Part shown: positions 1-64,000 of the stretch, in pieces | Numbering within the stretch: position 1 is the stretch's first letter | How the letters are laid out: every line of letters starts with the position of its first letter | Source: an uncultured bacterium | GTDB lineage: Bacteria > Auribacterota > Erginobacteria > Erginobacterales > Erginobacteraceae | Assembly: GCA_964465735.1 (NCBI GenBank) | Contig: CAYXKT010000001.1 | Location: 10,721 to 74,720 of the forward strand | Reading direction: 5' to 3' | Length of the DNA stretch: 64,000 bases | Made by a program: the position numbers and the translations under genes | Notes under the pieces: model-generated | What the model was told of the DNA's origin: nothing | Seen by the model: only the letters and a program-made list of their open reading frames with translations | Database searches by the model: none

Positions 1-232
1 CCTATTTAAGGCGGGAATATATGTCGTTCGACGGGAACGTGATCCGATGCTGAAGGGGGTAGCTCTGGGCTTTATCGCCGCTATCCCCGCGGTTATTGTC
101 GCCAATATGACCGGGAACCGTTTCGACGCCGAGGAACTGATGTACCCCTTCTGGATTCTCGCGGCCTGTGTGTTACAATTGAGAAACATTATTCAGACGG
201 AAAGAACTCAGGAAAGATACAGGCCGACTTAG
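1..232 (+). CDS. 3' end of an unidentified membrane protein gene; the ORF is open from the window edge
   Basis: No stop codon from position 2 in this frame, and the C-terminal stretch is hydrophobic. No recognisable family. Confidence 0.25.
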   Translation, partial: LFKAGIYVVRRERDPMLKGVALGFIAAIPAVIVANMTGNRFDAEELMYPFWILAACVLQLRNIIQTERTQERYRPT

Positions 233-435
233 TCTGGATCGAAAATCAATATATGCTCAGTCATTGCAAGAAGCCCGAACGCGGTGAGGAGGGTGAAGTA
301 GTTTCAACCCGATGATTGTTCAAGAGCCGCTTCCCCCCGATAGATCAGGGTTCGCGATGAAAAATTACGCAATCGGTGGTTTTGGCCAGCACGCGCACCT
401 GATCGGAATATATTGGTAACGCTCATCCGTGGATT

Positions 436-1296
436 ATGATTCCTTATGTCCTGTTTTCTCGGAGAACCGTTACCTGCCTGTTGTGGCACGGCATCCCGGT
501 TAAGCGTATATGTCTCCTAAAGCCACGCTGGAGGAATTATCCCAATTGGGTGGTGAAGTATTTTTACTTTTCGATGTATTCATACTGGATATGCAGTTCC
601 TTTGTTGATCGTTTGGCCACTGCACTGTGCGTTGGATTGCCGATTGATCGGGTTTTGATTACCGGCTATCCGCGTAATGATTATCTGATTGAGCAAAAAC
701 AATCAACTACCCGTGATCTGCTGGACCGCTTCCCCTACTTGCGGAAAAAAGTAATCCTATATGCCCCCACGTGACGACAAAACAGTATTGTCTGTTTTTC
801 CCCTTCTCCGATTAGTCCTTGGAGAGAATCAACGAATTCCTGGAGGAAAGCGATATTTTTATCTTGCTGCGAGGGCATAGGTATGAACGTAGAGAAATTG
901 GAGCCATCGATTAGTACTTTCATTGGAGACCGGATGTTGGACGCATCAAAAAATATCTTCGAAGATGTTCAGGAGCTATTGCCCCACATTGATATCTTGA
1001 TTAGTGATTGTTCTGGGGCCTGGTTGGATTACCTGCTTCTGAATTGTCCGATCGTATTTGTCCCCTACGATCTGGAGGAGTTCGAGAAGGAAACAGGCCT
1101 GTTTTATAACCATGACTTCGTTATCCCCGGTCCGAAGGTTGCCACGGCTGCAGAGTTGATCGAGGCTCTTCGGGAATATATCCGCTATCCGGAGAAGGAT
1201 TCTGAGAGACGCCAATTGATTAAAGGCCTATTCCATCAGTATGATGACGGCCGTTCGTATGAGCGGTTATACGAAATTGTCAAACCGATAACCTGA
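436..1296 (+). pseudogene. 5'-truncated, disrupted copy of a TagF-like CDP-glycerol glycerophosphotransferase (paralog of 14874..16076)
   Basis: Two ORFs (436..774 and 883..1296) align to residues ~118-400 of the intact 400-aa protein. The copy has TGG>TGA at the YAPTWR motif (ILYAPT then stop) and indels. Homology begins abruptly at ~436. Confidence 0.7.
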
Positions 1297-1312
1297 ATCC
1301 AGTCCTGAATCT

Positions 1313-1819
1313 GTGAAAATATTGGGCGAAATCGCTCAACAGACCTGTGCCCAGTTTTTTAAGAATGTTATCTCGACCTTGAGGAGTCGCGGTCACGAAG
1401 TCCGAATTTTGAGTCGCGAGCGCGAATGTACCGTGGAATTGCTTGACGAGTATGGCATTGACCATTCTATCATCAGCAAGTTTATACCGGGTAAGTATAA
1501 TTTATAGAATGAACCCTTGGCCAGGGATTACAGGATATGGAAAGCGAGTCGTTGTTTTCAGCCCGACTTGATTTTAACCGCCAGCATTGCCGGTGTTCCC
1601 GCGGCGAAATTATTGAGAGTCCCCTCGCTATTGCAGAATGACAACGGTAAATCGGCTGGCTTGCTCCACTGGTTGATGGTCTTTTTCACCACATATGTCT
1701 TGCCCCCTGATTGCCAGGATGAGAACTGCGGAATCAAGTCGGCTGCACTGATGGAAAAACAATTATGTGGAATTGCAGGCGTTAATGTGATTTACTTCGT
1801 AAATACTTTTTTGATTTAA
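1313..1819 (+). pseudogene. Fragmented copy of a DUF354-family (GT-B-like) protein (paralog of 16094..17131)
   Basis: ORFs 1313..1507 and 1517..1819 match the first ~165 aa of the 345-aa protein at 16094 (MKILGEIAQQTC..., SRGHEV, SRERECTVELL). It is interrupted and lacks the C-terminal half. Confidence 0.65.
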
Positions 1820-1895
1820 ACCTATCGACAGAAACTCGAGAAAGTTTCTCGCGGAAAGTTAAAGTTCGACACTGGATTGTCGGAAGTATTTAATT

Positions 1896-2852
1896 ATGAA
1901 GCATATATCCGTATCAGTTGTAGTTCCGATGTTCAATGAAGAGGAGGTGATCTCGGACACGATCGCCGCTATCACCGCTGAACTTGGTTCGCTGGATGCG
2001 AAGTGGGAGTTGATCCTGGTAAACGACGGCAGTACCGATCGGACGGCCGAGATCTGTCGGCGCGAAGCCGAGCGAGAATCCGGGATCAAGGTGGTCGATT
2101 ATAACCTCAATCGGGGCCGGGGGTACGCTCTTCGACGCGGCTTTGCCGCCGCTTCGGGAAAATTCTTGATCAGCATCGACGCCGACCTGACGTATTCTGC
2201 GGATCACATCTCCCGGATCTGGCGGGAACTCAATGAATCCGGCACGGACGTGGTCTTGGGTTCGGTCTATATGAAAGGGGGCCGGGCGGTCAATGTCCCC
2301 TTCAAGCGCCTTTTGATCAGTCGGATCGGTAATTTGATTCTCGGCCTCGCTTTCCCGGGAAGGATCAAGACCATCACCTGCGTTCTGAGGGGTTACCGGC
2401 GGGAGGTACTTGATGCTCTCGACCTGGAGTCGGATGACAAGGAGATCCACCTGGAGATCTTGGCCAAGGCCATCTCGGTTGGTTTCAATGTTCGGGAGAT
2501 CCCGGCCGTACTGACCGCCCGCCGCCAGGGAAAGTCGAAGTTCCGGTTCAAGGCCACTTCCATCTCCCACCTACTCTTTTCCTTTTACCAGAAGCCGATG
2601 ATAATTTTCGGTTTCGCCGGAATAGTAATGGTGATAATCGGTTTCATCCTCGGCATTATATTCGTTGTCCAGCGGTATATGGGGATCCTGGATCCCACTC
2701 GGCCCATCTTTCTGCTGATGATCCTGATGCTGCTGGGCGGAATCCAGATGCTCAGTTTCGGGTTCGTGGCCAACCAGATCGGGATCATCAAGAAAGAAAT
2801 CTACAAGGTCCAGAAGGAAAACCGGGAAATAATCAGGCGGAGCTCGAAGTAG
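1896..2852 (+). CDS. GT2 polyprenol-phosphate glycosyltransferase (DPM1/ArnC/GtrB-like) with a C-terminal TM anchor
   Basis: VVVPMFNEEE, LVNDGSTD, IDADLTY and D-x-D-type motifs. Two C-terminal TM helices typical of Dpm1/GtrB-type enzymes. Confidence 0.8.
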   Translation: MKHISVSVVVPMFNEEEVISDTIAAITAELGSLDAKWELILVNDGSTDRTAEICRREAERESGIKVVDYNLNRGRGYALRRGFAAASGKFLISIDADLTYSADHISRIWRELNESGTDVVLGSVYMKGGRAVNVPFKRLLISRIGNLILGLAFPGRIKTITCVLRGYRREVLDALDLESDDKEIHLEILAKAISVGFNVREIPAVLTARRQGKSKFRFKATSISHLLFSFYQKPMIIFGFAGIVMVIIGFILGIIFVVQRYMGILDPTRPIFLLMILMLLGGIQMLSFGFVANQIGIIKKEIYKVQKENREIIRRSSK

Positions 2853-2929
2853 GCACATTTGATTCCGGTACCTTGGGTCGGGCGGGGGCTCTGACGCCGG
2901 AACTTGCCGGGGAGTGAAAATAATACGGG

Positions 2930-4492
2930 ATGAGATTCAAGCCGGGTTATATTCTGCTATTGCTGATCATCATCGGGGCCGTTCTGAGGTTGCTGGCGGC
3001 CACCGAAACCGAGCTGGCGGCCGACGATGCGATCAGTGTGGTCCAGGCTTCGGGGAATTACTGGTCCTTCCAGAAGGTATTGCCGTCCCGGGTCGCCCCT
3101 TCCAGCCGCTTCCGGGAGATCGTGGTGCCCGGGAAGCGTCTCCCCCTGAAGACGCTTATCGCCGACCGGCCGGGCTGGCCCCATCCCCCGCTGTTTTTTA
3201 TCCTCCTCCACCACTGGATTGTTCTGCTTGGTTATTCGACATTCAAGGCTTCTCTTCTGGCGGTGATATTCGGGGTCCTGGCGATACCGATGTTCTATCT
3301 GCTCTGCGTTCAGATGGTATCGAAAAAGGAAGCCTTGATAGCGACCTCTTTCCTGACGTTTTCCGGGCTGGCCATCCAAGTTTCCCAGTTCATCCGGCAC
3401 TATTCGCTGATTCTCTTTCTCGGGCACGCCTTTCTCTACCTGACCCTCCGGCTGACCCGGGAGGATGGCAGGAAGCTGTCAACTTATGCGCTGCTGGTTA
3501 TAGTCGGGACAATCTCGATATTCAGCCACTATCTCTTCCTCTGGGTATTTGTTGCCGCGAATATCTATTATCTGGCAAGCTGCCTCCGTGAGAAAAAGAT
3601 CATCTTGCGATGGTTGATCTGCCAGGTGCTGATCGTTTTTGCCTCACTCCCGACCTTGCTGGATTTTTTCCTGCTTCGCCCGCCCGACGAGGCCAACATC
3701 CCCTATATGAGCTTCATCGGAGCAACTACCATAGTTAAAGGCATCGGTTATATGATCTCGGGTTATTTTTACCGCTACCAGTACGGATATGAATCCGGGG
3801 TTGACCAGGTGCTGGGGCGTCTGGCTATTGTTCTGATTGTGGTCCTAACCTTTATCGCCGTCAGGAACCGGAGTAAGGTAAGGAATTTTGGTATGCCCTG
3901 GACGTTGCTCGGGGTTGTTTTTCTCATTTCGGCTGGCTTGGTCTATCAAAGCCGCCGGGAGATACTGCTGCAGTTGCCATACTATTACATATTCGGCGGC
4001 ACGGCGATCTTCATTTTGGCCGCGGTCGGGTTATGCAATTTAAAGCCCGTCTGGGCGCGCTGGCCCCTGTTAGCGGTTATGCTGATTGGCACCACCACCT
4101 CGATCAGGTGGTGGCCCTTTGAAAGTCCCCGCAAGTTCAGTTCGATTGCCGGATATATAATGGAGGAATATCAACCGGGAGACCTGATCGTCATTGATAA
4201 TCCGAAGATGTCCTTGGTCGGTCCGCTGTTCATATACTTTGGGAAAAAGGAAGTGGATATCCTCTGCCTGCACCGGGACGAACTGATGCCGCTTTTGGAA
4301 AAAGGGAGTATGGAAGACTTATTCTCAAGAAATAGGATATTCTACCTGCAAAATCTCATTCGGATGAGTCGGGATCCGGAGGAACTGGAGTACTTAAGCG
4401 ATCTGTTCAAGAGAAGTTTCGACGAAACGAAAGTGAACAGGTTCAGGCATTTCACCACCGTTTTTGAATATAGCAACAAGTCACTGCGGTAA
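2930..4492 (+). CDS. Polytopic GT-C-fold membrane glycosyltransferase (PMT/ArnT/GT39-83-like)
   Basis: 520 aa with ≥10 predicted TM segments. N-terminal periplasmic-loop region resembles the ArnT/PMT_2 family. It sits between two Dpm1-like GT2 genes, the classic donor-maker plus GT-C pairing. Confidence 0.55.
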   Translation: MRFKPGYILLLLIIIGAVLRLLAATETELAADDAISVVQASGNYWSFQKVLPSRVAPSSRFREIVVPGKRLPLKTLIADRPGWPHPPLFFILLHHWIVLLGYSTFKASLLAVIFGVLAIPMFYLLCVQMVSKKEALIATSFLTFSGLAIQVSQFIRHYSLILFLGHAFLYLTLRLTREDGRKLSTYALLVIVGTISIFSHYLFLWVFVAANIYYLASCLREKKIILRWLICQVLIVFASLPTLLDFFLLRPPDEANIPYMSFIGATTIVKGIGYMISGYFYRYQYGYESGVDQVLGRLAIVLIVVLTFIAVRNRSKVRNFGMPWTLLGVVFLISAGLVYQSRREILLQLPYYYIFGGTAIFILAAVGLCNLKPVWARWPLLAVMLIGTTTSIRWWPFESPRKFSSIAGYIMEEYQPGDLIVIDNPKMSLVGPLFIYFGKKEVDILCLHRDELMPLLEKGSMEDLFSRNRIFYLQNLIRMSRDPEELEYLSDLFKRSFDETKVNRFRHFTTVFEYSNKSLR

Positions 4493-4561
4493 AACCCTGC
4501 ACCTTTCCGTTGATGCGGAACGGGATTGATTCGGGGCGTGCCGGACAAGAGGAAAGTTAAT

Positions 4562-5566
4562 ATGCAAAGTAATGATCCGAGTATCGTGGATCTATCTGTC
4601 ATAGCCCCGATGTACAATGAGGGTCGTTGGATAGAAAAGAATATCGAACGGCTGCTTGACACTTTGACCGGGAGGGAGGACAACTGGGAATTGATCCTGG
4701 TCAATGACGGCAGCGTCGACAACACGCTTGACCTGGTCCGGGAAAAGGCGAAAAAGGAACCCCGTCTCCGGGTGGTGACCTACCCGGAAAACCGGGGGCG
4801 GGGTTACGCCCTGCGGCAGGGGTTCCGCGCTGCCCGGGGGAAGTACGTGGTCACCACCGAGTCAGACCTGAACTGGGGCACGGAGATCATCAACAAGCTC
4901 TACGGGGAGCTCAGGCAGGGTTCCGCGGATATGGTGATAGCCTCACCATACCTGGAGGGAGGGAAGCTGGAATGCGTTCCCTGGAACCGGGTCTTTTTGA
5001 GCAAGTTTGGTAACAAGATCCTGACCTGGGCGGTGCCGGGCAAGCTGTCGATGGTCAGCGGGATGACCAGGGGATACCGGAAGGAGGTCCTGGATTCCCT
5101 GCTCTTGGAGTCCGACGGGAAGGAGATACACCTGGAAATAGTCTCCAAGGCAATCGCCAACGGTTTCCGGGTGGTCGAACTGCCGGAAGTCCTGAGCTGG
5201 AAAGGTCAGGAAGCCAGAGCCATCGAAAAAAAGTCGGGGTTCCGCTCCGGGAGCCTGATCCGGAGCCATCTCAACTTCTCCTTTTACGAGAAGCCGATGA
5301 TGCTCTTCGGCGGGGTCGGGTTGATTTTGCTCATCCTCGGGACTATCTTTGCCTTCCATATTATGCTGTTGAGATTCAAGGGAACCCTGACCCCCAACCG
5401 GCCCCTGGTGACGCTGACCATAATCTTTATCCTGGCCGGGATCCAGATCCTGACCCTTGGTTTTGTCGCGAACTATATTGGAGCTCTTAGGAAAGAAATG
5501 TTTAAAATTCAAAAACAGAACCGAGATCTGGAAAAAAAAGTTACATCGTGGGATAATAGCTTTTAA
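4562..5566 (+). CDS. GT2 polyprenol-phosphate glycosyltransferase (DPM1-like) with a C-terminal TM anchor
   Basis: IAPMYNEG, LVNDGSVD, and C-terminal TM helices (FYEKPMMLFGG...). A 3' fragment of this gene is duplicated at 14295..14844. Confidence 0.8.
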   Translation: MQSNDPSIVDLSVIAPMYNEGRWIEKNIERLLDTLTGREDNWELILVNDGSVDNTLDLVREKAKKEPRLRVVTYPENRGRGYALRQGFRAARGKYVVTTESDLNWGTEIINKLYGELRQGSADMVIASPYLEGGKLECVPWNRVFLSKFGNKILTWAVPGKLSMVSGMTRGYRKEVLDSLLLESDGKEIHLEIVSKAIANGFRVVELPEVLSWKGQEARAIEKKSGFRSGSLIRSHLNFSFYEKPMMLFGGVGLILLILGTIFAFHIMLLRFKGTLTPNRPLVTLTIIFILAGIQILTLGFVANYIGALRKEMFKIQKQNRDLEKKVTSWDNSF

Positions 5567-5706
5567 TTTATTCGATCTCAGTAGCATCCTAACATTAGTC
5601 GAGGAATATCAACTGGTTATGGGGGCGCCTTGCTCCAAACTATAACTGGAATATATAAGTGTATTCAGATAAAAGTCTCTACTGTTTTATAAGCCTGCAA
5701 TTGTCA

Positions 5707-5800
5707 TTGTGAGGAGCCGAAGGCGACGAAGCAATCTTTAGACTGAGATTGCTTGTCCATCTTCCGTCTGAAGCCGGATAAAAAAGCCAGATCGCAATGA
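5707..5800. repeat. Nested-hairpin repeat element (GTCATTG...CAATGAC inverted termini), copy 1 with an internal deletion
   Basis: The ends TTGTCATTGTGAGG...GCAATGACAAT are inverted. The inner GACGAAGCAAT/ATTGCTTGTC palindrome is shared with the copy at 33693..33850. Confidence 0.5.
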
Positions 5801-6079
5801 CAATCAATAATGTTTTTAAAAGGCTAAAGTGTTACAAATACTCTGGTTTCGCCCTTTCTCATTTGTATAGCTATGCCGACAATAAGATCCAGTTTTACGC
5901 ATAGATTAGCGTATTGTCGGAGTAAGTCATATTGCTCCCTTTTGTTCTTTTCGTCTAAATCCAGGAATGGGTTTATGGTCCGGCTTTATTCCTCCCCTCA
6001 GCTAAACAATAATAAAATTACCGAACAAATATTTGGTTGCGGCTGGTTTTATTCTTGGTGCCAATATAGTTTTAATATC

Positions 6080-6242
6080 ACCTAAATTGAGCGATTCTAT
6101 GCGGCGAACTGCACCAATCTTTTGCCTCCGAACGGATATTGAAAATCCTCGCCATATCTCCTGGATATGGCTGCGGTTTCCGCAACCCGTCGGCCAGCAA
6201 AATCTTAGCACATTTCATCCGCAATAATCGCTCAACTTAGGT
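6080..6242. mobile_element. MITE family A, copy 1 (163 bp, 17-bp TIR ACCTAAATTGAGCGATT, TSD TATCA)
   Basis: Near-identical to the copies at 14523, 46053 and 57244. The termini are perfectly inverted and flanked by a direct 5-bp TATCA. Confidence 0.85.
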
Positions 6243-6273
6243 ATCATTTTGCATAGGATATTTTTATCACCAG

Positions 6274-6534
6274 ATGGGTTTACGTGTCGGCCTTGCAGAA
6301 ATTACATTATGTTATTCTATTTCGATGTTAGCCGGATTTTTCTCGATGGTTCCATTGGGGCTAGGTGTGGTGGAAGTTAGTTTTGTCTTTTTGATGAACA
6401 AATTTGGATATAGCACCGAAATATCCTCAGTTGTAATTTTAGGCCAGCGATTAATCTGGACTTTTTTCCCTGCTATATTAAGTATGCCAGTGATAATCCG
6501 GAAATGGATATCTTGGCTTAAGTGTGTCCCTTAA
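6274..6534 (+). pseudogene. 3' fragment of a flippase-like (lysyl-PG synthase TM/UPF0104 family) gene, AT-rich
   Basis: The 86-aa ORF resembles the C-terminus of the 17128..18093 protein (PLGLGVVE, LGQRLIW). There is no N-terminal part upstream. Confidence 0.4.
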
Positions 6535-6598
6535 AGTTTAGAATAACCAGACTAAAGCAAGCTTGTCTTTGTCGTTAGTGATTCAAATGAAGAATCGA

Positions 6599-7014
6599 AT
6601 CGTCATCCTGGTCCTGCTCGCGGTCCTAGCATTATTTCTCCGGGTTCACGGGATCAACTACTACTCCTAGGCGACGAGCATTTCCACGTTTACAACTCCC
6701 TGGGTCTGGCCAGCGGGCAGCTGCCTGGGAACTTTCACCGGATAGTCCTGTTTATATTTTATGGAGTGTTTTACTCAGTCTGGTGGGCGGGGGGGATATT
6801 CCGCGATGCCCGGGAGTTTATTGGCCTCTATCTCGCCCGGATGCAAATCTTCTACTACGCGGGACGCTTCTTCGAGTCACTGGCGGGGGCAGCGTCCGTA
6901 CCCCTTCTCTATCTGCTGGGGAAAAAGATGTTTTCTCCGTTGGTCGGTTTCATCGCCGCCTTTTTCCTGGCGGTCAGCCCGGTGGCGGTGGAGATCTCTC
7001 AAAAAGCCCGCTGA
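6599..7014 (+). pseudogene. N-terminal fragment of the GT-C paralog (copy of the 18141 gene's 5' end) with an in-frame stop and a frameshift
   Basis: MKNRIVILVLLAVLALFLRVHGINYYS is followed by a stop. It then continues (6766..7014) as FIGLYLARMQIFYYAGRFFESLAGAASVPLLYLLGKKMFSPLVGFIAAFFLAVSPVAVEISQ, matching residues ~30-160 of the 18141..19910 protein. Confidence 0.65.
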
Positions 7015-7033
7015 ATAAAAAACAAGGGCCGTG

Positions 7034-7165
7034 ATGAAGTCCGGGATTAAAATCTGTGTTAAATGGTTGTTGCCAGTCGCTGTCTACTTGTTCCTGGCCT
7101 TCGACGGTAATACCCACTGGGCCGAAACGAATGTTCTCTACAAAGCGGCTAATGCGAAGGATTGA
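7034..7165 (+). pseudogene. 5' fragment of the 41913-type GT-C-like membrane protein gene
   Basis: MKSGIKICVKWLLPVAVYLFLAFDGNTHWAETNVLYKAA compares with LPIVFFLFLAFDGITHWDETNYLYKGA at 41913. Confidence 0.5.
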
Positions 7166-7866
7166 TGAATTTGCTCGGTGGCCCGCATTCCCCAAGCCGG
7201 ACCGCGGGGAGGTGTTGGAACTGTTTCATCCATTTTTCAAGATTATCCTCTCTCCTCAAGCGGTGGTATTTGCCCCTGAAGTCTCGTTCCAGGTAGTGAC
7301 GGCGGTTGCGGATGTTGCGGCGTGTCCGGCTGTCGTTACATTGCAGATAGGTCTCGATATAGGGGGAATCTCGACATAGTAGCCCGGCTCTCGGTTGATG
7401 GCTTCCCGATCCGGGAAACAGGCGGCCAAGAAGCCACCCAGGAGCGAGTCTTTCCGCAGGTCGCTGAAGACAGCGATGTTCCCGTCCAGGTCCCGGGAGA
7501 TGAACGGAGCCAAAGTTTCCAGACACTCTTGCCGGTGTTCGGGCCGGCAGATCAGGTCAAGATACTCGGAGCGGACCGTATCCCCGGTGCCGATGAAAAG
7601 GAGTTCTCGAATCCAGCCGAATGGGCACAGAGGTCTTCTCTGGGTATACAGTGGCAGGAAGTCGATTAGTTCGTTGACTTTCCGGAAGGTAAGGCAATGC
7701 GGCTGCTTCTGTCCGCCGAAGACCTCCCACCAGGTGTAGAGCTACTCCCAGGTCAGGAAGAGGTTGTCTGCCGGGCTCTCCGGCAGGAGCCCCCGCCATT
7801 CATTCTCCAGCGCTGCAAAAGCCTGTTCGTTGTCGCTAACCCTGAGGTCAAGCGCAGTCATCTCCG
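7150..7866 (-). pseudogene. Frameshifted copy of the CelD-like Acetyltransf_6 GNAT acetyltransferase (paralog of 44349..45515)
   Basis: Minus-strand frames jointly reproduce residues ~30-290 of the 388-aa protein (FLTWEWLYTWW, GTGDTVRSEYLDLI, RRNIRNRRHYLERDFRGKYHRL). They are split across ≥3 frames. Confidence 0.6.
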
Positions 7867-7879
7867 GGTTTCCGGGGGT

Positions 7880-9796
7880 TTAAACTGAGACGGAAAAAAT
7901 GTCCTGCCAGGTCAGAACGTTGGCGATGGCCCAGAGACGGTTGGCCAAAACCAGCTCTCGCGGAGTGTCGAAGGGGGAACGGAGGAGGCGGTTCAAGGTC
8001 TTATCCACTTCTTTGGGACTGAAGATGCCACTCTTTCTTACCGCGCTTTCACTTAGCGTCTCCCGGAAGAGCTCCCGCAGCGGTCCCCGGATCCACCGAG
8101 CCAGCGGAGTTGGGAATCCCCTTTTTGGCTGGGAGTAGAGCAGTTCAGGCAGTTTCCCCTGCATCGCGTTCTTCGGGATGGCCTTCAGGGTCTGGTCGTG
8201 AATCTTGAAGATGTCGGGGATCGACATCGCAAAATCAATCATCTCGTTGTCGCAGAGAGGAGTGCGGGTCTCCAGGGAATGGGCCATACTGATCTTGTCC
8301 TCGACAATGAAGAGGGCGGAGAGGTAGGTCTTGATGTAAAGCCACTCCAGGCGCTGATAATTGTTTCCGGAGAACCCCTGGAGGGCTTCTTCAAGGAATT
8401 GGCTTGTCGAAAACCGGGCGAATTCCGGCCGCAGCCGCGGGGATATCAGGCTATTTCTTATTCCCCGGTCAAAGAGGATGAAAAGACCGTCCTTGCGTTC
8501 GGGGTAGAGGAGAGGCAGCAGTCCAAAGAAGGCCAGGTGGCCGAACTCGGAGAGCCGGAATCCGGCTAAAATCTTCAAAGCCTGGGCTTTTTGGTTCTTC
8601 AGGCGGTCAAGCAGCATCCTTACCTTCAATACCGGGTATCCGGAGAAAAACTCGTCCCCGCCGTGGCCGGTCAGCACCACTTTAACATTTCGGGCTACCT
8701 GTTCCGCCACCATAAACTGGGAGAATGAGCCCACCCCTACCCGGGGTTCGTCGAGGTGATAGACCACCTTGCGGAAGTTCTCCAGGAAATCTCTTGGCCC
8801 GATGGTCACTTCGTTTAAATTAAGCTCCAGTTCCTTCGCCACAGCCCTGGCGCAGGGGGTTTCGTCGTATTTCTTCCCTTCAGCGAATTTTCCGGTAAAA
8901 CTGAGGAGACCCCGGTCCGGTGGGTAGGAGGTGAAGGGTCCAGGTTCGATTTCGTCGCGTAGTAGCTTGGAGGCGAAATAAGATACGATGGAGGAGTCGA
9001 ACCCTCCCGATAGGTAAGTGCCGAGAGGGACATCGCTAAGGAGGTGCCGCCCTACTGCCCGGCAGGTTTTCTCCCGGAAAATTTCGCATACAGTATTGAA
9101 GTCGTGCAATTCACCACCGGATGCCCAATGGAATTCCGGCTGCCAGAATTTATTCTGGTGTAAGTCCTTTCCATCGAACTCAAGTATGGTCCCGGGGAGC
9201 ATCACCTCGATACCCTGAAAGAAGGTGGAGTTATTGAGGATGTTCTGGAAGGTTAGATACTGGTAAAGTGCCTCCGGGTTCAGCCGGCGGGGAACCTCCG
9301 GATCTTGGAGGATGGCTTTGATCTCTGAGGCAAAGATCAGTCTTCCCGGTTTGAGGTGGTAGTAGAGCTGTTTGATGCCGAGTCGGTCTCGGGCCATAAA
9401 CAATTTCTTGGAACGGGTGTCGTAGAGGACGATGACGAACATCCCGTTGAGATCTCGGACCGCCTCGGTGAAACCCTTCTCCTCGTAAAGATGGAGGACT
9501 ACCTCTGAGTTGGAGGTGGATTGGAATACGTGGCCTTTCTTGATCAGGTTGTCGCGCAGCTCTGGGGAGTTGTAGATTTCCCCGGTGACGGCCAGGACCA
9601 GGGACCGGTTCTCATTGAACATCGGTTGCTGGCCGCTCTCGGTGATGTCGATGACGGCCAGCCGGGCGTGGCCTAGCCGGAAGCGGTCGTCGGAGAAATT
9701 TCCCCTTCCGTCAGGACCGCGGTGGGCGATCGAATCCAGCATCCGCTCGATCAGATTCGGGTTGCTCTGTCCATATATTCCGGCTATTCCGCACAT
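7880..9796 (-). CDS. asnB: Asparagine synthase (glutamine-hydrolysing)
   Basis: MCGIAGI N-terminal nucleophile (Ntn) start and the SGGxDSS PP-loop. 638 aa, typical of EPS-locus AsnB paralogs. Confidence 0.85.
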   Translation of the reverse strand: MCGIAGIYGQSNPNLIERMLDSIAHRGPDGRGNFSDDRFRLGHARLAVIDITESGQQPMFNENRSLVLAVTGEIYNSPELRDNLIKKGHVFQSTSNSEVVLHLYEEKGFTEAVRDLNGMFVIVLYDTRSKKLFMARDRLGIKQLYYHLKPGRLIFASEIKAILQDPEVPRRLNPEALYQYLTFQNILNNSTFFQGIEVMLPGTILEFDGKDLHQNKFWQPEFHWASGGELHDFNTVCEIFREKTCRAVGRHLLSDVPLGTYLSGGFDSSIVSYFASKLLRDEIEPGPFTSYPPDRGLLSFTGKFAEGKKYDETPCARAVAKELELNLNEVTIGPRDFLENFRKVVYHLDEPRVGVGSFSQFMVAEQVARNVKVVLTGHGGDEFFSGYPVLKVRMLLDRLKNQKAQALKILAGFRLSEFGHLAFFGLLPLLYPERKDGLFILFDRGIRNSLISPRLRPEFARFSTSQFLEEALQGFSGNNYQRLEWLYIKTYLSALFIVEDKISMAHSLETRTPLCDNEMIDFAMSIPDIFKIHDQTLKAIPKNAMQGKLPELLYSQPKRGFPTPLARWIRGPLRELFRETLSESAVRKSGIFSPKEVDKTLNRLLRSPFDTPRELVLANRLWAIANVLTWQDIFSVSV

Positions 9797-9830
9797 TTTG
9801 AACTGCTAATTATGAATTGTCCCAGTTTGT

Positions 9831-9868
9831 CAAATCGCTAATCTCGCCAATCTTCGCAAATTCTTCCC
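9831..9868 (-). promoter_or_regulatory. ATTNGC direct-repeat array upstream of asnB (putative regulator-binding site)
   Basis: On the gene strand: gaATTTGCgaagATTGGCgagATTAGCg. Similar arrays lie upstream of two other minus-strand genes. Confidence 0.35.
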
Positions 9869-9899
9869 CTTATCGCCCCTTCATTATCCACTAATTCCA

Positions 9900-10522
9900 C
9901 TAAATATCACGAATATTTTTTTCTTTTGTTATGTGTTTTGCGGCTTGGGGGAGGTCTCGGCAGGTTTTGGTTGGTTGGGTTGGGTGGCGGTTGTCTTTTC
10001 CTGTGTAGCCGGTTTCGACGAGAACGCTTCTTATCTCGGCCCGTCGGGCGGTATCGATGTCCACTGTGGTGTTGTCGACCAGGCAGGATTTCCCGAGGTC
10101 GATGTTGAATTCTTCGGTGGCCTGTTCGATCATCTCGATTCCAGGTTTGCGGCAGTGGCAGGGGGCCTTGTATTCCGGGATTTCTTCCAGGAAGCCGCGG
10201 TCGGGGTGGTGGGGGCAGTAGTAGATAGTGTCGAGCGGGGCGCTCACTCTTCCGAGCAGCGTCTCCATTTTATCTTCAGCTCATTTACGGTACACATACC
10301 CCGGGCGATTATCCGCTGGTTGGTAATTAAAACCGTGATGAAACCGGCGGCGTTGAGTTTCTTCAAGCCTTGGGTCGCCTCGGGAAGGAGTTCTAGCTGT
10401 TCCGGTTTGTGGAGGTGGCTGACTTTCCGGGCCACGACCCCACCTCGATCGAGGAAAATGGCCGGGCGCGGGTTTTGGCGGTGTATCCACTGGATTTTCC
10501 CTGAATTCCAAGCATTTTCCAC
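9900..10522 (-). pseudogene. HAD-family D,D-heptose-bisphosphate phosphatase-like (GmhB-like) gene, split by a frameshift
   Basis: The C-terminal ORF has CPHHPD...CHCRKPGIEM. The N-terminal ORF has AIFLDRGGVV...ITNQ. The two ORFs overlap near 10244-10268. Confidence 0.5.
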
Positions 10523-10682
10523 TTCCGGGTAGCGTTGGGTGATGCTGTGGGTATGGTCTTGGAGAGTTTCCCATCCGGGGTCCGACTCCTCCGGCTAAGA
10601 TGGCTGTTTACATAAATCATTTCACAGATTCCACGGATTGCTCTGATCTCCCGCCGCACCCGCTTTTCTTAACCACTAATCT

Positions 10683-10758
10683 CCGCGAAACTTCTTGAAT
10701 CTCCACTGCTTCGTCCACTTTTTGCGAAGCCGCTAAACTTGCGAATATTAGCGAATAG
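10683..10758 (-). promoter_or_regulatory. ATTCGC direct-repeat array upstream of the gmhB-like gene
   Basis: On the gene strand: ctATTCGCtaatATTCGCaagtttAGCGGCttcgc. Confidence 0.3.
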
Positions 10759-11406
10759 TTTTAGGTGTGCTTGATAAATCAAACAAATGTTCGGCTAACC
10801 GAACCGGAACTTGCGTTTAGTTCGGTTGTCGGCAGCTCGGCCTCGTTGCCGAGTCAGTACCGGACTAGCCCTCGCCAGTGGTCAGGCTGGCGGCACAGAT
10901 GCATCACGTCGATGCTTTGGATGATGTGATATCTGATCCGGGAAATCACACCATCCGGAAACCGGTGAACAAGGTGTTGCCGTATGCCCTCCTCTTCGTC
11001 TCTAAACAGTCATATTGCAGGCGATTCACTCACGCCAAGAAAGGAGGTGAACCTCTATAGAGTAACTTCCTGAAGCAATGGATGGGAAGAAGTCCCGAGA
11101 CAGCCAAAGCTGGAGCTGCGTAGCACGAGCGGTGGTTGAGGGGGAAACCCCGAAGGCCGAAGTCCGCTGACAGTGTTCACATAAGCCGGGCGAGCAAGTA
11201 TCCGGGTTGTAATGAAAGTGAACATACAAGTAGCCTCGTCACCTAAAACTTCACCAGTCGAGCCTCTGCGAATCGGGCGATTCCACCATCCAGGTGGAAG
11301 GCGAGGATGAAAAACCCTGCCGTCTCTACCGGGACGGCTGTGTCTGACGGTGCCGGGAATGCCAGGCAAAAAGCCGCTGGGGACCCGGAGAAGAGCCATC
11401 AGACGC

Positions 11407-12400
11407 TTAAAGATCCGCCGAGCTCCTGACCGCGATCCCAGGGCGGTTGAGAATGTGGGTGTAGATCGTAGTCGTGCTCACCTCGCTCTGGTCGAAAAGC
11501 TCCTGCTCGGTGCGGATACTGTACCCGGCCTTTAAAAGATGAGTGGCGAAGGAGTGCCGAAGGGTGTGTCAGCTCGCCCGCTTGGTCAACCCCGCCTTCC
11601 GCGTCGCCGCCTTGATTGCCCTCTGCAGCCCGATCGAATGCATATGATGCCGCCGGATCTTTGCGGAACGCGGGTCCGCCGAAAGGCGCCCGGCGGGAAA
11701 GACATACTGCCGGCCCCACTCCCGGGCGGAGTTTTGTCCTTCCGCTCCAGGGCGAGAGATATATATCTCCCCGAACCCTGGAAACTCCCCCCTTCTTTAG
11801 ATCCTCCTTATGGGTGGTCTTGACTTTCTCCAGGTGTTTCCCGGAGGGCAGGCCGGTATCTATCCGGCAATATCGTTCCCCGGTCCTTATTGCCTTTCCC
11901 GTCCCGGATCACGATCTGATTTTGCCCGAAGTCAATGCCCTGTACCCGGTGGCGGATACACTCGATCAACCGAAATCCCGCCCCGTAGAGCAGGCCGGCC
12001 ATCAGGGAATATGGTTCGCTCAAGGCTTCCAGCAGACGGCCCATCTCTTTTCTCCCCAGTACCATCGGCAACCGTTTGGGCTTCCGGGCCGGGGCGAAAT
12101 CGGCGATCAGGTCGAGCGGTTCCTTCAGCGCCTGGTCATAAAAGAAGACCAGGGCGTTGAGGGCCTGCCGCTGGGTAGGAGGGAGACCTTCCTCTCCACG
12201 GCCAGATATTCCAGGTACTCTCTCACCTCTTTCGCCCTCATCTCCCGGGTCGCCTTCAACCCGTGAAAGGAGAGAAACCGTCGGGCCCAGGGAGAGTTGA
12301 TCGAACAGATTGAACTGCTTGGAGAAGACCTTGCGGCACTGAAAGAGAAGCGCAGTAAGACTCTCAAGCATCTCCCCTTATCTGAACTACCCGAGTCCGA
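11407..12400 (-). pseudogene. intI: Integron-type tyrosine recombinase (IntI), inactivated by ≥3 frameshifts
   Basis: Pieces in different frames: FLSFHGLKATREMRAKEVREYLEYLAVERKVS, then ALNALVFFYDQ...LLYGAGFRLIECIRHRVQGIDFGQNQIVIRDGKGNKDRGTILP, then EWGRQYVFPAGRLSADPRSAKIRRHHMHSIGLQRAIKAATRKAGLTK (the IntI-specific additional domain), then [40 protein letters not shown]. Confidence 0.7.
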
Positions 12401-12725
12401 TCGATTTTCTCAATTGGCTTCTACGCGAAAGCACTTCGTTGACTCTATCAAGATGATTGACTATTGTACTGAAACGTCTTTGGCTGGCATCTTGCGTGAT
12501 TCGTTGGCTCGTCCCAAGGATGCACGAGCTTTGTTGCGCGATATCTATACAAATGAAGCCGACATATTTCCAGACGAGGAAGCGGGGACCTTGACTGTCC
12601 GTTTGCATCATCTGACGAACCGGTTGTCGGATCAAGCGGCAAAAGATCTTGCCAAGCATCTCAATAACAGTGAGATTATCTATCCAGGTACAAATCTACG
12701 CTCGCAGTACGAATTGGTATCATAA
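12297..12725 (+). CDS. Hypothetical protein in the attI-proximal position; its C-terminal part could be a remnant of a DDE transposase (uncertain)
   Basis: 142-aa ORF divergent from intI. No confident family assignment. The 5' end overlaps the intI start region. Confidence 0.25.
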   Translation: MIEQIELLGEDLAALKEKRSKTLKHLPLSELPESDRFSQLASTRKHFVDSIKMIDYCTETSLAGILRDSLARPKDARALLRDIYTNEADIFPDEEAGTLTVRLHHLTNRLSDQAAKDLAKHLNNSEIIYPGTNLRSQYELVS

Positions 12726-12897
12726 TAATTCCGTGAAGTCAGGACATCTGAATCTCTGTTGGCACAAAATAGTGTATTGCTAACGCCCATAGACATTGGT
12801 ATCAATAGTGGCATCATATAGTGGCGTCGGATATCAACAACACTCTTGATGAAATGAGGCGGCACCGGCGGGTATCCGTTTCGCGGACTTATGCCGG

Positions 12898-13080
12898 GTG
12901 TGTACTCACTACTCCGGCGAACCGCGACAGAAGGGCACGAGCCATCGGATCTATAAAACCCCCTGGAAGGGTGATCCAAGGGTCAATATCCAGAACGCGA
13001 AAGGCAAGGCGAAGGACTATCAGGTAAGGCAAGTCTTGATAGCCATCGAAAGGATACAATATGAAAGCGGCGGAAAGTGA
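12898..13080 (+). CDS. hicA: HicA-like mRNA interferase toxin with a degenerate N-terminus
   Basis: RQKGTSHRIYKTPWKGDPRVNIQNAKGKAKDYQVRQVL matches the HicA core (KGSHxxxKHP...GKDL...GTL). Only a GTG start is available. It overlaps hicB by 20 nt. Confidence 0.45.
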   Translation: MCTHYSGEPRQKGTSHRIYKTPWKGDPRVNIQNAKGKAKDYQVRQVLIAIERIQYESGGK

Positions 13081-13393
13081 TCACTATACGTATCGCGTGA
13101 CCTGGTCCGAAGACGATAGAGAGTATGTCGGACTCTGCGCAGAGTTACCCAGTTTGAGCTGGTTGGCCTCTTCTGCTGAAGCAGCTCTTCGGGGAATACG
13201 TCCTGTCGTGGCGGACGTGGTGACGGATATGAAGAGGACCAGCGAAGAACTTCCCGATCCACTTGCTGAGCGTCGTTTCAGCGGAAAATTTATGGTGCAG
13301 GTTCCTCCCGGAGTTCACAGGAATCTTGCGGTGGAGACAGCTGAGGCAGGCGTAAGTCTGAATCGCCTGGCGAGTGCCAAGCTCTCGCGATAG
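13061..13393 (+). CDS. hicB: HicB-family antitoxin
   Basis: YTYRVTWSEDDREYVGLCAELPSLSWLA...RFSGKFMVQVPPGVHRNLAVETAEAGVSLNRL is the canonical ~110-aa HicB antitoxin. Confidence 0.75.
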   Translation: MKAAESDHYTYRVTWSEDDREYVGLCAELPSLSWLASSAEAALRGIRPVVADVVTDMKRTSEELPDPLAERRFSGKFMVQVPPGVHRNLAVETAEAGVSLNRLASAKLSR

Positions 13394-13399
13394 TTATGT

Positions 13400-13472
13400 G
13401 CCAACCATTCGCTCCAGCAGACCCGGGTCCGCGGTGTGGGCCCGGACAGCTGAGCTAATCGTTATATGCTGG
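13400..13472 (+). other. Candidate integron attC recombination site downstream of hicB
   Basis: TGCCAAC-CATTCGCTCCAGC...GCTGAGCTAATC-GTTATAT resembles R''-L''...L'-R'. It has imperfect pairing with a bulged base and a central palindrome GACCCGGGTC. Compare the aadA1 attC GCCTAAC-AATTCGTTCAAGC...GTTAGGC. Confidence 0.4.
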
Positions 13473-13536
13473 ATAATCTCTCGCGATTATGTTAAATAGT
13501 ATGCGTCATTTATAAATTGAACAGGGGATACTCCAA

Positions 13537-13668
13537 TGACAACAGCAGAAAAAATGATTCAACGTATCTCTATGCTACCTGAACATCTTCAGGCTGAAGT
13601 TCTTGATTTCGTGGAATTTATCGAAGAAAAGAATAAAACTTGCGACCAGACGGACGAGAGATCATAGT
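13537..13668 (+). CDS. Small DUF2281-like antitoxin-type protein
   Basis: MTTAEKMIQRISMLPEHLQAEVLDFVEFIEEKNK has the LP...Q.EVLDFVEFL signature. The downstream 13695..13895 ORF is unassigned. Confidence 0.35.
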
Positions 13669-13924
13669 GGTCAAGATTATCCCTTTCGTATGCGATGCGT
13701 GGTATGGAAGATGGACAAGCTTACTATTCTGTCCAAGATATTAAAGAAGAGTATTTTTCAGACTACCCTGAACTGTCATCGTATGATTGTCCTGACTTAT
13801 TACATCTTGATGCGACTAATGCTCCAGAGTTTACCAGAAGATTATCGTTTGTTATCAGGCAAAAATTATCAAAATCCCAAGGCGTAAATCAGTAATAGTA
13901 ATAAGCATATATAACTCTGGCGAT

Positions 13925-14290
13925 ATGAAAGACAGGACCTCATTCATAATATTAATTGGCATAATCGCCTTGGCTTACATCTTGAGGGTGCACGGAATTA
14001 ATTATTATTCCTACGGCGATGAGCACTTCCACGTCTATAATTCCCTGGGACTGGCGACCGGACAGCTTCCGGGCAATTTTCACCGGGTTGCCCTGTTTTT
14101 ATTCTATGGCTTATTTTATGCCATTGGCTGGGTGATCGGCATCTTCCGCAACCCCCACGATTTCATCGGGGTTTATTTTTCCCAGATGCACGTATTCTAT
14201 TACGTGGGACGGTTTTTTGAGGTCCTGACGGGGACCGCCGGCGTGGTGCTCCTTTACTTGTGGGGGAAGAAGATATTCTCCCGAACGGCC
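13925..14290 (+). pseudogene. Second truncated 5' copy of the 18141-type GT-C gene (first ~120 codons)
   Basis: ILRVHGINYYSYGDEHFHVYNSLGLATGQLPGNFHR...YFSQMHVFYYVGRFFEVLTG compares with residues 30-150 of the 18141 protein. It is fused at ~14290 to a GT2 3' fragment. Confidence 0.65.
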
Positions 14291-14294
14291 GGAA

Positions 14295-14844
14295 GTGCTA
14301 AGCTGGAAGGGGCAGGAATCCCGAACTAAGCAGAAGAAGACGGGGTTTCGGGGTGGAAGCCTGATAAGGAGTCACCTGAATTTTTCGTTTTATGAGAAGC
14401 CGATGATGTTGTTCGGTTTTGTCGGGATGGCTCTTCTGGTACTCGGGCTGATTTTCGGTTTTCATATTATGCTTTTGCGATTCAAAGGTACCCTTACGCC
14501 GAATCGTCCGCTGGTTACTTTAACCTAAGTTGAGCGATTATTGCGGATGAAACGTGCTAAGATTTTGCTGGCCGACGGGTTGCGAAAACCGCAGCCATAT
14601 CCAGGAGATATGGCGAGGATTTTCAATATCCGTTCGGACTCAAAAGATTGGTGCAGTTCGCCGCATAGAATCGCTCAATTTAGGTATAATCTTTATCCTT
14701 GCGGGTATACAGATACTGACTCTGGGGTTTATTGCTAATTATATCGGCTCTCTCCGCAAGGAGATGTTCAAAATCCAGAAACAGAACCAGAACCTCGAAG
14801 GCAAGTTGAGCAGTTCACTGGCGAAGATTAGTCCTTCGCGATAA
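14295..14844 (+). pseudogene. 3' fragment of the 4562..5566 GT2 gene, interrupted by a MITE
   Basis: SLIRSHLNFSFYEKPMMLFG...NRPLVTLT | MITE | IIFILAGIQILTLGFIANYIGSLRKEMFKIQKQN. Confidence 0.65.
14523..14685. mobile_element. MITE family A, copy 2 (inverted orientation), inserted inside the GT2 gene fragment; TSD TTTAA/TATAA
   Basis: Same 163-bp element. The flanks continue the GT2 reading frame on either side. Confidence 0.85.
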
Positions 14845-14873
14845 TTTTTTTCCATCAATATTGATTAAATAAT

Positions 14874-16076
14874 ATGCGTGCCCTGAAAACAATCGGGTAT
14901 TTTACATTATACTATCTTTCGCAGAGAGCATTTAAGTTTCTGGGATATCTCTGGCCGAAAGACCACCAACTTCTCCTCTTCTCTGGATTGAAGGGGATGC
15001 ATTACAGCGATAACACTAAATATTTATTCGAGAGTTTTGCTCGCAATTATTCTGGTGAGTTCAAAATTGTCTGGATAACCGTTAACAAAAGTTTGCTCAG
15101 GAGCGTCGAAGAAAAGAAAATTTCCGGGGCCCGGATAATTTATCAGTGGTCTCTGGATGGTTTCCTGGCGATCCTTCGGGCTGCGGTGGTTTTTTACCTA
15201 TCGGATTCCAGTGATATCCCTTATGTCTTGTTTTCTCGAAGGACCGTTACCTGCCAGTTGTGGCACGGCATCCCGGTTAAGCGTATATGTCTTCTTAAGC
15301 CACGCTGGAATCATTATCCCCACTGGTTGGTGAAATATTTTTACTTTTCGATGTATTCATACTGGATATGCAGTTCCTCTGTCGACCGACTGGCTACCGC
15401 TCTCTGCGTCGGATTACCGATTGACCGAGTTTTGATTACCGGCTATCCGCGTAATGACTATCTGATTGAGCAAAAACAATCGTCGGCCTGCGATTTACTG
15501 GATCGTTTTCCCTACTTGCGGAAGAAAATAATCCTATATGCCCCTACGTGGCGGCAAAACAGTATTGTCCGTTTTTTCCCATTCTTCGATTATTCCCTGG
15601 GAAGAATCAACGAGTTTCTGGAGGGATCCGATGCCTTTATCTTGTTGCGTGGGCATAGATATGAACGCAGGGAAATCGGAGCCATCGATTATGATGCTTT
15701 TATTGGAGATCGGATACTTGACGCATCGAAAAGCATCTTCGAGGATGTTCAAGAATTATTGCCCCACGTTGATATTTTGATTAGTGATTATTCTGGGGTC
15801 TGGGTGGATTACCTGCTCCTGAATCGCCCGATCGTATTTGCCCCTTACGATTTGGAGGAGTTCAAGGTGGAAACCGGCTTGCTTTATAACTATGACTTCG
15901 TCACCCCCGGTCCGAAGGTTGCCACGACCGAAGAACTGATCAAGGCTCTTCGAGAATATATCCACCATCCTGAGAAAGATTCAGAGAGACGGCAATTAAT
16001 CAAAGGTCTATTCCACCAGTATGAAGATGGCCGCTCATACGAGCGGATATACGAAATCGTTAAACGGATAACCTGA
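14874..16076 (+). CDS. CDP-glycerol glycerophosphotransferase family protein (TagF/TagB-like)
   Basis: 400 aa with the ILYAPTWR motif and a C-terminal Glyphos_transf-like region. Confidence 0.75.
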   Translation: MRALKTIGYFTLYYLSQRAFKFLGYLWPKDHQLLLFSGLKGMHYSDNTKYLFESFARNYSGEFKIVWITVNKSLLRSVEEKKISGARIIYQWSLDGFLAILRAAVVFYLSDSSDIPYVLFSRRTVTCQLWHGIPVKRICLLKPRWNHYPHWLVKYFYFSMYSYWICSSSVDRLATALCVGLPIDRVLITGYPRNDYLIEQKQSSACDLLDRFPYLRKKIILYAPTWRQNSIVRFFPFFDYSLGRINEFLEGSDAFILLRGHRYERREIGAIDYDAFIGDRILDASKSIFEDVQELLPHVDILISDYSGVWVDYLLLNRPIVFAPYDLEEFKVETGLLYNYDFVTPGPKVATTEELIKALREYIHHPEKDSERRQLIKGLFHQYEDGRSYERIYEIVKRIT

Positions 16077-16093
16077 ACCTGGTTCTTGGATCT

Positions 16094-17131
16094 ATGAAAA
16101 TCTTGGTGGAAATTGCGCAACAGACCTGTGTCCAGTTTTTTAAGAATATTATCTCGACCTTGAAGAGTCGCGGGCACGAAGTTCAGGTTCTGAGCCGCGA
16201 GCGCGAATGCACCGTGGAATTGCTCAATGAGTATGGCATCGATCATTCTGTCATCAGCAAGTTCACCCCGGGTAAGTATAATTTGTTAACGGAGCTATTG
16301 GTCAGGGATTACAAAATTTGGAAGGCGGGTCGTTCTTTTCAGCCCGACTTGGTTTTAACCGCCAGCATTGCTGGTGTTCACGCGGCTAAGCTATTGCGAG
16401 TTCCCTCCCTATTGCAGAATGACAATGGAAGATCGGCTGGCTTGCTCCACCGGTTGATGGTCCCGCTTGCCACATATGTTTTGACCCCAGATTGCCAGAA
16501 CGAGGATTACGGTTCCGGCCATATTAAATATCCCGGATACAAGGAACTGGCTTATCTCCATCCCGCTAATTTCACCCCGGATTCATCCGTCCTCCAGGAA
16601 CTCGGAATTAAAGCCGGGGAAAGATTATTTATCCTTCGGTTTACCAGTCTTCAGGCTTGTCACGATGCTGGGCGGAAAGGGATGAGTTATGAGCTAAAAA
16701 ACCGGATGATTGAATTATTGCATACCCGGGGCAGGGTATTTATTTCATCCGAAGGAGTTTTGCCGGCGGAATGGGAGAAATTTCGCCTTACATTAAGCCC
16801 CGGGAAAATCCATAGCGCACTTTACTATGCCGATCTCTATGCTGGTGATAGCGGGACAATGGCTTCCGAATCATCGGTCCTGGGAACCCCAGGGATATTT
16901 ATGCTCTCTTTTTCAGGGACGTTGTATTATCTCAAGGAACTGGAAGAAAGGTACGGGTTGCTGTATCAATTTCGACATAATCAGGAAGAAGAATGTATGG
17001 CGCTTGTCCGAAACCTGTTGGATATGAAGAACTTGAAAGCGGCGTGGGCTGAAAAGCGGCAAATAATGCTGGGAGACAAGGTCGATGTCGCGGATTATTT
17101 TGTGAAGAAAATTGAAACGGTTTCGATATGA
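16094..17131 (+). CDS. DUF354-family GT-B-like protein
   Basis: 345 aa. MKILVEIAQ, SRGHEV, YYADLYAGDSGTMASESSVLGTPGI. Confidence 0.55.
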   Translation: MKILVEIAQQTCVQFFKNIISTLKSRGHEVQVLSRERECTVELLNEYGIDHSVISKFTPGKYNLLTELLVRDYKIWKAGRSFQPDLVLTASIAGVHAAKLLRVPSLLQNDNGRSAGLLHRLMVPLATYVLTPDCQNEDYGSGHIKYPGYKELAYLHPANFTPDSSVLQELGIKAGERLFILRFTSLQACHDAGRKGMSYELKNRMIELLHTRGRVFISSEGVLPAEWEKFRLTLSPGKIHSALYYADLYAGDSGTMASESSVLGTPGIFMLSFSGTLYYLKELEERYGLLYQFRHNQEEECMALVRNLLDMKNLKAAWAEKRQIMLGDKVDVADYFVKKIETVSI

Positions 17132-18093
17132 AGCCAGCCGGAAAAAGATTGGGCAGGGTCGTTATTCCATACCTTTTGCCATTGGTGGTGGGCGTGCTGG
17201 CGGCTATATATTTCTCACGGAATTATGAGCAGTTCCGGCAGATTAAAGTTATTTCCTGCTGGTGGTTCATTTTTCTGGTAGCGAGCTCACTGGCTACCAT
17301 AGTTCCTGCCGCCCTGATTTTGCGGAATATACTTCGGTTTTTTCAGGTTAACCTGGGTTTTTGGGAATCGGTCGGCCTGGTCTTTATTACCGGGATGGGA
17401 AATTATATTGTACCGTACGTTGGTGGTGTCGGACTGCGGGCGACCTATTTGAGGAAACGCTATAACCTCCCATTGGGATATTTTGCCGGAACTGCGGGGG
17501 GGGCGGTTTTGCTCTCCACCCTGCTTAACTCTATCATCGGCCTGGTAATGGTCTGCTATCTGTACTTTACCAGGCAAATGTTCAATCCGGTTATCTTGCT
17601 TCTGTTTGTGGCGTTCATTGCGATGGTGGCGGTTTTCATCCTGATGCCAATGAAGGGATTCAAGAGCGAGAATAGGTTGTTGCTGAAAATGAATCAAGTC
17701 TGGGAGGGGTGGAAAATAATCCGTTCTCAGCGCCGAGCGGACCTAATCGCCCTTTTATTTTACGCGGCACTCTCCTCCGTGGTTGGAATTTTAGTAACTT
17801 ATTCTTCATTCCGAGTTATTACGGAATTCGTTTCCCCCGCCGCCGCCGCGATAATTTCGGCGATGGCGGCATTGAGCCATAAAATTAGTGTTACTCCAGC
17901 CGGCCTGGGAATTCGTGAGCTGGTGATTGTGTTCACTTCACAAGCATTGGGATATCTTTTGGTGGTAAATGTTTCCGTTGCGCTTATTCAGAGGTTGGTT
18001 TCCGCAGGTATTGTTTTTATCGGAGGTGGCATATCAAGTTATCTATTATCGCGAACGGTACTTGAATCTCCGCCGGTCGATAAATCCGTATAA
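17128..18093 (+). CDS. Flippase-like membrane protein (lysylphosphatidylglycerol-synthase TM region/UPF0104 family)
   Basis: 321 aa with ~8 TM helices. Four-base start overlap with the DUF354 gene. Contains a G8 tract at 17496..17503. Confidence 0.5.
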   Translation: MKPAGKRLGRVVIPYLLPLVVGVLAAIYFSRNYEQFRQIKVISCWWFIFLVASSLATIVPAALILRNILRFFQVNLGFWESVGLVFITGMGNYIVPYVGGVGLRATYLRKRYNLPLGYFAGTAGGAVLLSTLLNSIIGLVMVCYLYFTRQMFNPVILLLFVAFIAMVAVFILMPMKGFKSENRLLLKMNQVWEGWKIIRSQRRADLIALLFYAALSSVVGILVTYSSFRVITEFVSPAAAAIISAMAALSHKISVTPAGLGIRELVIVFTSQALGYLLVVNVSVALIQRLVSAGIVFIGGGISSYLLSRTVLESPPVDKSV

Positions 18094-18140
18094 ATAACCA
18101 ATACATTGGCGAAAAACTGGGGTTGCATTAATCCGGCGGG

Positions 18141-19910
18141 ATGATAATGAAGATATTAAGTAATGAATTGGCCGTGGCTCTGCCGAGCGGATGGAGTTTG
18201 GCCAAATCCGGGCGCTTAATTATTATTGTTCTGACCCTGCTGGCCTTATCACTCAGGGTTTACGGGATAAATTATTATTCATATGGCGACGAGCATTACC
18301 ACATATATAACTCCCTGGCATTAGCGACCGGTCAGCTTCCGGGAAACTTTCACCGAATCGCGCTTTTTTTCTTCTATGGGATTTTCTATTTCGTGGGATG
18401 GATGTTTGGGTTTTTCCGGGATCCAGCGGTGTTTATCGGAACATATTTTTCCCAAATGCACATATTCTACTTTGTGGGCCGTTTTTTTGAGACTCTGGCC
18501 GGTACAGCGTGCGTCCCCCTTCTCTATCTTCTAGGAAAAAAGATGTTTTCCCGAATGACCGGATTTATTGCCGCTTTCTTTCTGGCGGTCAGCCCGGTCT
18601 CGGTGGAGATCTCTCAAATTGCTCGCGGCCAGGCGCTCTGCCTGTTGTTGATAATCGTGGCTATGTATTTTTCCTATACGGCGATTGATGGCAAGGGAAA
18701 GAACCTTCGGTATGTATTCTCCGGTCTTTGCTTCGGTGCTGCGCTCTCTATTCGGATATACGTATTGATCATTCTGATTCCGCTGGTTTGTTTCTACATA
18801 AAGGAAAGGTCATTATTCTTGGTTTCTCAACCCGGGAATCACGGTGGAATTCTTCGGCTGCTGCAGATGCGCATATTCAGTCGTTTGTTTCTCAGTCTTG
18901 GATTATGGTTATTTATCGGTTTCGCCATTCTCGCTTACGGAGTGTCTGCTCCGCGTATATTTGCAAGATTTCAGCCTTATGTAGCCGGTCATATTTATGA
19001 TTTGGCGACCGGAACGGCGGAAGAAAAGTTATATGTAGGTGCCGATGTTAATAATTCGTTTCAATACTATTTGACAGAAGGTCTCAGCCGGGGCTTGGGC
19101 CTTCCCTTATATATATATTGTTCCCTGGCAATATTTATCGGATTAATGAAGTGGAGAAATAGAAATTATCCGGCATTGATTTTTTGTGTAATATTGTACC
19201 TGGCAGTTATGGGCCGAGGTGCCATCGCTGCCGTACGATATCTATTCCCATTGTTGCCTGCGCTTTTTCTTGTTGCTGGAGATGTGCTTTCCGAAGGGAG
19301 CAGGCGTTTTGGGTTTTCACAACGGCACCGGAATATTCTCATTATTGTGCTTGTTGGGATAATTGCCTATCCAGCCTTGAGCATAGTGAATAATCGGAAC
19401 AAGCTGAATCGAAAACCAACTACCAAGGATTTAGCCCAGGAGTGGATATTCTCGAATCTTCCCGACGGAACGAGGATTGCGGTAGAGAGTATGGGGTACC
19501 GAGGGCCGGACTTAAAGCTGACCCCAGTAATCGATTATTGGATTTATAACCTTGGTGATGAGGATTTAAGGGTGTTATTGAATGAAAGGATAGATCAAGG
19601 CCAACCTTCGTTCGCCCTGAAGCATTTTATTGCTCACCGGCCCCATCCAAAATATTTCACTCGCACAATATCGATCAGGGAGGTAATTGACATTCGGGAA
19701 CTGATTGATGAGGGTTATCAATACATAGTTACCTGCTCCGGAAATCGAGATGTCTATGAGCAGGAGATAACCCGAGATAGATACCCGGAGCATTATGCTT
19801 CCAGAGTTGGTTTCTACCAGTGGCTGGAGAAAGTCGGACTCTTGGTTAAGAAATTTACGCCGGGGCCAGAATCTCCGGGTGACCGCATCGATATATATAA
19901 AATCAGGTGA
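18141..19910 (+). CDS. GT-C-fold membrane glycosyltransferase (PMT/ArnT/GT39-like), intact paralog
   Basis: 589 aa, polytopic. Conserved YGINYYSYGDEHYH...GQLPGN N-terminal loop. The parent of the 5' fragments at 6599 and 13925. Confidence 0.6.
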   Translation: MIMKILSNELAVALPSGWSLAKSGRLIIIVLTLLALSLRVYGINYYSYGDEHYHIYNSLALATGQLPGNFHRIALFFFYGIFYFVGWMFGFFRDPAVFIGTYFSQMHIFYFVGRFFETLAGTACVPLLYLLGKKMFSRMTGFIAAFFLAVSPVSVEISQIARGQALCLLLIIVAMYFSYTAIDGKGKNLRYVFSGLCFGAALSIRIYVLIILIPLVCFYIKERSLFLVSQPGNHGGILRLLQMRIFSRLFLSLGLWLFIGFAILAYGVSAPRIFARFQPYVAGHIYDLATGTAEEKLYVGADVNNSFQYYLTEGLSRGLGLPLYIYCSLAIFIGLMKWRNRNYPALIFCVILYLAVMGRGAIAAVRYLFPLLPALFLVAGDVLSEGSRRFGFSQRHRNILIIVLVGIIAYPALSIVNNRNKLNRKPTTKDLAQEWIFSNLPDGTRIAVESMGYRGPDLKLTPVIDYWIYNLGDEDLRVLLNERIDQGQPSFALKHFIAHRPHPKYFTRTISIREVIDIRELIDEGYQYIVTCSGNRDVYEQEITRDRYPEHYASRVGFYQWLEKVGLLVKKFTPGPESPGDRIDIYKIR

Positions 19911-20052
19911 AGCATCTCGGATGCATTAATAGCCCTTAAATTAAATTCCTCGATAATAATAAGCTAGTAATTGTTTAAATAAAAGAATTGATTTCAAATA
20001 GATTCAAAATTTTATATATTAGCGTACTGAACGAACGGAAAATTCAAATTAT

Positions 20053-20741
20053 ATGGAAAATCCACGACTAATCATACTTAACAGCAGCAATAAAGAGCAT
20101 ATTGAAGCTATATCATTACTTCATTCAAAATTGCTGCCCGAAAGTAAAGTATGTCAATTAGGCCGGACTTTCCTAGAGAGGTTTTACTATAAATTTTAGT
20201 GAAACTTAAATTAATTGATGCTTTTCTTTGTAAATCCGATAACAAATATGTAGGATTTATTGCGTTCACAGATTATCCTTTTGATTTTATGAGAATAGGC
20301 ATCAACAGCAATTTTTTGTATCTATCTCTGATACTGAGTTTATCAGTTTTAACAAATCTAAAACGCATAAAAATTATTATGGAGATGCGGAAAAACACTT
20401 TTTCGGATGATGTCAAAAAATTTCTTGAAAACTCTGGTCAATTCATATCTTTTGGCGTTTTGGAAAAATACCATAAGGTTACAGATGAGACTTCAGGTTT
20501 AACAATTTCAAACCTTTTAATGAAAAAAGTTTTTGAGCATTTTACTGAAAGGAAGAAAGGCAGTTTTTTTCTTCTGGGTTTAAAATCCAATGTCAGAGCA
20601 ATAAAATATTATGAAAAGTATAAAGGATTTACTTTGCCGGATGATATCGGAGAAAGTGTAATAGTAAAATTTCGGGTCTTCCTCAGAATTTGGGGCCCGC
20701 CAGATTCTACAATTACTGGGCGCGTGAAGACGGATGGATAA
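20053..20741 (+). pseudogene. GNAT-family acetyltransferase on an AT-rich island, split by a +1 frameshift at ~20199
   Basis: The N-terminal piece is MENPRLIILNSSNKEHIEAISLLHSKLLPESKVCQLGRTFLERFYYKF, followed by a stop. A 180-aa piece follows, ending RAIKYYEKYKGFTL (GNAT motif). ~30% GC versus ~55% in the flanks. Confidence 0.5.
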
Positions 20742-20790
20742 ACCTGTTACGCTGTTTTCGTCAGAGTGAGAAAAGGAGGATAAGGTTGCT

Positions 20791-22398
20791 ATGAGCAAGT
20801 TTAAACAATTCCGCCAGATGCTTAATTCCGGGAACCTCGAGTTTATTTGTGAGGCGCACAACGCCATAAGCGCTCGGGTGGTGGAGGAAGCGGGTTTCAA
20901 GGGGATCTGGGGAAGCAGCCTGACCATCTCTGCTGCTCTGGGGGTGAGAGACAGCAACGAGGCCAGCTGGACCCAGTTATTGGAAGTTATCGAGTTTATG
21001 AGTGACGCGACCACCGTACCGTTGCTCTTCGATGCCGATACGGGTTTTGGCAATTTCAATAATGTGCGCCGACTGGTCCGAAAACTGGAACAGAGGAATG
21101 TGTCCGCGATGTGCATCGAGGATAAGCTCTTTCCGAAGAAGAATAGCTTTATTGCCAGCGAACGCCAACCGCTGGCCGAGATCGATGAGTTTGCCGGCAA
21201 GATCAAGGCGGCTAAGGATAGCCAGTCCGACCCGAATTTCTCCGTGATCGCCCGGGTGGAAGCGTTTATCGCCGGCTGGGGGTTGGGCGAAGCTATGAAA
21301 AGAGCTGAGGCCTATCACCAGGCCGGGGCGGACGGGATATTGATTCACAGCAAAATATCCAAGCCGGATCAGGTCCTGGCTTTTATGAAGGAATGGGGTG
21401 ATCGGTTGCCGGTGGTGATCGTCCCCACCAAGTATTATACCACCCCGACCGAAGTCTTCGAAGAGGCCGGCTTTAGTCTGGTGATCTGGGCAAATATGAT
21501 TCTGCGCAGTTCTTTGAAAGCGATGAGAGAAACTGCTGAGACACTGGCTCGGGAGAGATCATTGTTAAACATCGTGGATGGGATTGCTCCCCTGGCTGAT
21601 GTTTTTCGTCTTCAGGAGGCGGAAGAACTGGAAGAAGCGGAAAAGTTATACCTTCCGGGGTTTGCCGAGAAGACCCACGCGGTTATCCTGGCTGCTTCCC
21701 AGGGGGTGGAACTCGGTGTTCTGACCCAGGATAAGCCGAAAGCCCTTCTGGAGATCTCCGGTCAGCCGCTGCTGAAGAGACAGATCGAAATTCTCAACGA
21801 GATCGGAATCAAAGATATTACCGTGGTCCGGGGTTTCAAAAAGGAGAAGATCGATTTCCCCAACCTCCATTACGTTGATAACGACGAATACGACCGGACT
21901 CTGGAGGTCTTTTCCCTATATAAGGGAATACAGGGGATTGAGGACAAGGCAATGGTTTGCTACGGGGATATTATGTACCGGAAATTCATTCCCTCCAGCC
22001 TGCTGGAAGCGGAAGGAGATTTCGTGGCTATGGTGGACGCCGACTGGCGTTCGGGCCGGGCGAAGGTGCGCTACACCGATTTCGTCAGTTGCGACCAACC
22101 TTATCAGCGGAGAATGCTGGAACAGTCGGTGGAGATGAAGAAGATGAGCACCGACCTTGAGGAGAAAGATATCTGTGGTGAATGGGTCGGTATGTTGAAA
22201 CTTTCGCGGTCCGGCGTCCAGTTTCTCCAGGGTTTGTTGACTGAACTCTCCGAAGAAGATGGATTTCGGAGCTTGCGGATGGCTGATCTCTTCAACGAGA
22301 TTATCCGCCGTGGCAAGATTATCCGGGTTGTCTATATCCGAGGTCACTGGGTGGATGTGGATGACATAAAGGATCTTAATGCCGCCGGGGCGTTTTAG
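20791..22398 (+). CDS. ppm: Phosphoenolpyruvate phosphomutase fused to a C-terminal sugar-nucleotidyltransferase domain (LicC/PntC-like)
   Basis: N-terminal ~290 aa are isocitrate-lyase/PEP-mutase family ([15 protein letters not shown] motif). C-terminal ~230 aa are an NTP-transferase fold. Good RBS (aaaaggagga). Confidence 0.85.
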
Positions 22399-22490
22399 TT
22401 CACAGCGAAGTTTTTTAATGCCGCTGTTTAGCAGAAAAACCAAGGCTGGGAAAGAGCATTGCGTCCGGCCAGTTGTACCTAAATTTTAAT

Positions 22491-23645
22491 ATGATCAAGG
22501 CGGAACAATTCATCTCGGAATGCATTCGGCTGGGTTACGACTTCTGGGCCGGTGTGCCCTGTTCGATCTTGACCCCCCTGATCAACTGCTCCATCTCCCA
22601 TCCGGAGGTTGACTATGTTGGCGCTGCGAGTGAGGGTGAGGCGGTGGCTATTGCCATCGGAGCTCACCTGGCCGGCAGGAAGGCGGTTGTAAACTGCCAG
22701 AACTCTGGACTGGGGAATATGGTCAACCCGTTAACCAGCCTGATCCATCCTTTCCGGATTCCATTTTTGATGATAGTTACCCTCCGCGGCGAACCGGGTA
22801 TCAAGGACGCTCCCCAGCATACTTTTATGGGTTCGATCACCACTGATCTGCTTGATCTTCTCCAGATACCCTGGGAGATAATGCCGGAAGATACCAGGCA
22901 AATCCCGGCCGCCGTCAACCGGGCCGATTCAAGTATGGGTGACACGGGATTCCCGTATGCCTTCGTTATGCGGAAAGCTGGAATGGAGCCGAGCCCGCTG
23001 GGTAAAGTTGCCTGTCCGCCATCCTGTACATATTTTAGCCCACAAGGGGAATGCTTGATTCCCGCCGGAAGCAGAATGAAGAGGTTGGATGCCGTCAGAA
23101 TTATCCGAGATCATCTGGATCCGGAGGATTTGATGGTGGGAACCACTGGCAAAACCAGCCGGGAGCTTTTCGCCCTGGGCCACCGTCCCAACCAGTTCTA
23201 TGTGGTCGGAGGTTTGGGCTGCGCGGCCGGCATTGGCCTGGGTTTGAGTCTCAACCTTGGGGAATGCCGGGTGGCGGTCCTGGACGGTGATGGCGGAGTA
23301 TTGATGAAGATGGGGACGCTGGCCACGATCGGATTTTATCGCCCCCCCGGGTTGATCCATATCGTGTTGGACAACGAGGCTCACGAATCCACCGGGGGGC
23401 AGGGGACTTGTTCGTCGGGGATAGATTTTGCCGCAATCGCTGCGGCCTGTTCGTATCGGGCGGTTTTCCGCGCTGACACTGCTGGTTCCCTGGCCGAAGC
23501 GGTCAGAGAAGCGAAGCGATTGGAAGGGCCGGTGATGATCCACGTCAAGATCGGCCTTGGCTCCGACCCCGCTCTTCCCCGGCCGGATCGCAGTCCGAAA
23601 GAATACAAGGAGGAATTTCAGAGGTTTATCCGAGATGAAAGCTGA
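22491..23645 (+). CDS. ppd: Phosphonopyruvate decarboxylase (ThDP-dependent)
   Basis: FWAGVPCSIL N-terminus with ThDP-binding GDG and N-x-x-H motifs. Immediately downstream of ppm. Confidence 0.85.
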   Translation: MIKAEQFISECIRLGYDFWAGVPCSILTPLINCSISHPEVDYVGAASEGEAVAIAIGAHLAGRKAVVNCQNSGLGNMVNPLTSLIHPFRIPFLMIVTLRGEPGIKDAPQHTFMGSITTDLLDLLQIPWEIMPEDTRQIPAAVNRADSSMGDTGFPYAFVMRKAGMEPSPLGKVACPPSCTYFSPQGECLIPAGSRMKRLDAVRIIRDHLDPEDLMVGTTGKTSRELFALGHRPNQFYVVGGLGCAAGIGLGLSLNLGECRVAVLDGDGGVLMKMGTLATIGFYRPPGLIHIVLDNEAHESTGGQGTCSSGIDFAAIAAACSYRAVFRADTAGSLAEAVREAKRLEGPVMIHVKIGLGSDPALPRPDRSPKEYKEEFQRFIRDES

Positions 23646-24783
23646 TTATTTCAACCCGGTGAAGCTGAAAATCGGGCGGGGATCTCTTCGAGATATTTTT
23701 AGCCTGTTGGGAGGTAGGACCGCCCTGTTGGTAACTACCACCGGAGCGTTAAAAAGGGGGTTGGGGCGGAGAATAGAGGAGTTGTGCGGAGGCTTGGTGG
23801 TTCACATCACTGACAGGACGGTATCCAACCCGACGATTTCCTCGATTGAAGAATGCTACGAAGAGATCCGGGGGTATGATTTCGAGGTGATAATTGGCCT
23901 GGGCGGAGGGAGTGTTCTCGATACAGCCAAGGTCGTGGCTTATCTCTCCGGACTGAACTTGGAACAGGGCTGGCTCGGATATTATTTCCGGGAGAAGGTG
24001 GCAAAAGCTTGCGGGGGCGCTCCCCGGCCAGTACTGGCCATACCTACCACAGCCGGTACCGGATCGGAGGTAACTTCCTGGGCCACAGTCTGGGACGAGA
24101 AGTTGAAAAAAAAGTATTCGCTTTCGGATGATCTGTTATATCCGGAGTGGGCTCTTCTGGATCCATCCTTGACGGAATCTCTGCCTTACGAGGTAACCCT
24201 GTCTGGTAGTCTCGATGCGCTGTCGCATTCTATGGAGGCCGTCTGGAACAGGAATGCCAACCCGGTCTCAACTGAACTGGCGCTGCGGTCGGTGGAGATG
24301 ATAATGGCGGTCTGGAATGATAACTTCCGGGAGCGCTACGCGGACCGAGAATCACGGGAGAAACTTCAGCTTGCCTCACTGCTGGCCGGACTGGCATTCA
24401 GCAACACTAAAACCGCACTGGCACACTCGATCTCATATCCCCTTACTTCTCTTCTGGGGATACCTCACGGCCTGGCCTGCGGGTTTACCCTTCCGGAGAT
24501 ATTGCTCCATAACGGGGAAGCCGCAGAGGAGATAGTATCGCCACTGGCGCTGGCAATGGGCTGCTCTTCAGTTTATGAGGCGCGGGAATGCCTATACGAA
24601 GTATTTAAAAGAATTGGGGTGCCGGAGTTCCTGGAGGGGTTTGTCAAGAGCCCCGACATTCTGGACGGAATCCAGGCAGAGTATATCTCTCCGGGCCGGG
24701 CGGATAATAATATCGTTGATGTGCAACAGGCCGAGGCTGAACAGATTGTCGCTTCGGCGTTCAGGGAACTGACCGGGGATTGA
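23635..24783 (+). CDS. Iron-containing alcohol dehydrogenase; likely phosphonoacetaldehyde reductase (PhpC/FomC-like, 2-hydroxyethylphosphonate forming)
   Basis: Fe-ADH family (GGGSVLDTAKVVA, metal-binding His-rich motifs). 11-nt overlap with ppd. No aminotransferase is present in the cluster. Confidence 0.6.
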   Translation: MKADYFNPVKLKIGRGSLRDIFSLLGGRTALLVTTTGALKRGLGRRIEELCGGLVVHITDRTVSNPTISSIEECYEEIRGYDFEVIIGLGGGSVLDTAKVVAYLSGLNLEQGWLGYYFREKVAKACGGAPRPVLAIPTTAGTGSEVTSWATVWDEKLKKKYSLSDDLLYPEWALLDPSLTESLPYEVTLSGSLDALSHSMEAVWNRNANPVSTELALRSVEMIMAVWNDNFRERYADRESREKLQLASLLAGLAFSNTKTALAHSISYPLTSLLGIPHGLACGFTLPEILLHNGEAAEEIVSPLALAMGCSSVYEARECLYEVFKRIGVPEFLEGFVKSPDILDGIQAEYISPGRADNNIVDVQQAEAEQIVASAFRELTGD

Positions 24784-24788
24784 ACGCA

Positions 24789-25490
24789 ATGAAAGCAATC
24801 ATACTGAATTCAGGAGTCGCCAGTCGTCTGAAACCGCTGACTGATGAAATGCCCAAATGCTTGCTGGAGGTTAAGGGGGAGACGCTCCTGGGGAGGCAGT
24901 TGAAATGCCTGGAAAAATGCGGAATAACGGAACTCATCATCACCACTGGCCCGTTCGAAGAGAAAATTGTTAACTTTGTTGGGGACAATTTCTCCGAATT
25001 GCGGACAGCATTCATCAGAAATCCTCGCTATGCCTCCACCAACTATATTTACTCGATCTGGTTGGCTCGAGACCTCCTTGACGACGATATCTTGCTGCTT
25101 CACGGCGATATGTTATTCGATTGCTCACTGTTGCAGAGAATCGTCGCTAAGGAGTCCGGGAACCACGTTCTGGTCAACAAAGTGATCGAGCCTCCGGAAA
25201 AAGATTTTAAGGCCCGGATAGAAAAGGAAAGAGTAATGGAAATCGGTGTCAACCTTTCCGGACCGAATGTATATTTTTGCGCCCCGATATATAGGTTCTC
25301 CCGGCAAGGTTTCCGGGACTGGCTCAAGGAAATCAAGATTTGTCTTGACGAAGGCCAGTTCAATTGTTACGCGGAGGAGGCCTTTAACAGAATATCCAGC
25401 GGCTTGAAACTGGATCCAATTTATTACAGCACTGAAGAGTGTATGGAAATTGATTCTCCGGAAGATTTGCAATTGGCAAATAGTAGGTAA
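24789..25490 (+). CDS. Nucleotidyltransferase (LicC-like CTP:phospho-headgroup cytidylyltransferase family)
   Basis: KAIILNSGVASRLKPLTDEMPKCLL N-terminal NTP-binding motif, typical of LicC/PntC. Confidence 0.6.
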   Translation: MKAIILNSGVASRLKPLTDEMPKCLLEVKGETLLGRQLKCLEKCGITELIITTGPFEEKIVNFVGDNFSELRTAFIRNPRYASTNYIYSIWLARDLLDDDILLLHGDMLFDCSLLQRIVAKESGNHVLVNKVIEPPEKDFKARIEKERVMEIGVNLSGPNVYFCAPIYRFSRQGFRDWLKEIKICLDEGQFNCYAEEAFNRISSGLKLDPIYYSTEECMEIDSPEDLQLANSR

Positions 25491-25495
25491 CTTCA

Positions 25496-27058
25496 ATGAA
25501 AAGAGCCAAATTATTTTTAGATTGTTATCACCCGTTGCTCTTCTCTCTTGCCCCCATACTTTTCTTATACTCCCAGAATATTGATCAGGGGCCTTTCATC
25601 CGCATTATTTCCCCAGCACTAATTGCTATCGGGTTTACAGCTTTATTTATGCTGTTATTGAATCTTGTTGTAAGAAACAAATGGAAAAGCTCACTGATTG
25701 TTTCAATATTCATTATTATTTTCTTCTCTTATGGGCACGCCTATAATCTAATTCAGAATTTTGGATTTCAGTTGTTAGGGATAAATATCGGTCCTAACAA
25801 AATAATTACCGCTTTGACCTTAATTATATTTTTCCTACTCTCCTTCTTAACCCTCAAAACCTGTCGTCGACTTGACAGGTTTACTAAGTTGCTTAATGGA
25901 GTTGCAGTGATCTCTGTGCTCCTGCCTTTGATTAATATTGCTGTCTACCAGTTTGGTCGAGGGGGGAGTATCGAGGAAATCTCCAGCGAGGATCATCTGG
26001 TTGTTAGGGATGCTGGCTCGGGGAAGGTGGCCGGTCGGCCCGATATTTATTATATTATTTTAGATGCCTATGGTCGGGCGGATACTCTGAAGGAGTTATA
26101 CGATCACGACAACTCCGAGTTCCTGGATTACTTGCGGGATAAAGGATTTTTTATCGCCGAAGAAAGTATGGCCAATTATAGCTTCACTGCTCCTAGTATT
26201 GCGTCTACGCTGCAGATGAGTTACCTCGATTCGCTACTCGGTTCCGGACAAACTGCGCAGGTGAGAGAGTTGTGGAATAATTCTCCCGTAGTCGAGTTCT
26301 TAAAGAGTCAGGGTTATACATACGTATTTCTACCGACCGCCTCTGCGTTTTGGTACGTGAAAGATATGGACGTCCGGTTGGAGAGTAAGTTTCCGATCAG
26401 CGATTTTCTCAGCGAACTCATTAATACCACTCCTCTGACGTATATGTTGCCAGTTATCTATTCTCGCTATCAACAGCATCGAACTTCCATCCTTTACGCT
26501 TTCAATGCCTTGCGGGATCTGTCTTATTTGGGATCTCCCAAGTTCGTATACGCGCATTTTGGGGTGCCTCATCAGCCTTTCGTTTTTGACGAAGATGGAT
26601 CTCCGATTGAGTCTGATCGGCCATACACGGTAAGTAATTTCCTCACACCCCAGCAAGGTGGGATAGCGGGAAGAGGAGAATACCTGGAGGGTTATCGGAA
26701 GCAGATAGTTTTTACTAATAATAAGGTAAAGGAACTGGTTGATGGTCTTCTGGCCCTCCCCGGTGCCCCCCCCGTAATAATACTGCAGGGAGATCACGGG
26801 CCGGCCGGCTATCTCGATACTTACAACAACATCGGGAATAGCCACCTCAAGGAAAGGATGACCAATCTCAACGCCTACTATCTTCCCGGTGCTGAGAACC
26901 AGCTTTATGAAGGGATCACCCCGGTCAACACCTTCAGGCTGATCTTCAACCAATACTTTGGGACTGAGTATGAACTGCTTCCGGATCGGAGTTATATCTT
27001 CAACGAGGATCACCCATACGTATTCATCGATGTGACCGATCGTATTTCTGGACGGTGA
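25496..27058 (+). CDS. Membrane-anchored alkaline-phosphatase-superfamily transferase (LTA synthase/sulfatase-like); candidate phosphonate/phospho-headgroup transferase
   Basis: Five N-terminal TM helices plus an extracytoplasmic sulfatase-like domain (IYYIILDAYGR, QGDHGP). C8 tract at 26766..26773. Confidence 0.6.
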   Translation: MKRAKLFLDCYHPLLFSLAPILFLYSQNIDQGPFIRIISPALIAIGFTALFMLLLNLVVRNKWKSSLIVSIFIIIFFSYGHAYNLIQNFGFQLLGINIGPNKIITALTLIIFFLLSFLTLKTCRRLDRFTKLLNGVAVISVLLPLINIAVYQFGRGGSIEEISSEDHLVVRDAGSGKVAGRPDIYYIILDAYGRADTLKELYDHDNSEFLDYLRDKGFFIAEESMANYSFTAPSIASTLQMSYLDSLLGSGQTAQVRELWNNSPVVEFLKSQGYTYVFLPTASAFWYVKDMDVRLESKFPISDFLSELINTTPLTYMLPVIYSRYQQHRTSILYAFNALRDLSYLGSPKFVYAHFGVPHQPFVFDEDGSPIESDRPYTVSNFLTPQQGGIAGRGEYLEGYRKQIVFTNNKVKELVDGLLALPGAPPVIILQGDHGPAGYLDTYNNIGNSHLKERMTNLNAYYLPGAENQLYEGITPVNTFRLIFNQYFGTEYELLPDRSYIFNEDHPYVFIDVTDRISGR

Positions 27059-27099
27059 ACCCCGAGTAGATCCCCTGCTAATCTCAACCAGCGCGCTAA

Positions 27100-27545
27100 A
27101 ATCTTTTTTCAATGATTGCTTGCGATTGTTTCGAATAATGCGGGGGCTATTATATTAACGCAACTCTTAAAACAGCCCACGCAGCGGGCGACACATAAAT
27201 AGCCACGGGCGTTAGCCCGTGGATGATAATGGCAGATAAAACAATAGAGCCCCCGCAGGGGGCGGGACATAATTTCCTTTTGAGAGATCTGGATTGAGCC
27301 TAAAAAATTGATGTGGCACTCTTTCTGGGTGCCATCAGAAGTTGCTCCAAAAAACCCGGGACTGCCCCCCGGGCTATGATGTTGGACGCCTTTGGCGTAA
27401 TGCATTTACCCCGAAGGGGTAATACATAATATCCCGGCGAGCATTGCCGGGATCATCCGGGATCAACAGTTAATCCCGCACCCCAAAGGGGCGTCACATC
27501 AAGGTTGTATTTGAAAAGGCTAAAGTGTTACGAATATCGTTATAT
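27100..27545. repeat. Long hairpin-array repeat (≥10 consecutive short stem-loops), related to the MITE at 48640
   Basis: Units such as TGGCACnnnnnnnnnGTGCCA, CCCGGGnnnnnnCCCGGG, ACCCCGAAGGGGT and CCCGGCGAGCATTGCCGGG. It ends with the tgtatttgaaaaGGCTAAAGTGTTACgaa terminus shared with 48883 and 5821. Confidence 0.6.
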
Positions 27546-27586
27546 CCGAATTAACTTCGCCTTGAATAATATAAACGATTCCTACT

Positions 27587-28954
27587 ATGGCCGCCATTGA
27601 GATAGATAAAAGCTCGGATAATACCGGAGGCGTGTTTGTCAAGAAGAGCGCCTTTACCCTCTTTACCCGAGTGATTCTTATTGTCGTCTCATTTGGCGCC
27701 AGTGTGGTAACGGCCAGACTATTAGGACCGGCGGGGAAGGGGCAATTGTCCGTGATTCTTTTGGCCCCGACCTTGTTGATGAACCTGGGCGGGTTAGCGA
27801 TTACCTCCTCCAATGTATTCCTCATCGGGAGAAGGAAACCAAAGCTCAACGAAATATTTTGGAATTCGACTCTCTTCTCCATTGTATTGGGTATCCTGCT
27901 GATCTTAATATTTCTTATATTTCGTCCCTGGCTTGACTCTTTTTTCAGAAATGCGGACCCAGTTCTGATCACGATTGCGTTAGCCACAGTGCCCTTCAGC
28001 TTATTTTACGTCTATGGCATATTTATTCCTCTGGGGGAGAGAAAAGTTGTAGCTTACAATATCCTGAAGGTGATTGAGCCGGTTGTCTATTTTATGGCTC
28101 TGGTCATTTTTATCTGGATATTGAAGTTGGAAATAATTGGCGGTCTGGTGGCATATATATTTGGCATCCTCGGTGGCTGCATAGCCTTGCTGGTCTATGC
28201 GAAAAGACATATCCCTCTCAAATTTCAATTAAACTTAAAACTGATCAAGGAAGGCTGCGTTTATGGCGCGAAGTGCCACGTGGAAAGCGCCGCCTGGTTT
28301 TTTATCCGAAGAATATCGGTTTTGCTGATCAATAAATATATGGAACCCAAGGATGTCGGTTGGTATGTGGTGGCAGTCGCTTTGAGCGAAGCTCTCTGGC
28401 ATCTTCCGATGTCGATTTCCACGGTCTTGTTTCCGGAAATTTGTTCCAAGCATAATGCGTGCAACCAGAAAGAGATGGCTTCACGAGTATGCAGGAATTC
28501 GATATTTATTCTTGTCGTGAGCGCGATCATATTAGGAGCGTTCGCGTATTTATTGATAAATTTCTTTTATGGACGGGAGTACTCCCCCAGCATTAATGCT
28601 CTTTTACTCCTCCTTCCGGGCTCGGTATTGTTAGGCGCGATGCTGGTTTTAAGCACATATATGAGGGGGATTAATCGGCCTATGGTGGCGAGCCTGATTG
28701 CGTGCGCTATGCTTGTCTGCACCGTAATTACCAATATTATTTTAATCCCACTGATGGGTATCTACGGTGCGGCACTGTCTTTGTCCGTTACGGCGGCCAT
28801 AGGCTTTGTCCTTATCGTCGTTATCTACGCGAAAATGACTGGAGAGAAAGCTGCCCAGTTTCTTATTATCGGCCGGGAAGATTTTCAATATTATCGCGAT
28901 ATGTATTCAAGACTAATCGTTTCGAGATTTAAAAAAGATGGAAAATCTATTTAA
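27587..28954 (+). CDS. Wzx-like polysaccharide flippase (MOP superfamily)
   Basis: 455 aa, ~12-14 TM helices, typical O-unit flippase architecture. Confidence 0.65.
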   Translation: MAAIEIDKSSDNTGGVFVKKSAFTLFTRVILIVVSFGASVVTARLLGPAGKGQLSVILLAPTLLMNLGGLAITSSNVFLIGRRKPKLNEIFWNSTLFSIVLGILLILIFLIFRPWLDSFFRNADPVLITIALATVPFSLFYVYGIFIPLGERKVVAYNILKVIEPVVYFMALVIFIWILKLEIIGGLVAYIFGILGGCIALLVYAKRHIPLKFQLNLKLIKEGCVYGAKCHVESAAWFFIRRISVLLINKYMEPKDVGWYVVAVALSEALWHLPMSISTVLFPEICSKHNACNQKEMASRVCRNSIFILVVSAIILGAFAYLLINFFYGREYSPSINALLLLLPGSVLLGAMLVLSTYMRGINRPMVASLIACAMLVCTVITNIILIPLMGIYGAALSLSVTAAIGFVLIVVIYAKMTGEKAAQFLIIGREDFQYYRDMYSRLIVSRFKKDGKSI

Positions 28955-30023
28955 CCGGCCGCTAATCAGAAAGGCCATTGATTCCCTCCCGGAGCATAAC
29001 CCCTGGATAAAAAAGCTCAGGGTCGGAGCCAAGGCACTTCTTTTCCGGAGACGAATTATCCCGGAGAAGAGGATTTTATTCGCCGGGGTCGAAGATGCGA
29101 TTTATGAACGGATCTTGATAATTGGGCCGGGGCGGGATGAGGTAGCGGTAACTTCTTCCTACACTGCGGTAAGTCCGGGGACAGAGAAGGGATATTATCT
29201 TGATTTGCCGAATTTTTTCCAGAAAAGACCCTACGTCCCTGGTTACAGCGGCTGCGGATGGATCAGGTCAAGGGGGAAGGCGGTGTCATCGTTCAAGAAA
29301 GGCGATCTGGTCGCCGGAATACTCAAGCATAGTAACGTGAATATTCTTGCCGCCGGCGAGGTTGTTCCCGTACCGGAAGGTCTGAATCCCCTCTATGCCG
29401 CCTTTGTGACACTGGGGGTCATTGCCTTGACCGGTTTGCGGAGTGCTTCAATTGAGAAAGGAGATAAAGTCGCGATTATGGGCCAGGGGATTCTGGGGCA
29501 ACTCCTGAACCAACTGGTCCGGTTGACGGAAGTGCAGAGTATCTGTGCCGTCGCGCGCTCGCAAAGCAAAAAGGAGATGGCACTCAAAAGCGGTGTTGAC
29601 GAGTTCATATCTTCGAGTGATCAATCCCTGGCCTTGAAATCAGTTCAGGCGAATGTGGTAATTGACAGCACGGGTAACCTGGAAGGCTTCGAAGATGCGC
29701 TCAAGATAGTAATCCCCGGTGGCCGAGTGGTGATGTTAGGGAGTATTCCTGAATATGCCAGAGATAGCAACTGGGCGAAGACAGTGGTAGATAAATGTAT
29801 TGAAGTTCGAGGTGCCCACGTTCGGAATCTGGAAGAGGAAGGGTTGAGTTATCGCTCTGAAGCGGCCCGTTTCCTTAACCTGTTGGCTGAGAAGAAAATA
29901 AAAATGGACCACTTGATCTCCGACATCTATAAGCCGGAAGATGCGCCGGGAATTTATCGGCGTTTTGGCGCTGACAGTAGAGATATGGTGGGAGTGGCGA
30001 TTGAATGGAGGAAAAGGGATTGA
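28938..30023 (+). CDS. Zinc-binding medium-chain dehydrogenase/reductase family protein
   Basis: MDR-like GxGxxG Rossmann core (IMGQGILGQLL). Confidence 0.55.
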   Translation: MENLFNRPLIRKAIDSLPEHNPWIKKLRVGAKALLFRRRIIPEKRILFAGVEDAIYERILIIGPGRDEVAVTSSYTAVSPGTEKGYYLDLPNFFQKRPYVPGYSGCGWIRSRGKAVSSFKKGDLVAGILKHSNVNILAAGEVVPVPEGLNPLYAAFVTLGVIALTGLRSASIEKGDKVAIMGQGILGQLLNQLVRLTEVQSICAVARSQSKKEMALKSGVDEFISSSDQSLALKSVQANVVIDSTGNLEGFEDALKIVIPGGRVVMLGSIPEYARDSNWAKTVVDKCIEVRGAHVRNLEEEGLSYRSEAARFLNLLAEKKIKMDHLISDIYKPEDAPGIYRRFGADSRDMVGVAIEWRKRD

Positions 30024-30925
30024 GAATTACCATTACTGAAAAAATACGAGATCGCGCCAAGGGCAGCAAGTTAGCCCGAAAAATTCTCTTTCCAGCGATA
30101 TTTTTCCGAGACTTAATCCTGGAAAGGAGGGAGAAAGTATTTGATAAGTTTTATCTTGATGCATTTCAATTTGTGGAATTAGGGAGCCTTGTGGTCCGGG
30201 TCCCGGACTTCGAAGGTTCATTTGAGGTAGATGCCCGCTCTGACACTTTAAAAAGATTATTGAAATATAAACATTATGAGCCTTACCTGGCGGAAATCGC
30301 GAAAAAGCATATAAACCCGGAAAGAGATGTTCTGGACATCGGAGCCAACATAGGTCTTTTTTCGACGCTGGCCGCAAAAAATATCTCCAGTCGGAATAAG
30401 GTATTATCGGTTGAACCGACACCTCTGGCGCTAAAATACCTTCGGGGGAATATCCAGAGAAATAATATTCAAGAATCGGTGATTATTTATGAAGGGGCGG
30501 CAACAGATAACCCGGGTAACCGCCTGATTAATATTATTCCCGGTAAGGAAGAATACTCCAGTTTAAGCAATATTGTCCATCCGCCTGCTTTGGGTAAGAA
30601 ATTCGAGGCGCTCGAAGTCCAGAGTGATACCGTGGATAATCTGGTTAGTAAGTTCAACTTGAAACCGGGTTTTATTAAGATCGATACCGAGGGCGGAGAA
30701 TATAAAGTTCTAAAAGGAGCGCTGGCTACAATAACAAAATTAAAACCAGTGATTGTCTCGGAATTGATAGATAATTTATTGCAAAGCTTTGGCGATTCAT
30801 CAGCTAAAGTTATCAATTTATTAGAAGATAATGGATATAATGTGTTTAATGCCAGGCAGCTTGATTTGCCGGTCCAGGTACCTTTTGACGGAGAGATTTT
30901 AGCTCTTCCGGCAATGGAAAGATAA
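30005..30925 (+). CDS. FkbM-family methyltransferase
   Basis: VLDIGANIGLFS and the IKIDTEGGEYKVLKGA hallmark. Confidence 0.7.
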   Translation: MEEKGLRITITEKIRDRAKGSKLARKILFPAIFFRDLILERREKVFDKFYLDAFQFVELGSLVVRVPDFEGSFEVDARSDTLKRLLKYKHYEPYLAEIAKKHINPERDVLDIGANIGLFSTLAAKNISSRNKVLSVEPTPLALKYLRGNIQRNNIQESVIIYEGAATDNPGNRLINIIPGKEEYSSLSNIVHPPALGKKFEALEVQSDTVDNLVSKFNLKPGFIKIDTEGGEYKVLKGALATITKLKPVIVSELIDNLLQSFGDSSAKVINLLEDNGYNVFNARQLDLPVQVPFDGEILALPAMER

Positions 30926-30977
30926 ACCGCACTTTCCCCGGTTTTTTGCCGGGAATACAAAGCATATTCTGGAATCT

Positions 30978-32114
30978 ATGGTGGAGGGGTATCTGGATAA
31001 TACCGTGAAAACCGAAAAACAAATAGGGGTGGCCCTGGTTGGCTGCGGGGCGATCTCTTATGCGAACGCCGAGGCGATCCGCATCTCCCAATTAGCTGAT
31101 CTGATCTACGCGGTTGATGTCAATTATTCCTCGGCCGAGAAATTGGGAAAAAAATACGGAGTTGCCTACACGGCTCATTTGGAGGAGGCCATCTCCAACC
31201 CTTTGGTTGATGTTGTTTTTATCTGTACCCCGCATTATCTTCACGCTCCAATCGCTGAACAGGCGGCTCAGGCGGGGAAACACGTAATCGTTGAGAAACC
31301 AATGGGGGTGAGTTTAGCCGATGCCCGGAAAATACAGGCTGTCTGCGCGGAGAAGCAAGTTTTGCTGTCGGTCTGTTATTGTATGAGATATTGGTCGGCC
31401 GTCCGGCAGGCCCGGCAGCTTATCGAAGATGGGGGATTGGGAAAGATTCTCGGGACCGAGATGATGATGATCCGGGATCGGAGCGAGAGCTACCTGGGAA
31501 GAAATACCTGGCAGGAAGCGAACCCCAACTGGCACGGTGACCGGGCCCGGGCGGGCGGGGGGATGTTCTTCGATAATTTCTCCCACTACCTGGATTATTT
31601 CCATTTTCTCACCGACCTCGATATCGAATGGATATTTGCCCGGGCCGATACCCGCCTGATCCCGGCGGATGTGGAGGATTCGTTGTTTGCTCTCTGCGGC
31701 TATGAAAACGGAGCTTCCGGGATGGTTCTCTCCGGAAGCACCGTCCGGGGAGCCGGCAAGGAAGGAAGCCTCCGGCCATTGAATTCAATGCAGCGGATCT
31801 GGGGGGAATACGGGCAGATAGTTCTTCAGCCGGATTTTTCTTTTTATTCACTCAAACGGATCGGCGGCTATGCCCCCAATTGCTGGCACCATCTGAGCAA
31901 CTATCGGGGCAAGGCGGCCGGCGCTGGATTGGAAGAGCGACGGAGCTTTGTCGATATGTTCGCCCGGGCGGTTCAGGAAGGCTTGCCCCTGGAGATCACC
32001 GGGGAAGACGGTCTTCGGGTGATGGCTGTGATGGACGCGGTTTATCGATCCTCTGCCGCCGGGTCAAAAGAACCAGTCAAAATCATTCAAACTGCTCAAT
32101 CCGGGTTACTATGA
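30978..32114 (+). CDS. Gfo/Idh/MocA-family NAD(P)-dependent oxidoreductase
   Basis: VALVGCGAISYANAEAI N-terminal Rossmann, and the ICTPHYLHAPIAEQAAQAGKHVIVEKP motif. Confidence 0.8.
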   Translation: MVEGYLDNTVKTEKQIGVALVGCGAISYANAEAIRISQLADLIYAVDVNYSSAEKLGKKYGVAYTAHLEEAISNPLVDVVFICTPHYLHAPIAEQAAQAGKHVIVEKPMGVSLADARKIQAVCAEKQVLLSVCYCMRYWSAVRQARQLIEDGGLGKILGTEMMMIRDRSESYLGRNTWQEANPNWHGDRARAGGGMFFDNFSHYLDYFHFLTDLDIEWIFARADTRLIPADVEDSLFALCGYENGASGMVLSGSTVRGAGKEGSLRPLNSMQRIWGEYGQIVLQPDFSFYSLKRIGGYAPNCWHHLSNYRGKAAGAGLEERRSFVDMFARAVQEGLPLEITGEDGLRVMAVMDAVYRSSAAGSKEPVKIIQTAQSGLL

Positions 32115-32860
32115 TCTTTGCTCTCTGGGAAAATATCTCCGGCGATATTGAGGTGCCGATCTGCGCCTCTCCGGTTGACAACGCCGACGATCCGGCTTCC
32201 AGGGTTATCCTCTTTCCCAGGGAAGAGAAGGCGTCCGATGTTCCGGGTCTCCCTCCTGATTCCGCCTCCGGGCGCCAGGTGGTCTTATCTTCCGCGTTTC
32301 CCGCCCGGTTATTGTTGTCGGCGGTGGTTCTGGCTCAGGCGGTCAAGGTAGTGGATTCTCTATCCCTTCCCTCGAATGTTCTGGTTTTTTCCGAAGGGTT
32401 AATTGGAGAAGCCGTCCGCCTTACCCTGTCCGCGAATGCTATGAATAAGGTGGTGGTTGCCCGGGTAGGTGGCGAAGGAGGAGGGGCCAAGGGCGACGAG
32501 TTAGATCCCTTTGCTCCCGGATTCATCGATTCCTTGAAGACAATTACCGGTGGTCAGGGTTTCCCCGCCGTGGTCCTCGCCTCCGCCCGCCCGGAATTGG
32601 TGAAAAAAGCTCTGGGATGCGCCGGAGTCTTCGGCCAGGTATTCTTTCTGCTTCCGATCGGCGGGAAGGTTTCCGTGGACCTGACCGCGACGGTTAATTT
32701 CAAAAGTTTGATCCTTCGAGGCCGGGATTTCTTTGTTGATCTGGCAACCCTGACCGGCACGGATATCGAGGCGGCGGTGCTCAAAGCCGATTCGCTCCCG
32801 GTTCAACTGCGGGCGGGGATGGCGGAATCAGGATTGAAGATTAAAACTGGTCAGGAATAA
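32113..32860 (+). CDS. Dehydrogenase-like protein (MDR/Rossmann-like, no catalytic N-domain recognised)
   Basis: 249 aa from the ATG at 32113. Weak similarity to the zinc-ADH C-terminal cofactor domain. Confidence 0.35.
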
Positions 32861-32881
32861 TTCGGCCGCGAGGTTAATGAG

Positions 32882-33649
32882 ATGAGTCTAAACACCAAAC
32901 TGAAGAAAGTTATACCCCAATTTATCTGGATTCCGTTGACAGATCTGCGGGACCGTCTCCTCCACCGGGGAAAATACAATTTCCGGCTCTGTAAAGACCG
33001 CGAATCGCCCTTTGAATATACGACCCGCTACGACCACCGGAACCTTCGGAAAGCCCGGAAGAGCATCTTGTGGGATGATGACTGGAAGGGAGCGACCCGG
33101 GCGACGATCGCTATTCTCCAGGAATTAGACCTGCTTTCGGGTAGTAGGAATATAGTTGATTACGGAGGGGGAATCGGGAGGATCAGTCGGGCGGTGCTGG
33201 AAAGCTCCGACGGCCGGGTGATCCTGGTTGACCGCTCGCCCGAGATGCGGGCCCACGCGCTTCGTTATGTGCCGAAAAAACTGGCCGGGTCCGGCAGGTT
33301 CACGATCTGGTCCGATACCGAATTCCTGGAAAGGATGGGGGGCGTTGAGGGAGGGATCGATCTGATTCTGTTTATCGAATCCCTCCAGCATATCCCGGAG
33401 CCGATCCTGGATGAACTCTTTCCGAAAGTTATATCATCTCTTTCCCCGGGGGGGCGGGTGTTCGTCCTGGGGAACCCGGACCTGGATGTTGACCTCCGGG
33501 CCCGCAGACACCAGACCCTGATCGGGGATTTCCTCAAACGGCATATCCGGGTTGTCCGGGAGGATGTCTGGGAGGAATGGGAGAGGGGAGGACGGAAATT
33601 CAGTTTCCGCCACCCCCGCTACTCCTTCCTCTGCCGGAAAGAGGAGTAA
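32882..33649 (+). CDS. Class I SAM-dependent methyltransferase
   Basis: VDYGGGIGRISRAVLE motif I, ILVDRSPEM motif II. Confidence 0.65.
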   Translation: MSLNTKLKKVIPQFIWIPLTDLRDRLLHRGKYNFRLCKDRESPFEYTTRYDHRNLRKARKSILWDDDWKGATRATIAILQELDLLSGSRNIVDYGGGIGRISRAVLESSDGRVILVDRSPEMRAHALRYVPKKLAGSGRFTIWSDTEFLERMGGVEGGIDLILFIESLQHIPEPILDELFPKVISSLSPGGRVFVLGNPDLDVDLRARRHQTLIGDFLKRHIRVVREDVWEEWERGGRKFSFRHPRYSFLCRKEE

Positions 33650-33692
33650 ATAGTGCCTGGACGGAAACCTCAGATTAAATGGAATTTGTCAT

Positions 33693-33850
33693 TGCGAGGA
33701 ACAAAGTGACGAAGCAATTTCATCCCACAATAAGCAGATTGCTTCGTCGTCCCCCCTCGCAATGACCTGGTTTCTGGGGTTTTCGTTCAGGCTCTAAATA
33801 GTTTCCCCTGAAGCTGGATAAAAATCCGGATCATAATGACAGATTATTAC
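33693..33850. repeat. Nested-hairpin repeat element, copy 2 (full length)
   Basis: GTCATTGCGAGG-...GACGAAGCAAT-loop-ATTGCTTCGTC...-CCTCGCAATGAC is a perfect 12-bp outer and 11-bp inner inverted repeat. Confidence 0.5.
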
Positions 33851-33891
33851 CCATCATTTCTATAATACTATATCCTGAGGATTAATCTACT

Positions 33892-34836
33892 ATGCCTGAA
33901 GTATCCGTAATAATCCCGACTTACAATAGCGCCCATTTTCTCCCCGAGGCGATTGATAGTGTCCTGGCGCAGACCTTCCGGGACTACGAGCTGATCATCG
34001 TTGACGACGGCTCCACTGACGATACCGAAGAGGTAGTCAAGCGCTATGGGGATAAAATCAAGTACCTGCGCCAGGAGAATCGCGGCCCCGGACCGGCCAA
34101 GAACACTGGGATCAAAAACAGCCGGGGTCCGTTGATCGCCACCCTGGACGCCGACGATAAGTGGCTGCTCGATAAGTTGGAGGTCCAGGTCGAGTATATG
34201 CGGTCCCATCCCCAAATCGGCCTGGTTTACGGTAACGTCTCGACTTTCGACGACAGGGGCGTCATCACCGAGGCCTATGACGGGACGCACCGTAAGGTTT
34301 ATCAGGGAGAGGTCTTCGACCAGTTGCTACTGCAGAATTTCATCTCCTCGATCACAATTATGGTCCGGCGGGAATCCCTGGAGAAGGTGGGGATGTTCCC
34401 GGAAGATGTGATGATCTCGGAGGACTGGCATCTCTGGCTGCGGATCGCCAAAGAATACCCGATCGGTTACATCGATCGGCCTCTGGCGCTATACCGCTGG
34501 CAGACGCAGTCTCTGACCTGGGATTACGCCAAGTCCTATCCCGACCGGATTAAGGTGCTGGAAAAGATAATCGGGTTATACCCGGATTATCTGGCCCACC
34601 GAAAGGGTCTGGTCCGCCAGGCCAGAAGCAAGATGATGATGCGATATGGTTATGCGTTGTTCAGTTCCGGGGATTATGCCCAAGCCCGAGAAAAACTCAT
34701 CAATTCGATCCAGACAAAACCACTCCAAATAAAACCCTACCTCTATCTGATAGGCACCTTAATCCCAAAAGGATTAAGAAAGCATCTAACCAAAGCCAAA
34801 TCCCGCCTGGGAATAAAATTTATGCCCGCTGAATAA
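33892..34836 (+). CDS. GT2-family glycosyltransferase
   Basis: VSVIIPTYNSAHFL, IIVDDGSTDD, LDADDKW (DxD). Confidence 0.8.
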   Translation: MPEVSVIIPTYNSAHFLPEAIDSVLAQTFRDYELIIVDDGSTDDTEEVVKRYGDKIKYLRQENRGPGPAKNTGIKNSRGPLIATLDADDKWLLDKLEVQVEYMRSHPQIGLVYGNVSTFDDRGVITEAYDGTHRKVYQGEVFDQLLLQNFISSITIMVRRESLEKVGMFPEDVMISEDWHLWLRIAKEYPIGYIDRPLALYRWQTQSLTWDYAKSYPDRIKVLEKIIGLYPDYLAHRKGLVRQARSKMMMRYGYALFSSGDYAQAREKLINSIQTKPLQIKPYLYLIGTLIPKGLRKHLTKAKSRLGIKFMPAE

Positions 34837-34965
34837 ATGTAACCGGAAAATTCCATCTCAGCGGTACCACATTCAGGTAAACAGGCAGGTGTAAAATGAA
34901 ACTGTTAGAGAAGATCTATTATGCTGTTATTGGTTAGCCGATTACGACTATCCAGGAAGTTAAAT

Positions 34966-35200
34966 ATGACACGCGCAATAACCCAAATATTAGAAGATGC
35001 ACTACGACTAAGGCCCATTCAAAAAGCAGAACTAATAGATAAACTATTCCATAGCTTTGATCACGCAACTGATCATCATATCGATGAAGCCTGGTCAGAC
35101 GAAATAGAGTCGCGCATCGATGCCTATGATAACGGCAAGATCTCTGCCACCGGCAATGAAATTCTCGATTTCAGATTCACCCCTAATGACTGTGCTTTGC
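34966..35200 (+). CDS. Putative addiction-module antitoxin component (TIGR02574-like); 3' end uncertain
   Basis: MTRAITQILEDALRLRPIQKAELIDKLFHSFD...IDEAWSDEIESRIDAYDNGKI. The ORF lacks a stop until 35400 and runs antisense to the TIR gene. Its 5' leader is duplicated at 41695. Confidence 0.4.
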
Positions 35201-35523
35201 AGATGAGAAATGAACCCATAGGAAGGAGACCCATCGAGACTGATGGGAATGAATGCAACGTTCTCTCTGGAGAAGGCTATGCCGATCTCTTGGGAACACC
35301 AGTCAGACACCTTGGAGTTACGACTGAGCAGGCAAACGAAGACATCGCACGCCTTCAACTCCGCGTAAATGCGCTCTTTCCATTCCTCAGACACTTGTAA
35401 GTCATCGTGCGCTAAGAAGGAAGGAATGCCGTAATGGTCGAAGAACTCCTTTAACCTCCCACCCCAGACCTTATCGTAAACTGAATAGCTAATGAATATT
35501 CTCATCTCTTCGCAAAATGTCAT
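35095..35523 (-). CDS. Stand-alone TIR-domain protein
   Basis: RIFISYSVYDKVW...CDVFVCLLSRNSKVSDWCSQEIGIA...VAFIPISLDG matches TIR_2 (FISYS, SxWC, E). Confidence 0.65.
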   Translation of the reverse strand: MTFCEEMRIFISYSVYDKVWGGRLKEFFDHYGIPSFLAHDDLQVSEEWKERIYAELKACDVFVCLLSRNSKVSDWCSQEIGIAFSRENVAFIPISLDGSPSYGFISHLQSTVIRGESEIENFIAGGRDLAVIIGIDARLYFV

Positions 35524-35652
35524 ACCACTTAGATGCAGGCTATGGGAGTCTCATTGTCGCCCAATTTATTTTAGGGAGATGATCCCGCTTAGAGCCAGGA
35601 TGAGAAAGCCTTCCGTCTTCCCGGAACCAGTGCCGGTGGTAAGCATAAAGCG

Positions 35653-35940
35653 TCAGGGGGCCGAGTAGGGCCGCTCTCTTTCCTTGCCGAATGGCCAGTT
35701 TGGCTGGAGAGGGCCGGGATGGACGATTCCCTCCTGGACCAGTGCCTCCAAGCTGCGGTCTTTCTTGTGATCTCTACCCAGGGTGATATCGGGATCATTG
35801 ATCACCACTTTCATCTCCCTGATCTGTTCCTCGAACTGATTACGGATGTGGTCGTCACAGAGCCGGAGGGTGGTCTTGAGAAACCGGCGGTACTCCTCGC
35901 TAATATGCCGGACGCAATCGAGAGAGTTGCTGATCTCCAT
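35653..35940 (-). CDS. Hypothetical 95-aa protein in an operon with the PIN-like and TIR genes
   Basis: Start overlaps the upstream gene's stop. No family recognised. Confidence 0.3.
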   Translation of the reverse strand: MEISNSLDCVRHISEEYRRFLKTTLRLCDDHIRNQFEEQIREMKVVINDPDITLGRDHKKDRSLEALVQEGIVHPGPLQPNWPFGKERERPYSAP

Positions 35941-36431
35941 TAGAATTCCTCAAGAAAAAACAGGCTGGTTTTTCTCCTCAACCACTTTTTGCCATATTGA
36001 TCCTTGAACTTCGGCTTCAGACCGGCCCGGGCGGCAATTTCTTCCAGAGAAATCAGTCTCTCCTTCAAGCCCAGCTTGACCATTGCTCTGACCGAATTAT
36101 TATCCGGGGAGCAAAGTCTCCAAATTCCGGACTGCCCCAGCGCATAGGCGCTCAGGTGATGTTCTCCTTTATCCAAAATTACCGTTCCGCCCAGCTTCAG
36201 ATCGAGATCAATAAGCGCTTCTGGGGCAACCTTCCTGACCTGAACACGCTTTCTCATCGCCTCCACATCAATGGGAACATAATCTCGCCTCAACCTGCCG
36301 CCCGAGGCACACTCGACCGCAACCTCTTCAACGGTTTCAATCTGGCAAGAATTTACAATCGCTTTCCAGCATCCGGTCCTGTGGGCTTCAACGATAGCGT
36401 TGGTGTCCACAAGAATCCTATAGCCGGGCAT
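35940..36431 (-). CDS. PIN-like domain protein (putative nuclease) with a C-terminal extension
   Basis: YRILVDTNAIVEA N-terminal motif, with acidic residues at PIN-like spacing. Confidence 0.35.
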   Translation of the reverse strand: MPGYRILVDTNAIVEAHRTGCWKAIVNSCQIETVEEVAVECASGGRLRRDYVPIDVEAMRKRVQVRKVAPEALIDLDLKLGGTVILDKGEHHLSAYALGQSGIWRLCSPDNNSVRAMVKLGLKERLISLEEIAARAGLKPKFKDQYGKKWLRRKTSLFFLEEF

Positions 36432-36447
36432 CCCGCTATCTCCTCAG

Positions 36448-37560
36448 TTACAAGTCGAATGGAACAGCCATCTCGTAATCCCGGAAGAGATCGCCCAGAT
36501 CCTCAATGGTGCAATTTAAAATTCTGGCCCCCTTTCTCACCGAAACAAAACCTCTATCCAACACCTTATGAAGCTTTTTTACAAAAATTCGGGAGTAAGG
36601 GGGTAAAGGTTTGGGCTCCAATTCCGCTCCACCGTATTTCCGCAGGCGGATCATCGAAGAAACGGCCGACTTCTTCATCCACTTGAGATTCACCAGTCGC
36701 CAGTAAAGAGCTTCCCCAGAAACCTGCAAGTCGCGTGCGGTCCGATTGATCCACTCTGTCTCCGCCATTGCCCCCCGCGCTTTCCATCTGGGCAGCAATA
36801 TGTTTCTCGGCATCAGCAAACCGGCGGCGAATGCTTCGGCGAGGTTCTCCTCACGCTCTTTCGGTAACCCGATCGATGGGCTGTCTATCCGCCGCGGGGG
36901 GAGCTGCTCCCAGGTGAGCAGGTGAAACAACTCGTGGGCGAGATCATAATTCCGACGGTAATGCGGTTCCCTTCGGTTGATTGCCAGGGAACTGAATTCC
37001 GGAAGTCGGGCTGCGGCACCGGAAACGCTCTCCGGGGTATCCAGAGCAAGAAAGAGAATATGCAGCTTCTCCTCGATGACCTCGAGAAGCTGTTCCGCTG
37101 GGATTGGGCCTAAACCCCAGGTGGAGCTCAATCCTTCCCCGAGCTGGGTCGCCCGTTCATAGGAATCACTTTTTCTGACCTCCAGCCGCATATCCAGCTG
37201 GATATGCGGCTCCCCCAGCAGGTTGCCGAACTCCCGGTAGGCGGCAATCAGATCCCGGAGTTGGTGCTCCATTCCCTCAAGCTCTTTCCTGGAAGCTTGA
37301 GCACGCCAGGAAATCTTCATTTCATCCGGCAGGAGAAGCAGGGGATCGGTAAAAAAGTCCAGGGGACGACGGAAGATCTGCATCAGGGAGGCCAGTTCCG
37401 TAGCCTTCAGATTGCGCAAACCCGATTCTATGGCGGAGAGTGTCTGCCGATCCTTGAAGCCCAACCGGTTTGCCAGTGCCTCCTGGGTCAGCCCGGACTT
37501 TTCTCTCAGCCACCGGATCCTCCGTCCCACCATCCGGTTGAAACCTTGTTTGTCTCTCAT
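36448..37560 (-). CDS. XRE-family HTH fused to an ImmA/IrrE-family zinc metallopeptidase (CapH-CapP/ImmR-ImmA-like regulator)
   Basis: N-terminal HTH (LTQEALANRLGFKDRQTLSAIESG). HELFHLL HEXXH motif in a DUF955-like domain. Confidence 0.75.
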   Translation of the reverse strand: MRDKQGFNRMVGRRIRWLREKSGLTQEALANRLGFKDRQTLSAIESGLRNLKATELASLMQIFRRPLDFFTDPLLLLPDEMKISWRAQASRKELEGMEHQLRDLIAAYREFGNLLGEPHIQLDMRLEVRKSDSYERATQLGEGLSSTWGLGPIPAEQLLEVIEEKLHILFLALDTPESVSGAAARLPEFSSLAINRREPHYRRNYDLAHELFHLLTWEQLPPRRIDSPSIGLPKEREENLAEAFAAGLLMPRNILLPRWKARGAMAETEWINRTARDLQVSGEALYWRLVNLKWMKKSAVSSMIRLRKYGGAELEPKPLPPYSRIFVKKLHKVLDRGFVSVRKGARILNCTIEDLGDLFRDYEMAVPFDL

Positions 37561-37737
37561 AGCTGATCCCTCCAGATAGCCTCACAGACCAACATATCCC
37601 AGCTATTCCTTGATTACAAGATAATCTTGCATAACATATAATGCAAGATTATATCGGCTTTCTTTGGGCTTCAGGGAAAAGATTGAACTGGGTGGGCGCA
37701 AAGAGAAAGGAAAGAGAGAGGAGGCGGCAAATTTGTT

Positions 37738-38196
37738 TCAAGATTTCCGCCTGAGTTCCGGCTTATCCTGCATTCGGGCCTCTTGTGCGGAAATCTTCAA
37801 GAAGTTAACCGGCGGAAGAATAAACCGGCCGTAGGGGGAGAGCGCGGTTAGTTGTGCGACGTGGGCACGTACCAATCCATAGAGCATTGCCGCTCCGTTA
37901 AGCATCAGGTATTTGGCGATCTCGTTTTCCTCCGTCGGCAATTGGTCAAACCGAAAATAACCTCGCACCGTGGCCTCGGCAATAATCGGGCATTGCTTTT
38001 TTTGGTTCCCCCGGCCGGGAGATACTTTTATCTTTAACTCGACCATATATTTGCTCGAATCCTGGCGATTTCCCCTGACCGATCTCCCCAGGTCGATCTT
38101 GGCCACCTGATTCTCCGTTTTTGGATCGTAATCGGAGTTAATCCTTACGGAGATTTCCGGCAAAAAGTAATTCTCAAGCAACAAATTCGCAAACAT
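37738..38196 (-). CDS. SecB-like chaperone (TAC system chaperone-like)
   Basis: MFANLLLENYFLPEISVRI...ILPPVNFLKISAQE parallels the SecB architecture (e.g. NLAPVNFDALF). Confidence 0.45.
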   Translation of the reverse strand: MFANLLLENYFLPEISVRINSDYDPKTENQVAKIDLGRSVRGNRQDSSKYMVELKIKVSPGRGNQKKQCPIIAEATVRGYFRFDQLPTEENEIAKYLMLNGAAMLYGLVRAHVAQLTALSPYGRFILPPVNFLKISAQEARMQDKPELRRKS

Positions 38197-38599
38197 TGTC
38201 AACCTCCGGGACCCGACTGAAGCGGGCTGTATAATCACTCTGGTCCTCGATATCTTTTTTGGGAATCTCCGGGGGAGGCTCGGACATAAGAAAAGTCCGG
38301 ACCGTTTGCCCAATGGGGGATATTACCGGCTCCCAGTATGCTCCCAAAGCCCAGGCCAGCTTAACCATAGTTTCGAGAGAGAGGTTTTCATAGCCCCGGA
38401 ATACCTTGGAGATATAAGCCGGGGAGGTGCCCGCCCTCCGGGCCAATTCCGAGCGATTTACTCCCTGGTCATCCATCATCTTCAGCAAGGCGTCGGCGAC
38501 CTTGAGTTTCATCCCCTCAGCCTCGTATTCAGGATGGCTCCTGGCTCTCTGTAAGGCTGCCTCCAGTTCTCTTTCGCTGGTCACTGAAACGCGTTTCAT
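38174..38599 (-). CDS. higA: HigA-like XRE antitoxin with a C-terminal extension (chaperone-addiction-type)
   Basis: HTH NRSELARRAGTSPAYISKVFRG, plus a ~50-aa C-terminal tail overlapping the SecB-like gene. Confidence 0.55.
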   Translation of the reverse strand: MKRVSVTSERELEAALQRARSHPEYEAEGMKLKVADALLKMMDDQGVNRSELARRAGTSPAYISKVFRGYENLSLETMVKLAWALGAYWEPVISPIGQTVRTFLMSEPPPEIPKKDIEDQSDYTARFSRVPEVDNVCEFVA

Positions 38600-38950
38600 C
38601 CTTGGCCTCCGGTTAAATTTCGATCAACCCGTCTTTTCGGGCCTGCAAATAAGCATTGCGGCGCAATTTCGCCCTCCGCAGTTGTTCAGGCGGTATCTTG
38701 TCTTTCTTCTTGATAAACGCCGAAGTGCAGAGAATGACGCGGTTCTCGTAGAAGAACAATCGTTAAAGGTACTTTACTGGGATCGGGATGTTTGGGTGAT
38801 CCGATACAAGCGACTGGAGGCGGGGATAAGAGAAGAGGGTGGAAAGTTTGTTTTGCGTCGACCGGTCTATTTTCCCTGCGGTGGCCAGAAGGGAGATGGG
38901 AAGGCCTCGATCTCCGGGTTCTTCATCTTCTGGGGAGGCTGCAACTTGAG
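38600..38950 (-). pseudogene. higB: HigB/RelE-like toxin remnant (internal stop)
   Basis: The C-terminal RLFFYENRVILCTSAFIKKKDKIPPEQLRRAKLRRNAYL is preceded by an in-frame stop (…IPVKYL*). Confidence 0.45.
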
Positions 38951-39145
38951 GAAGATTCAGAATCGCTTGATCCAGTTGAGATATCTCTGTGCGATTCGGA
39001 TGGAGTAGTAGTAAAGCAATCGCCTTGCCTCGGCAATGCCATTCAAGATTCCTGACTCAGCAGGGATTGCAGATTTGTTAGTGTCTCACCAATATCCATT
39101 CAAATTCCAAGCTGATTAATTTTGCTGCAATAGTACGTCTCCAGC

Positions 39146-39748
39146 TTAAACTACTCCCGCAGGTTCCCTCTGAGATACTTCCTCCGGAGAAATCTCTTGC
39201 ACTTCGTCAACTCCTTCAGTGGATTCTTCTTCCCCCGGAAAGGAGATCTGGAGGCGATCCCGGAACTCGTCATAAGTGTTTTTGAAATTTCTGAAAAATT
39301 TAAAAAGCACCTCGCGATAAAAGCGATCTATCCCACGGGTGATTTCTTTATCACCACTGAACGACGCCAGTTTGGTCAATTTTTTCAACTGATCATCGAT
39401 CTGGAAGACAGCGTGTTTAATCCTGACTGCTATCGGAGAAGTCGGATCCACTAAAATCATAGAGAGATCCATATCCAGGGCAGACAAGTAACCGAGGATA
39501 TCACCGAATTTCAAATCCTGGTCGGAACCAGCTTCCATCCGGGAGATCTTGCTGGTGTGACACCCCATATGTTTAGCAACTTCAGTCTGAGTTTTCTCTC
39601 TGAGGAGTCTTTGGAGGATAAGTTGTTCTATCAATCTCCTGTTAGCGATTAGTTTTTCCACTCTCTCTTTAGCTGAAGGGTCGTCAAGAATATCAACGGC
39701 CATTTCAGCGACAGAATGAGATATGCGTGCCATAATGTTTTTCCTCAT
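39146..39748 (-). CDS. XRE-family HTH protein (HigA-like antitoxin candidate)
   Basis: HTH TQTEVAKHMGCHTSKISRMEAG. Downstream of a RelE/HigB-like toxin ORF. Confidence 0.5.
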   Translation of the reverse strand: MRKNIMARISHSVAEMAVDILDDPSAKERVEKLIANRRLIEQLILQRLLREKTQTEVAKHMGCHTSKISRMEAGSDQDLKFGDILGYLSALDMDLSMILVDPTSPIAVRIKHAVFQIDDQLKKLTKLASFSGDKEITRGIDRFYREVLFKFFRNFKNTYDEFRDRLQISFPGEEESTEGVDEVQEISPEEVSQREPAGVV

Positions 39749-39781
39749 GCATTTTTGCGTTGAGTTATAAGTTGCAAACTA

Positions 39782-40015
39782 TTATTTTGCTTTGCGTATT
39801 GTTTTTACCAGCTTTTTAGCCTCATTGATGTCCTTGGATTGGCCCTCCTTAAATCCCATCCCAATAACATAAATAATTTTAGAGACTTCATCGAAGTAGA
39901 GGTATATCCTGGTTTCCTTTGGACTTGGAATACCAGATTGACCTACTCGATAAACTCCACCACCTTCAGGCCGAAGAGTTCCAAACTTCCACTTCCCTCC
40001 GATCTTTAAGCCCAT
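39782..40015 (-). CDS. RelE/HigB-family toxin-like protein (short)
   Basis: VYRVGQSG...RIYLYFDEVSKIIYVIGMGFKEGQSKDINEAKKL is an addiction-module killer C-terminal signature. AT-rich. Confidence 0.4.
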   Translation of the reverse strand: MGLKIGGKWKFGTLRPEGGGVYRVGQSGIPSPKETRIYLYFDEVSKIIYVIGMGFKEGQSKDINEAKKLVKTIRKAK

Positions 40016-40329
40016 ATATTAAGATACTTCTGGGCCGTTGCTATTTGTGCCACACAAGATTCAAATTCAGCCGTATGCTTCTTTTTAACTCTTTTTTCCT
40101 GGCTTTTCGTTATGAGAGTCCAATTGATCTTCCACATTCGAAATCACCAAATTGGTTTTAGGGATTAAAGGTTTCTGTTTCACATTACTACATAAAATGT
40201 AACCTAAGCTCAGGGAATGCGCAAGTTATTATAATATTTGTGTGAATATAGCAAAAGCTCTTTTGAAAAAAGAGAATGACTTAAAAATCGATAGCGATTG
40301 AAAAATTTCTTCGAGGCATTAAATTTCGC

Positions 40330-40830
40330 CCGAATTTTACCGTGACTCTCCCGAGTCTGGAAAGTCCCGAAGTTCCGGAGGCGGACCAGGTGGTCTCGCT
40401 TTACCTGGTCCCGGATCGTGATGCCGCCGATGACCAGGAATTCGATTCGGGAGGACGGACCGCCGGCCCCGGAACTGGCCGATTATTACGCCCGGAGAGC
40501 GGATAACGGGATTGGTTTGATCATCGTCGAGTCAGCTGCGATTGGGGAAAAGTCGGCCGCCAGCTACGTCGGCGGGCTCCAAGTGCATTCCCCGAAACAC
40601 GCTGGGGCCTGGCGTCCGATTACCTGTGGCGAGATCAAGTCCCGGGAGCGGGCGGAATTTCTTCTCAATTCAGGTCATACCGACCAGGTCGCTTTCGACC
40701 GACCCCTGATCGCCAACCCTGGGTGGACGCAGATGCTGGAGACCGGATATATCAGCGAATACGTGGAGTTCGACTACGCTGTTCACTCCGCGGAATTGAT
40801 ACGAAATGATTCGACTGGATTTTTTTAACT
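40330..40830 (+). pseudogene. Old-yellow-enzyme (NADH:flavin oxidoreductase) gene remnant
   Basis: LADYYARRADNGIGLIIVESAAI plus DQVAFDRPLIANPGW are fused. An N-terminal piece is out of frame upstream. Confidence 0.5.
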
Positions 40831-41694
40831 GGCGGTGAATTATTGACAACAGAGAGCGGTGGAGGGGGAGTGGTGGGGAACTGGTCCTGGATCATTCCAT
40901 CACTTCGAAAGTATCCAAAGACTTATTGATACCCTAAAGACTGATAGGGTATATTACAATGAATGTAAGGTATTCGAAGGGTGAAAAATATGAGGCAAGA
41001 CCAATTTTCTTCCCGGCGGTTTATAATTCCGGCAAAATGGGCGGTTTAAAATTCCCCCGACAAAATTATAGATAGCCATCTGATTACATTTCCTTCCTTT
41101 TAATTCGGCCGCCCAGGCCGGATCATTTTTTGTCCTGTCTTTCGCCCAACAAAAGCATTCAAATTTTTCACCGCTTTATTTCTCAGCTTAGTCTCTTCTC
41201 TCCTGCCCCCTGTCAGCCGTATTTGACTGCTCATTCTCCCACTTCCCTATTGCGATAGCAAAAAATCTCCATTTGCCGCCAGAAGAAGCCAAGAGGTCAT
41301 CGTAAGATCTCTCAAGAAGAAATGCCCAATCTGTGGGTGACTCTTCCTCCCGGATCCCCGGGGGAGAGAAAGCCAGGCCCAAGAAGAATGCGGCCGACAC
41401 CGGAAGGCTCTGCTTCGAAAGAGATGGACGGAGAAGAACCCCGATTATTTCTGCCGGCGCAACGAACGTAAGCATCTGGTGAACCCATCATCCCAACTCT
41501 CCGAATGACTGAGATACCTTCCCGATAAAATCAACATATGCGCTTCAGGGGCATCTGCAAACCAAACTGGGGGGGGGAAGCGATACAGAGAGTCGGAAGA
41601 AGAACGAGCCCAAAAGAGAAGGGCTGGAAAGAAAACATCAGCCGGGCGGTAAGGAGCGGGACATCGATTCGCGCTTTCTGCCGGACGGAAGGAA

Positions 41695-41795
41695 TCCACG
41701 AAGCGCAGTTTTATTAACATTCAGAGTGGATTTATTATGCTGTTATCAGTAACCTATTATGACTATCTAGGAGGTTCAATATGACACGCGCAATA
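41695..41795 (+). repeat. Duplicated ~95-bp leader plus first codons of the 34966 antitoxin gene
   Basis: acattcag...atttattatgctgttat...gactatc.agga.gtt.aatATGACACGCGCAATAA is ~80% identical to 34900..34990. It is truncated after MTRAIMLAVRKE. Confidence 0.5.
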
Positions 41796-41912
41796 ATGTT
41801 AGCCGTTAGAAAAGAGTGAAAACTTTGAACTGCTTCAGGATAGAACGTGCGTCGTTTCCTGCGATCGCTATCCTTACGACTTCATTGATGTAATCGATAG
41901 GCTGGTTCAATA

Positions 41913-43424
41913 ATGTCCTTTAAGAGTGGGAAATCATTTCTGATTTGGATCCTTCCGATCGTCTTCTTTCTATTTTTAGCCTTCGATGGGATTACTCACT
42001 GGGATGAGACTAACTATCTGTATAAGGGCGCCTTCTCGGAATTTGATCTTGATGCTCATTGGGTTCATTATTCGGGCGGGTTTTATAGCGGGAGGATGGC
42101 CCATATACTGATTCTCCGGTCCTTGTTTTTTGTTTTTGGGGTTGGGATGATCCCTTTTTTCTTTGTCCAGGTGACAATGGCATTATTTATCCTTGGTGCC
42201 GGCTGGATATTTTCCCGAGTGCTCAAGGAAATGGGCCTGCCGCCACCTCTCCCATATTTGGGCGTGGTGGCCTTTCTTTTTCTCCCCCTGTCTCTCTATT
42301 TGGGTTACAAAGCGCTGGCGGAAACCACCGCCATTTTAATGGCCGCGCTTTCGCTGTATTTTTATTTTTCCGGCTTGAGAACCAAGGGAGCTTCCGGTTT
42401 TATCCTTCTGGGTATTTCCGGTTTTGCTCTTTTTCTGGCTACTAACGCCCGCGTGGAATACCTGCTTACTTTCGCCACTCTAGTTCTGCCATATATCTGT
42501 TTTCGTTCCGGTTCTCGTCTCTCCGCGTTCCGGGGCTTGATCTGGGTTGGAGCAGTCTGGGTGGTTTTAACCGCGGTTCTGGGATTATGCACCGGGATCT
42601 GGAGTCTGCAATTTATGCTTCAGCGGTCGGAAGCTTATGGGGCCAAGTTTGCTGCTGACAGCGCGGATTATATGCCAAATTATATCGTAGGGATATTATT
42701 TGGCGGCGGTCTCTGGTTCTTCGCCCTGCTTTCCCTGGCCAGATGGCGTCGGGCCGCAGTCAAAATCGCTTGGGGTGGTATGGTCATTTCGATGGTGCCG
42801 ATCGCGCTTCTGGCCGACCATACGGAACTAAGGTATTACAGCCCGGCGATCTTTTCCTTTGCTTTGACGGTGGCGATCGGCATCGTGGTATTTTACGGTT
42901 GGCTGCAGCGGAAACTAAATCCCTTAAGGGCTCGAGTGGTGACGGTGGTTTTGTTTGGTCTCCTGGTGACGGGCAATCAATTGTTTCGGCCCTGGCAGGA
43001 AGTCGGTACGGACGGGTCTTCTCTGGCCCGATTGATTACCCGGGTGCGGGAGAAATACCCCGATCCACTGCTGCTGACCGCCCACCCGCATTCGACTTAT
43101 GCCTTTTCGCGGATCTGCTACCCAGAATTGAGGATAGCGCTCGATCGGGACTTCGAGGGGCTGGCTCCTCTGAAGGTTAGGAGTTTCGAGGAACTACAAG
43201 GGCAGGAAGAACCGTGGCTTTATCTTTCTTCCCGGGGCCAGAAGGCTCGGCCGTTGCTGATCAGGATACTCCATAGTCTCCGGGGAAAGACTCCGATTGA
43301 CCGCGATGATCAGCCGGTGATTGCTACTGGTTGGGTAGCTGGTCTGGATTTGCTTTCTCCAAATTGGATCGATCGCGAAGGCCAATACCTCATTTTTCGG
43401 ATGAACCAGGGAGGAAATGAGTGA
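41913..43424 (+). CDS. Polytopic membrane protein, GT-C-like (putative glycosyltransferase/mannosyltransferase family)
   Basis: 503 aa with ≥11 TM helices. The N-terminus is shared with the fragment at 7034. Confidence 0.45.
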   Translation: MSFKSGKSFLIWILPIVFFLFLAFDGITHWDETNYLYKGAFSEFDLDAHWVHYSGGFYSGRMAHILILRSLFFVFGVGMIPFFFVQVTMALFILGAGWIFSRVLKEMGLPPPLPYLGVVAFLFLPLSLYLGYKALAETTAILMAALSLYFYFSGLRTKGASGFILLGISGFALFLATNARVEYLLTFATLVLPYICFRSGSRLSAFRGLIWVGAVWVVLTAVLGLCTGIWSLQFMLQRSEAYGAKFAADSADYMPNYIVGILFGGGLWFFALLSLARWRRAAVKIAWGGMVISMVPIALLADHTELRYYSPAIFSFALTVAIGIVVFYGWLQRKLNPLRARVVTVVLFGLLVTGNQLFRPWQEVGTDGSSLARLITRVREKYPDPLLLTAHPHSTYAFSRICYPELRIALDRDFEGLAPLKVRSFEELQGQEEPWLYLSSRGQKARPLLIRILHSLRGKTPIDRDDQPVIATGWVAGLDLLSPNWIDREGQYLIFRMNQGGNE

Positions 43425-43489
43425 GCGCGCCAAGGATTATTTCTATTCAAGAGCTGGTCGGTGAATTCAGATGATTGATTTGTTTATTT

Positions 43490-43680
43490 CCATCTCTTTC
43501 CGCGACTGGTGTTGAAGAACCGGATCGTGTTGCCGCCGATGCCCCGGCATTTGACTCGAGGGGGTGGGTTGCCGACCCCGGAACTGGCGGATTGCTACGT
43601 CCGGAGGGCAAAGAACGGGGACGGTTTGATCATCGCCGAGTCTGTCCGTGCCGTTATCGATGGGGTCTGATGGAAGACCA
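43490..43680 (+). pseudogene. Second OYE-family N-terminal fragment
   Basis: VLKNRIVLPPM...ELADCYVRRAKNGDGLIIAES. ~75% nt identity to 40400..40560. Confidence 0.45.
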
Positions 43681-44298
43681 TTCCCAGAGCCCGCCAAGTT
43701 TGATCAAGAATCCTCGTCCGCTTCGGTTAAAACCCATTTTCTGATCGGCCTTGCGGGCTCGGTAATTGGTGAATTCCACTGAGGTCAGGATGGTCTTGCC
43801 GGCGGGAACCAAGTCTTGGATGAGATCAGTCAGGAATAGGGAATAAAGCTTTTGCCCTCGCCAATCCTCCCCGATGAATACGTCATACATATATATTTCG
43901 TTTTCTGCCAGTGGGCGTTCATATTCCAATTCCGGAATTCGAATTACCGAGTCGCTCAACCAGACGTAGCCGGCGAGAGAATCACCGAGAAATATCCCCC
44001 GGCATTCATCGTTGTATTCCTCGAGCCGGGTCAGAAAAACCTCTTCGTTTTTCCCTTCCAGCGGGACCAGACGAGGGATTTCTTCCTTAACAACGGAGCG
44101 GACGAAGAACCCTTCAGGTATTTCCTGGGTAACTGTGGGGTAGGAGTCGCAGCGGTAAAAATCGTTGATCTGGATATATATCCCTGCCTTTTTAAGATTG
44201 GAGAGAACCGCTTCCAACAGATCCCAGCTCTGTCCCTCGCGGAGAATCTTCAGTAATGCTTTCCTTTTGCTGTTGAGAGTGCCCTTGCTCATTATCAA
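43654..44298 (-). CDS. GNAT-family N-acetyltransferase
   Basis: Motif A region: GEDWRGQKLYSLFLTDLIQ...KMGFNRSG. Confidence 0.65.
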   Translation of the reverse strand: MIMSKGTLNSKRKALLKILREGQSWDLLEAVLSNLKKAGIYIQINDFYRCDSYPTVTQEIPEGFFVRSVVKEEIPRLVPLEGKNEEVFLTRLEEYNDECRGIFLGDSLAGYVWLSDSVIRIPELEYERPLAENEIYMYDVFIGEDWRGQKLYSLFLTDLIQDLVPAGKTILTSVEFTNYRARKADQKMGFNRSGRGFLIKLGGLWEWSSIRPHR

Positions 44299-44348
44299 AG
44301 ATATTCGGGTGCCCGGCTATTTTGTTCCCTGGAATTAGGCTAAAATAA

Positions 44349-45515
44349 TTAACCGCTCTTTTTGCGGATCCGGGATTTGAGACGGTGTGCCGATCCGTAA
44401 AGCTGGCCTTGAAATGTATTGTTGATAATGCGATGGGAACTGATCGTGGTCTGGCTGTTGGAGAAATGCCGTTTGTAGTTTTCACTACCGGCTAAAAAGT
44501 CGAACTTTCCGATTTCTTCTCTTCCGCAGTCCTCGATCATATAACTGATCAGGGCTTGCATCACCCCCTGTCGCCCGAATTTTGGTTCAAATCCGGTTTG
44601 GTAGTCGTAAACCTTCCCCCTGTAATTGAAGTTGTAGCGGGCGGCGACGGTTTTTCCGTCCAGACGGAGGTCGGCGGCAAAGAGGAGGCCGGAGTCATAA
44701 AAGATTCGGGAGAGGCGATCGTGGAAGCGTTGGTAGATGGGGTCGGCGAACTTGCTGGGCAGTCCACGTTCTTCGAGACGGGCGGCGTGGAGGCGCTTGA
44801 ACTCCTCCATCCATTCATCGAGGTTTTCTTCTCTGTTCAGGCGGTGGTATTCAACCCGGAAATCCCGCTCCAGATTGCGGCGGCGGTTGCGGATGTTGCG
44901 GCGCATCCGACTGTCGATCCCTTTGAGGTAGGTTTCGAATTTGGCTGGGACTTTGACAAAGTAGCAGGGTTCGCGGTTGATGATCTCCCGGGCGGGGAAA
45001 CGGTCGTCAAGAAATGATCCGAGAAGAGAATCTTCGGGCAGGTCGGTGAAGACGGCGATATCCCAGTCCCGGTCGCGGGAGAGGAATCCTTCCAGCAACT
45101 CCAGGCATTCTTCCCGGTGGCCCGGGAGGCAGATCAGGTCGAGGTACTCGGAGCGGACGGACTCGCCGGTGCCGATAAAGCGGAGTTCCCGGATTTTTGC
45201 CAGGCGGAGCAGGGGGCGGTTTCTGATATAGCAGGGGAGGATGCCGACCAGTCTGGTTTCATCCCGGAAGGTCAGGATATGCGGCTGTTTACCTTCGCCG
45301 AAGACTTTCCACCAGGTGGAGACCCACTCCCAGGTCAGGAAGATGTTGTCGGCCCGGGTCTGAGGGAGCAGGGCCTTCCATTCCTGTTCCAGGGCGAGAA
45401 AATCATCCTCATTGGTTATCAGGGATTGATTGATCATTTTTAAGCGCGAATCTTCGCGAATCTTCTCGAAGTAATCCCCCGCCTCGCCCCCTGTTTTTGA
45501 ACCACGAATTTTCAC
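44349..45515 (-). CDS. CelD/BioF2-like GNAT acetyltransferase (Acetyltransf_6 family)
   Basis: 388 aa. FLTWEWVSTWW, RRNIRNRRRNLERD, and a C-terminal GNAT-fold region. Parent of the pseudogene at 7150..7866. Confidence 0.65.
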   Translation of the reverse strand: MKIRGSKTGGEAGDYFEKIREDSRLKMINQSLITNEDDFLALEQEWKALLPQTRADNIFLTWEWVSTWWKVFGEGKQPHILTFRDETRLVGILPCYIRNRPLLRLAKIRELRFIGTGESVRSEYLDLICLPGHREECLELLEGFLSRDRDWDIAVFTDLPEDSLLGSFLDDRFPAREIINREPCYFVKVPAKFETYLKGIDSRMRRNIRNRRRNLERDFRVEYHRLNREENLDEWMEEFKRLHAARLEERGLPSKFADPIYQRFHDRLSRIFYDSGLLFAADLRLDGKTVAARYNFNYRGKVYDYQTGFEPKFGRQGVMQALISYMIEDCGREEIGKFDFLAGSENYKRHFSNSQTTISSHRIINNTFQGQLYGSAHRLKSRIRKKSG

Positions 45516-45520
45516 GAATT
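45443..45520 (-). promoter_or_regulatory. Tandem 10-bp GAAGATTCGC repeats upstream of the acetyltransferase gene
   Basis: On the gene strand: gaagATTCGCgaagATTCGCgc, then aattcgtgaaaattcgtgg. Confidence 0.35.
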
Positions 45521-45635
45521 ATCCCCCGCCTCGGTCCCTTTGGTAACAGACGAATTTAACGTGATTTAATTATGCACAATAGATTAGATATTCCTAAACT
45601 CAAGCGCATAACTAAATATGGGCCTGGTAGATTGG

Positions 45636-46050
45636 TCAGAGTTGGGCGACCGCCCAGTCGTGAAATCGCCGGACTTGGTTCAGCAGGGCCAGGGCTTCCC
45701 CTTTGGAGAAATCGCGGTCTTCATATTCGACCAGATTCTTCTTCGCGATTACCCTTTTTCCCAACTGTACTTTCTGTCCGATTTCTTTCAAGTTGGAGGC
45801 TTCCAGGGAGTTCAGCAATTCAACTGCCGCCATCTGGCTGATGCTTATGGAACGAATCCCGGAGTACTTAACCAGTAGGGCGTCGATAAGAAAAATGACG
45901 CAATGGACTCCGTTGAGTCCGATCGCGTTCCAGTTTTCCGCTTCCTCCGCCTGGAACATCATTTGGCAGAACTCCTTTCCCTTCTTCAGATAATCCGGAT
46001 ATTGGGTCTTATCAATTGTTCGGATCTGTCTTGTTCCGGCTGGATTGATA
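45636..46050 (-). CDS. HEPN-domain protein (partner of the upstream minimal nucleotidyltransferase); 5' end disturbed by a MITE
   Basis: Helical ~120-aa domain with an Rx4-6(H/Q) region (SISQMAAVELL). The ORF N-terminus is encoded by MITE sequence, so the true start is probably M at MMFQAEE. Confidence 0.45.
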
Positions 46051-46052
46051 CC

Positions 46053-46215
46053 ACCTAAATTGAGCGATTCTATGCGGCGAACTGCACCAATCTTTTGCGT
46101 CCGAACGGATATTGAAAATCCTCGCCATATCTCCTGGATATGGCTGCGGTTTTCGCAACCCGTCGGCCAGCAAAATCTTAGCACATTTCATCCGCAATAA
46201 TCGCTCAACTTAGGT
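46053..46215. mobile_element. MITE family A, copy 3, between the MNT and HEPN genes; TSD TACCA
   Basis: Same 163-bp element with a perfect 5-bp direct-repeat flank. Confidence 0.85.
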
Positions 46216-46236
46216 ACCAATATTCTCTCGAGGGTT

Positions 46237-46830
46237 TCACCGGTCAGAAGACGATGATTGAGTAGAATTGATTTCACCAATGGTTTTTGAGATTGATAAA
46301 TGCGGATAAATTCTTTTTCGGTTTTGATATGGGGGCGAAATACTTATCCTGAATTTCCGCATAAGGATCTGATCGATCTTATCCAGTGATTTTTCAGCGA
46401 GTGTCTTTCCTTCTAGATTATGGGTAACTACCAAGAGGTCGAGGTCACTTTGGGATGTTTCCTCTCGCCGGGCGAAGCTGCCGAAGAGCGCCAGGGAAAC
46501 GATTTTTTCTTCTGGCCCGGCCAAGCCCGCGACGATGGTGGAGATAACGTCTTCGGTTATGCTTTTCTCCTGCTCGAAGAGAGGAGCCAACAGTTTTCGG
46601 ACCAGGGGGCTATCCTCAGCAATTCCGTAGAGGTGAGTTTTTCCCGCGGTTCGCAGATTGACTACCCCCTCGTCGCGCAGTTCCCTGAGTGAGCTCGATA
46701 CTACCGAGGGACTCATACCGATCTCCCGGGCGATCGCCCGGCCGGTATGCTCGCCGTTCCGCAGGCGCAGGAACCTGAGGATCTTCAGTTTCGAACCCTG
46801 TCCGATGATCCTGTCGAGTTGCTGCTGCAT
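46237..46830 (-). CDS. wHTH plus minimal nucleotidyltransferase (MNT/MntA-like)
   Basis: LFGSFARREETSQSDLDLLVV is the GS...DxD NTase motif. N-terminal winged helix. Confidence 0.6.
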   Translation of the reverse strand: MQQQLDRIIGQGSKLKILRFLRLRNGEHTGRAIAREIGMSPSVVSSSLRELRDEGVVNLRTAGKTHLYGIAEDSPLVRKLLAPLFEQEKSITEDVISTIVAGLAGPEEKIVSLALFGSFARREETSQSDLDLLVVTHNLEGKTLAEKSLDKIDQILMRKFRISISPPYQNRKRIYPHLSISKTIGEINSTQSSSSDR

Positions 46831-46879
46831 TTATTGACATCTGGATATGTGTTCGATTTATCGAACAATGTAGATGTAC

Positions 46880-47283
46880 TCATCCTGTAAGTCAACAGGA
46901 ACCAGTGATTTAGGGGGGAGACGAGAGGGTTTCCCGGATGGCGAGGCGGATGGCCTGGTCGGAGGTGTGGTGAGGTTGCCGGCCGAGGGACTTGATCCGG
47001 GTCAGGTTGTAACGGTAGCGGGGGACGTCTCCCTTCCAGCCGCCGGTTCCGCCGGTGAAGTGGAAGGGGATGCCCTCCAACCCCATCTCCTCGACTGCGA
47101 TTTCGGCGATCCGGCGGACAGTGGTCCGGGTCTCGGGGCCGATTCCAGGTGCTCCAGTTCTCTCAGGCTGAGGTCATCAACGGCGGTGATCCGAACCCCT
47201 TCGGCCAGGAGCCGGTCGCAGAGGCGGGAGCCGATAAACCCGGTGCCCCCGGTGACCAGGATGTGCGGTTCCTTATTCATACC
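46880..47283 (-). pseudogene. NAD-dependent epimerase/dehydratase remnant with a large internal deletion
   Basis: N-terminal [32 protein letters not shown] and the C-terminal [29 protein letters not shown] in another frame. The middle ~200 aa are absent. Confidence 0.5.
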
Positions 47284-47940
47284 CGGGCGCTGGATAACAA
47301 AATTTCCCGGGGAGACCAATCGGATTTTGCGGGCCGGGGTTTGTATGGCGAGGGGATGGGTAGAGGAGGGATGAGGGCAGGATATCGGAGTTCTACCCAC
47401 TTGAGGCAATCAATTTGTCCGATGCTTCTGGATGATATTCGAGAATCAGCCCGATAGGCTCTTCCGGGTCCGTCGCATTACTTCGTCCGCCGGCAGGCAT
47501 TTGATCTTCCCCGCTTCGATTTCGTGCCATCTCCGGTCCGCTGGTTCCATCCAGGCTTTCTCGGTTCGGCGTTTTCAAAATGCTTCATACTGTCCCAGAC
47601 GCGTTGCGCGAGTATCACCCGTTCGTCAACGGCCAGACTGAGAGCTTCGTTTCTCAGTTCGTCCAGGGTGCTCATCAGCTGATTATTCCTCCAAGTTTAT
47701 CTTCCGCCGGATAAACTCTCGGTCAAGAATTGCCCAGATTAGTTCAGCCCGCTCAGACAATACCGCAATGGAAAAGTCATAAACAGAAAAGACAGAAACA
47801 GCATTGGGATCCGGATAGATTGTGTGGTTTTGCCTTGTGCTGGGGGAGATTGTTGTGCTTAACTCAAACATAATAAGATAATTCGATCTGCAATAAGAGG
47901 CAGCCGCGCATTGTCCATCCGCCACTAAAAGGACCTTATA

Positions 47941-48195
47941 CCATTATGAAGGTGCGATGGATAATATGGAAGGATATCTTCCTATAAAAGATCCAGAGAA
48001 AGCATTCAGTTACACCGGAGGAGGTTGAGCAGGTTTTGTCCCGGAATTCTATCTTCCGCAAGGCGGAAAAGGGTAAGATCCCCGGCGATGATCTCTATGT
48101 AGCCTATGGCCGATCCGAAGCTGGAAGGTAATTGGTAGTTATGTTCATCATCAAACAGCCGGACGGGGCATTACCGATATCGGCAAGAAATATGA
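47941..48195 (+). pseudogene. brnT: BrnT-like (DUF497) toxin, frameshifted near the N-terminus
   Basis: VYAAYGRSEAGRYLVVMFIIKQPDGALPISARNMTKAERRYYEK matches the BrnT C-terminus. The N-terminal codons are in another frame. Confidence 0.45.
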
Positions 48196-48216
48196 CGAAG
48201 GCAGAGAGAAGATATT

Positions 48217-48489
48217 ATGAAAAAGGATCGAAAGCCGGTTGACCGGATTCCTGAGGAATTTACTTCCTGTGAGGAAGCCGGGGGGTTTGGGGATACTCAC
48301 GATACAATGGATTATCCCGAAGCTTTCTCAGATGCGGATATCGACATCCATCTGCGGGGGCGGAAGTTCGAAATAGATATCGAAGAGGATGTGATGGAGA
48401 TTCCGCGCCGCGAAGCAGTAAAGCGGCATCTCCAACCCGGTCTCCTGGCCAGCCGCCTGCTCAGAAAGGAACTTTCCTCAGCCAACTGA
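48217..48489 (+). CDS. brnA: BrnA-like antitoxin
   Basis: IPEEFTSCEEAGGFGDTHDTMDY resembles BrnA (EF.SEEEEAEFWDTH). Confidence 0.5.
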   Translation: MKKDRKPVDRIPEEFTSCEEAGGFGDTHDTMDYPEAFSDADIDIHLRGRKFEIDIEEDVMEIPRREAVKRHLQPGLLASRLLRKELSSAN

Positions 48490-48639
48490 CCGGAGATGGC
48501 CCTGCCGGAACGTTTTATTTGCCGGTTCTTCCATTTCCCTGTGGGATATCCCACCTCTACTTTGCCGGACTGCTCATCTTAAAACTTCTTTCCGATCAAG
48601 TGTGGTGTGGGGAAGAGGATAGACTGGAGGAAGAAGTTT

Positions 48640-48895
48640 GGTAACACTTTAGCTGTTTAAAAATATGATGTGGCACCCCTTCAGGGTGCCATCGGATATT
48701 TGGATTGCCCGATAAAACCCGGGGCGGTGCCCCGGGCTATAATGTGGGACGCCTTTCACGTCCCTTCATTGACCCCGAAGGGGTAATACATCGTAGCCCG
48801 GCGAGCATCGCCGGGATCCTCCGGGATCAAAAATTAATCCCGCACTCCAAAGGAGTGCTACATCAAGTCTGTATTTGCAAAGGCTAAAGTGTTAC
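48640..48895. mobile_element. MITE family B: 256-bp hairpin-array element with 13-bp TIRs (GTAACACTTTAGC) and an 8-bp TSD (GAAGTTTG)
   Basis: Left gaagtttg|GTAACACTTTAGC..., right ...GCTAAAGTGTTAC|gaagtttg. The interior is 8 consecutive short stem-loops homologous to 27309..27531. Confidence 0.8.
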
Positions 48896-48942
48896 GAAGT
48901 TTGATATTAAATTTCGCCTGATCCAATCAAGGGAGTAAAGCA

Positions 48943-49203
48943 ATGCAAAAACACTATCTTGGATGGGCTTTGGGCTTTATGGCTGTCTGGGTTCTGGCGG
49001 CGCCGGCACGGGCGTTGGCTTATCTTGACCCGGGGACGGGGAGTTATCTCTTCCAGATCCTGATCGCCGCGCTGGCGGGGGGGATCTTCGCCATTAAGCT
49101 CTTCTGGGGGAGGATCTCGGCATTCTTTTCTGGGGTGTTCGGGAAGGGCAAGACTACAGAGATCGAGGTTAGAGATGATGCCGGTTCTGGGAAGCCGGAA
49201 TAA
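48943..49203 (+). CDS. Small membrane protein with a YLDPGTGS motif
   Basis: Signal/TM N-terminus followed by YLDPGTGSYLFQ. Overlaps the downstream methyltransferase gene. Confidence 0.35.
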   Translation: MQKHYLGWALGFMAVWVLAAPARALAYLDPGTGSYLFQILIAALAGGIFAIKLFWGRISAFFSGVFGKGKTTEIEVRDDAGSGKPE

Positions 49204-50605
49204 GCTCAGTTCCTCCTTCCGGGACCCTTCGGGGTTTCTTTTTCTCCGGGAGGGCGAACTCTTCCGACAGGTCAATCAATCCTACCGGGAAGATTACGAT
49301 CTGTTGATCTCTTCCGGGCTCTATGAGGCTTTAGTCGCGGAGGGACTTTTGGTTCCCCACCGGGAGGTTGATCTCCCCCCGGAAGACCCCGGGCCGGCGT
49401 ACAAGGTGATCAAGCCGGAGCCGGTCCCCTTCATCTCCTATCCCTACGAGTGGTCGTTTAGCCAGCTGAAAGCCGCCGCCTTAGCTACGCTGGCGATACA
49501 GACGAAGGCGCTCCAGTTCGGGATGATCCTCAAGGATGCCTCGGCCTATAATGTCCAGTTGATTGGTAGCCGGCCGGTTTTCATCGACACCCTCTCCTTT
49601 GAGCGTTACCGGGAGGGGGAACCCTGGGTTGCCTACCGCCAGTTCTGCCAGCATTTCCTCGCGCCTCTGGCTTTGATGAGCCGCTGTGACATTCGCTTAG
49701 GCGGGCTGCTTCGGCTCCACATTGACGGGGTCCCCCTGGACTTGGCATCCTCGCTGTTGCCCTGGAGGACTCGCTTCTCCTTCTCGTTGCTCTCCCATAT
49801 CCATCTCCACGCCCGGAGCCAGGCCCGCCACGCGGATGACGCGGGGGTGGGGAAGGCCGATTCCGGGGTGAGGAAGAGAAAGGTGAGCAAGCTGGCTTTC
49901 CGGGGGATCATCGACAGTCTGGAGACGGCGGTGAAGAAACTCTCCTGGAAGGCGGGGGGGACGGAATGGGGGGATTATTACGGGGCGACCAATTACTCGG
50001 AGCGGGCCCAGGAAGATAAGAAGAGACGGGTGGCGGAGTATCTCTCCCGGATCTATCCGAAGCTGGTCTGGGACCTGGGGGCGAATACCGGGCTCTACAG
50101 CCGGCTATCCGCCGAACGGGGAGCCTACACCGTTGCTTCCGATGTCGATCCGGCGGCGGTGGAGAAGAACTACCTGAAGGCCCGGGCGGAGAGGTCGGAG
50201 AAGATCCTTCCGCTCTTGATTGATCTGACCAACCCCAGTCCGGGGATCGGTTGGGAGCACCGGGAGCGGATGGCTTTGCTTGAGCGTGGCCCGGCTGATG
50301 TGGTTCTTGCCCTGGCACTGGTTCACCATCTGGCGATATCCAATAACCTGCCTTTTTATAAGATCGCGGAGTTTTTTCGGCGGGCGGGTCGGGATTTGAT
50401 TGTTGAGTTTATTCCCAAGGAGGATTCTCAGGTTCGGAGGTTGTTGGCTTCTCGGGAGGATATTTTTTCGGGTTATAATCGGGAGAGTTTTGAGGAGGTT
50501 TTTTCGGCTTACTTTCGGATTGAGGATAGCGCGGCGATTGCGGATTCTGAGCGGACGATTTATTTGATGCGGGGGGTGGGGGTACCGGTAAGTGGTGAGC
50601 GGTGA
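49175..50605 (+). CDS. Two-domain protein with a C-terminal class I SAM methyltransferase
   Basis: VWDLGANTGLYSRLSAERGAYTVASDVD. The N-terminal ~250 aa are unassigned. Confidence 0.5.
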   Translation: MMPVLGSRNKLSSSFRDPSGFLFLREGELFRQVNQSYREDYDLLISSGLYEALVAEGLLVPHREVDLPPEDPGPAYKVIKPEPVPFISYPYEWSFSQLKAAALATLAIQTKALQFGMILKDASAYNVQLIGSRPVFIDTLSFERYREGEPWVAYRQFCQHFLAPLALMSRCDIRLGGLLRLHIDGVPLDLASSLLPWRTRFSFSLLSHIHLHARSQARHADDAGVGKADSGVRKRKVSKLAFRGIIDSLETAVKKLSWKAGGTEWGDYYGATNYSERAQEDKKRRVAEYLSRIYPKLVWDLGANTGLYSRLSAERGAYTVASDVDPAAVEKNYLKARAERSEKILPLLIDLTNPSPGIGWEHRERMALLERGPADVVLALALVHHLAISNNLPFYKIAEFFRRAGRDLIVEFIPKEDSQVRRLLASREDIFSGYNRESFEEVFSAYFRIEDSAAIADSERTIYLMRGVGVPVSGER

Positions 50606-50619
50606 TCGGTAAGGACCCC

Positions 50620-50760
50620 TTACCCCTAACCCCTCTCCCCTGAGGTAGGGGAGAGAGGGATCAAGGGCAGGGATTAGGGGTTGGAGTTGCGGTTGGGAAC
50701 CCTCTCCTTTTTTGGGAGAGGGCAGGGTGAGGGGTAAATTAGGGATTCTATCGCGATCTG
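50620..50760 (+). terminator. G-rich compound palindrome between the methyltransferase gene and wecB (terminator-like)
   Basis: CCCCTCTCCCCtgaggtaGGGGAGAGGG and CCCTCTCCttttttGGGAGAGGG hairpins, with a T-run after the second. Confidence 0.4.
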
Positions 50761-50834
50761 AATTCTATAGCTATTCCGACTTTGTCCTCTGTAGTTTTAA
50801 CTAAGGTGGATAGCGATGGTGATGGTGATTAACT

Positions 50835-51893
50835 ATGAAGATATGTTCTATCGTGGGGGCGAGGCCGCAGTTTGTTAAGGCGGCGGTGGTCAGTCGGGCT
50901 TTGCGGAAAGTCGCCCGGGAAGTGCTGATTCATACCGGGCAGCATTACGACGACGCGATGTCGGCCCGGTTCTTTCGGGAGCTGGAGATCCCTCAGCCGG
51001 ATTACGATCTGGAGGTAGGTTCCCACTCCCACGGGGTCCAGACCGGGTTGATGCTGGAGCGGATCGAGGAGGTACTGGAGAAGGAGACTCCGGAAATGGT
51101 CCTGGTTTACGGGGACACCAACTCCACTCTGGCCGGAGCGATGGCGGCGGCCAAACTTCAGATTTCGGTCGGCCACGTCGAGGCGGGGTTGCGGAGTTTT
51201 AACCGGCGGATGCCGGAAGAGATCAACCGGGTCCTGACCGACCACATCTCCACTCTGCTCTTCTGTCCCACCGATACGGCGGTGGTCAACCTCCGGAAGG
51301 AAGGGATCACGGAGGGAGTTTTTATGACCGGGGACGTGATGTACGACGCCCTGAAGTTTTACCTGGAGAAGGTCGCGGTCGACGAAGTGCTGGAGAACCG
51401 CGGCCTGAAGAGAGGCGGCTACCTTTTGCTTACGGTCCACCGGGCGGAGTCCACCGATGCCCCGGCCCGGCTGACCGCGATCGCCCAGGCTCTCTCCGCT
51501 ATCAAGGAGAAGATCTTCTTCCCCGCCCACCCCCGTACGCTCAAGGCGCTGGAAAGAAACGGAATCTCCCTGGGGGAGAATGTGATTAAGGCCGACCCGG
51601 TCGGCTACCTGGAGATGCTGTCCCTGGAGAGCCGGGCGAGGATGATCCTGACCGACTCCGGCGGGGTGCAGAAAGAGGCCTATCTGCTTGGAGTCCCCTG
51701 CGTCACCCTCCGCGATGAGACCGAGTGGGTGGAGACGGTGGAGGTAGGTTGGAATATCCTCACCGGCGCGGATCGGGAGAAGATCGTCGAAACCGTCCGG
51801 ACCTTCCGGCCGCCGCCCGCCCGCCCCGACCTCTTTGGCGACGGGGCGGCAGCGTTTAAGATCGCCGGCCTGATCACCAGTAGTACCAGATAG
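50835..51893 (+). CDS. wecB: UDP-N-acetylglucosamine 2-epimerase (non-hydrolysing)
   Basis: MKICSIVGARPQFVKAAVV, HTGQHYD, and the canonical ~352-aa length. Confidence 0.85.
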   Translation: MKICSIVGARPQFVKAAVVSRALRKVAREVLIHTGQHYDDAMSARFFRELEIPQPDYDLEVGSHSHGVQTGLMLERIEEVLEKETPEMVLVYGDTNSTLAGAMAAAKLQISVGHVEAGLRSFNRRMPEEINRVLTDHISTLLFCPTDTAVVNLRKEGITEGVFMTGDVMYDALKFYLEKVAVDEVLENRGLKRGGYLLLTVHRAESTDAPARLTAIAQALSAIKEKIFFPAHPRTLKALERNGISLGENVIKADPVGYLEMLSLESRARMILTDSGGVQKEAYLLGVPCVTLRDETEWVETVEVGWNILTGADREKIVETVRTFRPPPARPDLFGDGAAAFKIAGLITSSTR

Positions 51894-52326
51894 GCCTTGT
51901 TGTTGGAGCAGTTTCCGGATCTGCCAACGGAGCAAAGTCTGGCAGGAAGCAAAAGCAGTGCCAGATATGGTCTGAAAAATTACCTGGCTGCCGCCATTAT
52001 TTTCTGTCGAAATATATTCCTCGGCAGCATTCCGGGCCAAGTCGGTGATAGAGCACCACTGTATGGTATGTCCAATAATCGTGGACATAGCTGACATTAA
52101 TGGCGGTAAAACCGCGAAGATCCGGTAAAAATTGGTCGAGAGGTTTTTGGTTATTCGACTATCCTGGATATTCTTCCGGGGTATAAAAACCCCGGGATAG
52201 GCCGGCCAGGCTACTCTTGACCGGCGATATTGTTTGAATGGAAAAGGGCTGGTCTAATTTAACCCGGATAATCCCGCAGGTTGTTGTGATAAACTGATTT
52301 ATTTCATCAGGTACTCAGTTGAAGCA

Positions 52327-52600
52327 ATGTTTCTCAGCTTGAAATCCAGGTCCTCGCGGTTGTGGCTGGGGATATTTATCGCCGCGTTTATTCTTCGGCT
52401 GGGGTATGGCCTTTCGCAGCCGGCGGAGTTCTGGGATGAGGATGAGGGGGTTTACCTGACGATGGCGGAAAACTTCCGGGCGGGGGAGGGGCTGATCTAT
52501 ACCCCTTACCGGAAGGCGGCCTTCCCCCCGCTTTATCCTTTGTTTTTGGCGGGGTTCTTGTGGGCGGGGTTTCCGCTCTTTACGGCCGCCCGGGTGGGCC
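52327..52600 (+). pseudogene. Duplicated 5' fragment (~90 codons) of the GT39-like gene at 53372
   Basis: >90% nt identity to 53430..53650 (RLGYGL.QPAEFWDEDEGVY.TMAENFRAGEGLIYTPYRKAAFPPLYPLFLAGFLWAGFPLFT), then it diverges. Confidence 0.65.
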
Positions 52601-52637
52601 GGGGGAGCGGGTCTCCGCTGGCGGGAAATTCTTTTTT

Positions 52638-52871
52638 CTATAGCGCCTTTGCTTCGGCCAGTTCGAGTACTCTGCCCTGAACCGAATCGAGGACGACGTC
52701 CCGCAGGAAACGGCGCGCGTTGAGAATTTCTATTCCGATCAACTCACCTCTGGAATTCAGTTCCGCGGTAATATCGAGATTGACCTCGACACTGCCGGCC
52801 TCGGGTTCATCGGAAATCGTAAAATGCAGCACATCGTCTTTCTCAAAATAGGTCATACGGCCTTTATTCAT
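52638..52871 (-). CDS. DUF2283-family small protein (antitoxin-like partner of DUF4258)
   Basis: YFEKDDVLHFTISDEP...GELIGIEILNA pattern. Confidence 0.5.
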   Translation of the reverse strand: MNKGRMTYFEKDDVLHFTISDEPEAGSVEVNLDITAELNSRGELIGIEILNARRFLRDVVLDSVQGRVLELAEAKAL

Positions 52872-53142
52872 TTTTGAACCTCCCAGATCTTACTCGGGTA
52901 TTGATCTGCTGACGACTTGTGATGTGCACAGTAACGGGGGTCAGAGTATCGCCGATACGTTCATAAAGTGCCAGGATCAGCCCATCTCCGTGCCGGCCGA
53001 TTGCCACCACTCGACCGGTGCCGGTATCCACATATCGTTCAGCGGAGTATCGGACAATGTTTTCTACCGTCGCCAGGTCAAAACCCCGCAGGTGGAGGCG
53101 ATAGCGCATATAGTCGCTCCAGATAATCCTGGCTCCTTCCAT
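52864..53142 (-). CDS. DUF4258-family protein (toxin-like)
   Basis: MEGARIIWSDYMRYRLHLRGFDLATVENIV...LTPVTVHITS. 8-nt overlap with the DUF2283 gene. Confidence 0.45.
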   Translation of the reverse strand: MEGARIIWSDYMRYRLHLRGFDLATVENIVRYSAERYVDTGTGRVVAIGRHGDGLILALYERIGDTLTPVTVHITSRQQINTRVRSGRFKNE

Positions 53143-53371
53143 TAGATCTCCTTTGCGAGGCGCATCATCAGCGCCACCGATATATCCGGCGCGATGACCT
53201 TGTTTCCCCATTCATTAATTAAAACATACCTCTTGAACTTCAGCAACGCTTTCCTGCTTTGTTCTTGCTGCTTTTGTGGGATTTGTTGACCGACGTAACA
53301 ACAAGAGAGAATTATGGACATAATCGACAATAAAGGCATTCTATAGCCAGAACTTTTCAAATTATTGCCTT

Positions 53372-54610
53372 GTGCAATCAATCGAGATGCCTCTAAACTT
53401 AGGATACAAGTCTTCCCGCCTCTGGGTCGGGATCTTTCTGTCAGCATTTCTTCTTCGGCTGGGGTATGGCCTTTTGCAGCCGGCGGAGTTCTGGGATGAG
53501 GATGAGGGGGTTTACCAGACGATGGCGGAAAACTTCCGGGCGGGGGAGGGGCTGATCTATACCCCTTACCGGAAGGCGGCCTTCCCCCCGCTTTATCCTT
53601 TGTTTTTGGCGGGGTTCTTGTGGGCGGGGTTTCCGCTCTTTACGACCGCCCGGGTTTTCCAGGCTCTTCTGGGGGCTTTCTCCTGTCTCCTGATCGGGGG
53701 GGGGTCCCGGCGGGCTTTTGCCGGGCTGGGGGAACGGGTGAGCAGGGGGGCCGGATTTCTGGCCGCCGCCCTTCTGGCGGTTTATCCGATCGCTGTTATC
53801 TATCCGGCTCGGCTGATGACGGAGAATCTGCTGATCTTTCTTCTCCCGGCGGCGGTCTTCTCTTTGTTGAAGAGCGTTTCTTCTCCCCGGGCTCTCCTTT
53901 GGATTCTGCTTGGGGGGGTGTTGCTCGGGTTGGGGACGCTTGCTCGGCCGACTCTGCTTCCTTTCGTGGTGATGGCGGTTATCTGGCTGTGTTTTGTCCC
54001 AGCCGGTCGGCGGGGTTTTTTCGTCCGGGCCGGGGTTCTGCTGGCCGGGTTTATTCTGGTTATTCTCCCCTGGCAGGTCAGGAATTACCGTGTATTGGGA
54101 GCGGTGGTTCCAGTCACCACTGCCGCCGGGGCCAATCTCTATATCGCCAACAACCCGGCCGCCATTGGGGGCTCGATGGGCTACCGCTACCTGATGCGGG
54201 AGGGGGTCTTTCATCTCGGGGAAGAGGAGGACGAACTCGCCTATAACCGGCATTACCGGGACCGGGCATTTCAGTTCATCCGGGATAACCCGGGACGGTT
54301 TTTTTCTCTATCCCTGCGGCGGTTGATCTGGTTCTACCACCTCGACTACCATTACCGGGGGCCAATAGTGCTGGTGGTCATCTTCCATCTGATGCTCCTG
54401 CTGGCCGCGATCGGTGCCTGGACCGCCCGGCGGGCCTGGCGGATGGCCCTTCTCCCTGCCCTGGCAATCCTGAATTTTACTCTGGTCCATATGGTCTTTC
54501 TCTCCGAAGGCCGCTACCGCCTCCCCCTGATCCCCTTCCTCCTCGCCTTCTCCGCCCTTTCCCTCTCCTTCCGACTTTTCAGAGCAAGAGATAGCGCTTC
54601 TGAAAAATAA
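53372..54610 (+). CDS. GT39/PMT_2-like GT-C-fold membrane glycosyltransferase
   Basis: 412 aa, ~11 TM helices. Contains a G9 tract at 53696..53704. Confidence 0.55.
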   Translation: MQSIEMPLNLGYKSSRLWVGIFLSAFLLRLGYGLLQPAEFWDEDEGVYQTMAENFRAGEGLIYTPYRKAAFPPLYPLFLAGFLWAGFPLFTTARVFQALLGAFSCLLIGGGSRRAFAGLGERVSRGAGFLAAALLAVYPIAVIYPARLMTENLLIFLLPAAVFSLLKSVSSPRALLWILLGGVLLGLGTLARPTLLPFVVMAVIWLCFVPAGRRGFFVRAGVLLAGFILVILPWQVRNYRVLGAVVPVTTAAGANLYIANNPAAIGGSMGYRYLMREGVFHLGEEEDELAYNRHYRDRAFQFIRDNPGRFFSLSLRRLIWFYHLDYHYRGPIVLVVIFHLMLLLAAIGAWTARRAWRMALLPALAILNFTLVHMVFLSEGRYRLPLIPFLLAFSALSLSFRLFRARDSASEK

Positions 54611-54725
54611 GAAAGTTTTTCGGAATAAATCCTCGCCTTGATCCGACTATCGGAATGAGGTGGAATTAATTTTCCAGGAAACTTGACCTGGGTGCTCGAA
54701 TAGAGTAGTATTTATTCCACTAATA

Positions 54726-55337
54726 TTGAGTGCAATAAAAAATATTATGAATCTGCCGGATCGGGAAATAATCGATCAGGCTTTGCGGTTGCTTGCCGAT
54801 ATACTGGAATCAACCGGAGCTCCGGCTTTCCAGCTGGTTGTACGCGGGGGCTCTTCGCAGATCGCAATGGAGCTTGTCAGCCGAACCACGCGGGATGTGG
54901 ATGTCCTGGCCTTTCTCAGTCCGCAAGGACAAATCCAGGAGGCAAGACCTTTCCCGACGGAGATTTCCGAGGCTTCCAGGCGGGTCGCCTCTACGCTGGG
55001 TCTTGATGATAATTGGCTCAATCCCGGGCCGGCAGACCTCGTTTCATCCGGGCTCCCGGACGGGCTGGGGCAGCGCCTTATCGCGAAAAAATACGGAGAG
55101 CATCTTACAGTGCATTTTATTTCCCAGATTGATCAAATATTTTTCAAGGTTTATGCCGCGGCTGATGATGCCTCGGGCCGGCATTCCGATGACTTGCTGG
55201 CACTGGTACCATCTCCCGAAGAGATTGCCGCTGCCGCTCAATGGGCTCTGGCCCAAGATCCTTCTTTCGGGTTTCAGCAGATCTTAAAGGATATGCTGGG
55301 AAAACTTGGCTATGAAAGCGTTGCTGAAAGACTTTAG
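54726..55337 (+). CDS. Hypothetical protein, possibly a minimal nucleotidyltransferase-fold
   Basis: GGSSQIAMELVSRTTRDVDVLAF is a GS...DxD-like pattern. First of a two-gene module. Confidence 0.3.
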   Translation: MSAIKNIMNLPDREIIDQALRLLADILESTGAPAFQLVVRGGSSQIAMELVSRTTRDVDVLAFLSPQGQIQEARPFPTEISEASRRVASTLGLDDNWLNPGPADLVSSGLPDGLGQRLIAKKYGEHLTVHFISQIDQIFFKVYAAADDASGRHSDDLLALVPSPEEIAAAAQWALAQDPSFGFQQILKDMLGKLGYESVAERL

Positions 55338-56331
55338 AGACGAATATCTGGAGAAGCTGCTCGATTTGATCTGGCGCCAGTGGTGCGCCCTGGGAGTCGC
55401 GGGTACGGGGGAACCCGAAAGCCGCCGAGTCATCGATCCCGAGGCGCTCCTGGCCATCACGGCGACGATGGCCAGGTACGAGGCGAGGATTTTTGACGAG
55501 GCTCTGGATTGGCTCCAGGTCAACGGGAGGTTCATCAACATCCAGAGGCTGAAGACCATATTCCGAAAGGAGCAGTTTGCGGGGACGGCCGTTATCGCCG
55601 CCATCGCGGACCTGATGTCCATAAGTTCTTCAGCGGCGAAATGGAAACGGTTATCCGAAATCGATGCCGGATCAGAGAAGAAAGATGAACCGCTATTTTA
55701 CTTCAAAAGCGGTCATCCCCACCCGATTCTTCGCGAACCACAAGCGGTTTTTTATGCACACGGTCTGCTTCGGGATAAAGTCAGACTACGGGGTCACAGC
55801 AAACCCTTCCGGCCGTCGCCGGTTTCCAACCTTCACTTGAAGCTTCGCGCTTTCTTTGGTATCAACGCCCGTTGTGAAATAATCCTTTTTCTGCTTCTGA
55901 ACCGGAAAGGCCATCCCCGAAAGATCGCCCGGCAATGCTACTACTATCAGAAGACAGTCCAGGATACGTTGGTCGATATGCGCTGTTCGGGTCTGGTAAG
56001 GGCCACCCCGTCTGGCCGGGAAGTATGGTATCGCCTCGCTTCACCTCTTTGGAAGGACCTGATGGCGGGGGAAGGGGAGCTTCCCCGCTGGATTTGCCTC
56101 CCGTCGCTTTACAGCGCTTTCGAACGGATCTGGCTGGGACTCAGCGACCCCGGTCTGGCGGGTTCCGACAATCCCCTTTTTCTCTCGTCGCAACTGCGTG
56201 AACTGATGCAAAGTGTACGCGGAGCTCTCGAACGGTCGGGCCTGGGAGACCGGCTCTCCGACCCGGGGTTGTATGTTGGCGAGGAATACACACCGGTGTT
56301 TTTCCAGGATGTGCGTAAATTGTTTGATTAA
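55306..56331 (+). CDS. Hypothetical 341-aa protein with a possible winged-helix segment
   Basis: Overlaps the upstream gene by 32 nt. No family recognised. Confidence 0.3.
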   Translation: MAMKALLKDFRDEYLEKLLDLIWRQWCALGVAGTGEPESRRVIDPEALLAITATMARYEARIFDEALDWLQVNGRFINIQRLKTIFRKEQFAGTAVIAAIADLMSISSSAAKWKRLSEIDAGSEKKDEPLFYFKSGHPHPILREPQAVFYAHGLLRDKVRLRGHSKPFRPSPVSNLHLKLRAFFGINARCEIILFLLLNRKGHPRKIARQCYYYQKTVQDTLVDMRCSGLVRATPSGREVWYRLASPLWKDLMAGEGELPRWICLPSLYSAFERIWLGLSDPGLAGSDNPLFLSSQLRELMQSVRGALERSGLGDRLSDPGLYVGEEYTPVFFQDVRKLFD

Positions 56332-56385
56332 AGCTGGGATTAAAAAATCGACCACCAAGACAACCGAACCTTCAACTAACAAGAA

Positions 56386-57216
56386 ATGAACAACGCTCTG
56401 ACGGTTGATGTCGAGAACTGGTACGACGCCAGTTTGCTTTCGCCTTATGTCCCCGACGGTTACCGGGATGATCGGGTGGTGGCGTCGGCCCGGGAGATTA
56501 TGGGCCTGCTGGATGAGTTTGGGGTTAGGGCGACTTTTTTTGTCCTGGGGAAGGTGGCGGCGGAGCATCCCGAGCTGGTGGAGGAGATTGCCTCCCGGGG
56601 GCACGAGGTGGCTTCTCACGGTTGGGGGCACGGTCTGGCTTACGAACAGACGGAGGAGGAGTTTGAGGAGGACCTGGTCAAATCGCTGGAGATCCTGGAG
56701 CGTCTGGCCGGGCGGAAGGTGAAGGGATACCGGGCGCCGAGTTGGTCGGTGGGGGTGGAGACCCCCTGGTTCTTCGATGTTTTAATCCGCAACGGCCTCA
56801 AATACGACTCCAGCCTTTTCCCGGTCAAGACACCGCTCTTCGGATCCCCGGACAACCCCCGCCATCCCCATATCATCGAGCGGAAGGAAGGGAGAGTGAT
56901 CGAGTTCCCCGCTTCTTCGGTGCGTTTTGGTGGGAAGACCTTTCCGCTGGGCGGGGGGGCTTCTCTGCGGCTTTTGCCTCTGGCGGTAACTAAATGGGGG
57001 ATCAAGAGAATCAACCGGGAGGGGATGGGGGCGATCGTCTATCTCCACCCCTGGGAGATGGATACCGGGATTCCCTTTCCCCCGATGCCTCGCCGGACCC
57101 GGATGCTCCATTCTCAAGGTAGGAAGGGGATGAACGGAAAATTGCGTCGATTACTGGAAAGTTTTTCCTTTGGGCCGATGGTTGATCTGCTGGGCGAGGT
57201 TTCTGGCGGTGGATGA
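56386..57216 (+). CDS. Polysaccharide deacetylase family protein (PEP-CTERM/XrtA-locus-type subfamily)
   Basis: LTVDVENWYD, NodB-like His/Asp motifs, and a C-terminal DUF3473-like region. Confidence 0.7.
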   Translation: MNNALTVDVENWYDASLLSPYVPDGYRDDRVVASAREIMGLLDEFGVRATFFVLGKVAAEHPELVEEIASRGHEVASHGWGHGLAYEQTEEEFEEDLVKSLEILERLAGRKVKGYRAPSWSVGVETPWFFDVLIRNGLKYDSSLFPVKTPLFGSPDNPRHPHIIERKEGRVIEFPASSVRFGGKTFPLGGGASLRLLPLAVTKWGIKRINREGMGAIVYLHPWEMDTGIPFPPMPRRTRMLHSQGRKGMNGKLRRLLESFSFGPMVDLLGEVSGGG

Positions 57217-57243
57217 ACCTATCCAGTTCTAAAAGTTGATTTA

Positions 57244-57406
57244 ACCTAAATTGAGCGATTCTATGCGGCGAACTGCACCAATCTTTTGCGTCCGAACGGA
57301 TATTGAAAATCCTCGCCATATCTCCTGGATATGGCTGCGGTTTTCGCAACCCGTCGGCCAGCAAAATCTTAGCACATTTCATCCGCAATAATCGCTCAAC
57401 TTAGGT
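57244..57406. mobile_element. MITE family A, copy 4; TSD TTTAA
   Basis: Same 163-bp element, with a perfect 5-bp direct-repeat flank. Confidence 0.85.
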
Positions 57407-57444
57407 TTAATTGATTGCCGGGTCAAAAAACAGTCTTGATGGTG

Positions 57445-59193
57445 TCAGTCGAGACTGTAGATCTGGATCTCGGGTCCGCGAGAGGAGAGGGGGCGGGGGT
57501 GGAAGGAGGCCAGCAGGGGGAGTTCCTCCTCTACCCTCTGGTAAAAACGGTGATGTTCCGGATAAATTTCCGCGCCCCGTAGCGAAAAGAAGATTGTTCG
57601 CACCTCATCGCTGATAATCAGGTATTCCACACCTTTCTCCCGCAGTTGCTCCAGAGAGTAACCGTCGGGAATTACCTGTGTTCCGTCCATCCCCCCGATC
57701 CGGGTGATCCGGTAATTAGTCTCCGGGACCGCCGCCAGGCGCATCCGGTGGACTTCGGCCATCTGCTCCGAGGTATGGTGGATGGTTCCGGTTTCCCCGG
57801 TCTCGTAAGCCCGGATCTTTTCCCGGATGTCGTCCGGCGTCTCCCAGAGCTGGACGGTAGCCTCGGTATCCCACTCCATCGCGATCGCGGTTCCCGGCGG
57901 GATATTGGTTTCGATCCATTTTCGGGCTTGCGTTCGGGTATCGGGGCTGGTCAGCCGGCGGTTTCCCAGGGTGGAGTTGGCCAGGGAGAGGATCAGAACC
58001 AGGGCGATAAAACCGTTCACTACCCCGATCGCCAGGCAGTAAAGGCCTTCCCGGGTGATCTTCTCCCGGAGGATTTTCCCGGCTTCGACCGCCGCCCGAG
58101 CGCCCAGGAGGGCGAAGAAGGGGATAAAGGGGAGAGAATAGCGGTAGGAACCGAAACTCCAGTTGCCCACCATCAGATAAATTATCAGGGGGTAGAGGAG
58201 CAGGAGCAGATCTTCCCGCTTCCGTTTCAGCGCCGCCCAGATCAAGCCGCCGGCAAAGACGAAGCCGAGCGGATCCAGACGGTTAAGAATGGTGAACGTG
58301 TGATAAAACATCAGGCGCGGGTAGATCAGCCAGGCGGTGCCTGTCCTGGTTCCGAATGTCCCTTCCGCTCCCAGGTGCGAACGAAATTCCAGGGATTCAT
58401 AGAAGTTTTGAAAGTCGAGAAAGTTATATGGGGAAGCGATAAAGAAGAAGAGGGCCAGGAAAAATCCCGAGACGACAACCGGCCAGAATAATCGGGAGAA
58501 GGTGAGTTTTTCACCTCTCGAGGTCAGGTAAAATATATGGGCCAGAATGATGGGGAGGATGAGGATCCCCGGAGAGTACTTGGTCGCCGTACCCAGGCCG
58601 GTCAGGATTCCGGCCCAGATGTAGTTTTTCAACTTTCCGGTCCGCAGGATCCGGATGATGAAGATATAGGCGGCGAGGATGAACATCGTCTGGAGAATAT
58701 CGGTGACGATAAAATGGGAGAGGAAGACGAAGTAGGGGAGGGTGGCCAAGAACGCGGCGGCGAGCAGACCGATCTTTTGACTGCGAAAAGTTTCTCGGCC
58801 CAGCTTGTAGAGGAGGGCGACGGTGGCTGTCCCGATCAGGGCGTTGGCGATCCGGCCGATCAGGTAGAAGCTCGAGGGGTCGGAAAAGAAGAGGAGCTGG
58901 AATTCGGTCGCCGAGGCGAACAATCCCACCAGCTGACCGGCGATAAAATAGAGAATATAGAGGGCGAAGAGAAGATACATACTCAGGGCGGGATAGTTGA
59001 AGTAGTGGGGATTGAGATCGCCGAGGCCGAAGGCGAGAGCGTTGTTGACGATCCTTCCCTCGTCGGGGTAGTAGCGGTTGGGCAGACCGTAGGAGACGCC
59101 CCAGAGGTTGAGCAGAAGTGAGAGGATGATCAGCCCGGCCAGCAGGAGGCCGGCGGATCGGTTATTTTTTAATTTCATAAGAATCCCAGCCAA
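57445..59193 (-). CDS. ArnT/PMT-like GT-C-fold membrane glycosyltransferase (GT39/83-like)
   Basis: 582 aa, polytopic. N-terminal loop YGLPNRYYPDEG with R/K-rich motifs. Confidence 0.6.
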   Translation of the reverse strand: MAGILMKLKNNRSAGLLLAGLIILSLLLNLWGVSYGLPNRYYPDEGRIVNNALAFGLGDLNPHYFNYPALSMYLLFALYILYFIAGQLVGLFASATEFQLLFFSDPSSFYLIGRIANALIGTATVALLYKLGRETFRSQKIGLLAAAFLATLPYFVFLSHFIVTDILQTMFILAAYIFIIRILRTGKLKNYIWAGILTGLGTATKYSPGILILPIILAHIFYLTSRGEKLTFSRLFWPVVVSGFFLALFFFIASPYNFLDFQNFYESLEFRSHLGAEGTFGTRTGTAWLIYPRLMFYHTFTILNRLDPLGFVFAGGLIWAALKRKREDLLLLLYPLIIYLMVGNWSFGSYRYSLPFIPFFALLGARAAVEAGKILREKITREGLYCLAIGVVNGFIALVLILSLANSTLGNRRLTSPDTRTQARKWIETNIPPGTAIAMEWDTEATVQLWETPDDIREKIRAYETGETGTIHHTSEQMAEVHRMRLAAVPETNYRITRIGGMDGTQVIPDGYSLEQLREKGVEYLIISDEVRTIFFSLRGAEIYPEHHRFYQRVEEELPLLASFHPRPLSSRGPEIQIYSLD

Positions 59194-60205
59194 TCGGCGG
59201 TAGTGAACCGGGTCTGGAGAAATATTTCTTCCAGGTCGTGGTTGCCCGGTTGGGGATAGATCAGCAGTTCGACCGGGCGGGGGTTGAGCCGGTGCGGAAG
59301 CGGCACTCCCCAGGCCGGACTGAGCAGTCCCCCGCCGATCTTATTGTTGGAGTAAAGCAGCCCGCAGCCCCGTTGCCGGCCGAGTTTCGTGAGTAATCCG
59401 GCCAGCCACGGCGGGTTATTTTTGCCGGTTTCGGGGAGCAGTTCAAGAAAAATCGAGTATTTCCTCTGCCGGAAACGGTGACAGGTGACCACCGCGATCA
59501 GGGGCGCTCCTGACGGGAGAGGTTCGATGGCCAGCAATCGGAAACGGTCTTCTCCGGCAGGTTGGAAGTAGCGCCACTTCAGATAAGCTTGATCACGGAT
59601 CAGGTGGGGGAATGGGGTCTCTTGGCTGGAGATGAGTTCATAAGCCTCGTCGAGACCGATGTCCCGGCAGCGGGCGACCGCCTGTTGAAATCTGCGGTAC
59701 GTTTTATCTTCCGGGTCCAGGCGGTAGGCCAGGGCCGACGGTGAGGGGAAATAGAAGCGGGTGGGGAGGACCCGCCCCCGGCGGTAACCGTTGTGGAGAA
59801 AGGCATCACAGGAGCGGAGATTGGGGAAGGTGTAGATGATGCTTGGGGAGGGGAAGTCCAGTTCCCGGGTCAAAGTTTCGACCAGGCGGGTCATTATTCC
59901 CTGCCGCCGGTACCGCGGGGAGATTAGGGCGTCGCTGAGCTGGTAAGCGGTGACCAGTGTCTGTTGGTCGAGCTGGACCCGGAAGGGAATGGCTGAGAGG
60001 GTGCCCACCCATTCATCTCCCTTCCGGGCTTTGGCCAGGATGGCCGCGCCGGCGGGGTTGCTCTCGTAGAGGTTGGCCAGAGTAGCCGGAGAGAGCCGGC
60101 TCTGCCCGCCGGCGGCGAAGTGCTCGGCCCAGGCTTTTGTGAAGAGCCGGTAATGGTTTTCCCGGTCATAGCGGGGATAGCTTTTGACTTTGAAGGTGAT
60201 GGTCA
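59175..60205 (-). CDS. GNAT-like acetyltransferase
   Basis: RRQGIMTRLVE motif A. Start taken at MTITFKV. Confidence 0.45.
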
Positions 60206-60661
60206 TTGAGCTTGTCCTATTACTGTCGGGTAATCCGGGAAAGAAACGCATTGGTTTCCGGTAAACTTTCCGCCCAGGGTGTGCGATCGGTTCAGTGTGC
60301 AGGCGCATAGGAGAGGGGAAGCATAAAGGTCGGGGAGCCTGGCGTCCAGCCGGGTCATCTCAGAAGGCCAGATCAGCGGCCAGTGGTGGAGGAGGATGAC
60401 GGCGGGGTGGGGATAATCAGGGATCTTTTCCGGGAAATATGGTATATAGCCATTGTCGCAAGATGTCTTCTTTTCCCGCGTACAGTTCCGTCCTCGGCGG
60501 TGAAACTCCTGCTGACAATGGATCCAGGATTTGACACTGATGGTGTGGATGGTCTTCATACTTGACCGGGATTTGAGTGGAATGTATGTTCTTTATGTCT
60601 GGTAATGCTTGAATTAACAATAGACTATCAATTCGCAACTGACAACAGGGAATGAACCGAT

Positions 60662-61783
60662 ATGAATGCTCTCAGTTATCTGAAGTATGGCCGTTTGATC
60701 TTTAATAAGCACCGGGCCTCTCCGATTTATCTGGTGTTTTTTATTACCGAGAACTGTAACGCCAACTGCAAGCACTGTCTGTTGGGGGGGATCCATCCGG
60801 GCAAGGACGAGTTGACGATTGATGAGATCGAGAAGGTCTCCCGATCGATGGATGACTTTCTTTTTCTCCTCCCTACCGGGGGTGAGCCGTTTCTGCGCAA
60901 GGACCTTCCGGAGATTGTCCGGATCTTTCATCGGAACAATAATGTCTGTAATGTCGGTATCCCCACCAACGGCGGGCTGACCGACCGGGTGGTGAAGTCG
61001 GTGAGGGATATTCTCGATACCTGCCCGAAACTTGATCTGATGGTCGATGTCTCGGTGGACGGGATTGGGGCGGATCACGACGAGATCCGCCGGACCCCCG
61101 GTCTCTTCGATAAGGCGATGACCACTTTCTCCGAGCTGAAGAAGTTGGAGAAGATCTATCCCAACTTCACCACCGCCATTGAGTCCACGGTCTCTTCCTA
61201 TAACGACGCCAAGCTGGAGGATATGTTCAAGTACTTCACCGAGAATACGGAGGCTGACACTATCTTTACCCTACTCTGCCGGGGGAAACCGATGGAGCCT
61301 TCGGCCAAATTCTTTAATATCGATAACTACGAGAAATATGCCCGGTCGATGGAGAAGGGGATCCAGGAGCGGAAGCTCTCCGGTTATGACCGCTTCCCCT
61401 TTTCTGATGTGATCAATGCCAAGCGGATTGTCCGCCACGAGATTATCGCCCAGATCATCCGGGAGAACCGGATGGTCCTCCCCTGTTTCGGGGGGATTCT
61501 GGGAGGGGCGCTCTTTGCTGACGGGGAGGTGTTGCCCTGCGAGCTTCACGATGATCTCAAGCTGGGGAATGTCAGGGATTTTAACTATGATTTCAAGAAG
61601 ATCTGGTTCAGCGAGAAGGCCGATCACGCCCGGAAAGTGATCCGGGAGACCAAGTGTTTTTGTACGTACGAGTGTTTTCTGACCTTGAATATTCTCTTCA
61701 ATCCCCGGGTCTATCCGCGGCTGCTGAAGGAGTATATGGGGATCAAGTGGGGGAAGGTGAAGCAGAAGATGGGAATGTCCTGA
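60662..61783 (+). CDS. Radical SAM enzyme with a C-terminal SPASM-like Cys cluster
   Basis: CNANCKHC (Cx3Cx2C) at residues 32-39. C-terminal PCFGG...C...C.C.YEC. Confidence 0.65.
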   Translation: MNALSYLKYGRLIFNKHRASPIYLVFFITENCNANCKHCLLGGIHPGKDELTIDEIEKVSRSMDDFLFLLPTGGEPFLRKDLPEIVRIFHRNNNVCNVGIPTNGGLTDRVVKSVRDILDTCPKLDLMVDVSVDGIGADHDEIRRTPGLFDKAMTTFSELKKLEKIYPNFTTAIESTVSSYNDAKLEDMFKYFTENTEADTIFTLLCRGKPMEPSAKFFNIDNYEKYARSMEKGIQERKLSGYDRFPFSDVINAKRIVRHEIIAQIIRENRMVLPCFGGILGGALFADGEVLPCELHDDLKLGNVRDFNYDFKKIWFSEKADHARKVIRETKCFCTYECFLTLNILFNPRVYPRLLKEYMGIKWGKVKQKMGMS

Positions 61784-61840
61784 GGCGACCGCCGCAGATT
61801 GTTTGCCCGGGGTGTTGGACCGGTTTATGGCGACACAACA

Positions 61841-62554
61841 ACTATGATTTTTGGAAAGAAAATATCTCTGGTGATCCCGGCCCATAATGAGGCCGAGGGG
61901 CTGGCGCACTTGCTCCAGGATACCCCGGATTATCTCGACGAGATCGTGATCGTCGATAATAACTGTACCGACGATACCGCCGCGGTCTGCCGGAGTTTTG
62001 GCTGTCGGGTGGTGGTGGAGCCGAAGCAGGGCTATGGGGCGGCCCTGAAGGCGGGTTTCCGGGCGGCGACCGGGGATCTGATTATGACGATGGACGCCGA
62101 CGGGACCTGTCTCTTTGAGGGCTATCGGCGGATGATCAAGCACCTGGTCGATCACGACCTCGATTTTATCACCGCCCGGCGGGTCCCCGACCGTTTCCGG
62201 ACCCTGGTCAGTTTAATGCGGTTTCTCGGGGATATTTTCCTGGATGTTGTCTGCTGGTGCCTCTTCGGGTTCTGGGTCTTCGATTCGCAGTCCGGGATCT
62301 GGGTCTTCCGGCGGGATATTCTCGAGCGGGTGACGCTGGAGAGCGACGACTGGGCTCTCTCCGAAGAGTTCAAGATTGAGGCCTTTACCACCCCGGAAAT
62401 CAAGGCGGCGGAACTACCCGTCCTCTATATCAATGTCCGGCTGGGCGAAAGTAAATTAAGGATGTGGAGGGACGGCTTCGCCAATCTCCACTTTATGTTG
62501 AAAAAATGGCGGAAGAAAAGAAGAACTCGGCCGGCCTCCCCTCGATCTCGGTAA
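61841..62554 (+). CDS. GT2-family glycosyltransferase (short, DPM1-like catalytic domain)
   Basis: ISLVIPAHNEAEGL, IVDNNCTDDT, MDADGT. Confidence 0.7.
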   Translation, partial: TMIFGKKISLVIPAHNEAEGLAHLLQDTPDYLDEIVIVDNNCTDDTAAVCRSFGCRVVVEPKQGYGAALKAGFRAATGDLIMTMDADGTCLFEGYRRMIKHLVDHDLDFITARRVPDRFRTLVSLMRFLGDIFLDVVCWCLFGFWVFDSQSGIWVFRRDILERVTLESDDWALSEEFKIEAFTTPEIKAAELPVLYINVRLGESKLRMWRDGFANLHFMLKKWRKKRRTRPASPRSR

Positions 62555-62673
62555 TCATCCCCGCCCTCAACCCCGGTCCGGAACTGGCGGAGTGCCTGGA
62601 GCCGCTCCGGAAAAGTTCCGACCCCCGGTTCTATCCCCGCCTGTTTGAGGAGTCCCTGGGTATCAATTGAACC
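62506..62673 (+). pseudogene. Duplicated 5' fragment (~55 codons) of the GT2 gene at 63514
   Basis: MAEEKKNSAGLPSISVIIPALNPGPELAECLEPLRKSS compares with MEAEKKNSSGLPFISVIIPAYNPGPELAECLEPLRKSS. ~90% nt identity over ~160 bp. Confidence 0.65.
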
Positions 62674-62803
62674 GAGGGGAGAAAGAAGGTTGGCTTGATC
62701 TGAAACCCGGTGCCGGTGGGCTGCTCTGCCGGCTGGATCGGCAGTCCGGAGAAAACTGAGGCTCTGGTTGACGACATCCCATATAAGAGGTATGGTTTTC
62801 CAT

Positions 62804-63028
62804 ATGAAAACAACGCTTAATATCAGCGATGTGACGATGCGGGAGATCAAGCGTGAAGCTGCCCGCCAGCGGAAGACTATTTCCGAAGTGGTCGATGCCG
62901 CGCTGCGTTCCGTTGTTGAACCAAAGCCGGAAGAGAGAGAGCTGCCGCCGCTGCCGAAGTTCAGTAGCGGCGGACTCCGGGTCAACGTAGCCAACCGCGA
63001 CGCCCTTTACAACGTGATGGAAGGGTAG
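62804..63028 (+). CDS. vapB: VapB-like antitoxin
   Basis: MKTTLNISDVTMREIKREAARQRKTISEVVDAAL. Immediately upstream of the PIN toxin. Confidence 0.6.
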   Translation: MKTTLNISDVTMREIKREAARQRKTISEVVDAALRSVVEPKPEERELPPLPKFSSGGLRVNVANRDALYNVMEG

Positions 63029-63030
63029 CC

Positions 63031-63492
63031 GTGTTTGTTGTAGATACCAATATCCTGATCTATGGGGCTGTCCAGGACTCGCCCGATTACTCGTTGTGCC
63101 GGGCGCTGGTCGAATCCTGGCGGACACGGGACACGCCGTGGTATGTGACCTGGGGCGTTGTCTATGAGTTTCTCCGGGTGGTCACCCATCCTCGTGTCCT
63201 GACTCGACCCTTCTCCGCGACGCAGGCGTGGAGCTTTCTCGATGCCCTGTTTGCGTCCCCCTACCTGCGGATTCTGGTTGAAACGAATCGGCATCGGCAC
63301 GTCGCGGAAGAAGTCTTTGCTGAGGTGCCCGGCATCACGGGCAACCTGGTATTTGACGCGCACACCGCGATTTTGATGAGAGAGAACGGTATCCGGACGA
63401 TCTATACCCGCGATTCCGACTTCAATCGGTTCCCGTTCCTGGAAACAGTTGACCCAGTAACGGAGAATCGCCGAACAATGTCTCCCCAGTAA
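63031..63492 (+). CDS. vapC: VapC PIN-domain toxin
   Basis: FVVDTNILIY, with the conserved acidic residues of the PIN fold. Confidence 0.8.
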   Translation: MFVVDTNILIYGAVQDSPDYSLCRALVESWRTRDTPWYVTWGVVYEFLRVVTHPRVLTRPFSATQAWSFLDALFASPYLRILVETNRHRHVAEEVFAEVPGITGNLVFDAHTAILMRENGIRTIYTRDSDFNRFPFLETVDPVTENRRTMSPQ

Positions 63493-63513
63493 TCCCGCCC
63501 CCTAGCTGAAAAA

Positions 63514-64000
63514 ATGGAGGCAGAAAAGAAAAACTCGTCTGGACTCCCCTTCATCTCGGTAATCATCCCCGCTTACAACCCCGGTCCGGAATTGGCGGAG
63601 TGTCTGGAGCCGCTCCGGAAAAGTTCCTACCCCCGGTTTGAGGTCCTGGTGGTTGATGACGGATCCCCTGTCCCTGTGGAGGTGGAAGAACCCTTCCGGG
63701 TGGTCCGGCTGGCGGAGAACTCCGGCCCGGCCGCGGCCCGTAATGCGGGGGTGGAGGCGGCGGGGGGGGAGATCGTCCTCTTTGTCGATACCGATGTTGT
63801 GGTCGGAGGCGACTGCCTGGAGATCGTCGGGGAGTTCTACCGGGATGGGACGAGGCGGGATCGGGGGCTGACCGGGGTCCAGTCGGAGGGTATGAAGTAC
63901 TCCAACTTCGCCAGCGTTTACAAAAATCTCTGGCTCCGCTATTCCTTCCTCTGGGCGCCGCGGGAGTCGGGGCTTTTCTATACCAGTATCGCAGCGGTTC
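63514..64000 (+). CDS. GT2-family glycosyltransferase (partial; continues beyond the window)
   Basis: ISVIIPAYNPG, VLVVDDGS, FVDTD. Contains a G8 tract at 63762..63769. Confidence 0.7.
   Translation, partial: MEAEKKNSSGLPFISVIIPAYNPGPELAECLEPLRKSSYPRFEVLVVDDGSPVPVEVEEPFRVVRLAENSGPAAARNAGVEAAGGEIVLFVDTDVVVGGDCLEIVGEFYRDGTRRDRGLTGVQSEGMKYSNFASVYKNLWLRYSFLWAPRESGLFYTSIAAV

Follow-up and report, generated by a model that had tools for sequence, protein, structure and literature searches.

A 161-bp MITE with four copies in a 64-kb bacterial window shares its 16-bp ends with IS1380-type transposable elements

Bacterial MITEs, such as the Correia elements of Neisseria, ERIC, TIMEs and the cyanobacterial elements, are small, have inverted ends and a target duplication, occur in many copies in or between genes, and fold over their whole length into a hairpin. 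Among autonomous elements, those of the IS1380 family in ISfinder terms make a 4-5-bp duplication and have ends that start with CC, and Tn3-type ends are 38 bp long and start with GGGG. TIMEs are Tn3-derived and make 5-bp duplications (PMC4133298). The IS1380-family member IS1247 is 1672 bp long, with an IR of 16/13 and a DR of 5 (PMC3281130, Table 2), and IS1380 transposases have served as the prokaryotic outgroup of piggyBac (PMC10813416). In the literature searched, we found no paper that links a MITE to IS1380 and none with the end sequence described here.

The DNA analysed is a 64-kb stretch, referred to below as the window. Sequence reading and a repeat finder revealed that it holds four near-identical copies of one repeat family, each bounded by the 16-bp end CCTAAATTGAGCGATT on one side and, on the other, by CCTAAGTTGAGCGATT, also 16 bp long, in which position 6 is G:

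6081..6241, + strand: MITE copy 1, 161 bp; 5-bp duplication TATCA at 6076-6080 and 6242-6246; CCTAAATTGAGCGATT at 6081-6096, CCTAAGTTGAGCGATT at 6226-6241 (-)
14524..14684, - strand: MITE copy 2, inverted; flanks TTTAA (14519-14523) and TATAA (14685-14689), a 4/5 match; CCTAAATTGAGCGATT at 14669-14684 (-), CCTAAGTTGAGCGATT at 14524-14539 (+)
46054..46214, + strand: MITE copy 3; duplication TACCA at 46049-46053 and 46215-46219; CCTAAATTGAGCGATT at 46054..46069 (+), CCTAAGTTGAGCGATT at 46199..46214 (-)
57245..57405, + strand: MITE copy 4, identical to copy 3; duplication TTTAA at 57240-57244 and 57406-57410; CCTAAATTGAGCGATT at 57245-57260, CCTAAGTTGAGCGATT at 57390-57405 (-)

A search of the window with the 16-mer CCTAAATTGAGCGATT, allowing up to 3 mismatches, returned exactly 8 sites, which are both termini of each copy (0.62 expected by chance; 0/100 shuffles got to 8). 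Direct reading, the repeat finder and this search thus all place the four copies where an earlier note on this DNA had placed them. Two details of that note have to be corrected. The element proper, CC...GG, is 161 bp long, and the 163 bp given before took in one base of each duplication. Moreover, the TIRs described as perfect over 17 bp are complementary at 15/16 positions in all four copies (16/17 in the earlier numbering), with an A/G mismatch at position 6 that places A on one end and G on the other in every copy. As is typical of a MITE, the element is short and without a transposase gene, has inverted ends, and is flanked by a duplication of fixed length that varies by copy. Alignment of the copies, which the earlier note had proposed as a measure of divergence, gave 0-4 pairwise differences in four variable columns. 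Copies 1 and 2 have two private substitutions each, and copies 3 and 4, separated by 11 kb and set in unrelated surroundings, agree at all 161 positions, which may reflect recent movement. Current activity, as in the earlier description of the family as active-looking, is no more than suggested by this near-identity, two identical copies included.

Perfect 5-bp target duplications, each of different sequence, flank three of the four window copies (TATCA, TACCA and TTTAA); for these the 5-bp duplications claimed before hold, and for copy 2 the claim has to be qualified, its flanks being imperfect (TTTAA/TATAA, + strand). We pooled the window copies with the listed genome loci and the metagenome loci presented below, which gave 137 unique short-element sites. 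The 5-bp repeat was perfect at 85/137 sites and had one mismatch at 29/137; a repeat of 3, 4 or 6 bp fitted only 2-7 sites, and one of 7 bp fitted no site. The duplication consensus is T-W-W-W-A (T in 83/85, A in 82/85), and the commonest duplications are TTAAA, TTTAA, TAATA and TATTA. The first two contain the TTAA target of piggyBac, a preference that fits the relationship between IS1380 and piggyBac, whereas the family differs from piggyBac in its 5-bp T-W-W-W-A target, as opposed to a strict 4-bp TTAA, and in having no piggyBac-type protein.

A filled and an empty allele of one site were found in two related metagenome contigs, L186 and L226, which align collinearly for 4.4 kb at 87% on one side of it and for 0.66 kb at 97% on the other. 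In L186, a 161-bp element 80% identical to the window MITE lies between two TTACA sequences; the same site in L226 is a single TTACA. Together, the flanks that differ by copy, the 5-bp register of the pooled sites and this empty site establish that the direct repeats are a genuine target duplication and not part of the conserved element. We also considered a 163-bp element (A-CC...GG-T) with a 3-bp duplication, which looks alike because the target begins with T and finishes with A. Members with the duplications TTTTT, ATCTC and AGCTA, whose 5-bp repeat is perfect in the absence of the flanking A/T, together with the L186/L226 empty site, ruled out this model; because these three duplications do not fit T...A, the flanking A and T belong to the target and not to the element. 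Likewise rejected was a composite transposon in which copies 1 and 2, inverted relative to each other, would enclose the 8.3-kb segment between them: copy 1 is flanked by a perfect duplication of its own, and the outer flanks differ (TATCA vs TATAA). A second filled/'empty' pair (L200 726-886 vs L169 9104-9213) was rejected as a clean empty site because the 'empty' allele lacks 10 further adjacent bases; a paralogue, a deletion and an excision footprint could each account for it.

The earlier note had reasoned that an autonomous partner with the same termini should exist elsewhere, and had suggested a search for longer elements. We scanned one genome per species (596 Gb) for CCTAARTTGAGCGATT and obtained at least 117 loci, all of them in metagenome-assembled genomes among the matches listed, with record titles that refer to sediment, saline, lake and similar sources. 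By arithmetic, chance alone should produce about 550 matches in 596 Gb to a 16-mer that has one two-fold position, and only paired ends were counted because single unpaired matches are expected at that frequency. We found that long elements of 1727-1766 bp with the same 16-bp ends are present in other genomes, accompanied by truncated relatives. Their transposase genes were compared with NF033539, the NCBIfam model 'IS1380 family transposase', which has a cut-off of 180 bits:

L076: 1728 bp; perfect duplication ATCTC; one intact ORF of 467 aa, 218 bits on NF033539
L098: 1728 bp; one intact ORF of 461 aa, 194.6 bits on NF033539
L028: 1766 bp; perfect duplication AGCTA; transposase gene frameshifted
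L090: 1444 bp; truncated long element with a CCTAAATTGAGCGATT end

The ORFs of L076 and L098 also match Pfam DDE_Tnp_1_4. Partial or degraded copies lie at contig ends in L001, L053 and L050 (tblastn), and plasmid pDCAR1 of Solidesulfovibrio carbinolicus DSM 3852 carries a 1727-bp copy with slightly diverged ends. A partner with the same ends therefore exists in other genomes, with two intact representatives over the IS1380 cut-off, and none was found in the window, where tblastn detected no encoded IS1380-type transposase. The transposases found are 435-467 aa long, against which the 161-bp element has no coding capacity, as had been claimed. Their mutual identity is only 37-44%, and the 16-bp end is almost invariant despite this divergence. 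The end downstream of the transposase gene is always CCTAAATTGAGCGATT (L076, L098, L028, L090, L001 and L050), and the end upstream varies at positions 5-7; the CCTAAGTTGAGCGATT end of the MITE corresponds to this variable end. Moreover, a MITE (L038) occurs together with an autonomous copy (L098) in one Bacteroidales genome bin.

The likeness between the MITE and the sampled IS1380-type elements stops at their ends. Similarity to all sampled autonomous or truncated elements ceases at base 16-21, and the interior is unrelated beyond; a truncated 714-bp IS1380 copy (L149) likewise has only the 16-bp ends in common with the window element. Because nothing but these ends is shared, the MITE is no visible deletion derivative of the sampled ISs, and it is by the ends and the duplication length that the MITE is paired with IS1380. 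A parent IS may lie outside the elements sampled. An additional scan of JGI metagenomes with a 22-nt left subterminal query gave more than 120 loci sharing the left end, with no autonomous parent among them. Compared by description, IS1380 ISs (e.g. IS1247, ISEcp1 and ISPme1) resemble the MITE in their CC-starting ends, in their 5-bp duplication and in the 16-bp end found on elements of 1.73 kb. In contrast, the MITE is 161 bp long, has no transposase gene and has an interior unrelated to the sampled ISs past base 16. Other bacterial MITEs differ from it in their ends and in the associated transposase family.

We conclude that the four copies are very probably a 161-bp non-autonomous transposon, a MITE, moved in trans by an IS1380-family DDE transposase. 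The finding that the same ends bound IS1380 transposase genes whose products match DDE_Tnp_1_4 supports the earlier view of a non-autonomous element mobilised by a DDE enzyme. According to the proposed mechanism, an IS1380-family transposase acting in trans would recognise the 16-bp ends CCTAARTTGAGCGATT and cut the target with a 5-base stagger, with a preference for T-W-W-W-A; repair of the stagger would then give the 5-base duplication. The cleavage chemistry is presumably that of this scheme, and we infer that an IS1380-type transposase is present now, or was recently, in the host and moves the copies. It is hard to credit the alternative that the copies belong to another 5-bp-duplicating transposase family, for instance Tn3-type (TIME elements) or IS701-type, and match IS1380 ends by coincidence. 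A 5-bp duplication is not exclusive to IS1380 and the cognate enzyme was not seen in the window, but the ends are identical at 16/16 positions to those of at least six independent IS1380-transposase elements from four or more phylum-level groups, which excludes coincidence. Furthermore, the MITE ends are 16 bp long and start with CCTAA, unlike the 38-bp GGGG ends of Tn3-type elements and TIMEs.

Exact-protein matches located the same genes as in the window on short contigs from SRR11702754/55/70/71, SRR29792785/793/802 and the ENA assembly ERZ1761208 ('JX_farmland'). These same-organism contigs end 20-50 bp within a MITE copy, and the presence of the copies explains why the short-read assemblies break there. 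The exception is L248, an ERZ1761208 scaffold (1731-2307) that passes through copy 4, beyond which comes another right flank (TAATA...) with an unrelated gene. This flank, TAATAGATAA..., followed by an ORF starting MNKASREELV, is absent from the window. Either one or more additional copies exist beyond the window, or the scaffold was joined chimerically at the repeat. In the same-organism short-read contigs, which are filled or break inside the element, none of the four window copies had an empty site. That all of these contigs have filled sites is what one would expect of dead relics, that is, of a family that was once mobile in a host now without a matching transposase, its near-identity being due to gene conversion or to recent loss of the enzyme. 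The window without a transposase and the missing parent element among 120 metagenome loci sharing the 45-nt left end point the same way. However, a 64-kb window covers little of a genome, no difference separates copies 3 and 4 in spite of their distance and unrelated contexts, and homologues are polymorphic between related strains (L186/L226). We therefore regard relics as unlikely, while granting them appreciable weight.

The whole element is an imperfect palindrome that folds end to end as one long hairpin. Folding of the two strands gave -64.8 and -84.7 kcal/mol, with z of -7.2 and -10.0. In 14 relatives (72-100% identity), 95.8% of cells are paired, compared with 29-46% in slid controls; 7 pairs are changed on both sides, a number matched by only 1/500 shuffles, and the strand starting CCTAAG folds better in 14/14. 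Such strong folding, retained pairing and strand preference are what a structured RNA or DNA hairpin kept for a host function (a terminator, RNA stabiliser or regulatory RNA), and not a selfish element, might produce. Several results make this improbable. Rfam at the gathering threshold gave nothing on the MITE copies, its sole window match lying elsewhere (11080-11217); no promoter-like site was found on the element, and the only terminator-like match was at shuffle level. The copies have mixed orientation to host genes, two of them sit in gene remnants, and the covariation stems from few independent events among related sequences. Moreover, 31/33 clusters that have unrelated interiors and share only the ends fold far better than shuffles, without a consistent strand bias. 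Strand-specific folding as a sign of RNA function was consequently rejected: it is consistent in the window subfamily, not across the other clusters, and mostly inherited. In our view, the hairpin is common to elements with these ends in general and does not point to a host RNA function. Because so many unrelated clusters fold strongly, the hairpin looks tied to how such elements arise or move; its role might be to bring the ends together or to act at the level of RNA.

Although the MITE belongs to an ordinary, known class, its set of relatives is unexpectedly broad. The same 16-bp end also bounds dozens of unrelated, hairpin-forming elements of 39-500 bp in about 10 phylum-level groups from sediment and soil genomes. 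Pairing of ends within the genome loci yielded short elements by the dozen, 39-310 bp long and diverse in their interiors. Full-length homologues of the window MITE at 72-78% identity were located mostly in Thermodesulfobacteriota bins and in one Gemmatimonadota bin. Many of the metagenome elements have their first 45 and last 26 nt in common with the window element and differ in their interiors, in size variants of 161, 191, 196, 226, 253, 278 and 497 bp. Among the matches listed, the best full-length metagenome match was 92.6% and none was identical to the window copies; no synteny was detected between the window and the fetched loci. Overall, paired-end elements range from 39 to 497 bp, and the interiors of the clustered elements, 96-405 bp long and hairpin-forming, are of at least 33 unrelated kinds. 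End-sharing elements occur in Thermodesulfobacteriota, Bacteroidota, Chlorobium, Nitrospirota, Nitrospinota, Planctomycetota, Gemmatimonadota, Deferribacteres and others. We tentatively suggest, as a possibility that we rate just short of even, that the window copies belong to an undescribed cross-phylum MITE superfamily served by one IS1380-type transposase clade. The assignment to the IS1380 family, a prokaryotic relative of piggyBac, is new as far as the literature searched is concerned, in which no IS1380 MITEs have been described. For annotation, CCTAARTTGAGCGATT together with a 5-bp T-W-W-W-A duplication provides a signature for this widespread repeat family of anaerobic sediment and soil bacteria.

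Among the relatives, we observed mini-elements of 43-55 bp that are barely more than two 16-bp ends, in Bacteroidales, Desulfobacterales and other bins, some of them with perfect 5-bp duplications (e.g. TCTCA and TATTA):

L011 1506-1548: mini-element
L023 96-139: mini-element
L019 70-115: mini-element
L015 6383-6428: mini-element
L039 7458-7509: mini-element
L009 433-487: mini-element

Elements of 209 bp with the same ends were also present on two predicted viral contigs of IMG/VR (L251 222-430 and L253 9204-9412). The few viral contigs with short elements carried no transposase.

The presence of the MITE accounts for four repeats in the window, for two interrupted gene remnants and for the splitting of a likely toxin-antitoxin pair. 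Copy 1 lies inside a 120-codon C-terminal remnant that resembles LPG_synthase_TM (31 bits, just under the cut-off). The other three copies have the neighbours that the earlier note had assigned to them. Copy 2 interrupts a C-terminal GT2 fragment that covers only residues 218-341 of an intact paralogue at 4526-5566. When copy 2 and one duplication are taken out, the frame of the fragment is open again, and the target so reconstructed lacks two codons relative to the paralogue. As a proxy for the empty site of copy 2, the paralogue was ambiguous and was set aside: removal of 160 or 166 nt is in frame in both cases, and the end of the element mimics ACC of the paralogue. Copy 3 lies 21 bp past the stop of an HTH-nucleotidyltransferase (MNT) gene (46237-46830, - strand) and just upstream of a HEPN-like ORF whose match is weak (Pfam E=0.009, below the cut-off). 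In this position, copy 3 divides what is probably a toxin-antitoxin pair. The HEPN-like ORF (45636-46184) is open from a - strand GTG at 46184, inside MITE copy 3, and in the sequence reconstructed as it was before the insertion, no ATG, GTG or TTG precedes the start of the HEPN domain. Copy 4 is intergenic and begins 28 bp past the stop of a polysaccharide deacetylase gene (56386-57216, +), which converges with a PMT_2 glycosyltransferase gene (57445-59193, -).

The 8-kb stretch between MITE copies 1 and 2 contains much mobile-element debris and gene remnants:

11080-11217, + strand: Rfam match to group II intron domains D1-D4 (RF02003, 57.9 bits vs a gathering score of 49)
11399-11719, - strand: ORF that may carry the C-terminal part of an integron integrase-like gene
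11808-12371, - strand: ORF resembling the middle of an integron integrase (TIGR02249, 127.7 bits, cut-off 265; model 62-175 of 315)
12297-12725, + strand: C-terminal fragment, Pfam Transposase_29 (111 bits, model 423-562 of 562)
13061-13393, + strand: HicB antitoxin-like ORF

The intron match looks like a fragment because the five ORFs near it have no Pfam match to a reverse transcriptase, and the integron integrase-like ORF at 11808-12371 adjoins it. Elsewhere in the window, a motif of about 27 nt, TTTGAAAAGGCTAAAGTGTTACGAATA, occurs four times (5814-5840, 27510-27536 and 48874-48900, and inverted at 48638-48669). In the polysaccharide gene region, at least two of the four occurrences closely precede long + strand ORFs, and the motif is possibly a site of regulation or a further small repeat. 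Finally, diverged segmental or paralogous duplications with 81-90% identity are found among the polysaccharide-synthesis genes:

439-1602 vs 15216-16383: duplication
52327-52595 vs 53387-53655: duplication
62499-62651 vs 63507-63659: duplication
34900-34981 vs 41716-41796: duplication

Follow-up and report, generated by a model that had tools for sequence, protein, structure and literature searches.

Clusters that make 2-hydroxyethylphosphonate (HEP) for phosphonoglycans are a kind already known, and the locus described here is probably one of them. The polymers isolated by Yu and co-workers reportedly contain O-methylated sugars and an HEP-glycerol ester; such features would be consistent with the methyltransferases and TagF-like enzyme encoded in the present locus. 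Purification of an HEP conjugate from Stackebrandtia nassauensis exopolysaccharide has been described (Yu et al., 2014, cited in PMC8942020). As outlined in that citing paper, the HEP clusters of S. nassauensis and Glycomyces sp. have the same Ppm, Ppd, and Fe-ADH (PhpC) core as our locus, lack an AEP transaminase, and are likewise placed among exopolysaccharide or glycan genes. The same outline assigns about 8.5% of Ppm neighbourhoods to a "PhpC-type" (HEP-type) class. A preliminary description of this DNA had called a phosphonate-decorated surface polysaccharide uncommon, a word that is relative at best given this share and the HEP exopolysaccharides already isolated. Compared by description, the present locus differs in its Ppm-PF12804 fusion, its dedicated second nucleotidyltransferase, and its EptA-like membrane protein. 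The host is an uncultured bacterium and no actinomycete; a Shine-Dalgarno site precedes ppm, and a SecB-like gene is present.

Phosphonate tailoring as described in the literature proceeds mostly through CMP activation. PntC tailors AEP in Treponema denticola, Atopobium rimae, and Olsenella uli (Rice et al., 2019; PMC6697681). These loci also have a Ppm-fused PF12804 domain with a second LicC-like nucleotidyltransferase one or two genes away, a CMP-activated phosphonate, and a cell-surface glycan context. They make AEP with an aminotransferase (AEPT), which PhpC replaces here, and LicD-like transferases are proposed for them, whereas the candidates in our locus are PF04464 and EptA-like proteins. 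The fosfomycin pathway of Streptomyces (Fom1, Fom2, and FomC) follows the same route through Ppm, Ppd, and Fe-ADH to HEP and CMP-HEP with a nucleotidyltransferase fused to Ppm. That domain of Fom1 is an N-terminal PF01467, whereas ours is a C-terminal PF12804; Fom3, Fom4, and FomD are missing from the window (the whole stretch of DNA analysed, 64,000 nt), and the setting is glycan synthesis and not a small-molecule antibiotic. The methylphosphonate cluster of Nitrosopumilus maritimus is said to include nucleotidyltransferase and sulfatase-family genes as well. It shares Ppm, Ppd, and Fe-ADH with our locus, and its product was proposed to be a polysaccharide ester (both according to Metcalf et al., 2012, as cited in PMC8942020). 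MpnS is undetectable in our window, so the head group should remain HEP.

Sixteen genes lie on the forward strand between 14874 and 34836 with short gaps or overlaps, and within them are five co-oriented ORFs (20791-27058) encoding Ppm-NTase, Ppd, Fe-ADH, a second nucleotidyltransferase (NT2), and a membrane protein here called Sulf. We give a probability of about 0.7 to the reading that this is a gene set complete for HEP synthesis and nucleotide activation, placed inside a surface-glycan operon and running in the same direction. The five genes of the preliminary description were recovered at the coordinates it gives and with matching domains, and an independent gene caller found the same genes with the same starts on an identical Logan contig; E-values exclude chance matches for the set. 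Ppm and Ppd had been described as adjacent and tightly coupled. They are adjacent, but the genes do not overlap and are separated by 92 nt. The remaining spacings are -11 nt (Ppd/ADH), +5 nt (ADH/NT2), and +5 nt (NT2/Sulf). The flippase and glycosyltransferase genes that were said to surround the cluster do flank it, together with methyltransferases.

The steps from Ppm through Ppd to Fe-ADH and HEP are supported by sequence. Ppm (20791..22398) is a fusion in which aa 1-290 form a PEP mutase (PF13714, 2.4e-61; TIGR02320, 377.6 bits with the cutoff at 319.55) and aa about 295-535 form a LicC-like nucleotidyltransferase domain (PF12804, 5.5e-11). The catalytic EDKx5NS motif is present at aa 110-119, and the enzyme would convert PEP to phosphonopyruvate. 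Ppd (22491..23645, the start used, with the longest ORF beginning at 22473) scores 398.1 bits against TIGR03297 (cutoff 312.5) and has both the N- and C-terminal TPP domains. It would decarboxylate phosphonopyruvate to phosphonoacetaldehyde and thereby pull the reaction forward. The next enzyme (23635..24783; longest ORF from 23557) is a member of the Fe-ADH family (PF00465, 7e-37). Among the NCBIfam models TIGR03405 (Phn_Fe-ADH) fits it best; the 310.9 bits fall short of the 423.7 cutoff but greatly exceed the 168 bits of the next family. Its nearest structure is sulfoacetaldehyde reductase (6jko, 2.5e-49). The PhpC residues D194, H198, H264, H278, K160, T260, Y268, and R355 are all present: the Asp and His residues are metal ligands, Lys160 and Arg355 form a clamp, and Tyr268 stands where sulfoacetaldehyde reductase has Phe. 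They are invariant in six phosphonate-cluster orthologues except for H198, which is Gln in L084, L085, and L011. This PhpC-type enzyme is probably Zn-dependent and would reduce phosphonoacetaldehyde to HEP. No aminotransferase was found among ORFs of at least 190 aa across the 64 kb, and the scanned ORFs contain no AEPT, PhnX, PhnY, MpnS, or HepD. The PhpC residues and the absence of an aminotransferase from the 64 kb therefore favor HEP over AEP, and HEP in a glycan setting is the best reading of the head group, as the preliminary description had predicted.

In the cytoplasm, HEP would then be converted to CMP-HEP. With two nucleotidyltransferases present, this step is ambiguous as to enzyme. 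The fused domain of Ppm matches LicC (1jyk, 2.6e-12) and gives no match to Tde-PntC. Its P-loop is non-canonical: it reads AASQGVEL...PK where GxG(T/S)R is canonical, with Glu at the position where Arg is usual, and the AAS[RQ]GxE variant is found across the family. Changing the P-loop Arg of Tde-PntC to Ala leaves less than 10% activity. The PntCs studied biochemically stand alone or are fused to AEPT, not to Ppm (PMC6697681). The earlier assignment of the fused domain to the PntC type does not agree with these features. NT2 (24789..25490; PF12804, PF00483), already noted as a second LicC-like nucleotidyltransferase, matches both LicC (1e-11) and Tde-PntC (6pd1, 2.6e-10). It keeps the catalytic Arg and Lys of PntC (Arg15 and Lys25) as R13 and K23, and across 121 homologues these show conservation of 95% or more. 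NT2 belongs to a clade separate from that of the PntC pathway, one that tracks Fe-ADH. It is found in 7/7 Fe-ADH-positive loci and follows Fe-ADH in all related loci examined, archaeal ones included. Homologues with 51-52% identity come directly after Fe-ADH in Ppm-Ppd-FeADH cassettes, and two of these homologues belong to MAGs with DPANN archaeal names. The four-gene cassette ending in NT2 is kept in all seven bacterial relatives. It is also kept in 4/4 contexts around distant NT2 homologues, for which three proteins were looked up, and some of the loci have a Ppm with a different fused nucleotidyltransferase. Because NT2 keeps the Arg and Lys, matches Tde-PntC, and is linked to Fe-ADH, while the fused domain has Glu, NT2 is most likely the better candidate for the HEP cytidylyltransferase, judging from sequence comparison.

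For this cytidylylation step, and for glycan transfer, flipping, and the EptA-like step, we infer the following. A cytoplasmic CDP-alcohol-type phosphotransferase would move the phosphonyl group from CMP-HEP to a lipid-linked glycan, and the best candidate in the window is a TagF/TarF-like protein (14874..16076; PF04464, 1.3e-65) encoded 4.7 kb upstream of ppm. TarF and TarL are its best NCBIfam matches, and it aligns with Staphylococcus epidermidis TagF (3l7i) at 4.6e-24. His131 and His261 align with the two TagF histidines of the WHG and RxH motifs, which we take to be the catalytic H444 and H584. It shares the PF04464 fold and both His residues with TagF, TarF, and TarL, but lacks their N-terminal membrane-targeting or extension domain, and CMP-HEP would be the donor in a glycan locus without CDP-glycerol genes. 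PF04464 genes adjoin Ppm-NTase in 6/8 related loci (directly upstream in L011, L083, L084, L085, L171, and L172) and come from at least two PF04464 lineages. The copy in our window has only 23-26% identity to the Ppm-adjacent clade, of which it is no orthologue, and may simply act on CDP-glycerol or CDP-ribitol in the ordinary way; no TagD- or TarIJ-type synthesis genes were found in the window. A Wzx-type flippase (27587..28954; PF01943, 2.8e-20; PF13440, 1.8e-15) would move the decorated glycan across the membrane, where GT-C enzymes would complete it. One of these is a PMT_2 membrane glycosyltransferase with multiple predicted TM helices (18147..19910, start from the gene call on L001; PF13231, 1.9e-12). 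The block also encodes a GT-B-like DUF354 glycosyltransferase (16094..17131; PF04007, 3.4e-10; weak Glyco_transf_4 match) and ends with a GT2 enzyme (33892..34836; PF00535, 2.6e-39).

Sulf (25496..27058; PF00884, 4e-08) had been described as LtaS-like and as a transferase for the phosphonate. It has five N-terminal hydrophobic helices predicted as TM, and the positive-inside rule predicts that its catalytic domain is extracytoplasmic. EptA, EptC, MCR-1, and LtaS likewise have five N-terminal TM helices and an alkaline-phosphatase-fold domain outside, and the Thr nucleophile and Asp/His metal ligands are common to all. In the Sulf family, which has at least 5622 members, D190, H354, H359, and D433 do not vary, and conservation of T231 and H434 is 90% or more; the C/S-x-P-x-R motif is absent from Sulf. 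There is no sequence-level PDB match, and identity to EptA, EptC, and MCR-1 is only about 12%. A Foldseek search with the AF2 model (pLDDT 84.6) gave EptC, full-length MCR-1, and EptA as top matches, which does not support the LtaS-like label; soluble sulfatases score about as well, and LtaS is not in the top 50. With this predicted extracytoplasmic position of the catalytic domain, Sulf cannot use CMP-HEP directly. The family is situated in ordinary glycan clusters, and Ppm, Ppd, or Fe-ADH were found near its genes in 0/80 loci. The proposed role of Sulf as phosphonate transferase is thus not upheld, and TagF-like PF04464 enzymes are more plausible transferases. Sulf might instead add an extra head group from a lipid donor outside the membrane or relay HEP from a phosphonolipid. 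The preliminary description as a whole is partly supported: its core reading holds and survives the refutation tests proposed with it, and three of its details are not supported.

The EptA-like and TagF-like proteins could both be unrelated to the phosphonate and add phosphoethanolamine or glycerol-phosphate to the same glycan, with HEP attached by an unrecognised enzyme. The occurrence of the Sulf family in glycan loci without Ppm would agree with this, as would the strong canonical PF04464 match (1e-65) of a TagF-like protein distinct from the Ppm-adjacent clade. We consider it a minority possibility that deserves some weight: the missing TagD- or TarIJ-type genes count against it, and the frequency of PF04464 beside Ppm-NTase and of Sulf-family genes in HEP-type cassettes (4/7) is far above the unlinked expectation.

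EptA transfers phosphoethanolamine from a lipid outside the membrane. By the same logic, CMP-HEP could first be used to build a phosphonolipid on diacylglycerol or another lipid, which would be flipped, perhaps by the LPG_synthase_TM protein, before the EptA-like protein moves HEP to the glycan outside. The Sulf architecture with its intact Thr/Asp/His set argues for such a route, as do the Sulf-family genes in the operons of four of seven HEP-type loci, a different sulfatase-family gene adjacent in L172, and the sulfatase genes repeatedly held by AEP clusters assigned to phosphonolipids. The flippase-like gene for the LPG_synthase_TM protein lies within the block (17128..18093; PF03706, 1.6e-16; about 8-9 predicted hydrophobic segments), with 24 bits against the TIGR00374 flippase-like domain, under the cutoff of 43.2. 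The closest relatives, L003 and L083, have a CDP-alcohol phosphatidyltransferase (CDP-OH_P_transf) in place of Sulf, a sign that this lineage may use a lipid route. The two genes swap in relatives and do not occur together, no such phosphatidyltransferase was found in our window, and the Sulf family overall is unlinked to Ppm. We regard this route as rather unlikely.

HEP could also be only an intermediate, with the final group methylated, hydroxylated, or oxidised by nearby enzymes or by genes elsewhere. Several pathways pass through HEP, and archaeal NT2-containing cassettes have B12-radical-SAM genes reminiscent of Fom3. The operon itself encodes two methyltransferases and two oxidoreductases. 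One oxidoreductase is a divergent MDR (zinc-ADH-fold) enzyme (28938..30023; PF00107, 5e-13) and is probably a sugar-tailoring enzyme; a PbfG-like identity was rejected for it, and its top PDB match is a quinone oxidoreductase (44 bits). The other is of the GFO/IDH/MocA family (30978..32114; PF01408, 1.5e-26). In L003 and L083 an MDR gene directly follows NT2 and the GFO gene is kept, but neither gene accompanies the conserved core in L084, L085, L172, and L011. The FkbM-family (30005..30925; TIGR01444, 1.7e-28; PF05050, 2.3e-17) and class I SAM (32882..33649; Methyltransf_25, _23, and _12) methyltransferases are typical sugar O-methylases and would place O-methyl groups on the sugars. An FkbM gene follows the cassette in L011 also, and the class I gene is 66% identical to its L003 counterpart. 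Sequence searches of the scanned ORFs gave no relative of MpnS, HepD, or HppE, and the sole radical-SAM gene is of the SPASM type and lies 34 kb from the cassette, which has no B12-radical-SAM gene nearby. A modified end product therefore has little probability. A catabolic or salvage set that would use the PhpC homologue to obtain phosphorus by oxidising HEP is extremely improbable, since HEP degradation clusters do use PhpC homologues but place phpC together with phnX or phnY-phnA and have neither ppm nor ppd, whereas Ppm and Ppd are present here and PhnX, PhnY, and PhnA were not found in the window.

A small conserved protein (32111..32860), with its start codon and the GFO stop codon overlapping as ATGA, has only faint MDR-like similarity. 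Its C-terminal core is kept in L003 (20398-20895; 57% over 76 aa) and L083 (11676-12134), and a gene is called at the counterpart position on L169. An 880-nt AT-rich gap lies upstream of ppm and the block also holds a 528-nt hairpin-rich spacer; these may split it into several transcripts.

All five open reading frames that the preliminary description had assigned to a phosphonate cassette are present, each on the forward strand. The cassette begins with a Ppm-NTase fusion gene (20791-22398) and continues with Ppd, the iron-containing alcohol dehydrogenase Fe-ADH, a second LicC/PntC-like nucleotidyltransferase (NT2), and a membrane protein of the alkaline-phosphatase superfamily. An independent gene call on the identical public contig places the starts of the last four at 22491, 23635, 24789, and 25496, with intergenic spacings of -11, +5, and +5 nt, so that the Fe-ADH start overlaps the Ppd stop by 11 nt. 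Ppm and Ppd had been described as adjacent and tightly coupled. They are adjacent, with a gap of 92 nt between them. The whole pathway that we propose, with a probability of about 0.72, would run in four steps. The first, well supported by sequence, would convert PEP to phosphonopyruvate, phosphonoacetaldehyde, and then 2-hydroxyethylphosphonate (HEP). NT2 would turn HEP into CMP-HEP, and a cytoplasmic PF04464-type enzyme would place HEP on a lipid-linked glycan. Wzx would then flip the glycan, and its finishing outside the membrane would include the EptA-like product of the last cassette gene.

The entry into the pathway is well defined. The Ppm-NTase fusion matches PF13714 (2.4e-61) and PF12804 (5.5e-11). 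It passes the TIGR02320 equivalog cutoff (377.6 bits against 319.55), while its scores against the sister models of the isocitrate lyase superfamily, PnPy hydrolase (234.9) and methylisocitrate lyase (138.7), both lie under their own cutoffs. The catalytic motif EDKxxxxxNS, on which the preliminary description had made the assignment depend, is found at aa 110-119 and is kept in nearly all of about 120 homologues. Ppd passes the TIGR03297 equivalog cutoff (398.1 bits against 312.5) and has both TPP-binding domains, PF02776 and PF02775.

The pathway branches at Fe-ADH. Its best family is TIGR03405 (Phn_Fe-ADH) at 310.9 bits, more than 140 bits ahead of the next family (168) and short of the curated cutoff of 423.7 bits. 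Its closest solved structure is the sulfoacetaldehyde reductase 6jko (2.5e-49). A 2026 study defined PhpC by Asp/His/His/His metal ligands and by phosphonate contacts from a Lys/Arg clamp and a Thr; the phosphonate-binding residues are Lys157, Thr256, Tyr264, and Arg349 in P. fungorum numbering, and the Tyr is strictly conserved in PhpC and replaced by Phe in sulfoacetaldehyde reductase, which discriminates the two (PMC13576164). Fe-ADH carries D194, H198, H264, and H278 together with K160, T260, Y268, and R355, an equivalence drawn from spacing and from the 6jko alignment rather than from alignment to PhpC itself. Y268 aligns with the Phe of 6jko. These residues are invariant in six orthologues from related phosphonate cassettes, save H198, which is Gln in three. 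A Pfam or NCBIfam scan of all ORFs of at least 190 aa in the 64 kb found no aminotransferase, PhnX, PhnY, or PhnA. The PhpC residues and the lack of an aminotransferase among these ORFs uphold the earlier choice of HEP over 2-aminoethylphosphonate (AEP) as the predicted head group. Two large unannotated soluble proteins (49175-50605 and 50829-52097) were considered as MpnS or HepD and rejected, since neither matches any solved structure by sequence at E <= 0.01, the HEPD, MpnS, and HppE structures included.

Two nucleotidyltransferases could activate the phosphonate. NT2 (24789-25490) and the C-terminal PF12804 domain of Ppm both match LicC, NT2 matching 1jyk at 1e-11. NT2 also matches the crystallised Tde-PntC (6pd1) at 2.6e-10, whereas the fused domain has no match to 6pd1 at E <= 1e-3. 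The PntC signature was taken as a LicC-like fold with GxG(T/S)Rx4-8PK, including Arg15 and Lys25, and alanine mutants of the signature Arg and Lys cripple PntC. In NT2 the sequence reads SGVASR-x8-PK; the Arg and Lys are retained and the second Gly is Ala in the window copy. Conservation of R13 and K23 across 121 homologues is 95% or more. The fused domain (aa 295-535) reads AASQGVEL...PK, with the PK kept and Glu307 where the Arg is expected, and AAS[RQ]GxE is a family-wide variant of its P-loop. The suggestion that the fused domain is the PntC-type CMP-phosphonate enzyme is thus not borne out, and NT2 fits PntC better. All seven relatives with Fe-ADH have a high-scoring NT2 orthologue, and the relatives lacking Fe-ADH have none. 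Three further homologues share 51-52% identity with NT2, and NCBI names the source of two as DPANN archaea. All three sit directly after Fe-ADH in Ppm-Ppd-FeADH cassettes whose Ppm carries another fused domain, a Fom1-like N-terminal PF01467. Because NT2 tracks Fe-ADH in every cassette examined, even where Ppm is fused differently, it forms the fourth member of a conserved HEP module. NT2 is a better candidate for the HEP cytidylyltransferase than the fused domain, and gene context suggests HEP as its substrate. Of Ppm enzymes, 33% have a PF12804 fusion, and some clusters have a second NTase close by; the characterised PntCs are not Ppm-fused domains and act on AEP; CMP activation and dual NTases are already documented for phosphonate tailoring (Rice et al., PMC6697681). 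A TarI/TarJ-like CDP-alditol role for NT2 together with the MDR-like gene downstream was rejected, as NT2 tracks Fe-ADH in all loci and the MDR gene is confined to the window and two related loci (L003 and L083). In two of the loci with distant NT2 homologues (L173 and L176, MAGs named Woesearchaeota and Nanoarchaeota), positions of about 330-6720 hold genes for a B12-radical-SAM protein, a stand-alone PF01467 protein, the Fom1-like PF01467-Ppm fusion, Ppd, Fe-ADH, and NT2. Both cassettes adjoin glycosyltransferase genes, with Wzx/PMT_2 in L173 only. The radical-SAM gene resembles Fom3, which suggests that the surface glycan of these archaea carries a methylated (hydroxypropyl) phosphonate.

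The last cassette gene (25496-27058) encodes a protein with five N-terminal TM helices, on which hydropathy and an AF2 model (pLDDT 84.6) agree, followed by a domain of alkaline-phosphatase fold that is predicted to be extracytoplasmic. Its sequence does not contain the formylglycine motif C/S-x-P-x-R. An alignment of 39-41 family members shows no variation at D190, H354, H359, or D433 and little at T231 and H434. T231, at a helix N-terminus, is the putative Thr nucleophile; it and the metal-ligand set D190, D433, and H434 were assigned by motif position, not by residue-level superposition. In fold searches the best matches include EptC of E. coli, full-length MCR-1, and EptA (EptC/MCR-1 E 2e-7, TM 0.40/0.55), with soluble sulfatases within one order of magnitude; the protein has no match among PDB sequences. 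The preliminary description had called the protein LtaS/sulfatase-like. Its five TM helices and lack of a formylglycine motif fit the EptA/MCR-1/LtaS type; LtaS itself is not among the best 50 fold-search matches. Loop charges lead us to infer an EptA-like N-in/C-out topology, in which the catalytic domain lies on the outer side of the membrane. For EptA-type enzymes the head-group donor is a membrane lipid rather than a nucleotide. With its catalytic domain so placed, the protein could not directly use CMP-HEP, which speaks against its proposed role as the transferase of the activated phosphonate.

How closely this EptA-like protein belongs to the phosphonate genes bears on the least improbable alternative, namely that the EptA-like and TagF-like transferases are both unrelated to phosphonate; we regard it as unlikely. 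The family is large (at least 5622 proteins). None of 80 metagenomic loci encoding relatives at 32-43% identity carries Ppm, Ppd, or Fe-ADH, and the contexts inspected are ordinary glycan clusters. A family member nevertheless lies within the operon of four of the seven HEP cassettes, and a different sulfatase adjoins the cassette in L172, another related locus. The family is thus not phosphonate-specific, yet a functional link of this protein to the HEP cassette is likely.

The missing cytoplasmic transfer step would suit the PF04464 family, as CMP-HEP is closely analogous to CDP-glycerol. A gene for a PF04464 (TagF-like) CDP-alcohol phosphotransferase lies directly upstream of Ppm-NTase in six related loci (L011, L083, L084, L085, L171, and L172). 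The window copy lies on the same strand 4.7 kb upstream (14874-16076; PF04464 1.3e-65, 222 bits). Its His131 and His261 align with two histidines of TagF 3l7i, which we take to be the catalytic H444 and H584. Five of the Ppm-adjacent PF04464 proteins, among them the one encoded at 7907-9004 of L172, form a tight clade with 48-90% identity, and the L083 copy is another outlier. The window copy is only 23-26% identical to this clade and does not group with it as an orthologue. That more than one PF04464 lineage has been recruited points to a genuine functional requirement, with use of CMP-HEP by the window copy only a candidate role. In a limited corpus of phosphonate literature, a full-text search turned up no report linking PF04464 or TagF to phosphonate clusters, which is weak evidence of absence. 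In L171 (9001-13358), genes for a PF04464 protein and a TylF methyltransferase precede Ppm-NTase, methylmalonyl-CoA-mutase-like and radical-SAM genes follow it, and Ppd is lacking; this locus may represent a different phosphonate branch. The window also holds fragments of a second PF04464 TagF-like gene at 436-1296, where the ORF at 883-1296 matches profile positions 251-365 only. The gene is probably split or a pseudogene.

A live rival, somewhat less probable than unrelated transferases, is a relay in which the phosphonate passes through a phosphonolipid and the EptA-like enzyme. The nearest relatives of the window, L003 (Ppm identity 87%) and L083 (85%), point to a lipid route in their lineage, since they lack the EptA-like gene and encode a CDP-alcohol phosphatidyltransferase in its place. 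The swap also means that the final step differs between lineages. A bolder idea, and at present a long shot, is that the phosphonyl transferases long sought for the Pnt pathway are the Ppm-adjacent PF04464 enzymes, with CMP-HEP as donor instead of CDP-glycerol. Since HEP has a free hydroxyl, as does glycerol phosphate, a TagF-type polymerase could build a phosphonate-ester-linked, teichoic-acid-like chain or bridge (poly-HEP or HEP-glycerol repeats), and on the outer side of the membrane the EptA-like enzyme would act on the corresponding phosphonate lipid. That HEP serves as an intermediate only has a small chance of being correct. A catabolic cassette is very improbable, as Fe-ADH adjoins ppm and ppd in a biosynthetic context and no phnX or phnY-phnA was found in the window.

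Set beside known HEP phosphonoglycan clusters, the locus is a new cluster of the same kind, with a predicted polymer. The preliminary description had called phosphonate-decorated glycans uncommon, which is true only in a relative sense: HEP-type neighbourhoods make up about 8.5% of Ppm loci. Ten PhpC-type cluster families have been found, and products have been isolated from two of them: Stackebrandtia nassauensis yielded a HEP conjugate from its exopolysaccharide, and Nitrosopumilus maritimus a methylphosphonate adduct. In marine dissolved organic matter, much of the phosphonate pool consists of polysaccharide esters of HEP and methylphosphonate. HEP-degrading clusters are widespread, an indication that the compound is generally abundant. 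Few producer clusters have been matched with their product, and the transferases that put activated phosphonates on glycans are still being sought. The window locus brings no new chemistry; its value is in comparative leads. These are a four-gene HEP module (Ppm, Ppd, PhpC, and NT2) common to bacteria and DPANN archaea, NT2 as the likely HEP cytidylyltransferase, and PF04464 enzymes as candidate phosphonyl transferases.

The cassette lies within 16 co-oriented genes spanning 14874-34836. The TagF-like enzyme comes first, followed by a DUF354 glycosyltransferase, a flippase-like PF03706 protein, and a GT-C (PMT_2) glycosyltransferase. After the five cassette genes come Wzx, an MDR-like oxidoreductase, an FkbM methyltransferase, a GFO-family oxidoreductase, a small conserved gene (32111-32860), a class I methyltransferase, and a GT2 glycosyltransferase. 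The MDR/GFO/small-gene/methyltransferase block is kept in L003, and its first three members in L083. It is missing from L084, L085, L172, and L011 and is therefore probably concerned with sugar tailoring rather than phosphonate chemistry. The MDR gene was also rejected as a PbfG-type HEP dehydrogenase, as its similarity is weak and quinone-oxidoreductase-like and direct reading found no GHE/Cys zinc-ligand pattern. GC content is 54.7% over Ppd and Fe-ADH (22001-24000) against 44-48% in the genes on either side, as would fit a cassette of mosaic origin or one gained by horizontal transfer.

Several features of the surroundings deserve mention. A strong AAGGAGG site lies upstream of ppm. The 880-nt stretch directly before that gene (19911-20790) is AT-rich with several promoter-like sites. 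It contains a weak GNAT-like ORF with a GTG start (20199-20741) and, ahead of it in another frame, a short ORF (20054-20200); the two may be what is left of a frameshifted acetyltransferase gene. Between the EptA-like gene and wzx, a spacer of 528 nt (27058-27587) holds about eight short GC-rich hairpins with differing stems (27175-89, 27203-22, 27249-63, 27316-34, 27356-73, 27410-22, 27431-53, and 27478-93), and ACATAA-like tails follow several of them. Rfam gave only sub-threshold matches to this array, with Acido-Lenti-1 at 25.5 bits against a threshold of 37, and a known RNA was rejected. A 98-aa antisense ORF in the spacer is probably spurious. No tRNA or rRNA was found in the window, which does encode a SecB-like gene. 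Between the asparagine-synthase block and the glycan operon sit a group II intron D1-D4 RNA fragment (11080-11217; Rfam RF02003, 57.9 bits) and a truncated Transposase_29 C-terminus (12297-12725), which look like mobile-element scars. On the strength of this intron fragment, the SecB-like gene, and the AAGGAGG site, we take the uncultured source to be a bacterium. Toxin-antitoxin and defence-like genes flank the glycan locus (34921-35400, 36448-37560, and 63031-63492) and encode an Unstab_antitox protein, an HTH-plus-M78 peptidase (ImmA/IrrE-like), and a PIN-domain protein. Four PMT_2/GT-C membrane glycosyltransferase genes (2930-4492, 18147-19910, 53372-54610, and 57445-59193) point to heavy extracytoplasmic use of polyprenyl-phosphate-sugar donors.

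Follow-up and report, generated by a model that had tools for sequence, protein, structure and literature searches.

At positions 48641-48895 of the window (the whole 64-kb stretch of DNA analysed here) lies a 255-bp non-coding element, which was delimited by reading the sequence directly and which contains only spurious ORFs of at most 60 aa. The element is followed by a gene for a small membrane protein (48943), and a longer, homologous array at 27141-27531 is followed by a flippase gene (27587). The element itself is composed of the following parts:

48633-48640, no strand: left target-site duplication, GAAGTTTG, identical to 48896-48903
48641-48662, plus strand: left terminal inverted repeat, GTAACACTTTAGCTGTTTAAAA, with 3 mismatches to the family consensus
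48641-48768, plus strand: left arm in the arm alignment, made of the inverted repeat, hairpin a (48671-48691), hairpin b, a linker and hairpin c
48718-48766, plus strand: weak two-hairpin module, Acido-Lenti-1-like, CCCGGGGC-GGT-GCCCCGGG, CTATAATGTG, GGGACG..CGTCCC
48769-48895, minus strand: right arm in the arm alignment, homologous as its reverse complement to the left arm, with hairpin a' at 48842-48858
48771-48815, minus strand: two-hairpin module, Acido-Lenti-1-like, CCCGGCGA-TGC-TCGCCGGG, CTACGATGTATTA, CCCC-TTCG-GGGG
48874-48895, minus strand: right terminal inverted repeat, on the plus strand TTTGCAAAGGCTAAAGTGTTAC, of repeat family D17
48896-48903, no strand: right target-site duplication, GAAGTTTG, read directly

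The ends of the element are perfect inverted repeats over 13 of 13 positions (GTAACACTTTAGC at 48641-48653 and GCTAAAGTGTTAC at 48883-48895). A preliminary description of this DNA had given these 13 bp as the whole repeat, and this perfect part stands, as the core of a full, imperfect repeat of about 22 bp (18 of 22 positions, end versus end); the start, formerly placed at 48640, is 48641. Four copies of the 13-mer lie in the window (5823, 27519, 48641 on the minus strand and 48883), versus a mean of 0.46 in shuffled sequences, none of which reached four in 100 trials. On both sides, the element is flanked by the perfect 8-bp duplication GAAGTTTG, which matches the target consensus of the family, V-A-A-W-W-W-T-B, save at two positions. 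Copies elsewhere are flanked by different sequence immediately outside GTAAC/GTTAC, and each has an 8-bp duplication of its own, so that GAAGTTTG lies outside the element; the refuting case named in the preliminary description, a duplication that belongs to the element in other copies, did not materialise. For the window copy no empty site was found, and the metagenome contigs that reach this locus all break inside the element. The source organism is present in samples SRR11702755, SRR11702770, SRR29792785 and JGI 3300044572.

Between its ends, the element is a foldback, with three main GC-rich hairpins in each of two mirror-image arms; once reverse-complemented, the right arm has about 73% identity with the left. 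Over the arm interiors, 70 of 96 aligned bases are identical (z = 6.1), a score that was reached in none of 1000 shuffles. The chain of hairpins noticed at the outset is real, and its count of about eight gives way to these two arms of three. Hairpins b and c, together with a CTAnnATGT linker, make up a module similar to Acido-Lenti-1, a motif of Rfam (RF01687). The module at 48771-48815(-) scores 30.7 bits in Rfam (E = 0.0045 over the whole window) and 32.8 bits with an Acido-Lenti-1 model, R1, and the one at 48718-48766(+) scores 16.3 bits in Rfam and 16.6 bits with R1 (E = 0.021 over the whole window).

Two further loci of the window carry the same terminus, and they are made up as follows:

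27141-27283, minus strand: A1, an extra, more diverged arm of the five-arm alignment, in right-arm orientation, its outer inverted repeat missing
27284-27404, plus strand: A2 left arm, keeping only the inner left inverted repeat (..ATTGAGCCTAAAAAA..), with a module at 27355-27399(+)
27405-27531, minus strand: A2 right arm, its right inverted repeat (27510-27531) intact, with a module at 27407-27451(-)
5649-5835, plus strand: second-subfamily element of 187 bp with a decayed left repeat, its cargo a long ATTGTCATTG..CAATGACAAT palindrome

Positions 27297-27545 align with 48655-48900, with 206 of 243 aligned bases identical (about 85%) over the shared part, and the TGGCAC..GTGCCA hairpins occur in both arrays just as they had been quoted. 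Both the homology and the missing left end of the longer array hold; what had been read as a chain of at least 10 hairpins at 27100..27545 is recast as three arms at 27141-27531, that is, one extra arm plus an element whose left end is truncated on the outside. No left terminus of the array was found with up to 7 mismatches in 22. Its modules score with R1 28.0 bits (A1, 27174-27222(-); 25.5 bits in Rfam), 20.2 bits (A2 left arm) and 22.0 bits (A2 right arm). The terminus at 5821..5840, formerly taken for a solo copy, is in fact the intact right end (5814-5835) of the 187-bp element. A MAG of Ca. Erginobacter occultus contains a 219-bp counterpart of the latter with both its ends (75% identity over 190 nt). 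In the most likely reading, the array and the 187-bp element are older relatives of 48641-48895, and with their left ends lost they can probably no longer transpose. The hairpin subfamily is represented in our data by five arms, all within the 64-kb window. Its specific terminus TATTTGNAAAGGCTAAAGTGTTAC gave 0 matches in the metagenome scan, so the covariation discussed below rests on five related arms, and a search for further arrays through a spurious 98-aa ORF across the array matched only the array itself.

The terminus has a far wider distribution than the hairpins. The 22-bp sequence GTAACACTTTAGCCTTTTGAAA forms the ends of short elements that number in the hundreds across MAGs and metagenomes. 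It is present in over 114 stretches of genomes and over 120 of metagenomes, the hosts being, by MAG label, mostly Desulfobacterota, but also Brocadiaceae, Nitrospinota and Auribacterota. This search for further copies yielded 43 unique complete ones, 62-392 bp in length and flanked in every case by a perfect, A/T-rich 8-bp duplication of their own, and the two-ended copies gave the target consensus cited above. GTAAC begins the inverted repeats of all copies, which diverge immediately outside GTTAC and whose interiors vary by lineage. Since the sequence diverges at exactly this point in all copies, and the duplications abut it, other readings of the terminus that were considered from its sequence (sigma-54 promoter, integron attC, JUMPstart/ops or intrinsic terminator) were dropped. 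At an orthologous site, one stretch (L019) has the full element and two others (L149 and L155) its right end only; the orthologous sites seen display decay by deletion and never absence of the element, and no empty site was found. The terminus had 0 matches in viral contigs, the plasmids of PLSDB gave chance matches only in BLAST with the element or a 45-nt end as query, and no paper came up in a full-text literature search for the terminus; this family of MITEs seems to be undescribed. Many short-read contigs end about 90 nt inside elements of this family.

A cognate transposase was found outside the window. Full-length elements of 2365-2375 bp (L215 and L247-L273) have the same 22-bp ends, and are the autonomous partners of the short ones. 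L215 has the exact terminus and, 102 nt further on, a DruA-like ORF (PF14236, E = 3e-37) and then an IS66 transposase (PF03050, E = 5e-28; zf-IS66 PF13005, E = 1e-6), which scores 182.9 bits against NCBIfam transpos_IS66 NF033517, with an equivalog cut-off of 180. The sequence GTAACAnTTTAGCnnTTTGAAA stands at both ends of 18 further full-length copies. The ends of full-length and window elements align over 22 nt, and the left repeat 48641-48662 aligns with both ends of L215, L249 and L258. The parent element lacks the tnpA and tnpB genes upstream of tnpC and has in their place one DruA/DUF4338-like ORF of 292 aa, which shares 14 nt with the transposase gene; with this single upstream ORF, the parent stands closer to the ISBst12 group, whose members have a single transposase, or else forms a separate subgroup. 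A matching 8-bp duplication was seen at 0 of about 13 distinct full-length loci, whereas most two-ended short elements have one.

This parent emerged only in a second scan, at L215. The ORFs beside termini in the genome loci and the clusters of recurrent ORFs had given only housekeeping genes and syntenic orthologues, the 49 ORFs scanned in the 64-kb window include no IS66 transposase, and there is no IS66 gene among the listed genes of a 50-kb stretch of pO157. Two terminus-bounded stretches of 2.5 kb were rejected as parents: the one in Kuenenia (L022) contains short elements nested in one another, along with small membrane ORFs, and the one in a Brocadiaceae genome (L027) contains a 418-aa ORF that by eye resembles an IS110-type transposase.

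The ends also fit what has been published on the IS66 family, whose termini begin with GTAA(G/C), as in ISDge4 (GTAACTGCTCAGCA, with an 8-bp direct repeat; PMC12898284) and ISPa75 (GTAACCGTCC; PMC12888890). By gene content, the closest IS66 elements are those of the ISBst12 group, such as ISDge4 of Deinococcus geothermalis, whose end GTAACTGCTCAGCA has the GTAAC start in common with GTAACACTTTAGCC of the present family (9 of 14 positions identical). The 8-bp direct repeat is another feature of the IS66 family (PMC12898284; PMC3281130, Table 2) that the short elements display. Unlike IS66 elements, those of the window are non-coding derivatives, here of 255 bp, and the parent differs from classical IS66 in its lack of TnpA/TnpB genes and of a matching duplication at full-length copies. 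In turn, the short elements resemble bacterial MITEs such as Correia/NEMIS, Nezha, MITEPsy1 and Chunjie, which are small, non-coding, multi-copy elements with inverted repeats and a target duplication, mostly intergenic, able to form a long stable stem-loop, and commonly found as one-ended decayed copies (PMC10969869, PMC3184786). Ends in common with the insertion sequence that supplies the transposase have likewise been argued for MITEPsy1 and ISPsy2 (PMC3189936). Chunjie of Geobacter uraniireducens has 21-bp repeats and a 9-bp duplication, for which one published example, ACGACCGGT, is GC-rich (PMC3184786, PMC6042816); on this description it was provisionally rejected as a member of the same family, given its 9-bp GC-rich versus our 8-bp A/T-rich duplication.

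These observations make it highly probable that 48641-48895 is a non-autonomous DNA transposon, a MITE, either derived from an IS66-family insertion sequence or mobilised in trans by one. The initial identification as a MITE that has terminal inverted repeats and duplicates 8 bp of its target is thereby borne out, by the 43 complete relatives and by the IS66 element with the same ends. That the inverted ends and the flanking GAAGTTTG arose by chance in an A/T-rich spacer, the arrays being local duplications only, would agree with the few copies in the window and with the 85% identity of two arrays that occupy the same kind of locus. However, this has next to no probability in view of the four 13-mers, the hundreds of unrelated loci bounded by the 22-mer, the 43 independent duplications that match at 8 of 8 positions and directly abut the termini, and the transposase-encoding element with the same ends; the data on copies, duplications and parent element together refute such a coincidence. 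For the transposon, an IS66-family transposase would bind the termini common to short and full-length elements, cut the target at roughly VAAWWWTB with an 8-bp stagger and move the short element. The parent sequence would be, now or formerly, elsewhere in the source genome; since it is absent from the 64-kb window, we infer mobilisation in trans in the source organism. The hairpin modules would most likely be passenger palindromes kept as self-complementary DNA, any function for the host being hypothetical, and any influence on the downstream envelope-glycan genes, for instance on mRNA stability or termination, would be a by-product.

The nature of these modules is where the alternatives have to be weighed. 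Acido-Lenti-1 was described by Weinberg et al. 2010 without a known function (PMC2864571, Additional file 1), and its known hosts include Lentisphaerae and Planctomycetes (of the PVC group), Acidobacteria and Geobacter uraniireducens. The modules of the window share with it an 8-bp GC-rich stem, a G-CUA, an A/U-rich AUG linker and a stem of 4-6 bp, often with a CUUCGG-type loop, and both are multi-copy, often in arrays of alternating orientation. They differ in their loops of 3 nt (4 nt in one), versus a conserved 4-nt loop with two flanking pairs, and in that they sit within the arms of a MITE that has inverted repeats and a duplication. The flanked alignment of published Acido-Lenti-1 copies contains no 10-mer of our terminus anywhere, and one-fourteenth of the alignment file contains no GTAAC terminus in the flanks.

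The modules could function as structured RNA: as a small RNA of the Acido-Lenti-1 type, or in cis on the downstream glycan operons, as a leader, stabiliser or terminator. The transposable shell would then only deliver them. The five best R1 matches in the 64 kb (32.8 to 16.6 bits) all fall inside the two arrays, the best full-length match outside them having 9.4 bits, and the five modules align end to end with RF01687, with hairpins of 8 bp and 5 bp and a G-CUA..AUG linker of about 12 nt. The best Rfam scores, 30.7 and 25.5 bits, nonetheless stay below the gathering score of 37, and at gathering thresholds Rfam reports nothing in the arrays. The pairing is strikingly regular: in an alignment fitted to the model and made of only five related copies, all 56 pair cells are standard and 6 of 13 pairs have changed on both sides, which none of 500 shuffles reached. 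G-U pairs are, however, absent from the module alignment and make up only 2 of 68 cells in hairpin a, as a DNA palindrome predicts. Both arrays stand 48-56 nt upstream of plus-strand genes, but three modules of the five run antisense to their neighbouring genes, and with both orientations in one element a transcript would hold module and anti-module. The predicted fold of the element (-123 kcal/mol, z = -8 versus shuffles) is strong, which is an automatic outcome of a foldback. On its minus strand, the longer array has 5 terminator-like hairpins, versus 0.7 expected. The promoter scan was at background level, and an outward hybrid promoter TTGAAA-18-TATCGT at 27511-27540 was rejected as a consensus match at background frequency. 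Altogether, a functional RNA seems unlikely. The earlier suggestion of selection on structure keeps partial support from the compensatory changes, which leave room for some function of the hairpins; these changes fit DNA palindromes at least as well as an RNA, since both orientations within an element and the lack of G-U pairs favour palindromes over a strand-specific RNA.

The modules might also be REP/BIME-like sequences spread by a RAYT (REP-associated tyrosine transposase), which would have colonised the transposon and enlarged the array by a second, independent mechanism. REPs are reportedly defined by a 5' GTAG followed by a palindrome. On their opposite strand, the modules present an xTAG and then a GC-rich palindrome, such as CGTAG-CCCGGCGA..TCGCCGGG at 48792-48815 and ATAG-CCACGGGC..GCCCGTGG at 27199-27222. 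However, on the strand opposite to the Rfam orientation GTAG is found in only one of the five modules, three having ATAG and one ATAT. In favour of this origin, the modules form inverted pairs, as in REPINs, and Acido-Lenti-1 of Lentisphaera araneosa occurs in tandem multi-hairpin arrays, with no GTAAC termini in the part of its flanks covered. Nor is any such module found in the 1.19 Mb of sequence surrounding the terminus elsewhere, so that shell and cargo are separable. On the other hand, all five modules lie within homologous arms, whose duplication alone explains their number; the 64-kb window has no isolated module elsewhere and no Y1/RAYT-type gene among its 49 scanned ORFs; and a REP is a single hairpin, the unit here being of two. 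The modules thus have in common with REP/BIME and REPIN sequences their GC-rich imperfect palindromes, A/T-rich spacers, inverted doublets, intergenic mosaic arrays and a TAG next to the palindrome, whereas REPs depend on a RAYT and have neither terminal inverted repeats of this sort nor a target duplication, in place of the IS66-type ends and 8-bp duplication found here. We consider this origin improbable. The initial comparison with a REP/BIME-type mosaic, or with a structured RNA in a transposable shell, was nevertheless a fair one; the ends are common across phyla, and the modules are lineage-specific and Acido-Lenti-1-like.

The MITE of the window is selfish DNA of an ordinary sort and represents a new family of a known type. 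Its description links a very widespread 22-bp terminus of uncultured bacteria from sediment, groundwater, anammox reactors and wastewater to a transposase, and the family is useful for the annotation of MAGs and for explaining contig breaks. The structured spacers before 27587 and 48943 are to be read as transposon debris, and labelling them as riboswitches or leaders needs expression data. With this element, an Acido-Lenti-1-like module can for the first time be seen, in its genomic context, as part of mobile DNA, which makes the question of RNA gene or DNA palindrome a testable one. It is conceivable, if rather doubtful, that Acido-Lenti-1, a candidate small RNA since 2010, is a self-complementary DNA module that rides mobile elements across PVC-group, acidobacterial and deltaproteobacterial genomes, here in the arms of an IS66-type MITE. 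If true, there would be a two-tier arrangement, with a shell common across phyla and a lineage-specific cargo. In a stronger version, the modules would confer a selectable property, such as termination, insulation or transcript stabilisation, delivered before envelope-glycan operons.

The element at window positions 48641-48895 (255 bp) lies in a cell-envelope glycan locus, which encodes glycosyltransferases, a Wzx-type flippase, PMT_2-type membrane glycosyltransferases, a phosphoenolpyruvate-mutase gene set and toxin-antitoxin pairs. The terminal inverted repeats (TIRs) and the 8-bp flanking repeat of the preliminary description were recovered with the same letters when the sequence was re-read.

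Ends and flanks of the main element, read directly
48633-48640, left target duplication, GAAGTTTG
48641-48653, left end 13-mer, GTAACACTTTAGC
48883-48895, right end 13-mer, GCTAAAGTGTTAC
48896-48903, right target duplication, GAAGTTTG

Four copies of the terminal 13-mer lie in the window (5823, 27519, 48641 on the minus strand, and 48883), against a shuffle mean of 0.46, and none of 100 shuffles reached this count. Both hairpin arrays, this one and the longer one at 27141-27531, lie about 50 nt upstream of plus-strand genes (starts 48943 and 27587). No empty site was found for the window copy (48633-48903), and in public assemblies the source organism's contigs end within both arrays.

The interior had been described as a chain of about eight hairpins. 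A chain is indeed present, but the arm alignment resolves it into two mirror-image sets with three hairpins per arm. When the right half (48769-48895) is reverse-complemented, the left half (48641-48768) aligns with it from end to end. Without the terminal repeats the two agree at 70 of 96 aligned positions (z = 6.1 versus shuffles), and a comparison in direct orientation gives a score typical of random sequence. In each arm the terminal repeat is followed by an A/T-rich stretch with TGATGT at its end, then by hairpin a, a spacer, the 8-bp hairpin b, a CTAnnATGT linker and hairpin c. Between about 27297 and 27545 the longer array aligns with the main element (identity at 206 of 243 aligned positions over the common part); as reported before, it has no left TIR, even when 7 mismatches in 22 are allowed. 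It comprises three arms.

Arms of the longer array
27141-27283, arm A1, right-arm orientation, more diverged, outer terminal repeat lost
27284-27404, arm A2-left, only the inner part of the terminal repeat kept
27405-27531, arm A2-right, terminus intact

A third terminus, at 5814-5835, had been taken for a solo copy; it is real, but forms the right end of a 187-bp element beginning at about 5649, whose left repeat has decayed. Its cargo (5700-5810) is a long palindrome, ATTGTCATTG..CAATGACAAT (in fuller form ATTGTCATTGTGAGGAGCCGAAGGCGACGAAGCAATC ... GATCGCAATGACAAT), also present at L014:2960-3110 in a MAG of Candidatus Erginobacter occultus (Auribacterota), and across 190 nt the element shares 75% identity with a 219-bp two-ended element of a MAG with this label. 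This sharing gives a hint of the window's taxonomic neighbourhood.

Further copies of the terminus, whose search the preliminary description had proposed, are numerous: at least 114 stretches among the 185,579 species genomes scanned carry the query TTTNNAAAGGCTAAAGTGTTAC, and at least 120 metagenome stretches carry GTAACACTTTAGCCTTTTGAAA. Among the matches listed, the loci are in every case unrelated outside GTTAC, and the sequence inside the terminus sorts into lineage-specific classes. Many matches have a contig end some 90 nt away, which is what a multi-copy repeat would give. Two-ended elements were sought as termini that have a diverged copy, in inverted orientation, upstream of them; among the matches listed, perfect 8-bp direct repeats flank 18 genome and 28 metagenome elements, and 12 more have a flanking repeat with one mismatch. 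Removal of duplicates leaves at least 43 complete elements, each unique, with lengths of 62-392 bp; their left-end consensus is GTAacAnTTTAGcnnTTTGAAA (the right end, GTAACACTTTAGCCTTTTGAAA, was set by the search pattern), and their A/T-rich, roughly palindromic target consensus is V-A-A-W-W-W-T-B. Since each relative has its own flanking octamer, the octamer lies outside the element, and its interpretation as a target site duplication, rather than as a part of the element, stands. MAG labels among the matches listed are mostly Desulfobacterales and other Thermodesulfobacteriota, together with Brocadia, Kuenenia, Brocadiaceae, a Planctomycetota MAG, Nitrospinota, Syntrophia and Candidatus Erginobacter (Auribacterota). 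Some of these labels may be binning errors, and one ‘Nitrospinaceae’ contig has a flank in common with Desulfobacterales contigs. The terminus marks the end of a widespread mobile element.

The origin of one-ended copies is exemplified by one orthologous site. There, one genome (L019:1464-1731) has a complete 268-bp element with the duplication GAATACTC; in two related metagenome contigs (L149:6588-7006 and L155:4179-4555) a deletion reaching into the flank has left just ~55 nt of the right side. Separately, a Brocadiaceae MAG (L027:334-2893) has 2.56 kb between two termini with 40-nt inverted similarity and without duplication; its 418-aa ORF resembles an IS110-family transposase by the look of the sequence, and this may be an IS110-type insertion into a terminus-bearing element.

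Among the matches listed, no transposase was found beside a terminus at genome loci. The cognate transposase anticipated in the preliminary description does occur with the same ends in other assemblies, and the element encoding it is absent from the 64-kb window. In the metagenome contig L215, an exact terminus is followed 102 nt on by a 291-aa ORF (Pfam DruA/DUF4338, E = 3e-37) and by an overlapping ORF, truncated by the contig end, with DDE_Tnp_IS66 (E = 5e-28) and zf-IS66 domains and a score above the NCBIfam equivalog cut-off for IS66 family transposases (182.9 versus 180 bits). DruA is otherwise known as a domain of the Druantia anti-phage protein. The protein database holds 2508 homologues of the transposase at E <= 1e-30; those of full length have 457-459 aa, and most are on contigs of ~2.4-2.6 kb, as expected of a collapsed repeat. 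The 18 full-length parent copies fetched represent ~13 distinct loci, measure 2365-2375 bp and carry two overlapping genes, the DruA/DUF4338-like ORF (291-292 aa) overlapping the transposase gene by 14 nt, without tnpA or tnpB. Both their ends are GTAACAnTTTAGCnnTTTGAAA, and the alignment of these ends with those of the window's three elements spans 22 nt and stops there.

Parent copies
L215:1-2198, minus strand
L247:2034-4398
L249:2034-4402
L267:333-2707

In contrast to most two-ended short elements, none of the ~13 distinct full-length loci (L247-L273), one of them identical in three assemblies, has a matching 8-bp duplication. Short-read chimeras, nesting in related elements or recombination between copies are possible explanations, and TIR fragments adjoining the full-length elements in two contigs (L258 and L250) hint at nesting.

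Published IS66 ends start like these termini, as in ISDge4 (GTAACTGCTCAGCA, with an 8-bp direct repeat; PMC12898284) and ISPa75 (GTAACCGTCC; PMC12888890), and 8-bp repeats are also described for ISPpa5a and ISPpa7 (PMC3281130). With the 22-nt ends that it has in common with the IS66-type parent, the main element is classified as a MITE of the IS66 family. The inverted repeats, the target duplication, the many independent insertions with duplications of their own and the ends in common with a transposase-encoding element are established, and bear out the MITE reading of the preliminary description. Binding of the 22-bp ends would fall to the IS66-type transposase, with the DruA-like protein as a possible partner; the transposase would cut A/T-rich targets with an 8-bp stagger and move the short elements in trans; copies would then decay through loss of one end.

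Rfam at relaxed thresholds gave, for the whole window, Acido-Lenti-1 (RF01687) as the only notable matches besides a group II intron domain.

RF01687 matches (gathering score 37)
48771-48815, minus strand, 30.7 bits
27174-27222, minus strand, 25.5 bits

When the model was rebuilt from the 35 published seed sequences (PMC2864571, Additional file 5) and the window scanned without filters, the top five matches fell one per arm in the five arms (32.8, 28.0, 22.0, 20.2 and 16.6 bits); the sixth, partial (13.4 bits), is also inside the main element, and the top full-length match outside the arrays reached 9.4 bits. The matched module consists of hairpins b and c with a G-CUA..AUG linker between them. 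In 1.19 Mb of terminus-bearing loci from other genomes no module of this kind turned up, so that the shell is widely distributed and the cargo particular to the lineage of the window. In Lentisphaera araneosa, the published motif occupies tandem multi-hairpin arrays of alternating orientation. GTAAC termini are absent from the one-fourteenth of the flanked alignment of published copies that was covered, and terminus 10-mers are absent throughout that alignment (PMC2864571). The remarks of the original authors concern only taxa and occasional group II intron proximity (PMC2864571).

Selection on structure had also been proposed, and the pairing of the hairpins is conserved. Four arms compared keep all three hairpins, with one pair per hairpin changed on both sides; in an alignment of five modules, 56 of 56 pair cells are standard and 6 of 13 pairs show both-side changes, reached by 0 of 500 shuffles and no slid control, although this alignment was fitted to the structure and its base is five related copies. 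A functional RNA is a possible reading of the modules, but not the best one. Besides the fitted alignment of five related copies, three further points tell against a strand-specific RNA: the modules occur in both orientations within one element; G-U pairs are missing from the module alignment and limited to two cells in hairpin a; and the strong folding z-score is an automatic consequence of the foldback. Promoter-like matches in the arrays stay at background. An excess of terminator-like hairpins is confined to the antisense strand of the flanking genes: five with T-rich tails lie on the minus strand of 27175-27453 (shuffle mean 0.7) and coincide with modules and A/U-rich linkers. The hairpin arms are most probably passenger DNA whose self-complementarity is maintained.

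The window holds other mobile sequences. A different MITE of ~170 bp has four copies (6072-6246, 46045-46219, 57236-57410 and 14515-14689), three of them 96-97% identical, with a 17-bp TIR (ACCTAARTTGAGCGATT), 3-bp duplications (ATC, ACC and TTA) and a metagenome relative (L151:6486-6657, duplication TAA); it is probably the first MITE type of the preliminary description. Mobile-element debris clusters at 11055-12980.

Debris cluster
11080-11217, group II intron domain D1-D4, 57.9 bits
11808-12368, minus strand, phage-integrase fragment
12297-12722, C-terminal 140 aa of a Transposase_29 protein

Within the glycan locus, a phosphonate gene set at 20791-25490 (PEP mutase fused to a nucleotidyltransferase, TPP-dependent decarboxylase, iron alcohol dehydrogenase and a second nucleotidyltransferase) suggests a surface glycan decorated with phosphonate. 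Several gene-sized direct repeats of 73-87% identity (for example, 439-1602 versus 15216-16383, and 7167-7832 versus 44748-45414) mark parts of the locus as duplicated paralogous blocks.

Chunjie elements have a 9-bp duplication and a sole published example that is GC-rich (PMC3184786, PMC6042816), whereas the duplications here are of 8 bp and A/T-rich. A full-text literature search found no paper with the terminus sequence. These MITEs seem to be a new family of a known kind, set apart from Chunjie by published description. Many Lentisphaera seeds of Acido-Lenti-1 (PMC2864571, Additional file 5) have an A-C mismatch at first-stem pair 4-17 (CCUAGC..GCCAGG), a G-U pair if the opposite strand is read; should the motif be an RNA in the first place, its annotated strand may be worth re-checking. 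As mobile-element biology all this is unremarkable; the finding helps the annotation of uncultured genomes and is useful for re-reading the Acido-Lenti-1 motif.

Follow-up and report, generated by a model that had tools for sequence, protein, structure and literature searches.

Putative toxin-antitoxin operons between gene-start stubs and intact glycosyltransferase genes in the glycan gene cluster of an uncultured Erginobacteraceae bacterium

Two small toxin-antitoxin (TA) operons were identified inside a sugar-polymer (glycan) gene cluster in the window, the 64,000-nt stretch of DNA analysed here. Each is bracketed by a gene-start stub and an intact gene. The inserts are 0.79 kb (case 1) and 0.88 kb (case 2) in size, and TA genes are the only genes that they contain. 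In case 1, a 272-nt stub at 52327-52598 repeats 53387-53658, the start of a GT39-like gene (BLAST: 252 nt, 92.5% identity, E=3e-102). In case 2, positions 62499-62630 repeat 63507-63638, the start of the glycosyltransferase gene GT2b (132 nt, 89.4% identity, E=4e-44). The duplicated 5' fragments reported in a preliminary description of this DNA were thus recovered in both places.

The native upstream neighbour in case 1 is a UDP-GlcNAc 2-epimerase gene (50835..51893, + strand; PF02350, E=1e-107), whose 3' end is collinear with that in the conspecific locus L062. The native spacer of 433 nt that follows (51894..52326) is near-identical in L062, with mismatches at 10 of 684 positions between window positions 51643-52326 and L062 positions 1-684. 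No homolog of this spacer is present in the homologous clusters L053 and L055. Stub 1 (52327..52598, + strand) is a pseudogene representing the displaced native 5' end (~271 nt) of the GT39-like gene. A 39-nt filler (52599..52637), unmatched in the window or related loci, separates it from the stop codon of the DUF2283 gene.

The DUF2283 gene (52638..52871, - strand; PF10049, E=1.8e-11) is the putative antitoxin gene of TA module 1. Its exact protein sequence was found on 22 contigs, with identical context in 10 of 10 places among the matches listed. A 92-aa partner gene (52864..53142, - strand), overlapping the DUF2283 gene by 8 nt, encodes the putative toxin. The module had been described as a DUF4258/DUF2283 pair. 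The DUF2283 assignment holds, but the DUF4258 assignment was not recovered, since the partner has no Pfam match at E<=1, and the 115-aa ORF version likewise has none; gene order and the 8-nt overlap are compatible with a pair. The L055 counterpart of the 92-aa gene shows a weak DUF4258 match (E=2e-4), under the curated cut-off. The partner has 185 homologs at E<=1e-5. Among the 120 matches listed, nearly all are 92 aa long and unnamed, with source names including Lentisphaerae and Deltaproteobacteria. Downstream lies a spacer apparently brought with the cassette (53143..53386), which carries promoter-like hexamers toward the GT39-like gene (53286-53324, + strand) and lacks homology to the relatives' upstream regions. 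The intact GT39-like (PMT_2) glycosyltransferase gene occupies 53387..54610 (+ strand; PF13231).

Aligned from the ATG, the two case 1 copies are identical at 243 of 271 positions (89.7%). The identity is uneven, with 64.1% over nt 1-64 and 97.6% over nt 65-271. Stub 1 is identical over nt 1-154 to the intact GT39 gene of L062. The stub agrees with L062 and differs from the intact copy at 28 sites, 23 of which fall within nt 4-64, and agrees with the intact copy and differs from L062 at 25 sites (155-273). These 25 sites require an extra event, either a recombination patch in L062 or gene conversion between the copies. The N-terminus encoded by the stub (MFLSLKSRSS) is like those of P0170 and P0008, and that of the intact gene (MPLNLGYKSS) is like those of the Erginobacter protein P0002 and of P0010. 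The first 67 nt of the intact gene share 84% identity with L055, the closest sequence, and 66% with the stub. From about nt 300 to 1140, the intact gene matches L062 at roughly 93-100% per 60-nt block. Stub 1 represents the native allele, whereas the intact gene begins with a different one; because the stub matches the intact gene of a TA-free conspecific, the start of the intact gene would have arrived with the cassette. Searches with blastn-short and tblastn detected no remnants of other cluster genes in the flanks of case 1 or of the inserts in L053, L055, and L052.

Case 2 lies downstream of a radical-SAM/SPASM gene (60662..61783, + strand; PF04055, PF13186). The glycosyltransferase gene GT2a (61844..62554, + strand; PF00535) overlaps stub 2 by 49 nt; in relatives, intact GT2b is overlapped in the same manner. 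The earlier observation that the fragment preserves this overlap is correct. Stub 2 (62499..62630, + strand) is a pseudogene that contains the GT2b 5' end from -7 to +125. It is followed by a decayed radical-SAM 3' copy (62631..62703, + strand), recognized by sequence identity to relatives' 3' ends and comprising the last ~80 nt including the stop codon. This remnant shares 77-78% identity over about 70 nt with the 3' ends of L053, L055, and L026, and 76% over 45 nt with the 3' end of the radical-SAM gene in the window. The latter represents the type from which the remnant derives; the remnant is no closer to it than to the ends of other lineages. The stub ORF tail (YPRLFEESLGI) also resembles the radical-SAM C-terminus (YPRLLKEYMGI).

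The vapBC promoter region (62763..62803, + strand) contains a promoter-like TTGACG-17-TATGGT at 62768-62796. Homology to L061 begins at 62763, which marks the left edge of the shared vapBC module. The vapB-like antitoxin gene (62804..63028, + strand; 74 aa) has a weak DUF6364 match and homologs with RHH_1, and lies directly upstream of the vapC PIN-domain toxin gene (63031..63492, + strand; 153 aa; PF01850, E=4.7e-11). Only 2 nt separate the two genes, and the location of vapB in the same operon, with its own promoter-like site, is that expected of a VapBC antitoxin gene. VapC has 1932 homologs at E<=1e-10, the best being 75-90% identical, and some source names are Planctomycetota, Brocadiia, Oscillatoria, and Pontiellaceae. 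The sources name VapC homologs 'TA system VapC family ribonuclease toxin', as expected of a PIN toxin. The two genes form a putative type II toxin-antitoxin operon, VapBC. The 14-nt vapC 3' flank (63493..63506, TCCCGCCCCCTAGC) is like the flank after an unrelated PIN120 gene of L053 and L055. The second repeat copy (63507-63638) and intact GT2b (63507..64000, + strand; PF00535), with its ATG at 63514, run past the window end; full GT2b encodes 340 aa in L001. The changes separating the two GT2b copies, read by eye, lie on both copies, as for two alleles.

The final 9 nt of stub 2 (62622-62630, CCCCCGGTT) form a junction microhomology. At this CCCCCGG(T/G)T sequence (CCCCCGGKT), position +125 of GT2b meets the radical-SAM gene at about -80, and 8 of 9 nt are shared between CCCCCGGTT in GT2b and CCCCCGGGT in the radical-SAM gene. 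The identical junction is present in L053, where the stub copy is frameshifted. Case 2 therefore has a microhomology junction adjoining a homologous segment, the arrangement produced by homology-facilitated illegitimate recombination. A radical-SAM piece joined in this way is a signature of illegitimate recombination between cluster copies or variants, not of discrete-element insertion. A VapBC pair had been reported as the insert; the pair was found, but the insert opens with the radical-SAM remnant, which rules out a clean TA insertion. The suggestion that the modules integrated just inside a gene with duplication of the target's 5' segment is likewise unsupported in that form, given the allelic nt 1-64 of case 1 and the microhomology join with the radical-SAM piece in case 2.

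The preliminary description saw no obvious common site at the duplicated segments beyond their being translation-start regions. A junction motif check revealed CCCGGKT at both stub ends (52589-52595 and 62624-62630), and CCCGGGT is found in the radical-SAM gene at 61704-61710. The motif, which was picked post hoc, occurs at 50 sites in the 64 kb versus 26 expected, and its presence at both stub ends may be taken as suggestive. A common end motif after the PIN genes (TGATCC...ATAGC; TTCTATAGC in case 1) was too short for evaluation. No recombinase or constant site was seen in or beside either insert. A site-specific element would carry an integrase or recombinase and a constant att core; the inserts hold only TA genes, and repeat lengths and positions differ between them. 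Integron-type cassettes were also considered and rejected, as attC-like inverted repeats are absent around both inserts.

The same structures were found in at least 10 independent metagenome assemblies with 98.6-100% identity. Contigs collinear with the window, derived from independent samples and assemblers, are L001-L010, L064, and L065 for case 2 and L011-L018 for case 1. The stub, TA genes, and intact-gene start are spanned together in L011, L012, and L016-L018, and L001-L006 span the entire case 2. An artefact of one assembly is ruled out by these independent assemblies.

Comparison with insertion-free relatives, proposed earlier as a check, revealed empty sites for both cases. L062 carries the epimerase gene, the spacer, and an intact GT39 gene with the stub-type start, without TA genes. 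GT2a directly overlaps GT2b in L023, L025, L026, and L060. The first three, which represent three other lineages with an empty slot, contain a single copy of the segment repeated in the window. Relative to these empty sites, each TA operon does have a truncated 5' copy on one side and the intact gene on the other, and the truncated copy is collinear with the ancestral upstream neighbour, as had been proposed. In L060, vapBC of the same type lies upstream of GT2a, which is the slot downstream of the radical-SAM gene; L060 starts inside vapB, so that the radical-SAM gene itself is out of view there. L060 is 97.7% identical to L026, which has no vapBC.

The GT2a/GT2b slot was observed in four states. 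It is empty in L023, L025, and L026, contains a PIN120 module with a roughly 45-nt duplication in L055 and L056, contains the stub and the PIN153 module in the window, and holds PIN120 and PIN153 stacked in L053. The pattern had been described as a repeated one, and this was extended by three more TA insertions with gene-end copies at their flanks in L053 and L055 and by a fourth in the unrelated genome L066, where a homologous vapBC lies between 32-nt repeats (94% identical) of the 3' end of the gene upstream. L053 and L055 include mirror-image 3' cases, in which the fragment is contiguous with the native flank and the intact gene gains an insert-specific tail. Across lineages, different TA modules occupy about eight intergenic slots of the homologous cluster. 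L023 and L026 have a gene between the GT39 and deacetylase genes that is flanked by 51-nt repeats and looked like a further case. The gene is of the Y1_Tnp (RAYT-like) type and the repeats are REP-like palindromes, so these repeats were excluded. A metagenome scan with GT2b retrieved only 4 loci, of which the best, L056, aligns to the window in the same way as L055. A donor search via the VapC homologs P0050, P0051, P0054, and P0056 yielded L060, L061, and the unrelated contexts L066 and L067, none of which is the exact donor predicted. Among the loci examined, neither the exact order radical-SAM gene, vapBC, GT2b nor a TA module directly upstream of the GT39 gene without a stub was found.

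The reading that we prefer, and to which we give an even chance of being right, is that import or rearrangement between variants of a single cluster placed the cassettes where they are, through one homologous crossover and one microhomology join. On this reading, the stubs are the displaced native 5' ends of two glycosyltransferase genes, and probably did not arise through copying of a target by an inserting element. The allelic differences appear to indicate another lineage as the source. We infer how the donor was arranged, in which order the events took place, and by which pathway recombination proceeded, as follows. A compact, recombinase-free TA operon of about 0.7 kb from promoter to stop would arrive within a segment from another cluster variant, in which it would already adjoin the orthologous gene. 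One join would be a homologous crossover within the glycosyltransferase gene. The other would be illegitimate, at a short GC-rich microhomology (scored in case 2) inside the recipient's own, now redundant 5' end, and the pathway would be of the homology-facilitated illegitimate recombination type. The product would consist of the native upstream genes, the native 5' stub, in some cases donor flank, the TA operon, and a donor-type 5' end fused to the native gene body. The direct repeats would afterwards provide portable homology, through which unequal homologous recombination between variants could add, stack, and delete cassettes. That only such outcomes are seen would be due to purifying selection, because any join placed further upstream would disrupt a tightly packed or overlapping neighbour, and the gene itself would be lost if no replacement 5' end came with the join. 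An illegitimate join inside a donor-homologous region is not the commonest reported outcome of homology-facilitated illegitimate recombination.

An intragenomic tandem duplication followed by loss of redundant copies seems rather unlikely. A microhomology-mediated event would have joined the radical-SAM 3' end to GT2b +125 in an L060-like ancestor with vapBC between the radical-SAM gene and GT2a, doubling vapBC and GT2a; deletion of the first vapBC and the second GT2a would then leave the stub, the radical-SAM remnant, vapBC, and GT2b, and case 1 would have an analogous history. The 8-of-9-nt junction is the exact join point expected from such an event, the required vapBC upstream of GT2a is seen in L060, and the copy spacing of 1008 nt is close to the native distance from the radical-SAM position to GT2b +125 (about 0.93 kb). 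However, two more clean deletions are needed, and the second GT2a copy leaves no trace. The 64% identity over nt 1-64 in case 1, against 97.6% elsewhere, is impossible for a recent duplication without later allele replacement, and the remnant resembles the radical-SAM end of the window no more closely than it does the ends from other lineages. The fragments could also be assembly chimeras or ancient independent paralogs. Case 1 contigs of short-read assemblies often end inside the repeat, but the many independent assemblies that span the structures and the single-copy state of both sites in relatives make this hardly credible.

A true 'insertion with long target duplication', in which a staggered double-strand break or replication template switching copies 45-270 nt of the target and the copies later diverge or are partly overwritten by recombination with other strains, is distinctly unlikely. 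As in the published definition (PMC2853133), an insert of <20 kb without mobility genes lies between direct repeats of >30 bp, and these repeats map to one sequence in insert-free relatives (L062 for case 1; L023, L025, and L026 for case 2). Against the relatives, both copies of GT2b have derived states in common, and the repeat around vapBC in L066 is of the same kind. By contrast, the repeats are not both near-identical copies of a resident target: the 5' segment of case 1 is allelic rather than duplicated, and the case 2 copies are 89% identical with changes spread over both rather than gathered in the pseudogene. The radical-SAM remnant joined by microhomology in the case 2 insert also argues against it. 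Campbell-type integration seems very unlikely. A small circle carrying the TA operon and one gene 5' end, released in the donor by recombination between repeats, would enter the resident gene through one homologous crossover. A truncated copy, an insert, and an intact copy are what this textbook route yields, and L019 (with a 14-nt head-tail overlap) and L020, from different projects, are closed 1060-nt cycles of the TA genes and one hybrid repeat. Yet these cycles could be repeat-caused de Bruijn graph loops, and the route accounts for spread and not for the origin of the first repeat. It predicts that both copies are donor/recipient hybrids, which with present data is indistinguishable from other models.

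The movement of chromosomal TA modules without transposases or integrases is poorly understood. The closest precedent is the mode called 'insertion with long target duplication', described for restriction-modification gene complexes (Nobusato et al., 2000, as cited in PMC2853133; Furuta, Abe & Kobayashi, 2010, PMC2853133), the mechanism of which is likewise unknown in the literature (PMC2853133). In a 2013 review the mode is described for restriction-modification systems, and TA systems are not mentioned in this connection (PMC3874152). The likeness lies in an addiction-type gene pair without transposase or integrase, in direct repeats of tens to hundreds of bp that are single-copy in an insert-free related genome and overlap gene ends, and in allelic substitution by other systems at the same locus. 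Unlike there, the cargo here is a type II TA operon, the case 1 copies are allelic over the first 64 nt, and the case 2 junction holds the remnant of another cluster gene. Owing to these last two features, the 'duplication' looks like orthologous gene-end import and not like target copying.

Other known systems share some of these features. Gene-end genomic islands at tRNA or gene 3'-end att sites also have a gene end as the direct repeat and restore the intact gene with element-derived sequence. Unlike such islands, the inserts have no integrase in or beside them, the repeats vary (45, 132, and 272 nt), and the junctions are microhomologies without a constant core. Campbell-type insertion-duplication likewise gives a truncated 5' copy, an insert, and an intact gene, and is reversible by repeat recombination; here the circular intermediate is only hinted at by the ambiguous cyclic contigs. 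Homology-facilitated illegitimate recombination is known from the uptake of foreign DNA in Acinetobacter and Streptococcus pneumoniae, where one homologous anchor is combined with a join at a short GC-rich microhomology and foreign DNA is captured beside the anchor. A homologous anchor and a GC-rich microhomology join are found here too. In the classic form, recipient DNA is usually deleted, whereas here the illegitimate join falls within the anchor gene as carried by the recipient, which leaves the stub behind.

Together, the loci point to recombination between cluster variants over element-encoded transposition. They provide dated, sequence-level snapshots of empty, filled, stacked, and decayed slot states, with a resolved microhomology junction and an allelic mosaic, and widen the 'long target duplication' signature from restriction-modification systems, for which it was described, to type II TA operons. 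A wider proposal, which we regard as unlikely, is that minimal TA operons are recombinase-free cassettes moving among glycan-cluster slots, with duplicated gene ends as portable homology and with 1-kb circles or tandem amplifications, at which the cyclic contigs L019 and L020 hint, that are released by recombination between these ends and re-enter related clusters by homologous recombination. If true, cassette movement would assemble arrays resembling those of integrons, like the PIN120 and PIN153 modules stacked in L053, and would parallel, for TA operons, the 'virus-like life cycle' that has been suggested for restriction-modification systems. Gene-start stubs beside TA operons are probably scars of recombination between cluster variants, and their annotation as small genes is to be avoided.

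Both TA modules of the window lie within one glycan-synthesis cluster with the gene order methyltransferase-like gene, epimerase, GT39-like gene, polysaccharide deacetylase, PMT, GNAT, radical-SAM, GT2a and GT2b. The nearest named relative is Candidatus Erginobacter occultus (80–82% amino-acid identity for two proteins), which has been described in the phylum Ca. Auribacterota (PMC9324843). Many assemblies made independently for this organism (Logan, ENA and JGI; L011–L018 covering case 1, L001–L010, L064 and L065 covering case 2) carry the structures collinear with the window at 98.6–100% identity, and assembly chimerism, a concern raised in the preliminary description, is therefore excluded.

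In case 1, the intact PMT_2/GT39-like gene (53387–54610) begins with the right-hand copy of a direct-repeat pair (52327–52598 and 53387–53658; BLAST alignment of 252 nt at 92.5% identity, E = 3e-102), and the left-hand copy is a truncated gene start, stub 1. The copies enclose two overlapping minus-strand genes, a DUF2283 gene (52638–52871; PF10049, E = 1.8e-11) and a 92-aa gene (52864–53142). The latter had been labeled DUF4258, an assignment left unconfirmed by a Pfam search with no match at E ≤ 1. Identity between the copies is 64.1% over nt 1–64 and 97.6% over nt 65–271. A second member of the 90%-identity cluster of the window GT39-like protein, P0170, is intact and has a stub-type N-terminus. 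Its contig, L062, is collinear with window 51643–52597, covering the epimerase 3′ end, a 433-nt spacer and the stub, with 10 mismatches over the 684 nt that precede the ATG, and then continues into an intact gene 92.9% identical to 53404–54558. Neither the TA operon nor a second repeat copy is present in L062, which is a within-species empty site for case 1.

In a three-way count, stub 1 agrees with L062 against the intact gene at 28 sites, 23 of them in nt 4–64 and the rest at 89, 131, 259, 270 and 271; stub and intact gene agree against L062 at 25 sites, all in nt 155–273. The first 67 nt of the intact gene are nearest to those of the related contig L055 (84%), and the corresponding 67 nt of stub 1 have 64–72% identity to all lineages except L062. 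The N-terminus of the intact protein (MPLNLGYKSS) resembles those of the Erginobacter protein P0002 and of P0010, and that of the stub (MFLSLKSRSS) resembles those of P0170 and P0008. Judged from these site counts, lineage identities and N-termini, stub 1 is the native gene start with its upstream DNA still native, and the start of the intact gene is a different allele that adjoins the TA operon. The 155–273 block of this allelic mosaic needs one more event, either a recombination patch in L062 or gene conversion between the window copies.

In case 2, the repeat pair (62499–62630 and 63507–63638; 132 nt at 89.4% identity, E = 4e-44) encloses vapB (62804–63028) and the PIN-domain gene vapC (63031–63492; PF01850, E = 4.7e-11). 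GT2b starts at 63514 in the right-hand copy and encodes 340 aa in L001. The left-hand copy, stub 2, still overlaps the upstream GT2a (61844–62554) by 49 nt. The preliminary description was right about both repeat pairs and about this overlap. The DNA directly 3′ of stub 2 is not TA DNA. Instead, 62631–62703 is the decayed end of a radical-SAM gene, a copy of its last ~80 nt including the stop codon; over ~70 nt it is 77–78% identical to the ends of the radical-SAM genes in L053, L055 and L026. At the junction, a 9-nt stretch is near-identical in both partners (CCCCCGGTT at 62622–62630 on the GT2b side; CCCCCGGGT on the radical-SAM side, the window's own at ~61702–61710). The order is thus radical-SAM gene, GT2a, GT2b from −7 to +125 joined to the radical-SAM remnant, ~60 nt, a promoter, vapB, vapC, 14 nt and GT2b. 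The motif CCCGGKT occurs at both stub ends and at the radical-SAM partner site (52589–52595, 62624–62630 and 61704–61710). The window contains it 50 times (26 expected from shuffles), and it could mark a hot spot of breakage or microhomology or be coincidental.

The same junction is present in L053, where the stub is also frameshifted; stub 2 is therefore an old pseudogene common to two lineages that are ~80–85% identical. By eye, differences between the GT2b copies fall on both copies and are not concentrated in the pseudogene, a distribution that would be expected for two alleles. With 1932 homologs at E ≤ 1e-10, the VapC family is large, and it is also highly conserved; the best homologs are 75–90% identical, some assigned by source name to Planctomycetota, Brocadiia, Oscillatoria and Pontiellaceae. 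A close homolog (83%) lies on contig L060 in the order vapB, vapC, GT2a, GT2b. There, vapBC precedes GT2a and occupies the slot that follows the radical-SAM gene; the contig begins inside vapB, and the radical-SAM gene itself is out of view. Beginning 2 nt ahead of the GT2a start codon, L060 and L026 share 97.7% identity, and L026 has a hairpin-rich 208-nt spacer where L060 has the TA genes. This alternative position of vapBC accounts for a radical-SAM 3′ remnant preceding vapB in the window. Three lineages (L023, L025 and L026) are empty sites for case 2: GT2a directly overlaps GT2b, and the segment doubled in the window is present once. Compared with these relatives, the left window copy continues their upstream sequence and the right copy their downstream sequence.

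In other lineages, the corresponding intergenic slots of the homologous clusters are occupied by different TA modules. The GT2a/GT2b slot, empty in the three lineages named, holds VapB and PIN120 with a ~45-nt duplication (−9 to +36) in L055/L056, a stub with PIN153 in the window, and PIN120 and stub plus PIN153 stacked in tandem in L053. A DUF4258-like and DUF2283 pair occupies the methyltransferase/epimerase slot of L055. A RelE/MqsA-like module lies downstream of the deacetylase gene in L052; in L053 the same module (80% identical) precedes that gene, behind a 64-nt stub of the deacetylase start. At the dehydratase 3′ end, a PIN144 pair follows a 270-nt 3′ fragment in L053, and an unannotated 157-aa/75-aa pair follows a 121-nt 3′ fragment in L055. 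The dehydratase/methyltransferase slot contains a ParE module in L053, a Phd-type module in L055, and decayed ParE and antitoxin remnants in the window (47396–47675). In all fragment-bearing cases, the fragment is contiguous with native flank on its far side, and in the 3′ cases the TA-side end of the intact gene is insert-specific. L066 comes from an unrelated genome of high GC content. Its vapBC homolog (VapC 78% identical) is bracketed by a 32-nt direct repeat (94% identical; 747–778 and 1643–1674) that corresponds to the 3′ end of the preceding gene, judged by eye to resemble a periplasmic-binding-protein gene.

The 3′ flanks of the unrelated PIN153 and PIN120 genes are alike, with TGATCC[CGCCCC]ATAGC followed by the GT2b start region (window 63490–63506; L055 17878–17890; L053 20402–20414; L061 ~858–875). 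These very short flanks suggest that the junctions may share ancestry, for example through cargo swapped in one slot. Another VapC homolog, on L067, adjoins an 89-aa HATPase_c fragment. Apparent extra cases in L023 and L026 were excluded as REP-like palindromes (CTTATTGCACAAA...TTTGTGCAATAAG) around a Y1_Tnp (RAYT-like) gene between the GT39-like and deacetylase genes (L023 12930–14054; L026 13227–14312); in these lineages, the C-terminal tail of the GT39-like protein seems to be encoded by the palindrome.

On the best-supported reading, neither cassette entered as a discrete target-copying element. What the sequences show directly is empty sites, allelic mosaicism, a microhomology junction, vapBC in an alternative position and a stacked state. 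In the donor arrangements, event order and pathway that we infer, a segment from another cluster variant, comprising the TA operon and the adjacent end of the orthologous gene, would have been fixed by one homologous crossover in the gene and one illegitimate microhomology join; in case 2 it would also have carried a piece of the gene on the other side of the operon. The illegitimate join would have hit the recipient's own gene end, by then redundant. Since the genes are packed or overlapping, only joins that spared the neighbor and one complete gene copy would have survived selection. Case 1 could be a simple replacement with a left join at ~+271 and, on the right, a crossover near +300, where similarity between L062 and the intact GT39-like gene resumes. 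The repeats would then supply homology for unequal recombination, which would account for empty, single and stacked states and different cargo in one slot. A more novel but less probable reading is that recombinase-free TA cassettes cycle through repeat-bounded slots.

The nearest described phenomenon is "insertion with long target duplication", known from restriction-modification gene complexes. Such inserts lack mobility genes and are flanked by direct repeats of 46 to ~420 bp that align to one copy in an empty genome; the mechanism is not known, and the repeats have been proposed to serve in a life cycle (PMC2853133). In a 2013 review covering both restriction-modification and TA systems, this mode is given for restriction-modification only (PMC3874152), and a literature search on TA systems with homology-facilitated illegitimate recombination gave only an unrelated modeling paper. 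The window loci resemble this phenomenon in all its descriptive features. However, it implies that each repeat was copied from the resident target, which is not so at these loci, and recombination between cluster variants is the better fit on this point. The anatomy and recurrence noted in the preliminary description stand, whereas its duplication of the target by an integrating element conflicts with the allelic 64 nt and the radical-SAM junction. A true insertion of this kind, later overwritten by recombination, is a rival explanation. Another is that, in an L060-like ancestor, microhomology-mediated tandem duplication affected the block between the radical-SAM 3′ end and GT2b +125, after which one copy each of vapBC and GT2a was lost. 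This fits the case 2 junction perfectly, but it needs extra clean deletions and leaves the allelic 64 nt of case 1 unexplained. A third rival is Campbell-type entry of a circle carrying the TA genes and a repeat. Relevant to it are two contigs from different projects, L019 (ENA ROVI19-1 SAMN06685538, scaffold_45853), which has a 14-nt head-tail overlap, and L020 (Logan SRR29792792). Each forms a closed cycle of 1060 nt with TA module 1 and one hybrid repeat, intact-type at its 5′ end and stub-type at its 3′ end. They could be excised circles or tandem amplification, or equally repeat-caused assembly-graph loops.

Other elements and repeats were also observed in the window. A MITE-like element of ~165 nt with 17-nt terminal inverted repeats (ACCTAAATTGAGCGATT ... 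AATCGCTCAACTTAGGT) has three copies that are 96–97% identical (6072–6246, 46045–46219 and 57236–57410) and a diverged one (14515–14689). One copy fills the convergent deacetylase/PMT slot, where L052 has the RelE/MqsA module and L053 and L055 have nothing. An Rfam match to group II intron domains D1–D4 lies at 11080–11217 on the plus strand (RF02003, 57.9 bits, E = 4e-10). A third direct repeat (40411–40533 and 43520–43642; 123 nt, 79%) is formed by two fragments from the N-terminal part of an Oxidored_FMN (old-yellow-enzyme-like) gene, flanking 3 kb with a gene for a 503-aa multi-pass membrane protein (41913–43424); the first fragment ORF (40418–40828) looks like an internally deleted gene. 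The region 46925–47675 contains decayed genes whose counterparts are all intact in L053, namely an NAD-dependent dehydratase with an internal deletion of ~580 nt and decayed remnants of both a ParE toxin and its Unstab_antitox antitoxin. A DUF6036-like nucleotidyltransferase gene (54726–55337) overlaps a 341-aa gene (55306–56331). Compared with window 54726–56331, L053 11344–12411 is ~530 nt shorter and holds a single ORF that starts with the N-terminus of the first gene and is fused there to the second, an indel polymorphism affecting a further two-gene module. Three adjacent repeat blocks (439–1602 and 15216–16383; 85–87% identity, 14.8 kb apart) point to a duplicated gene set elsewhere in the window.
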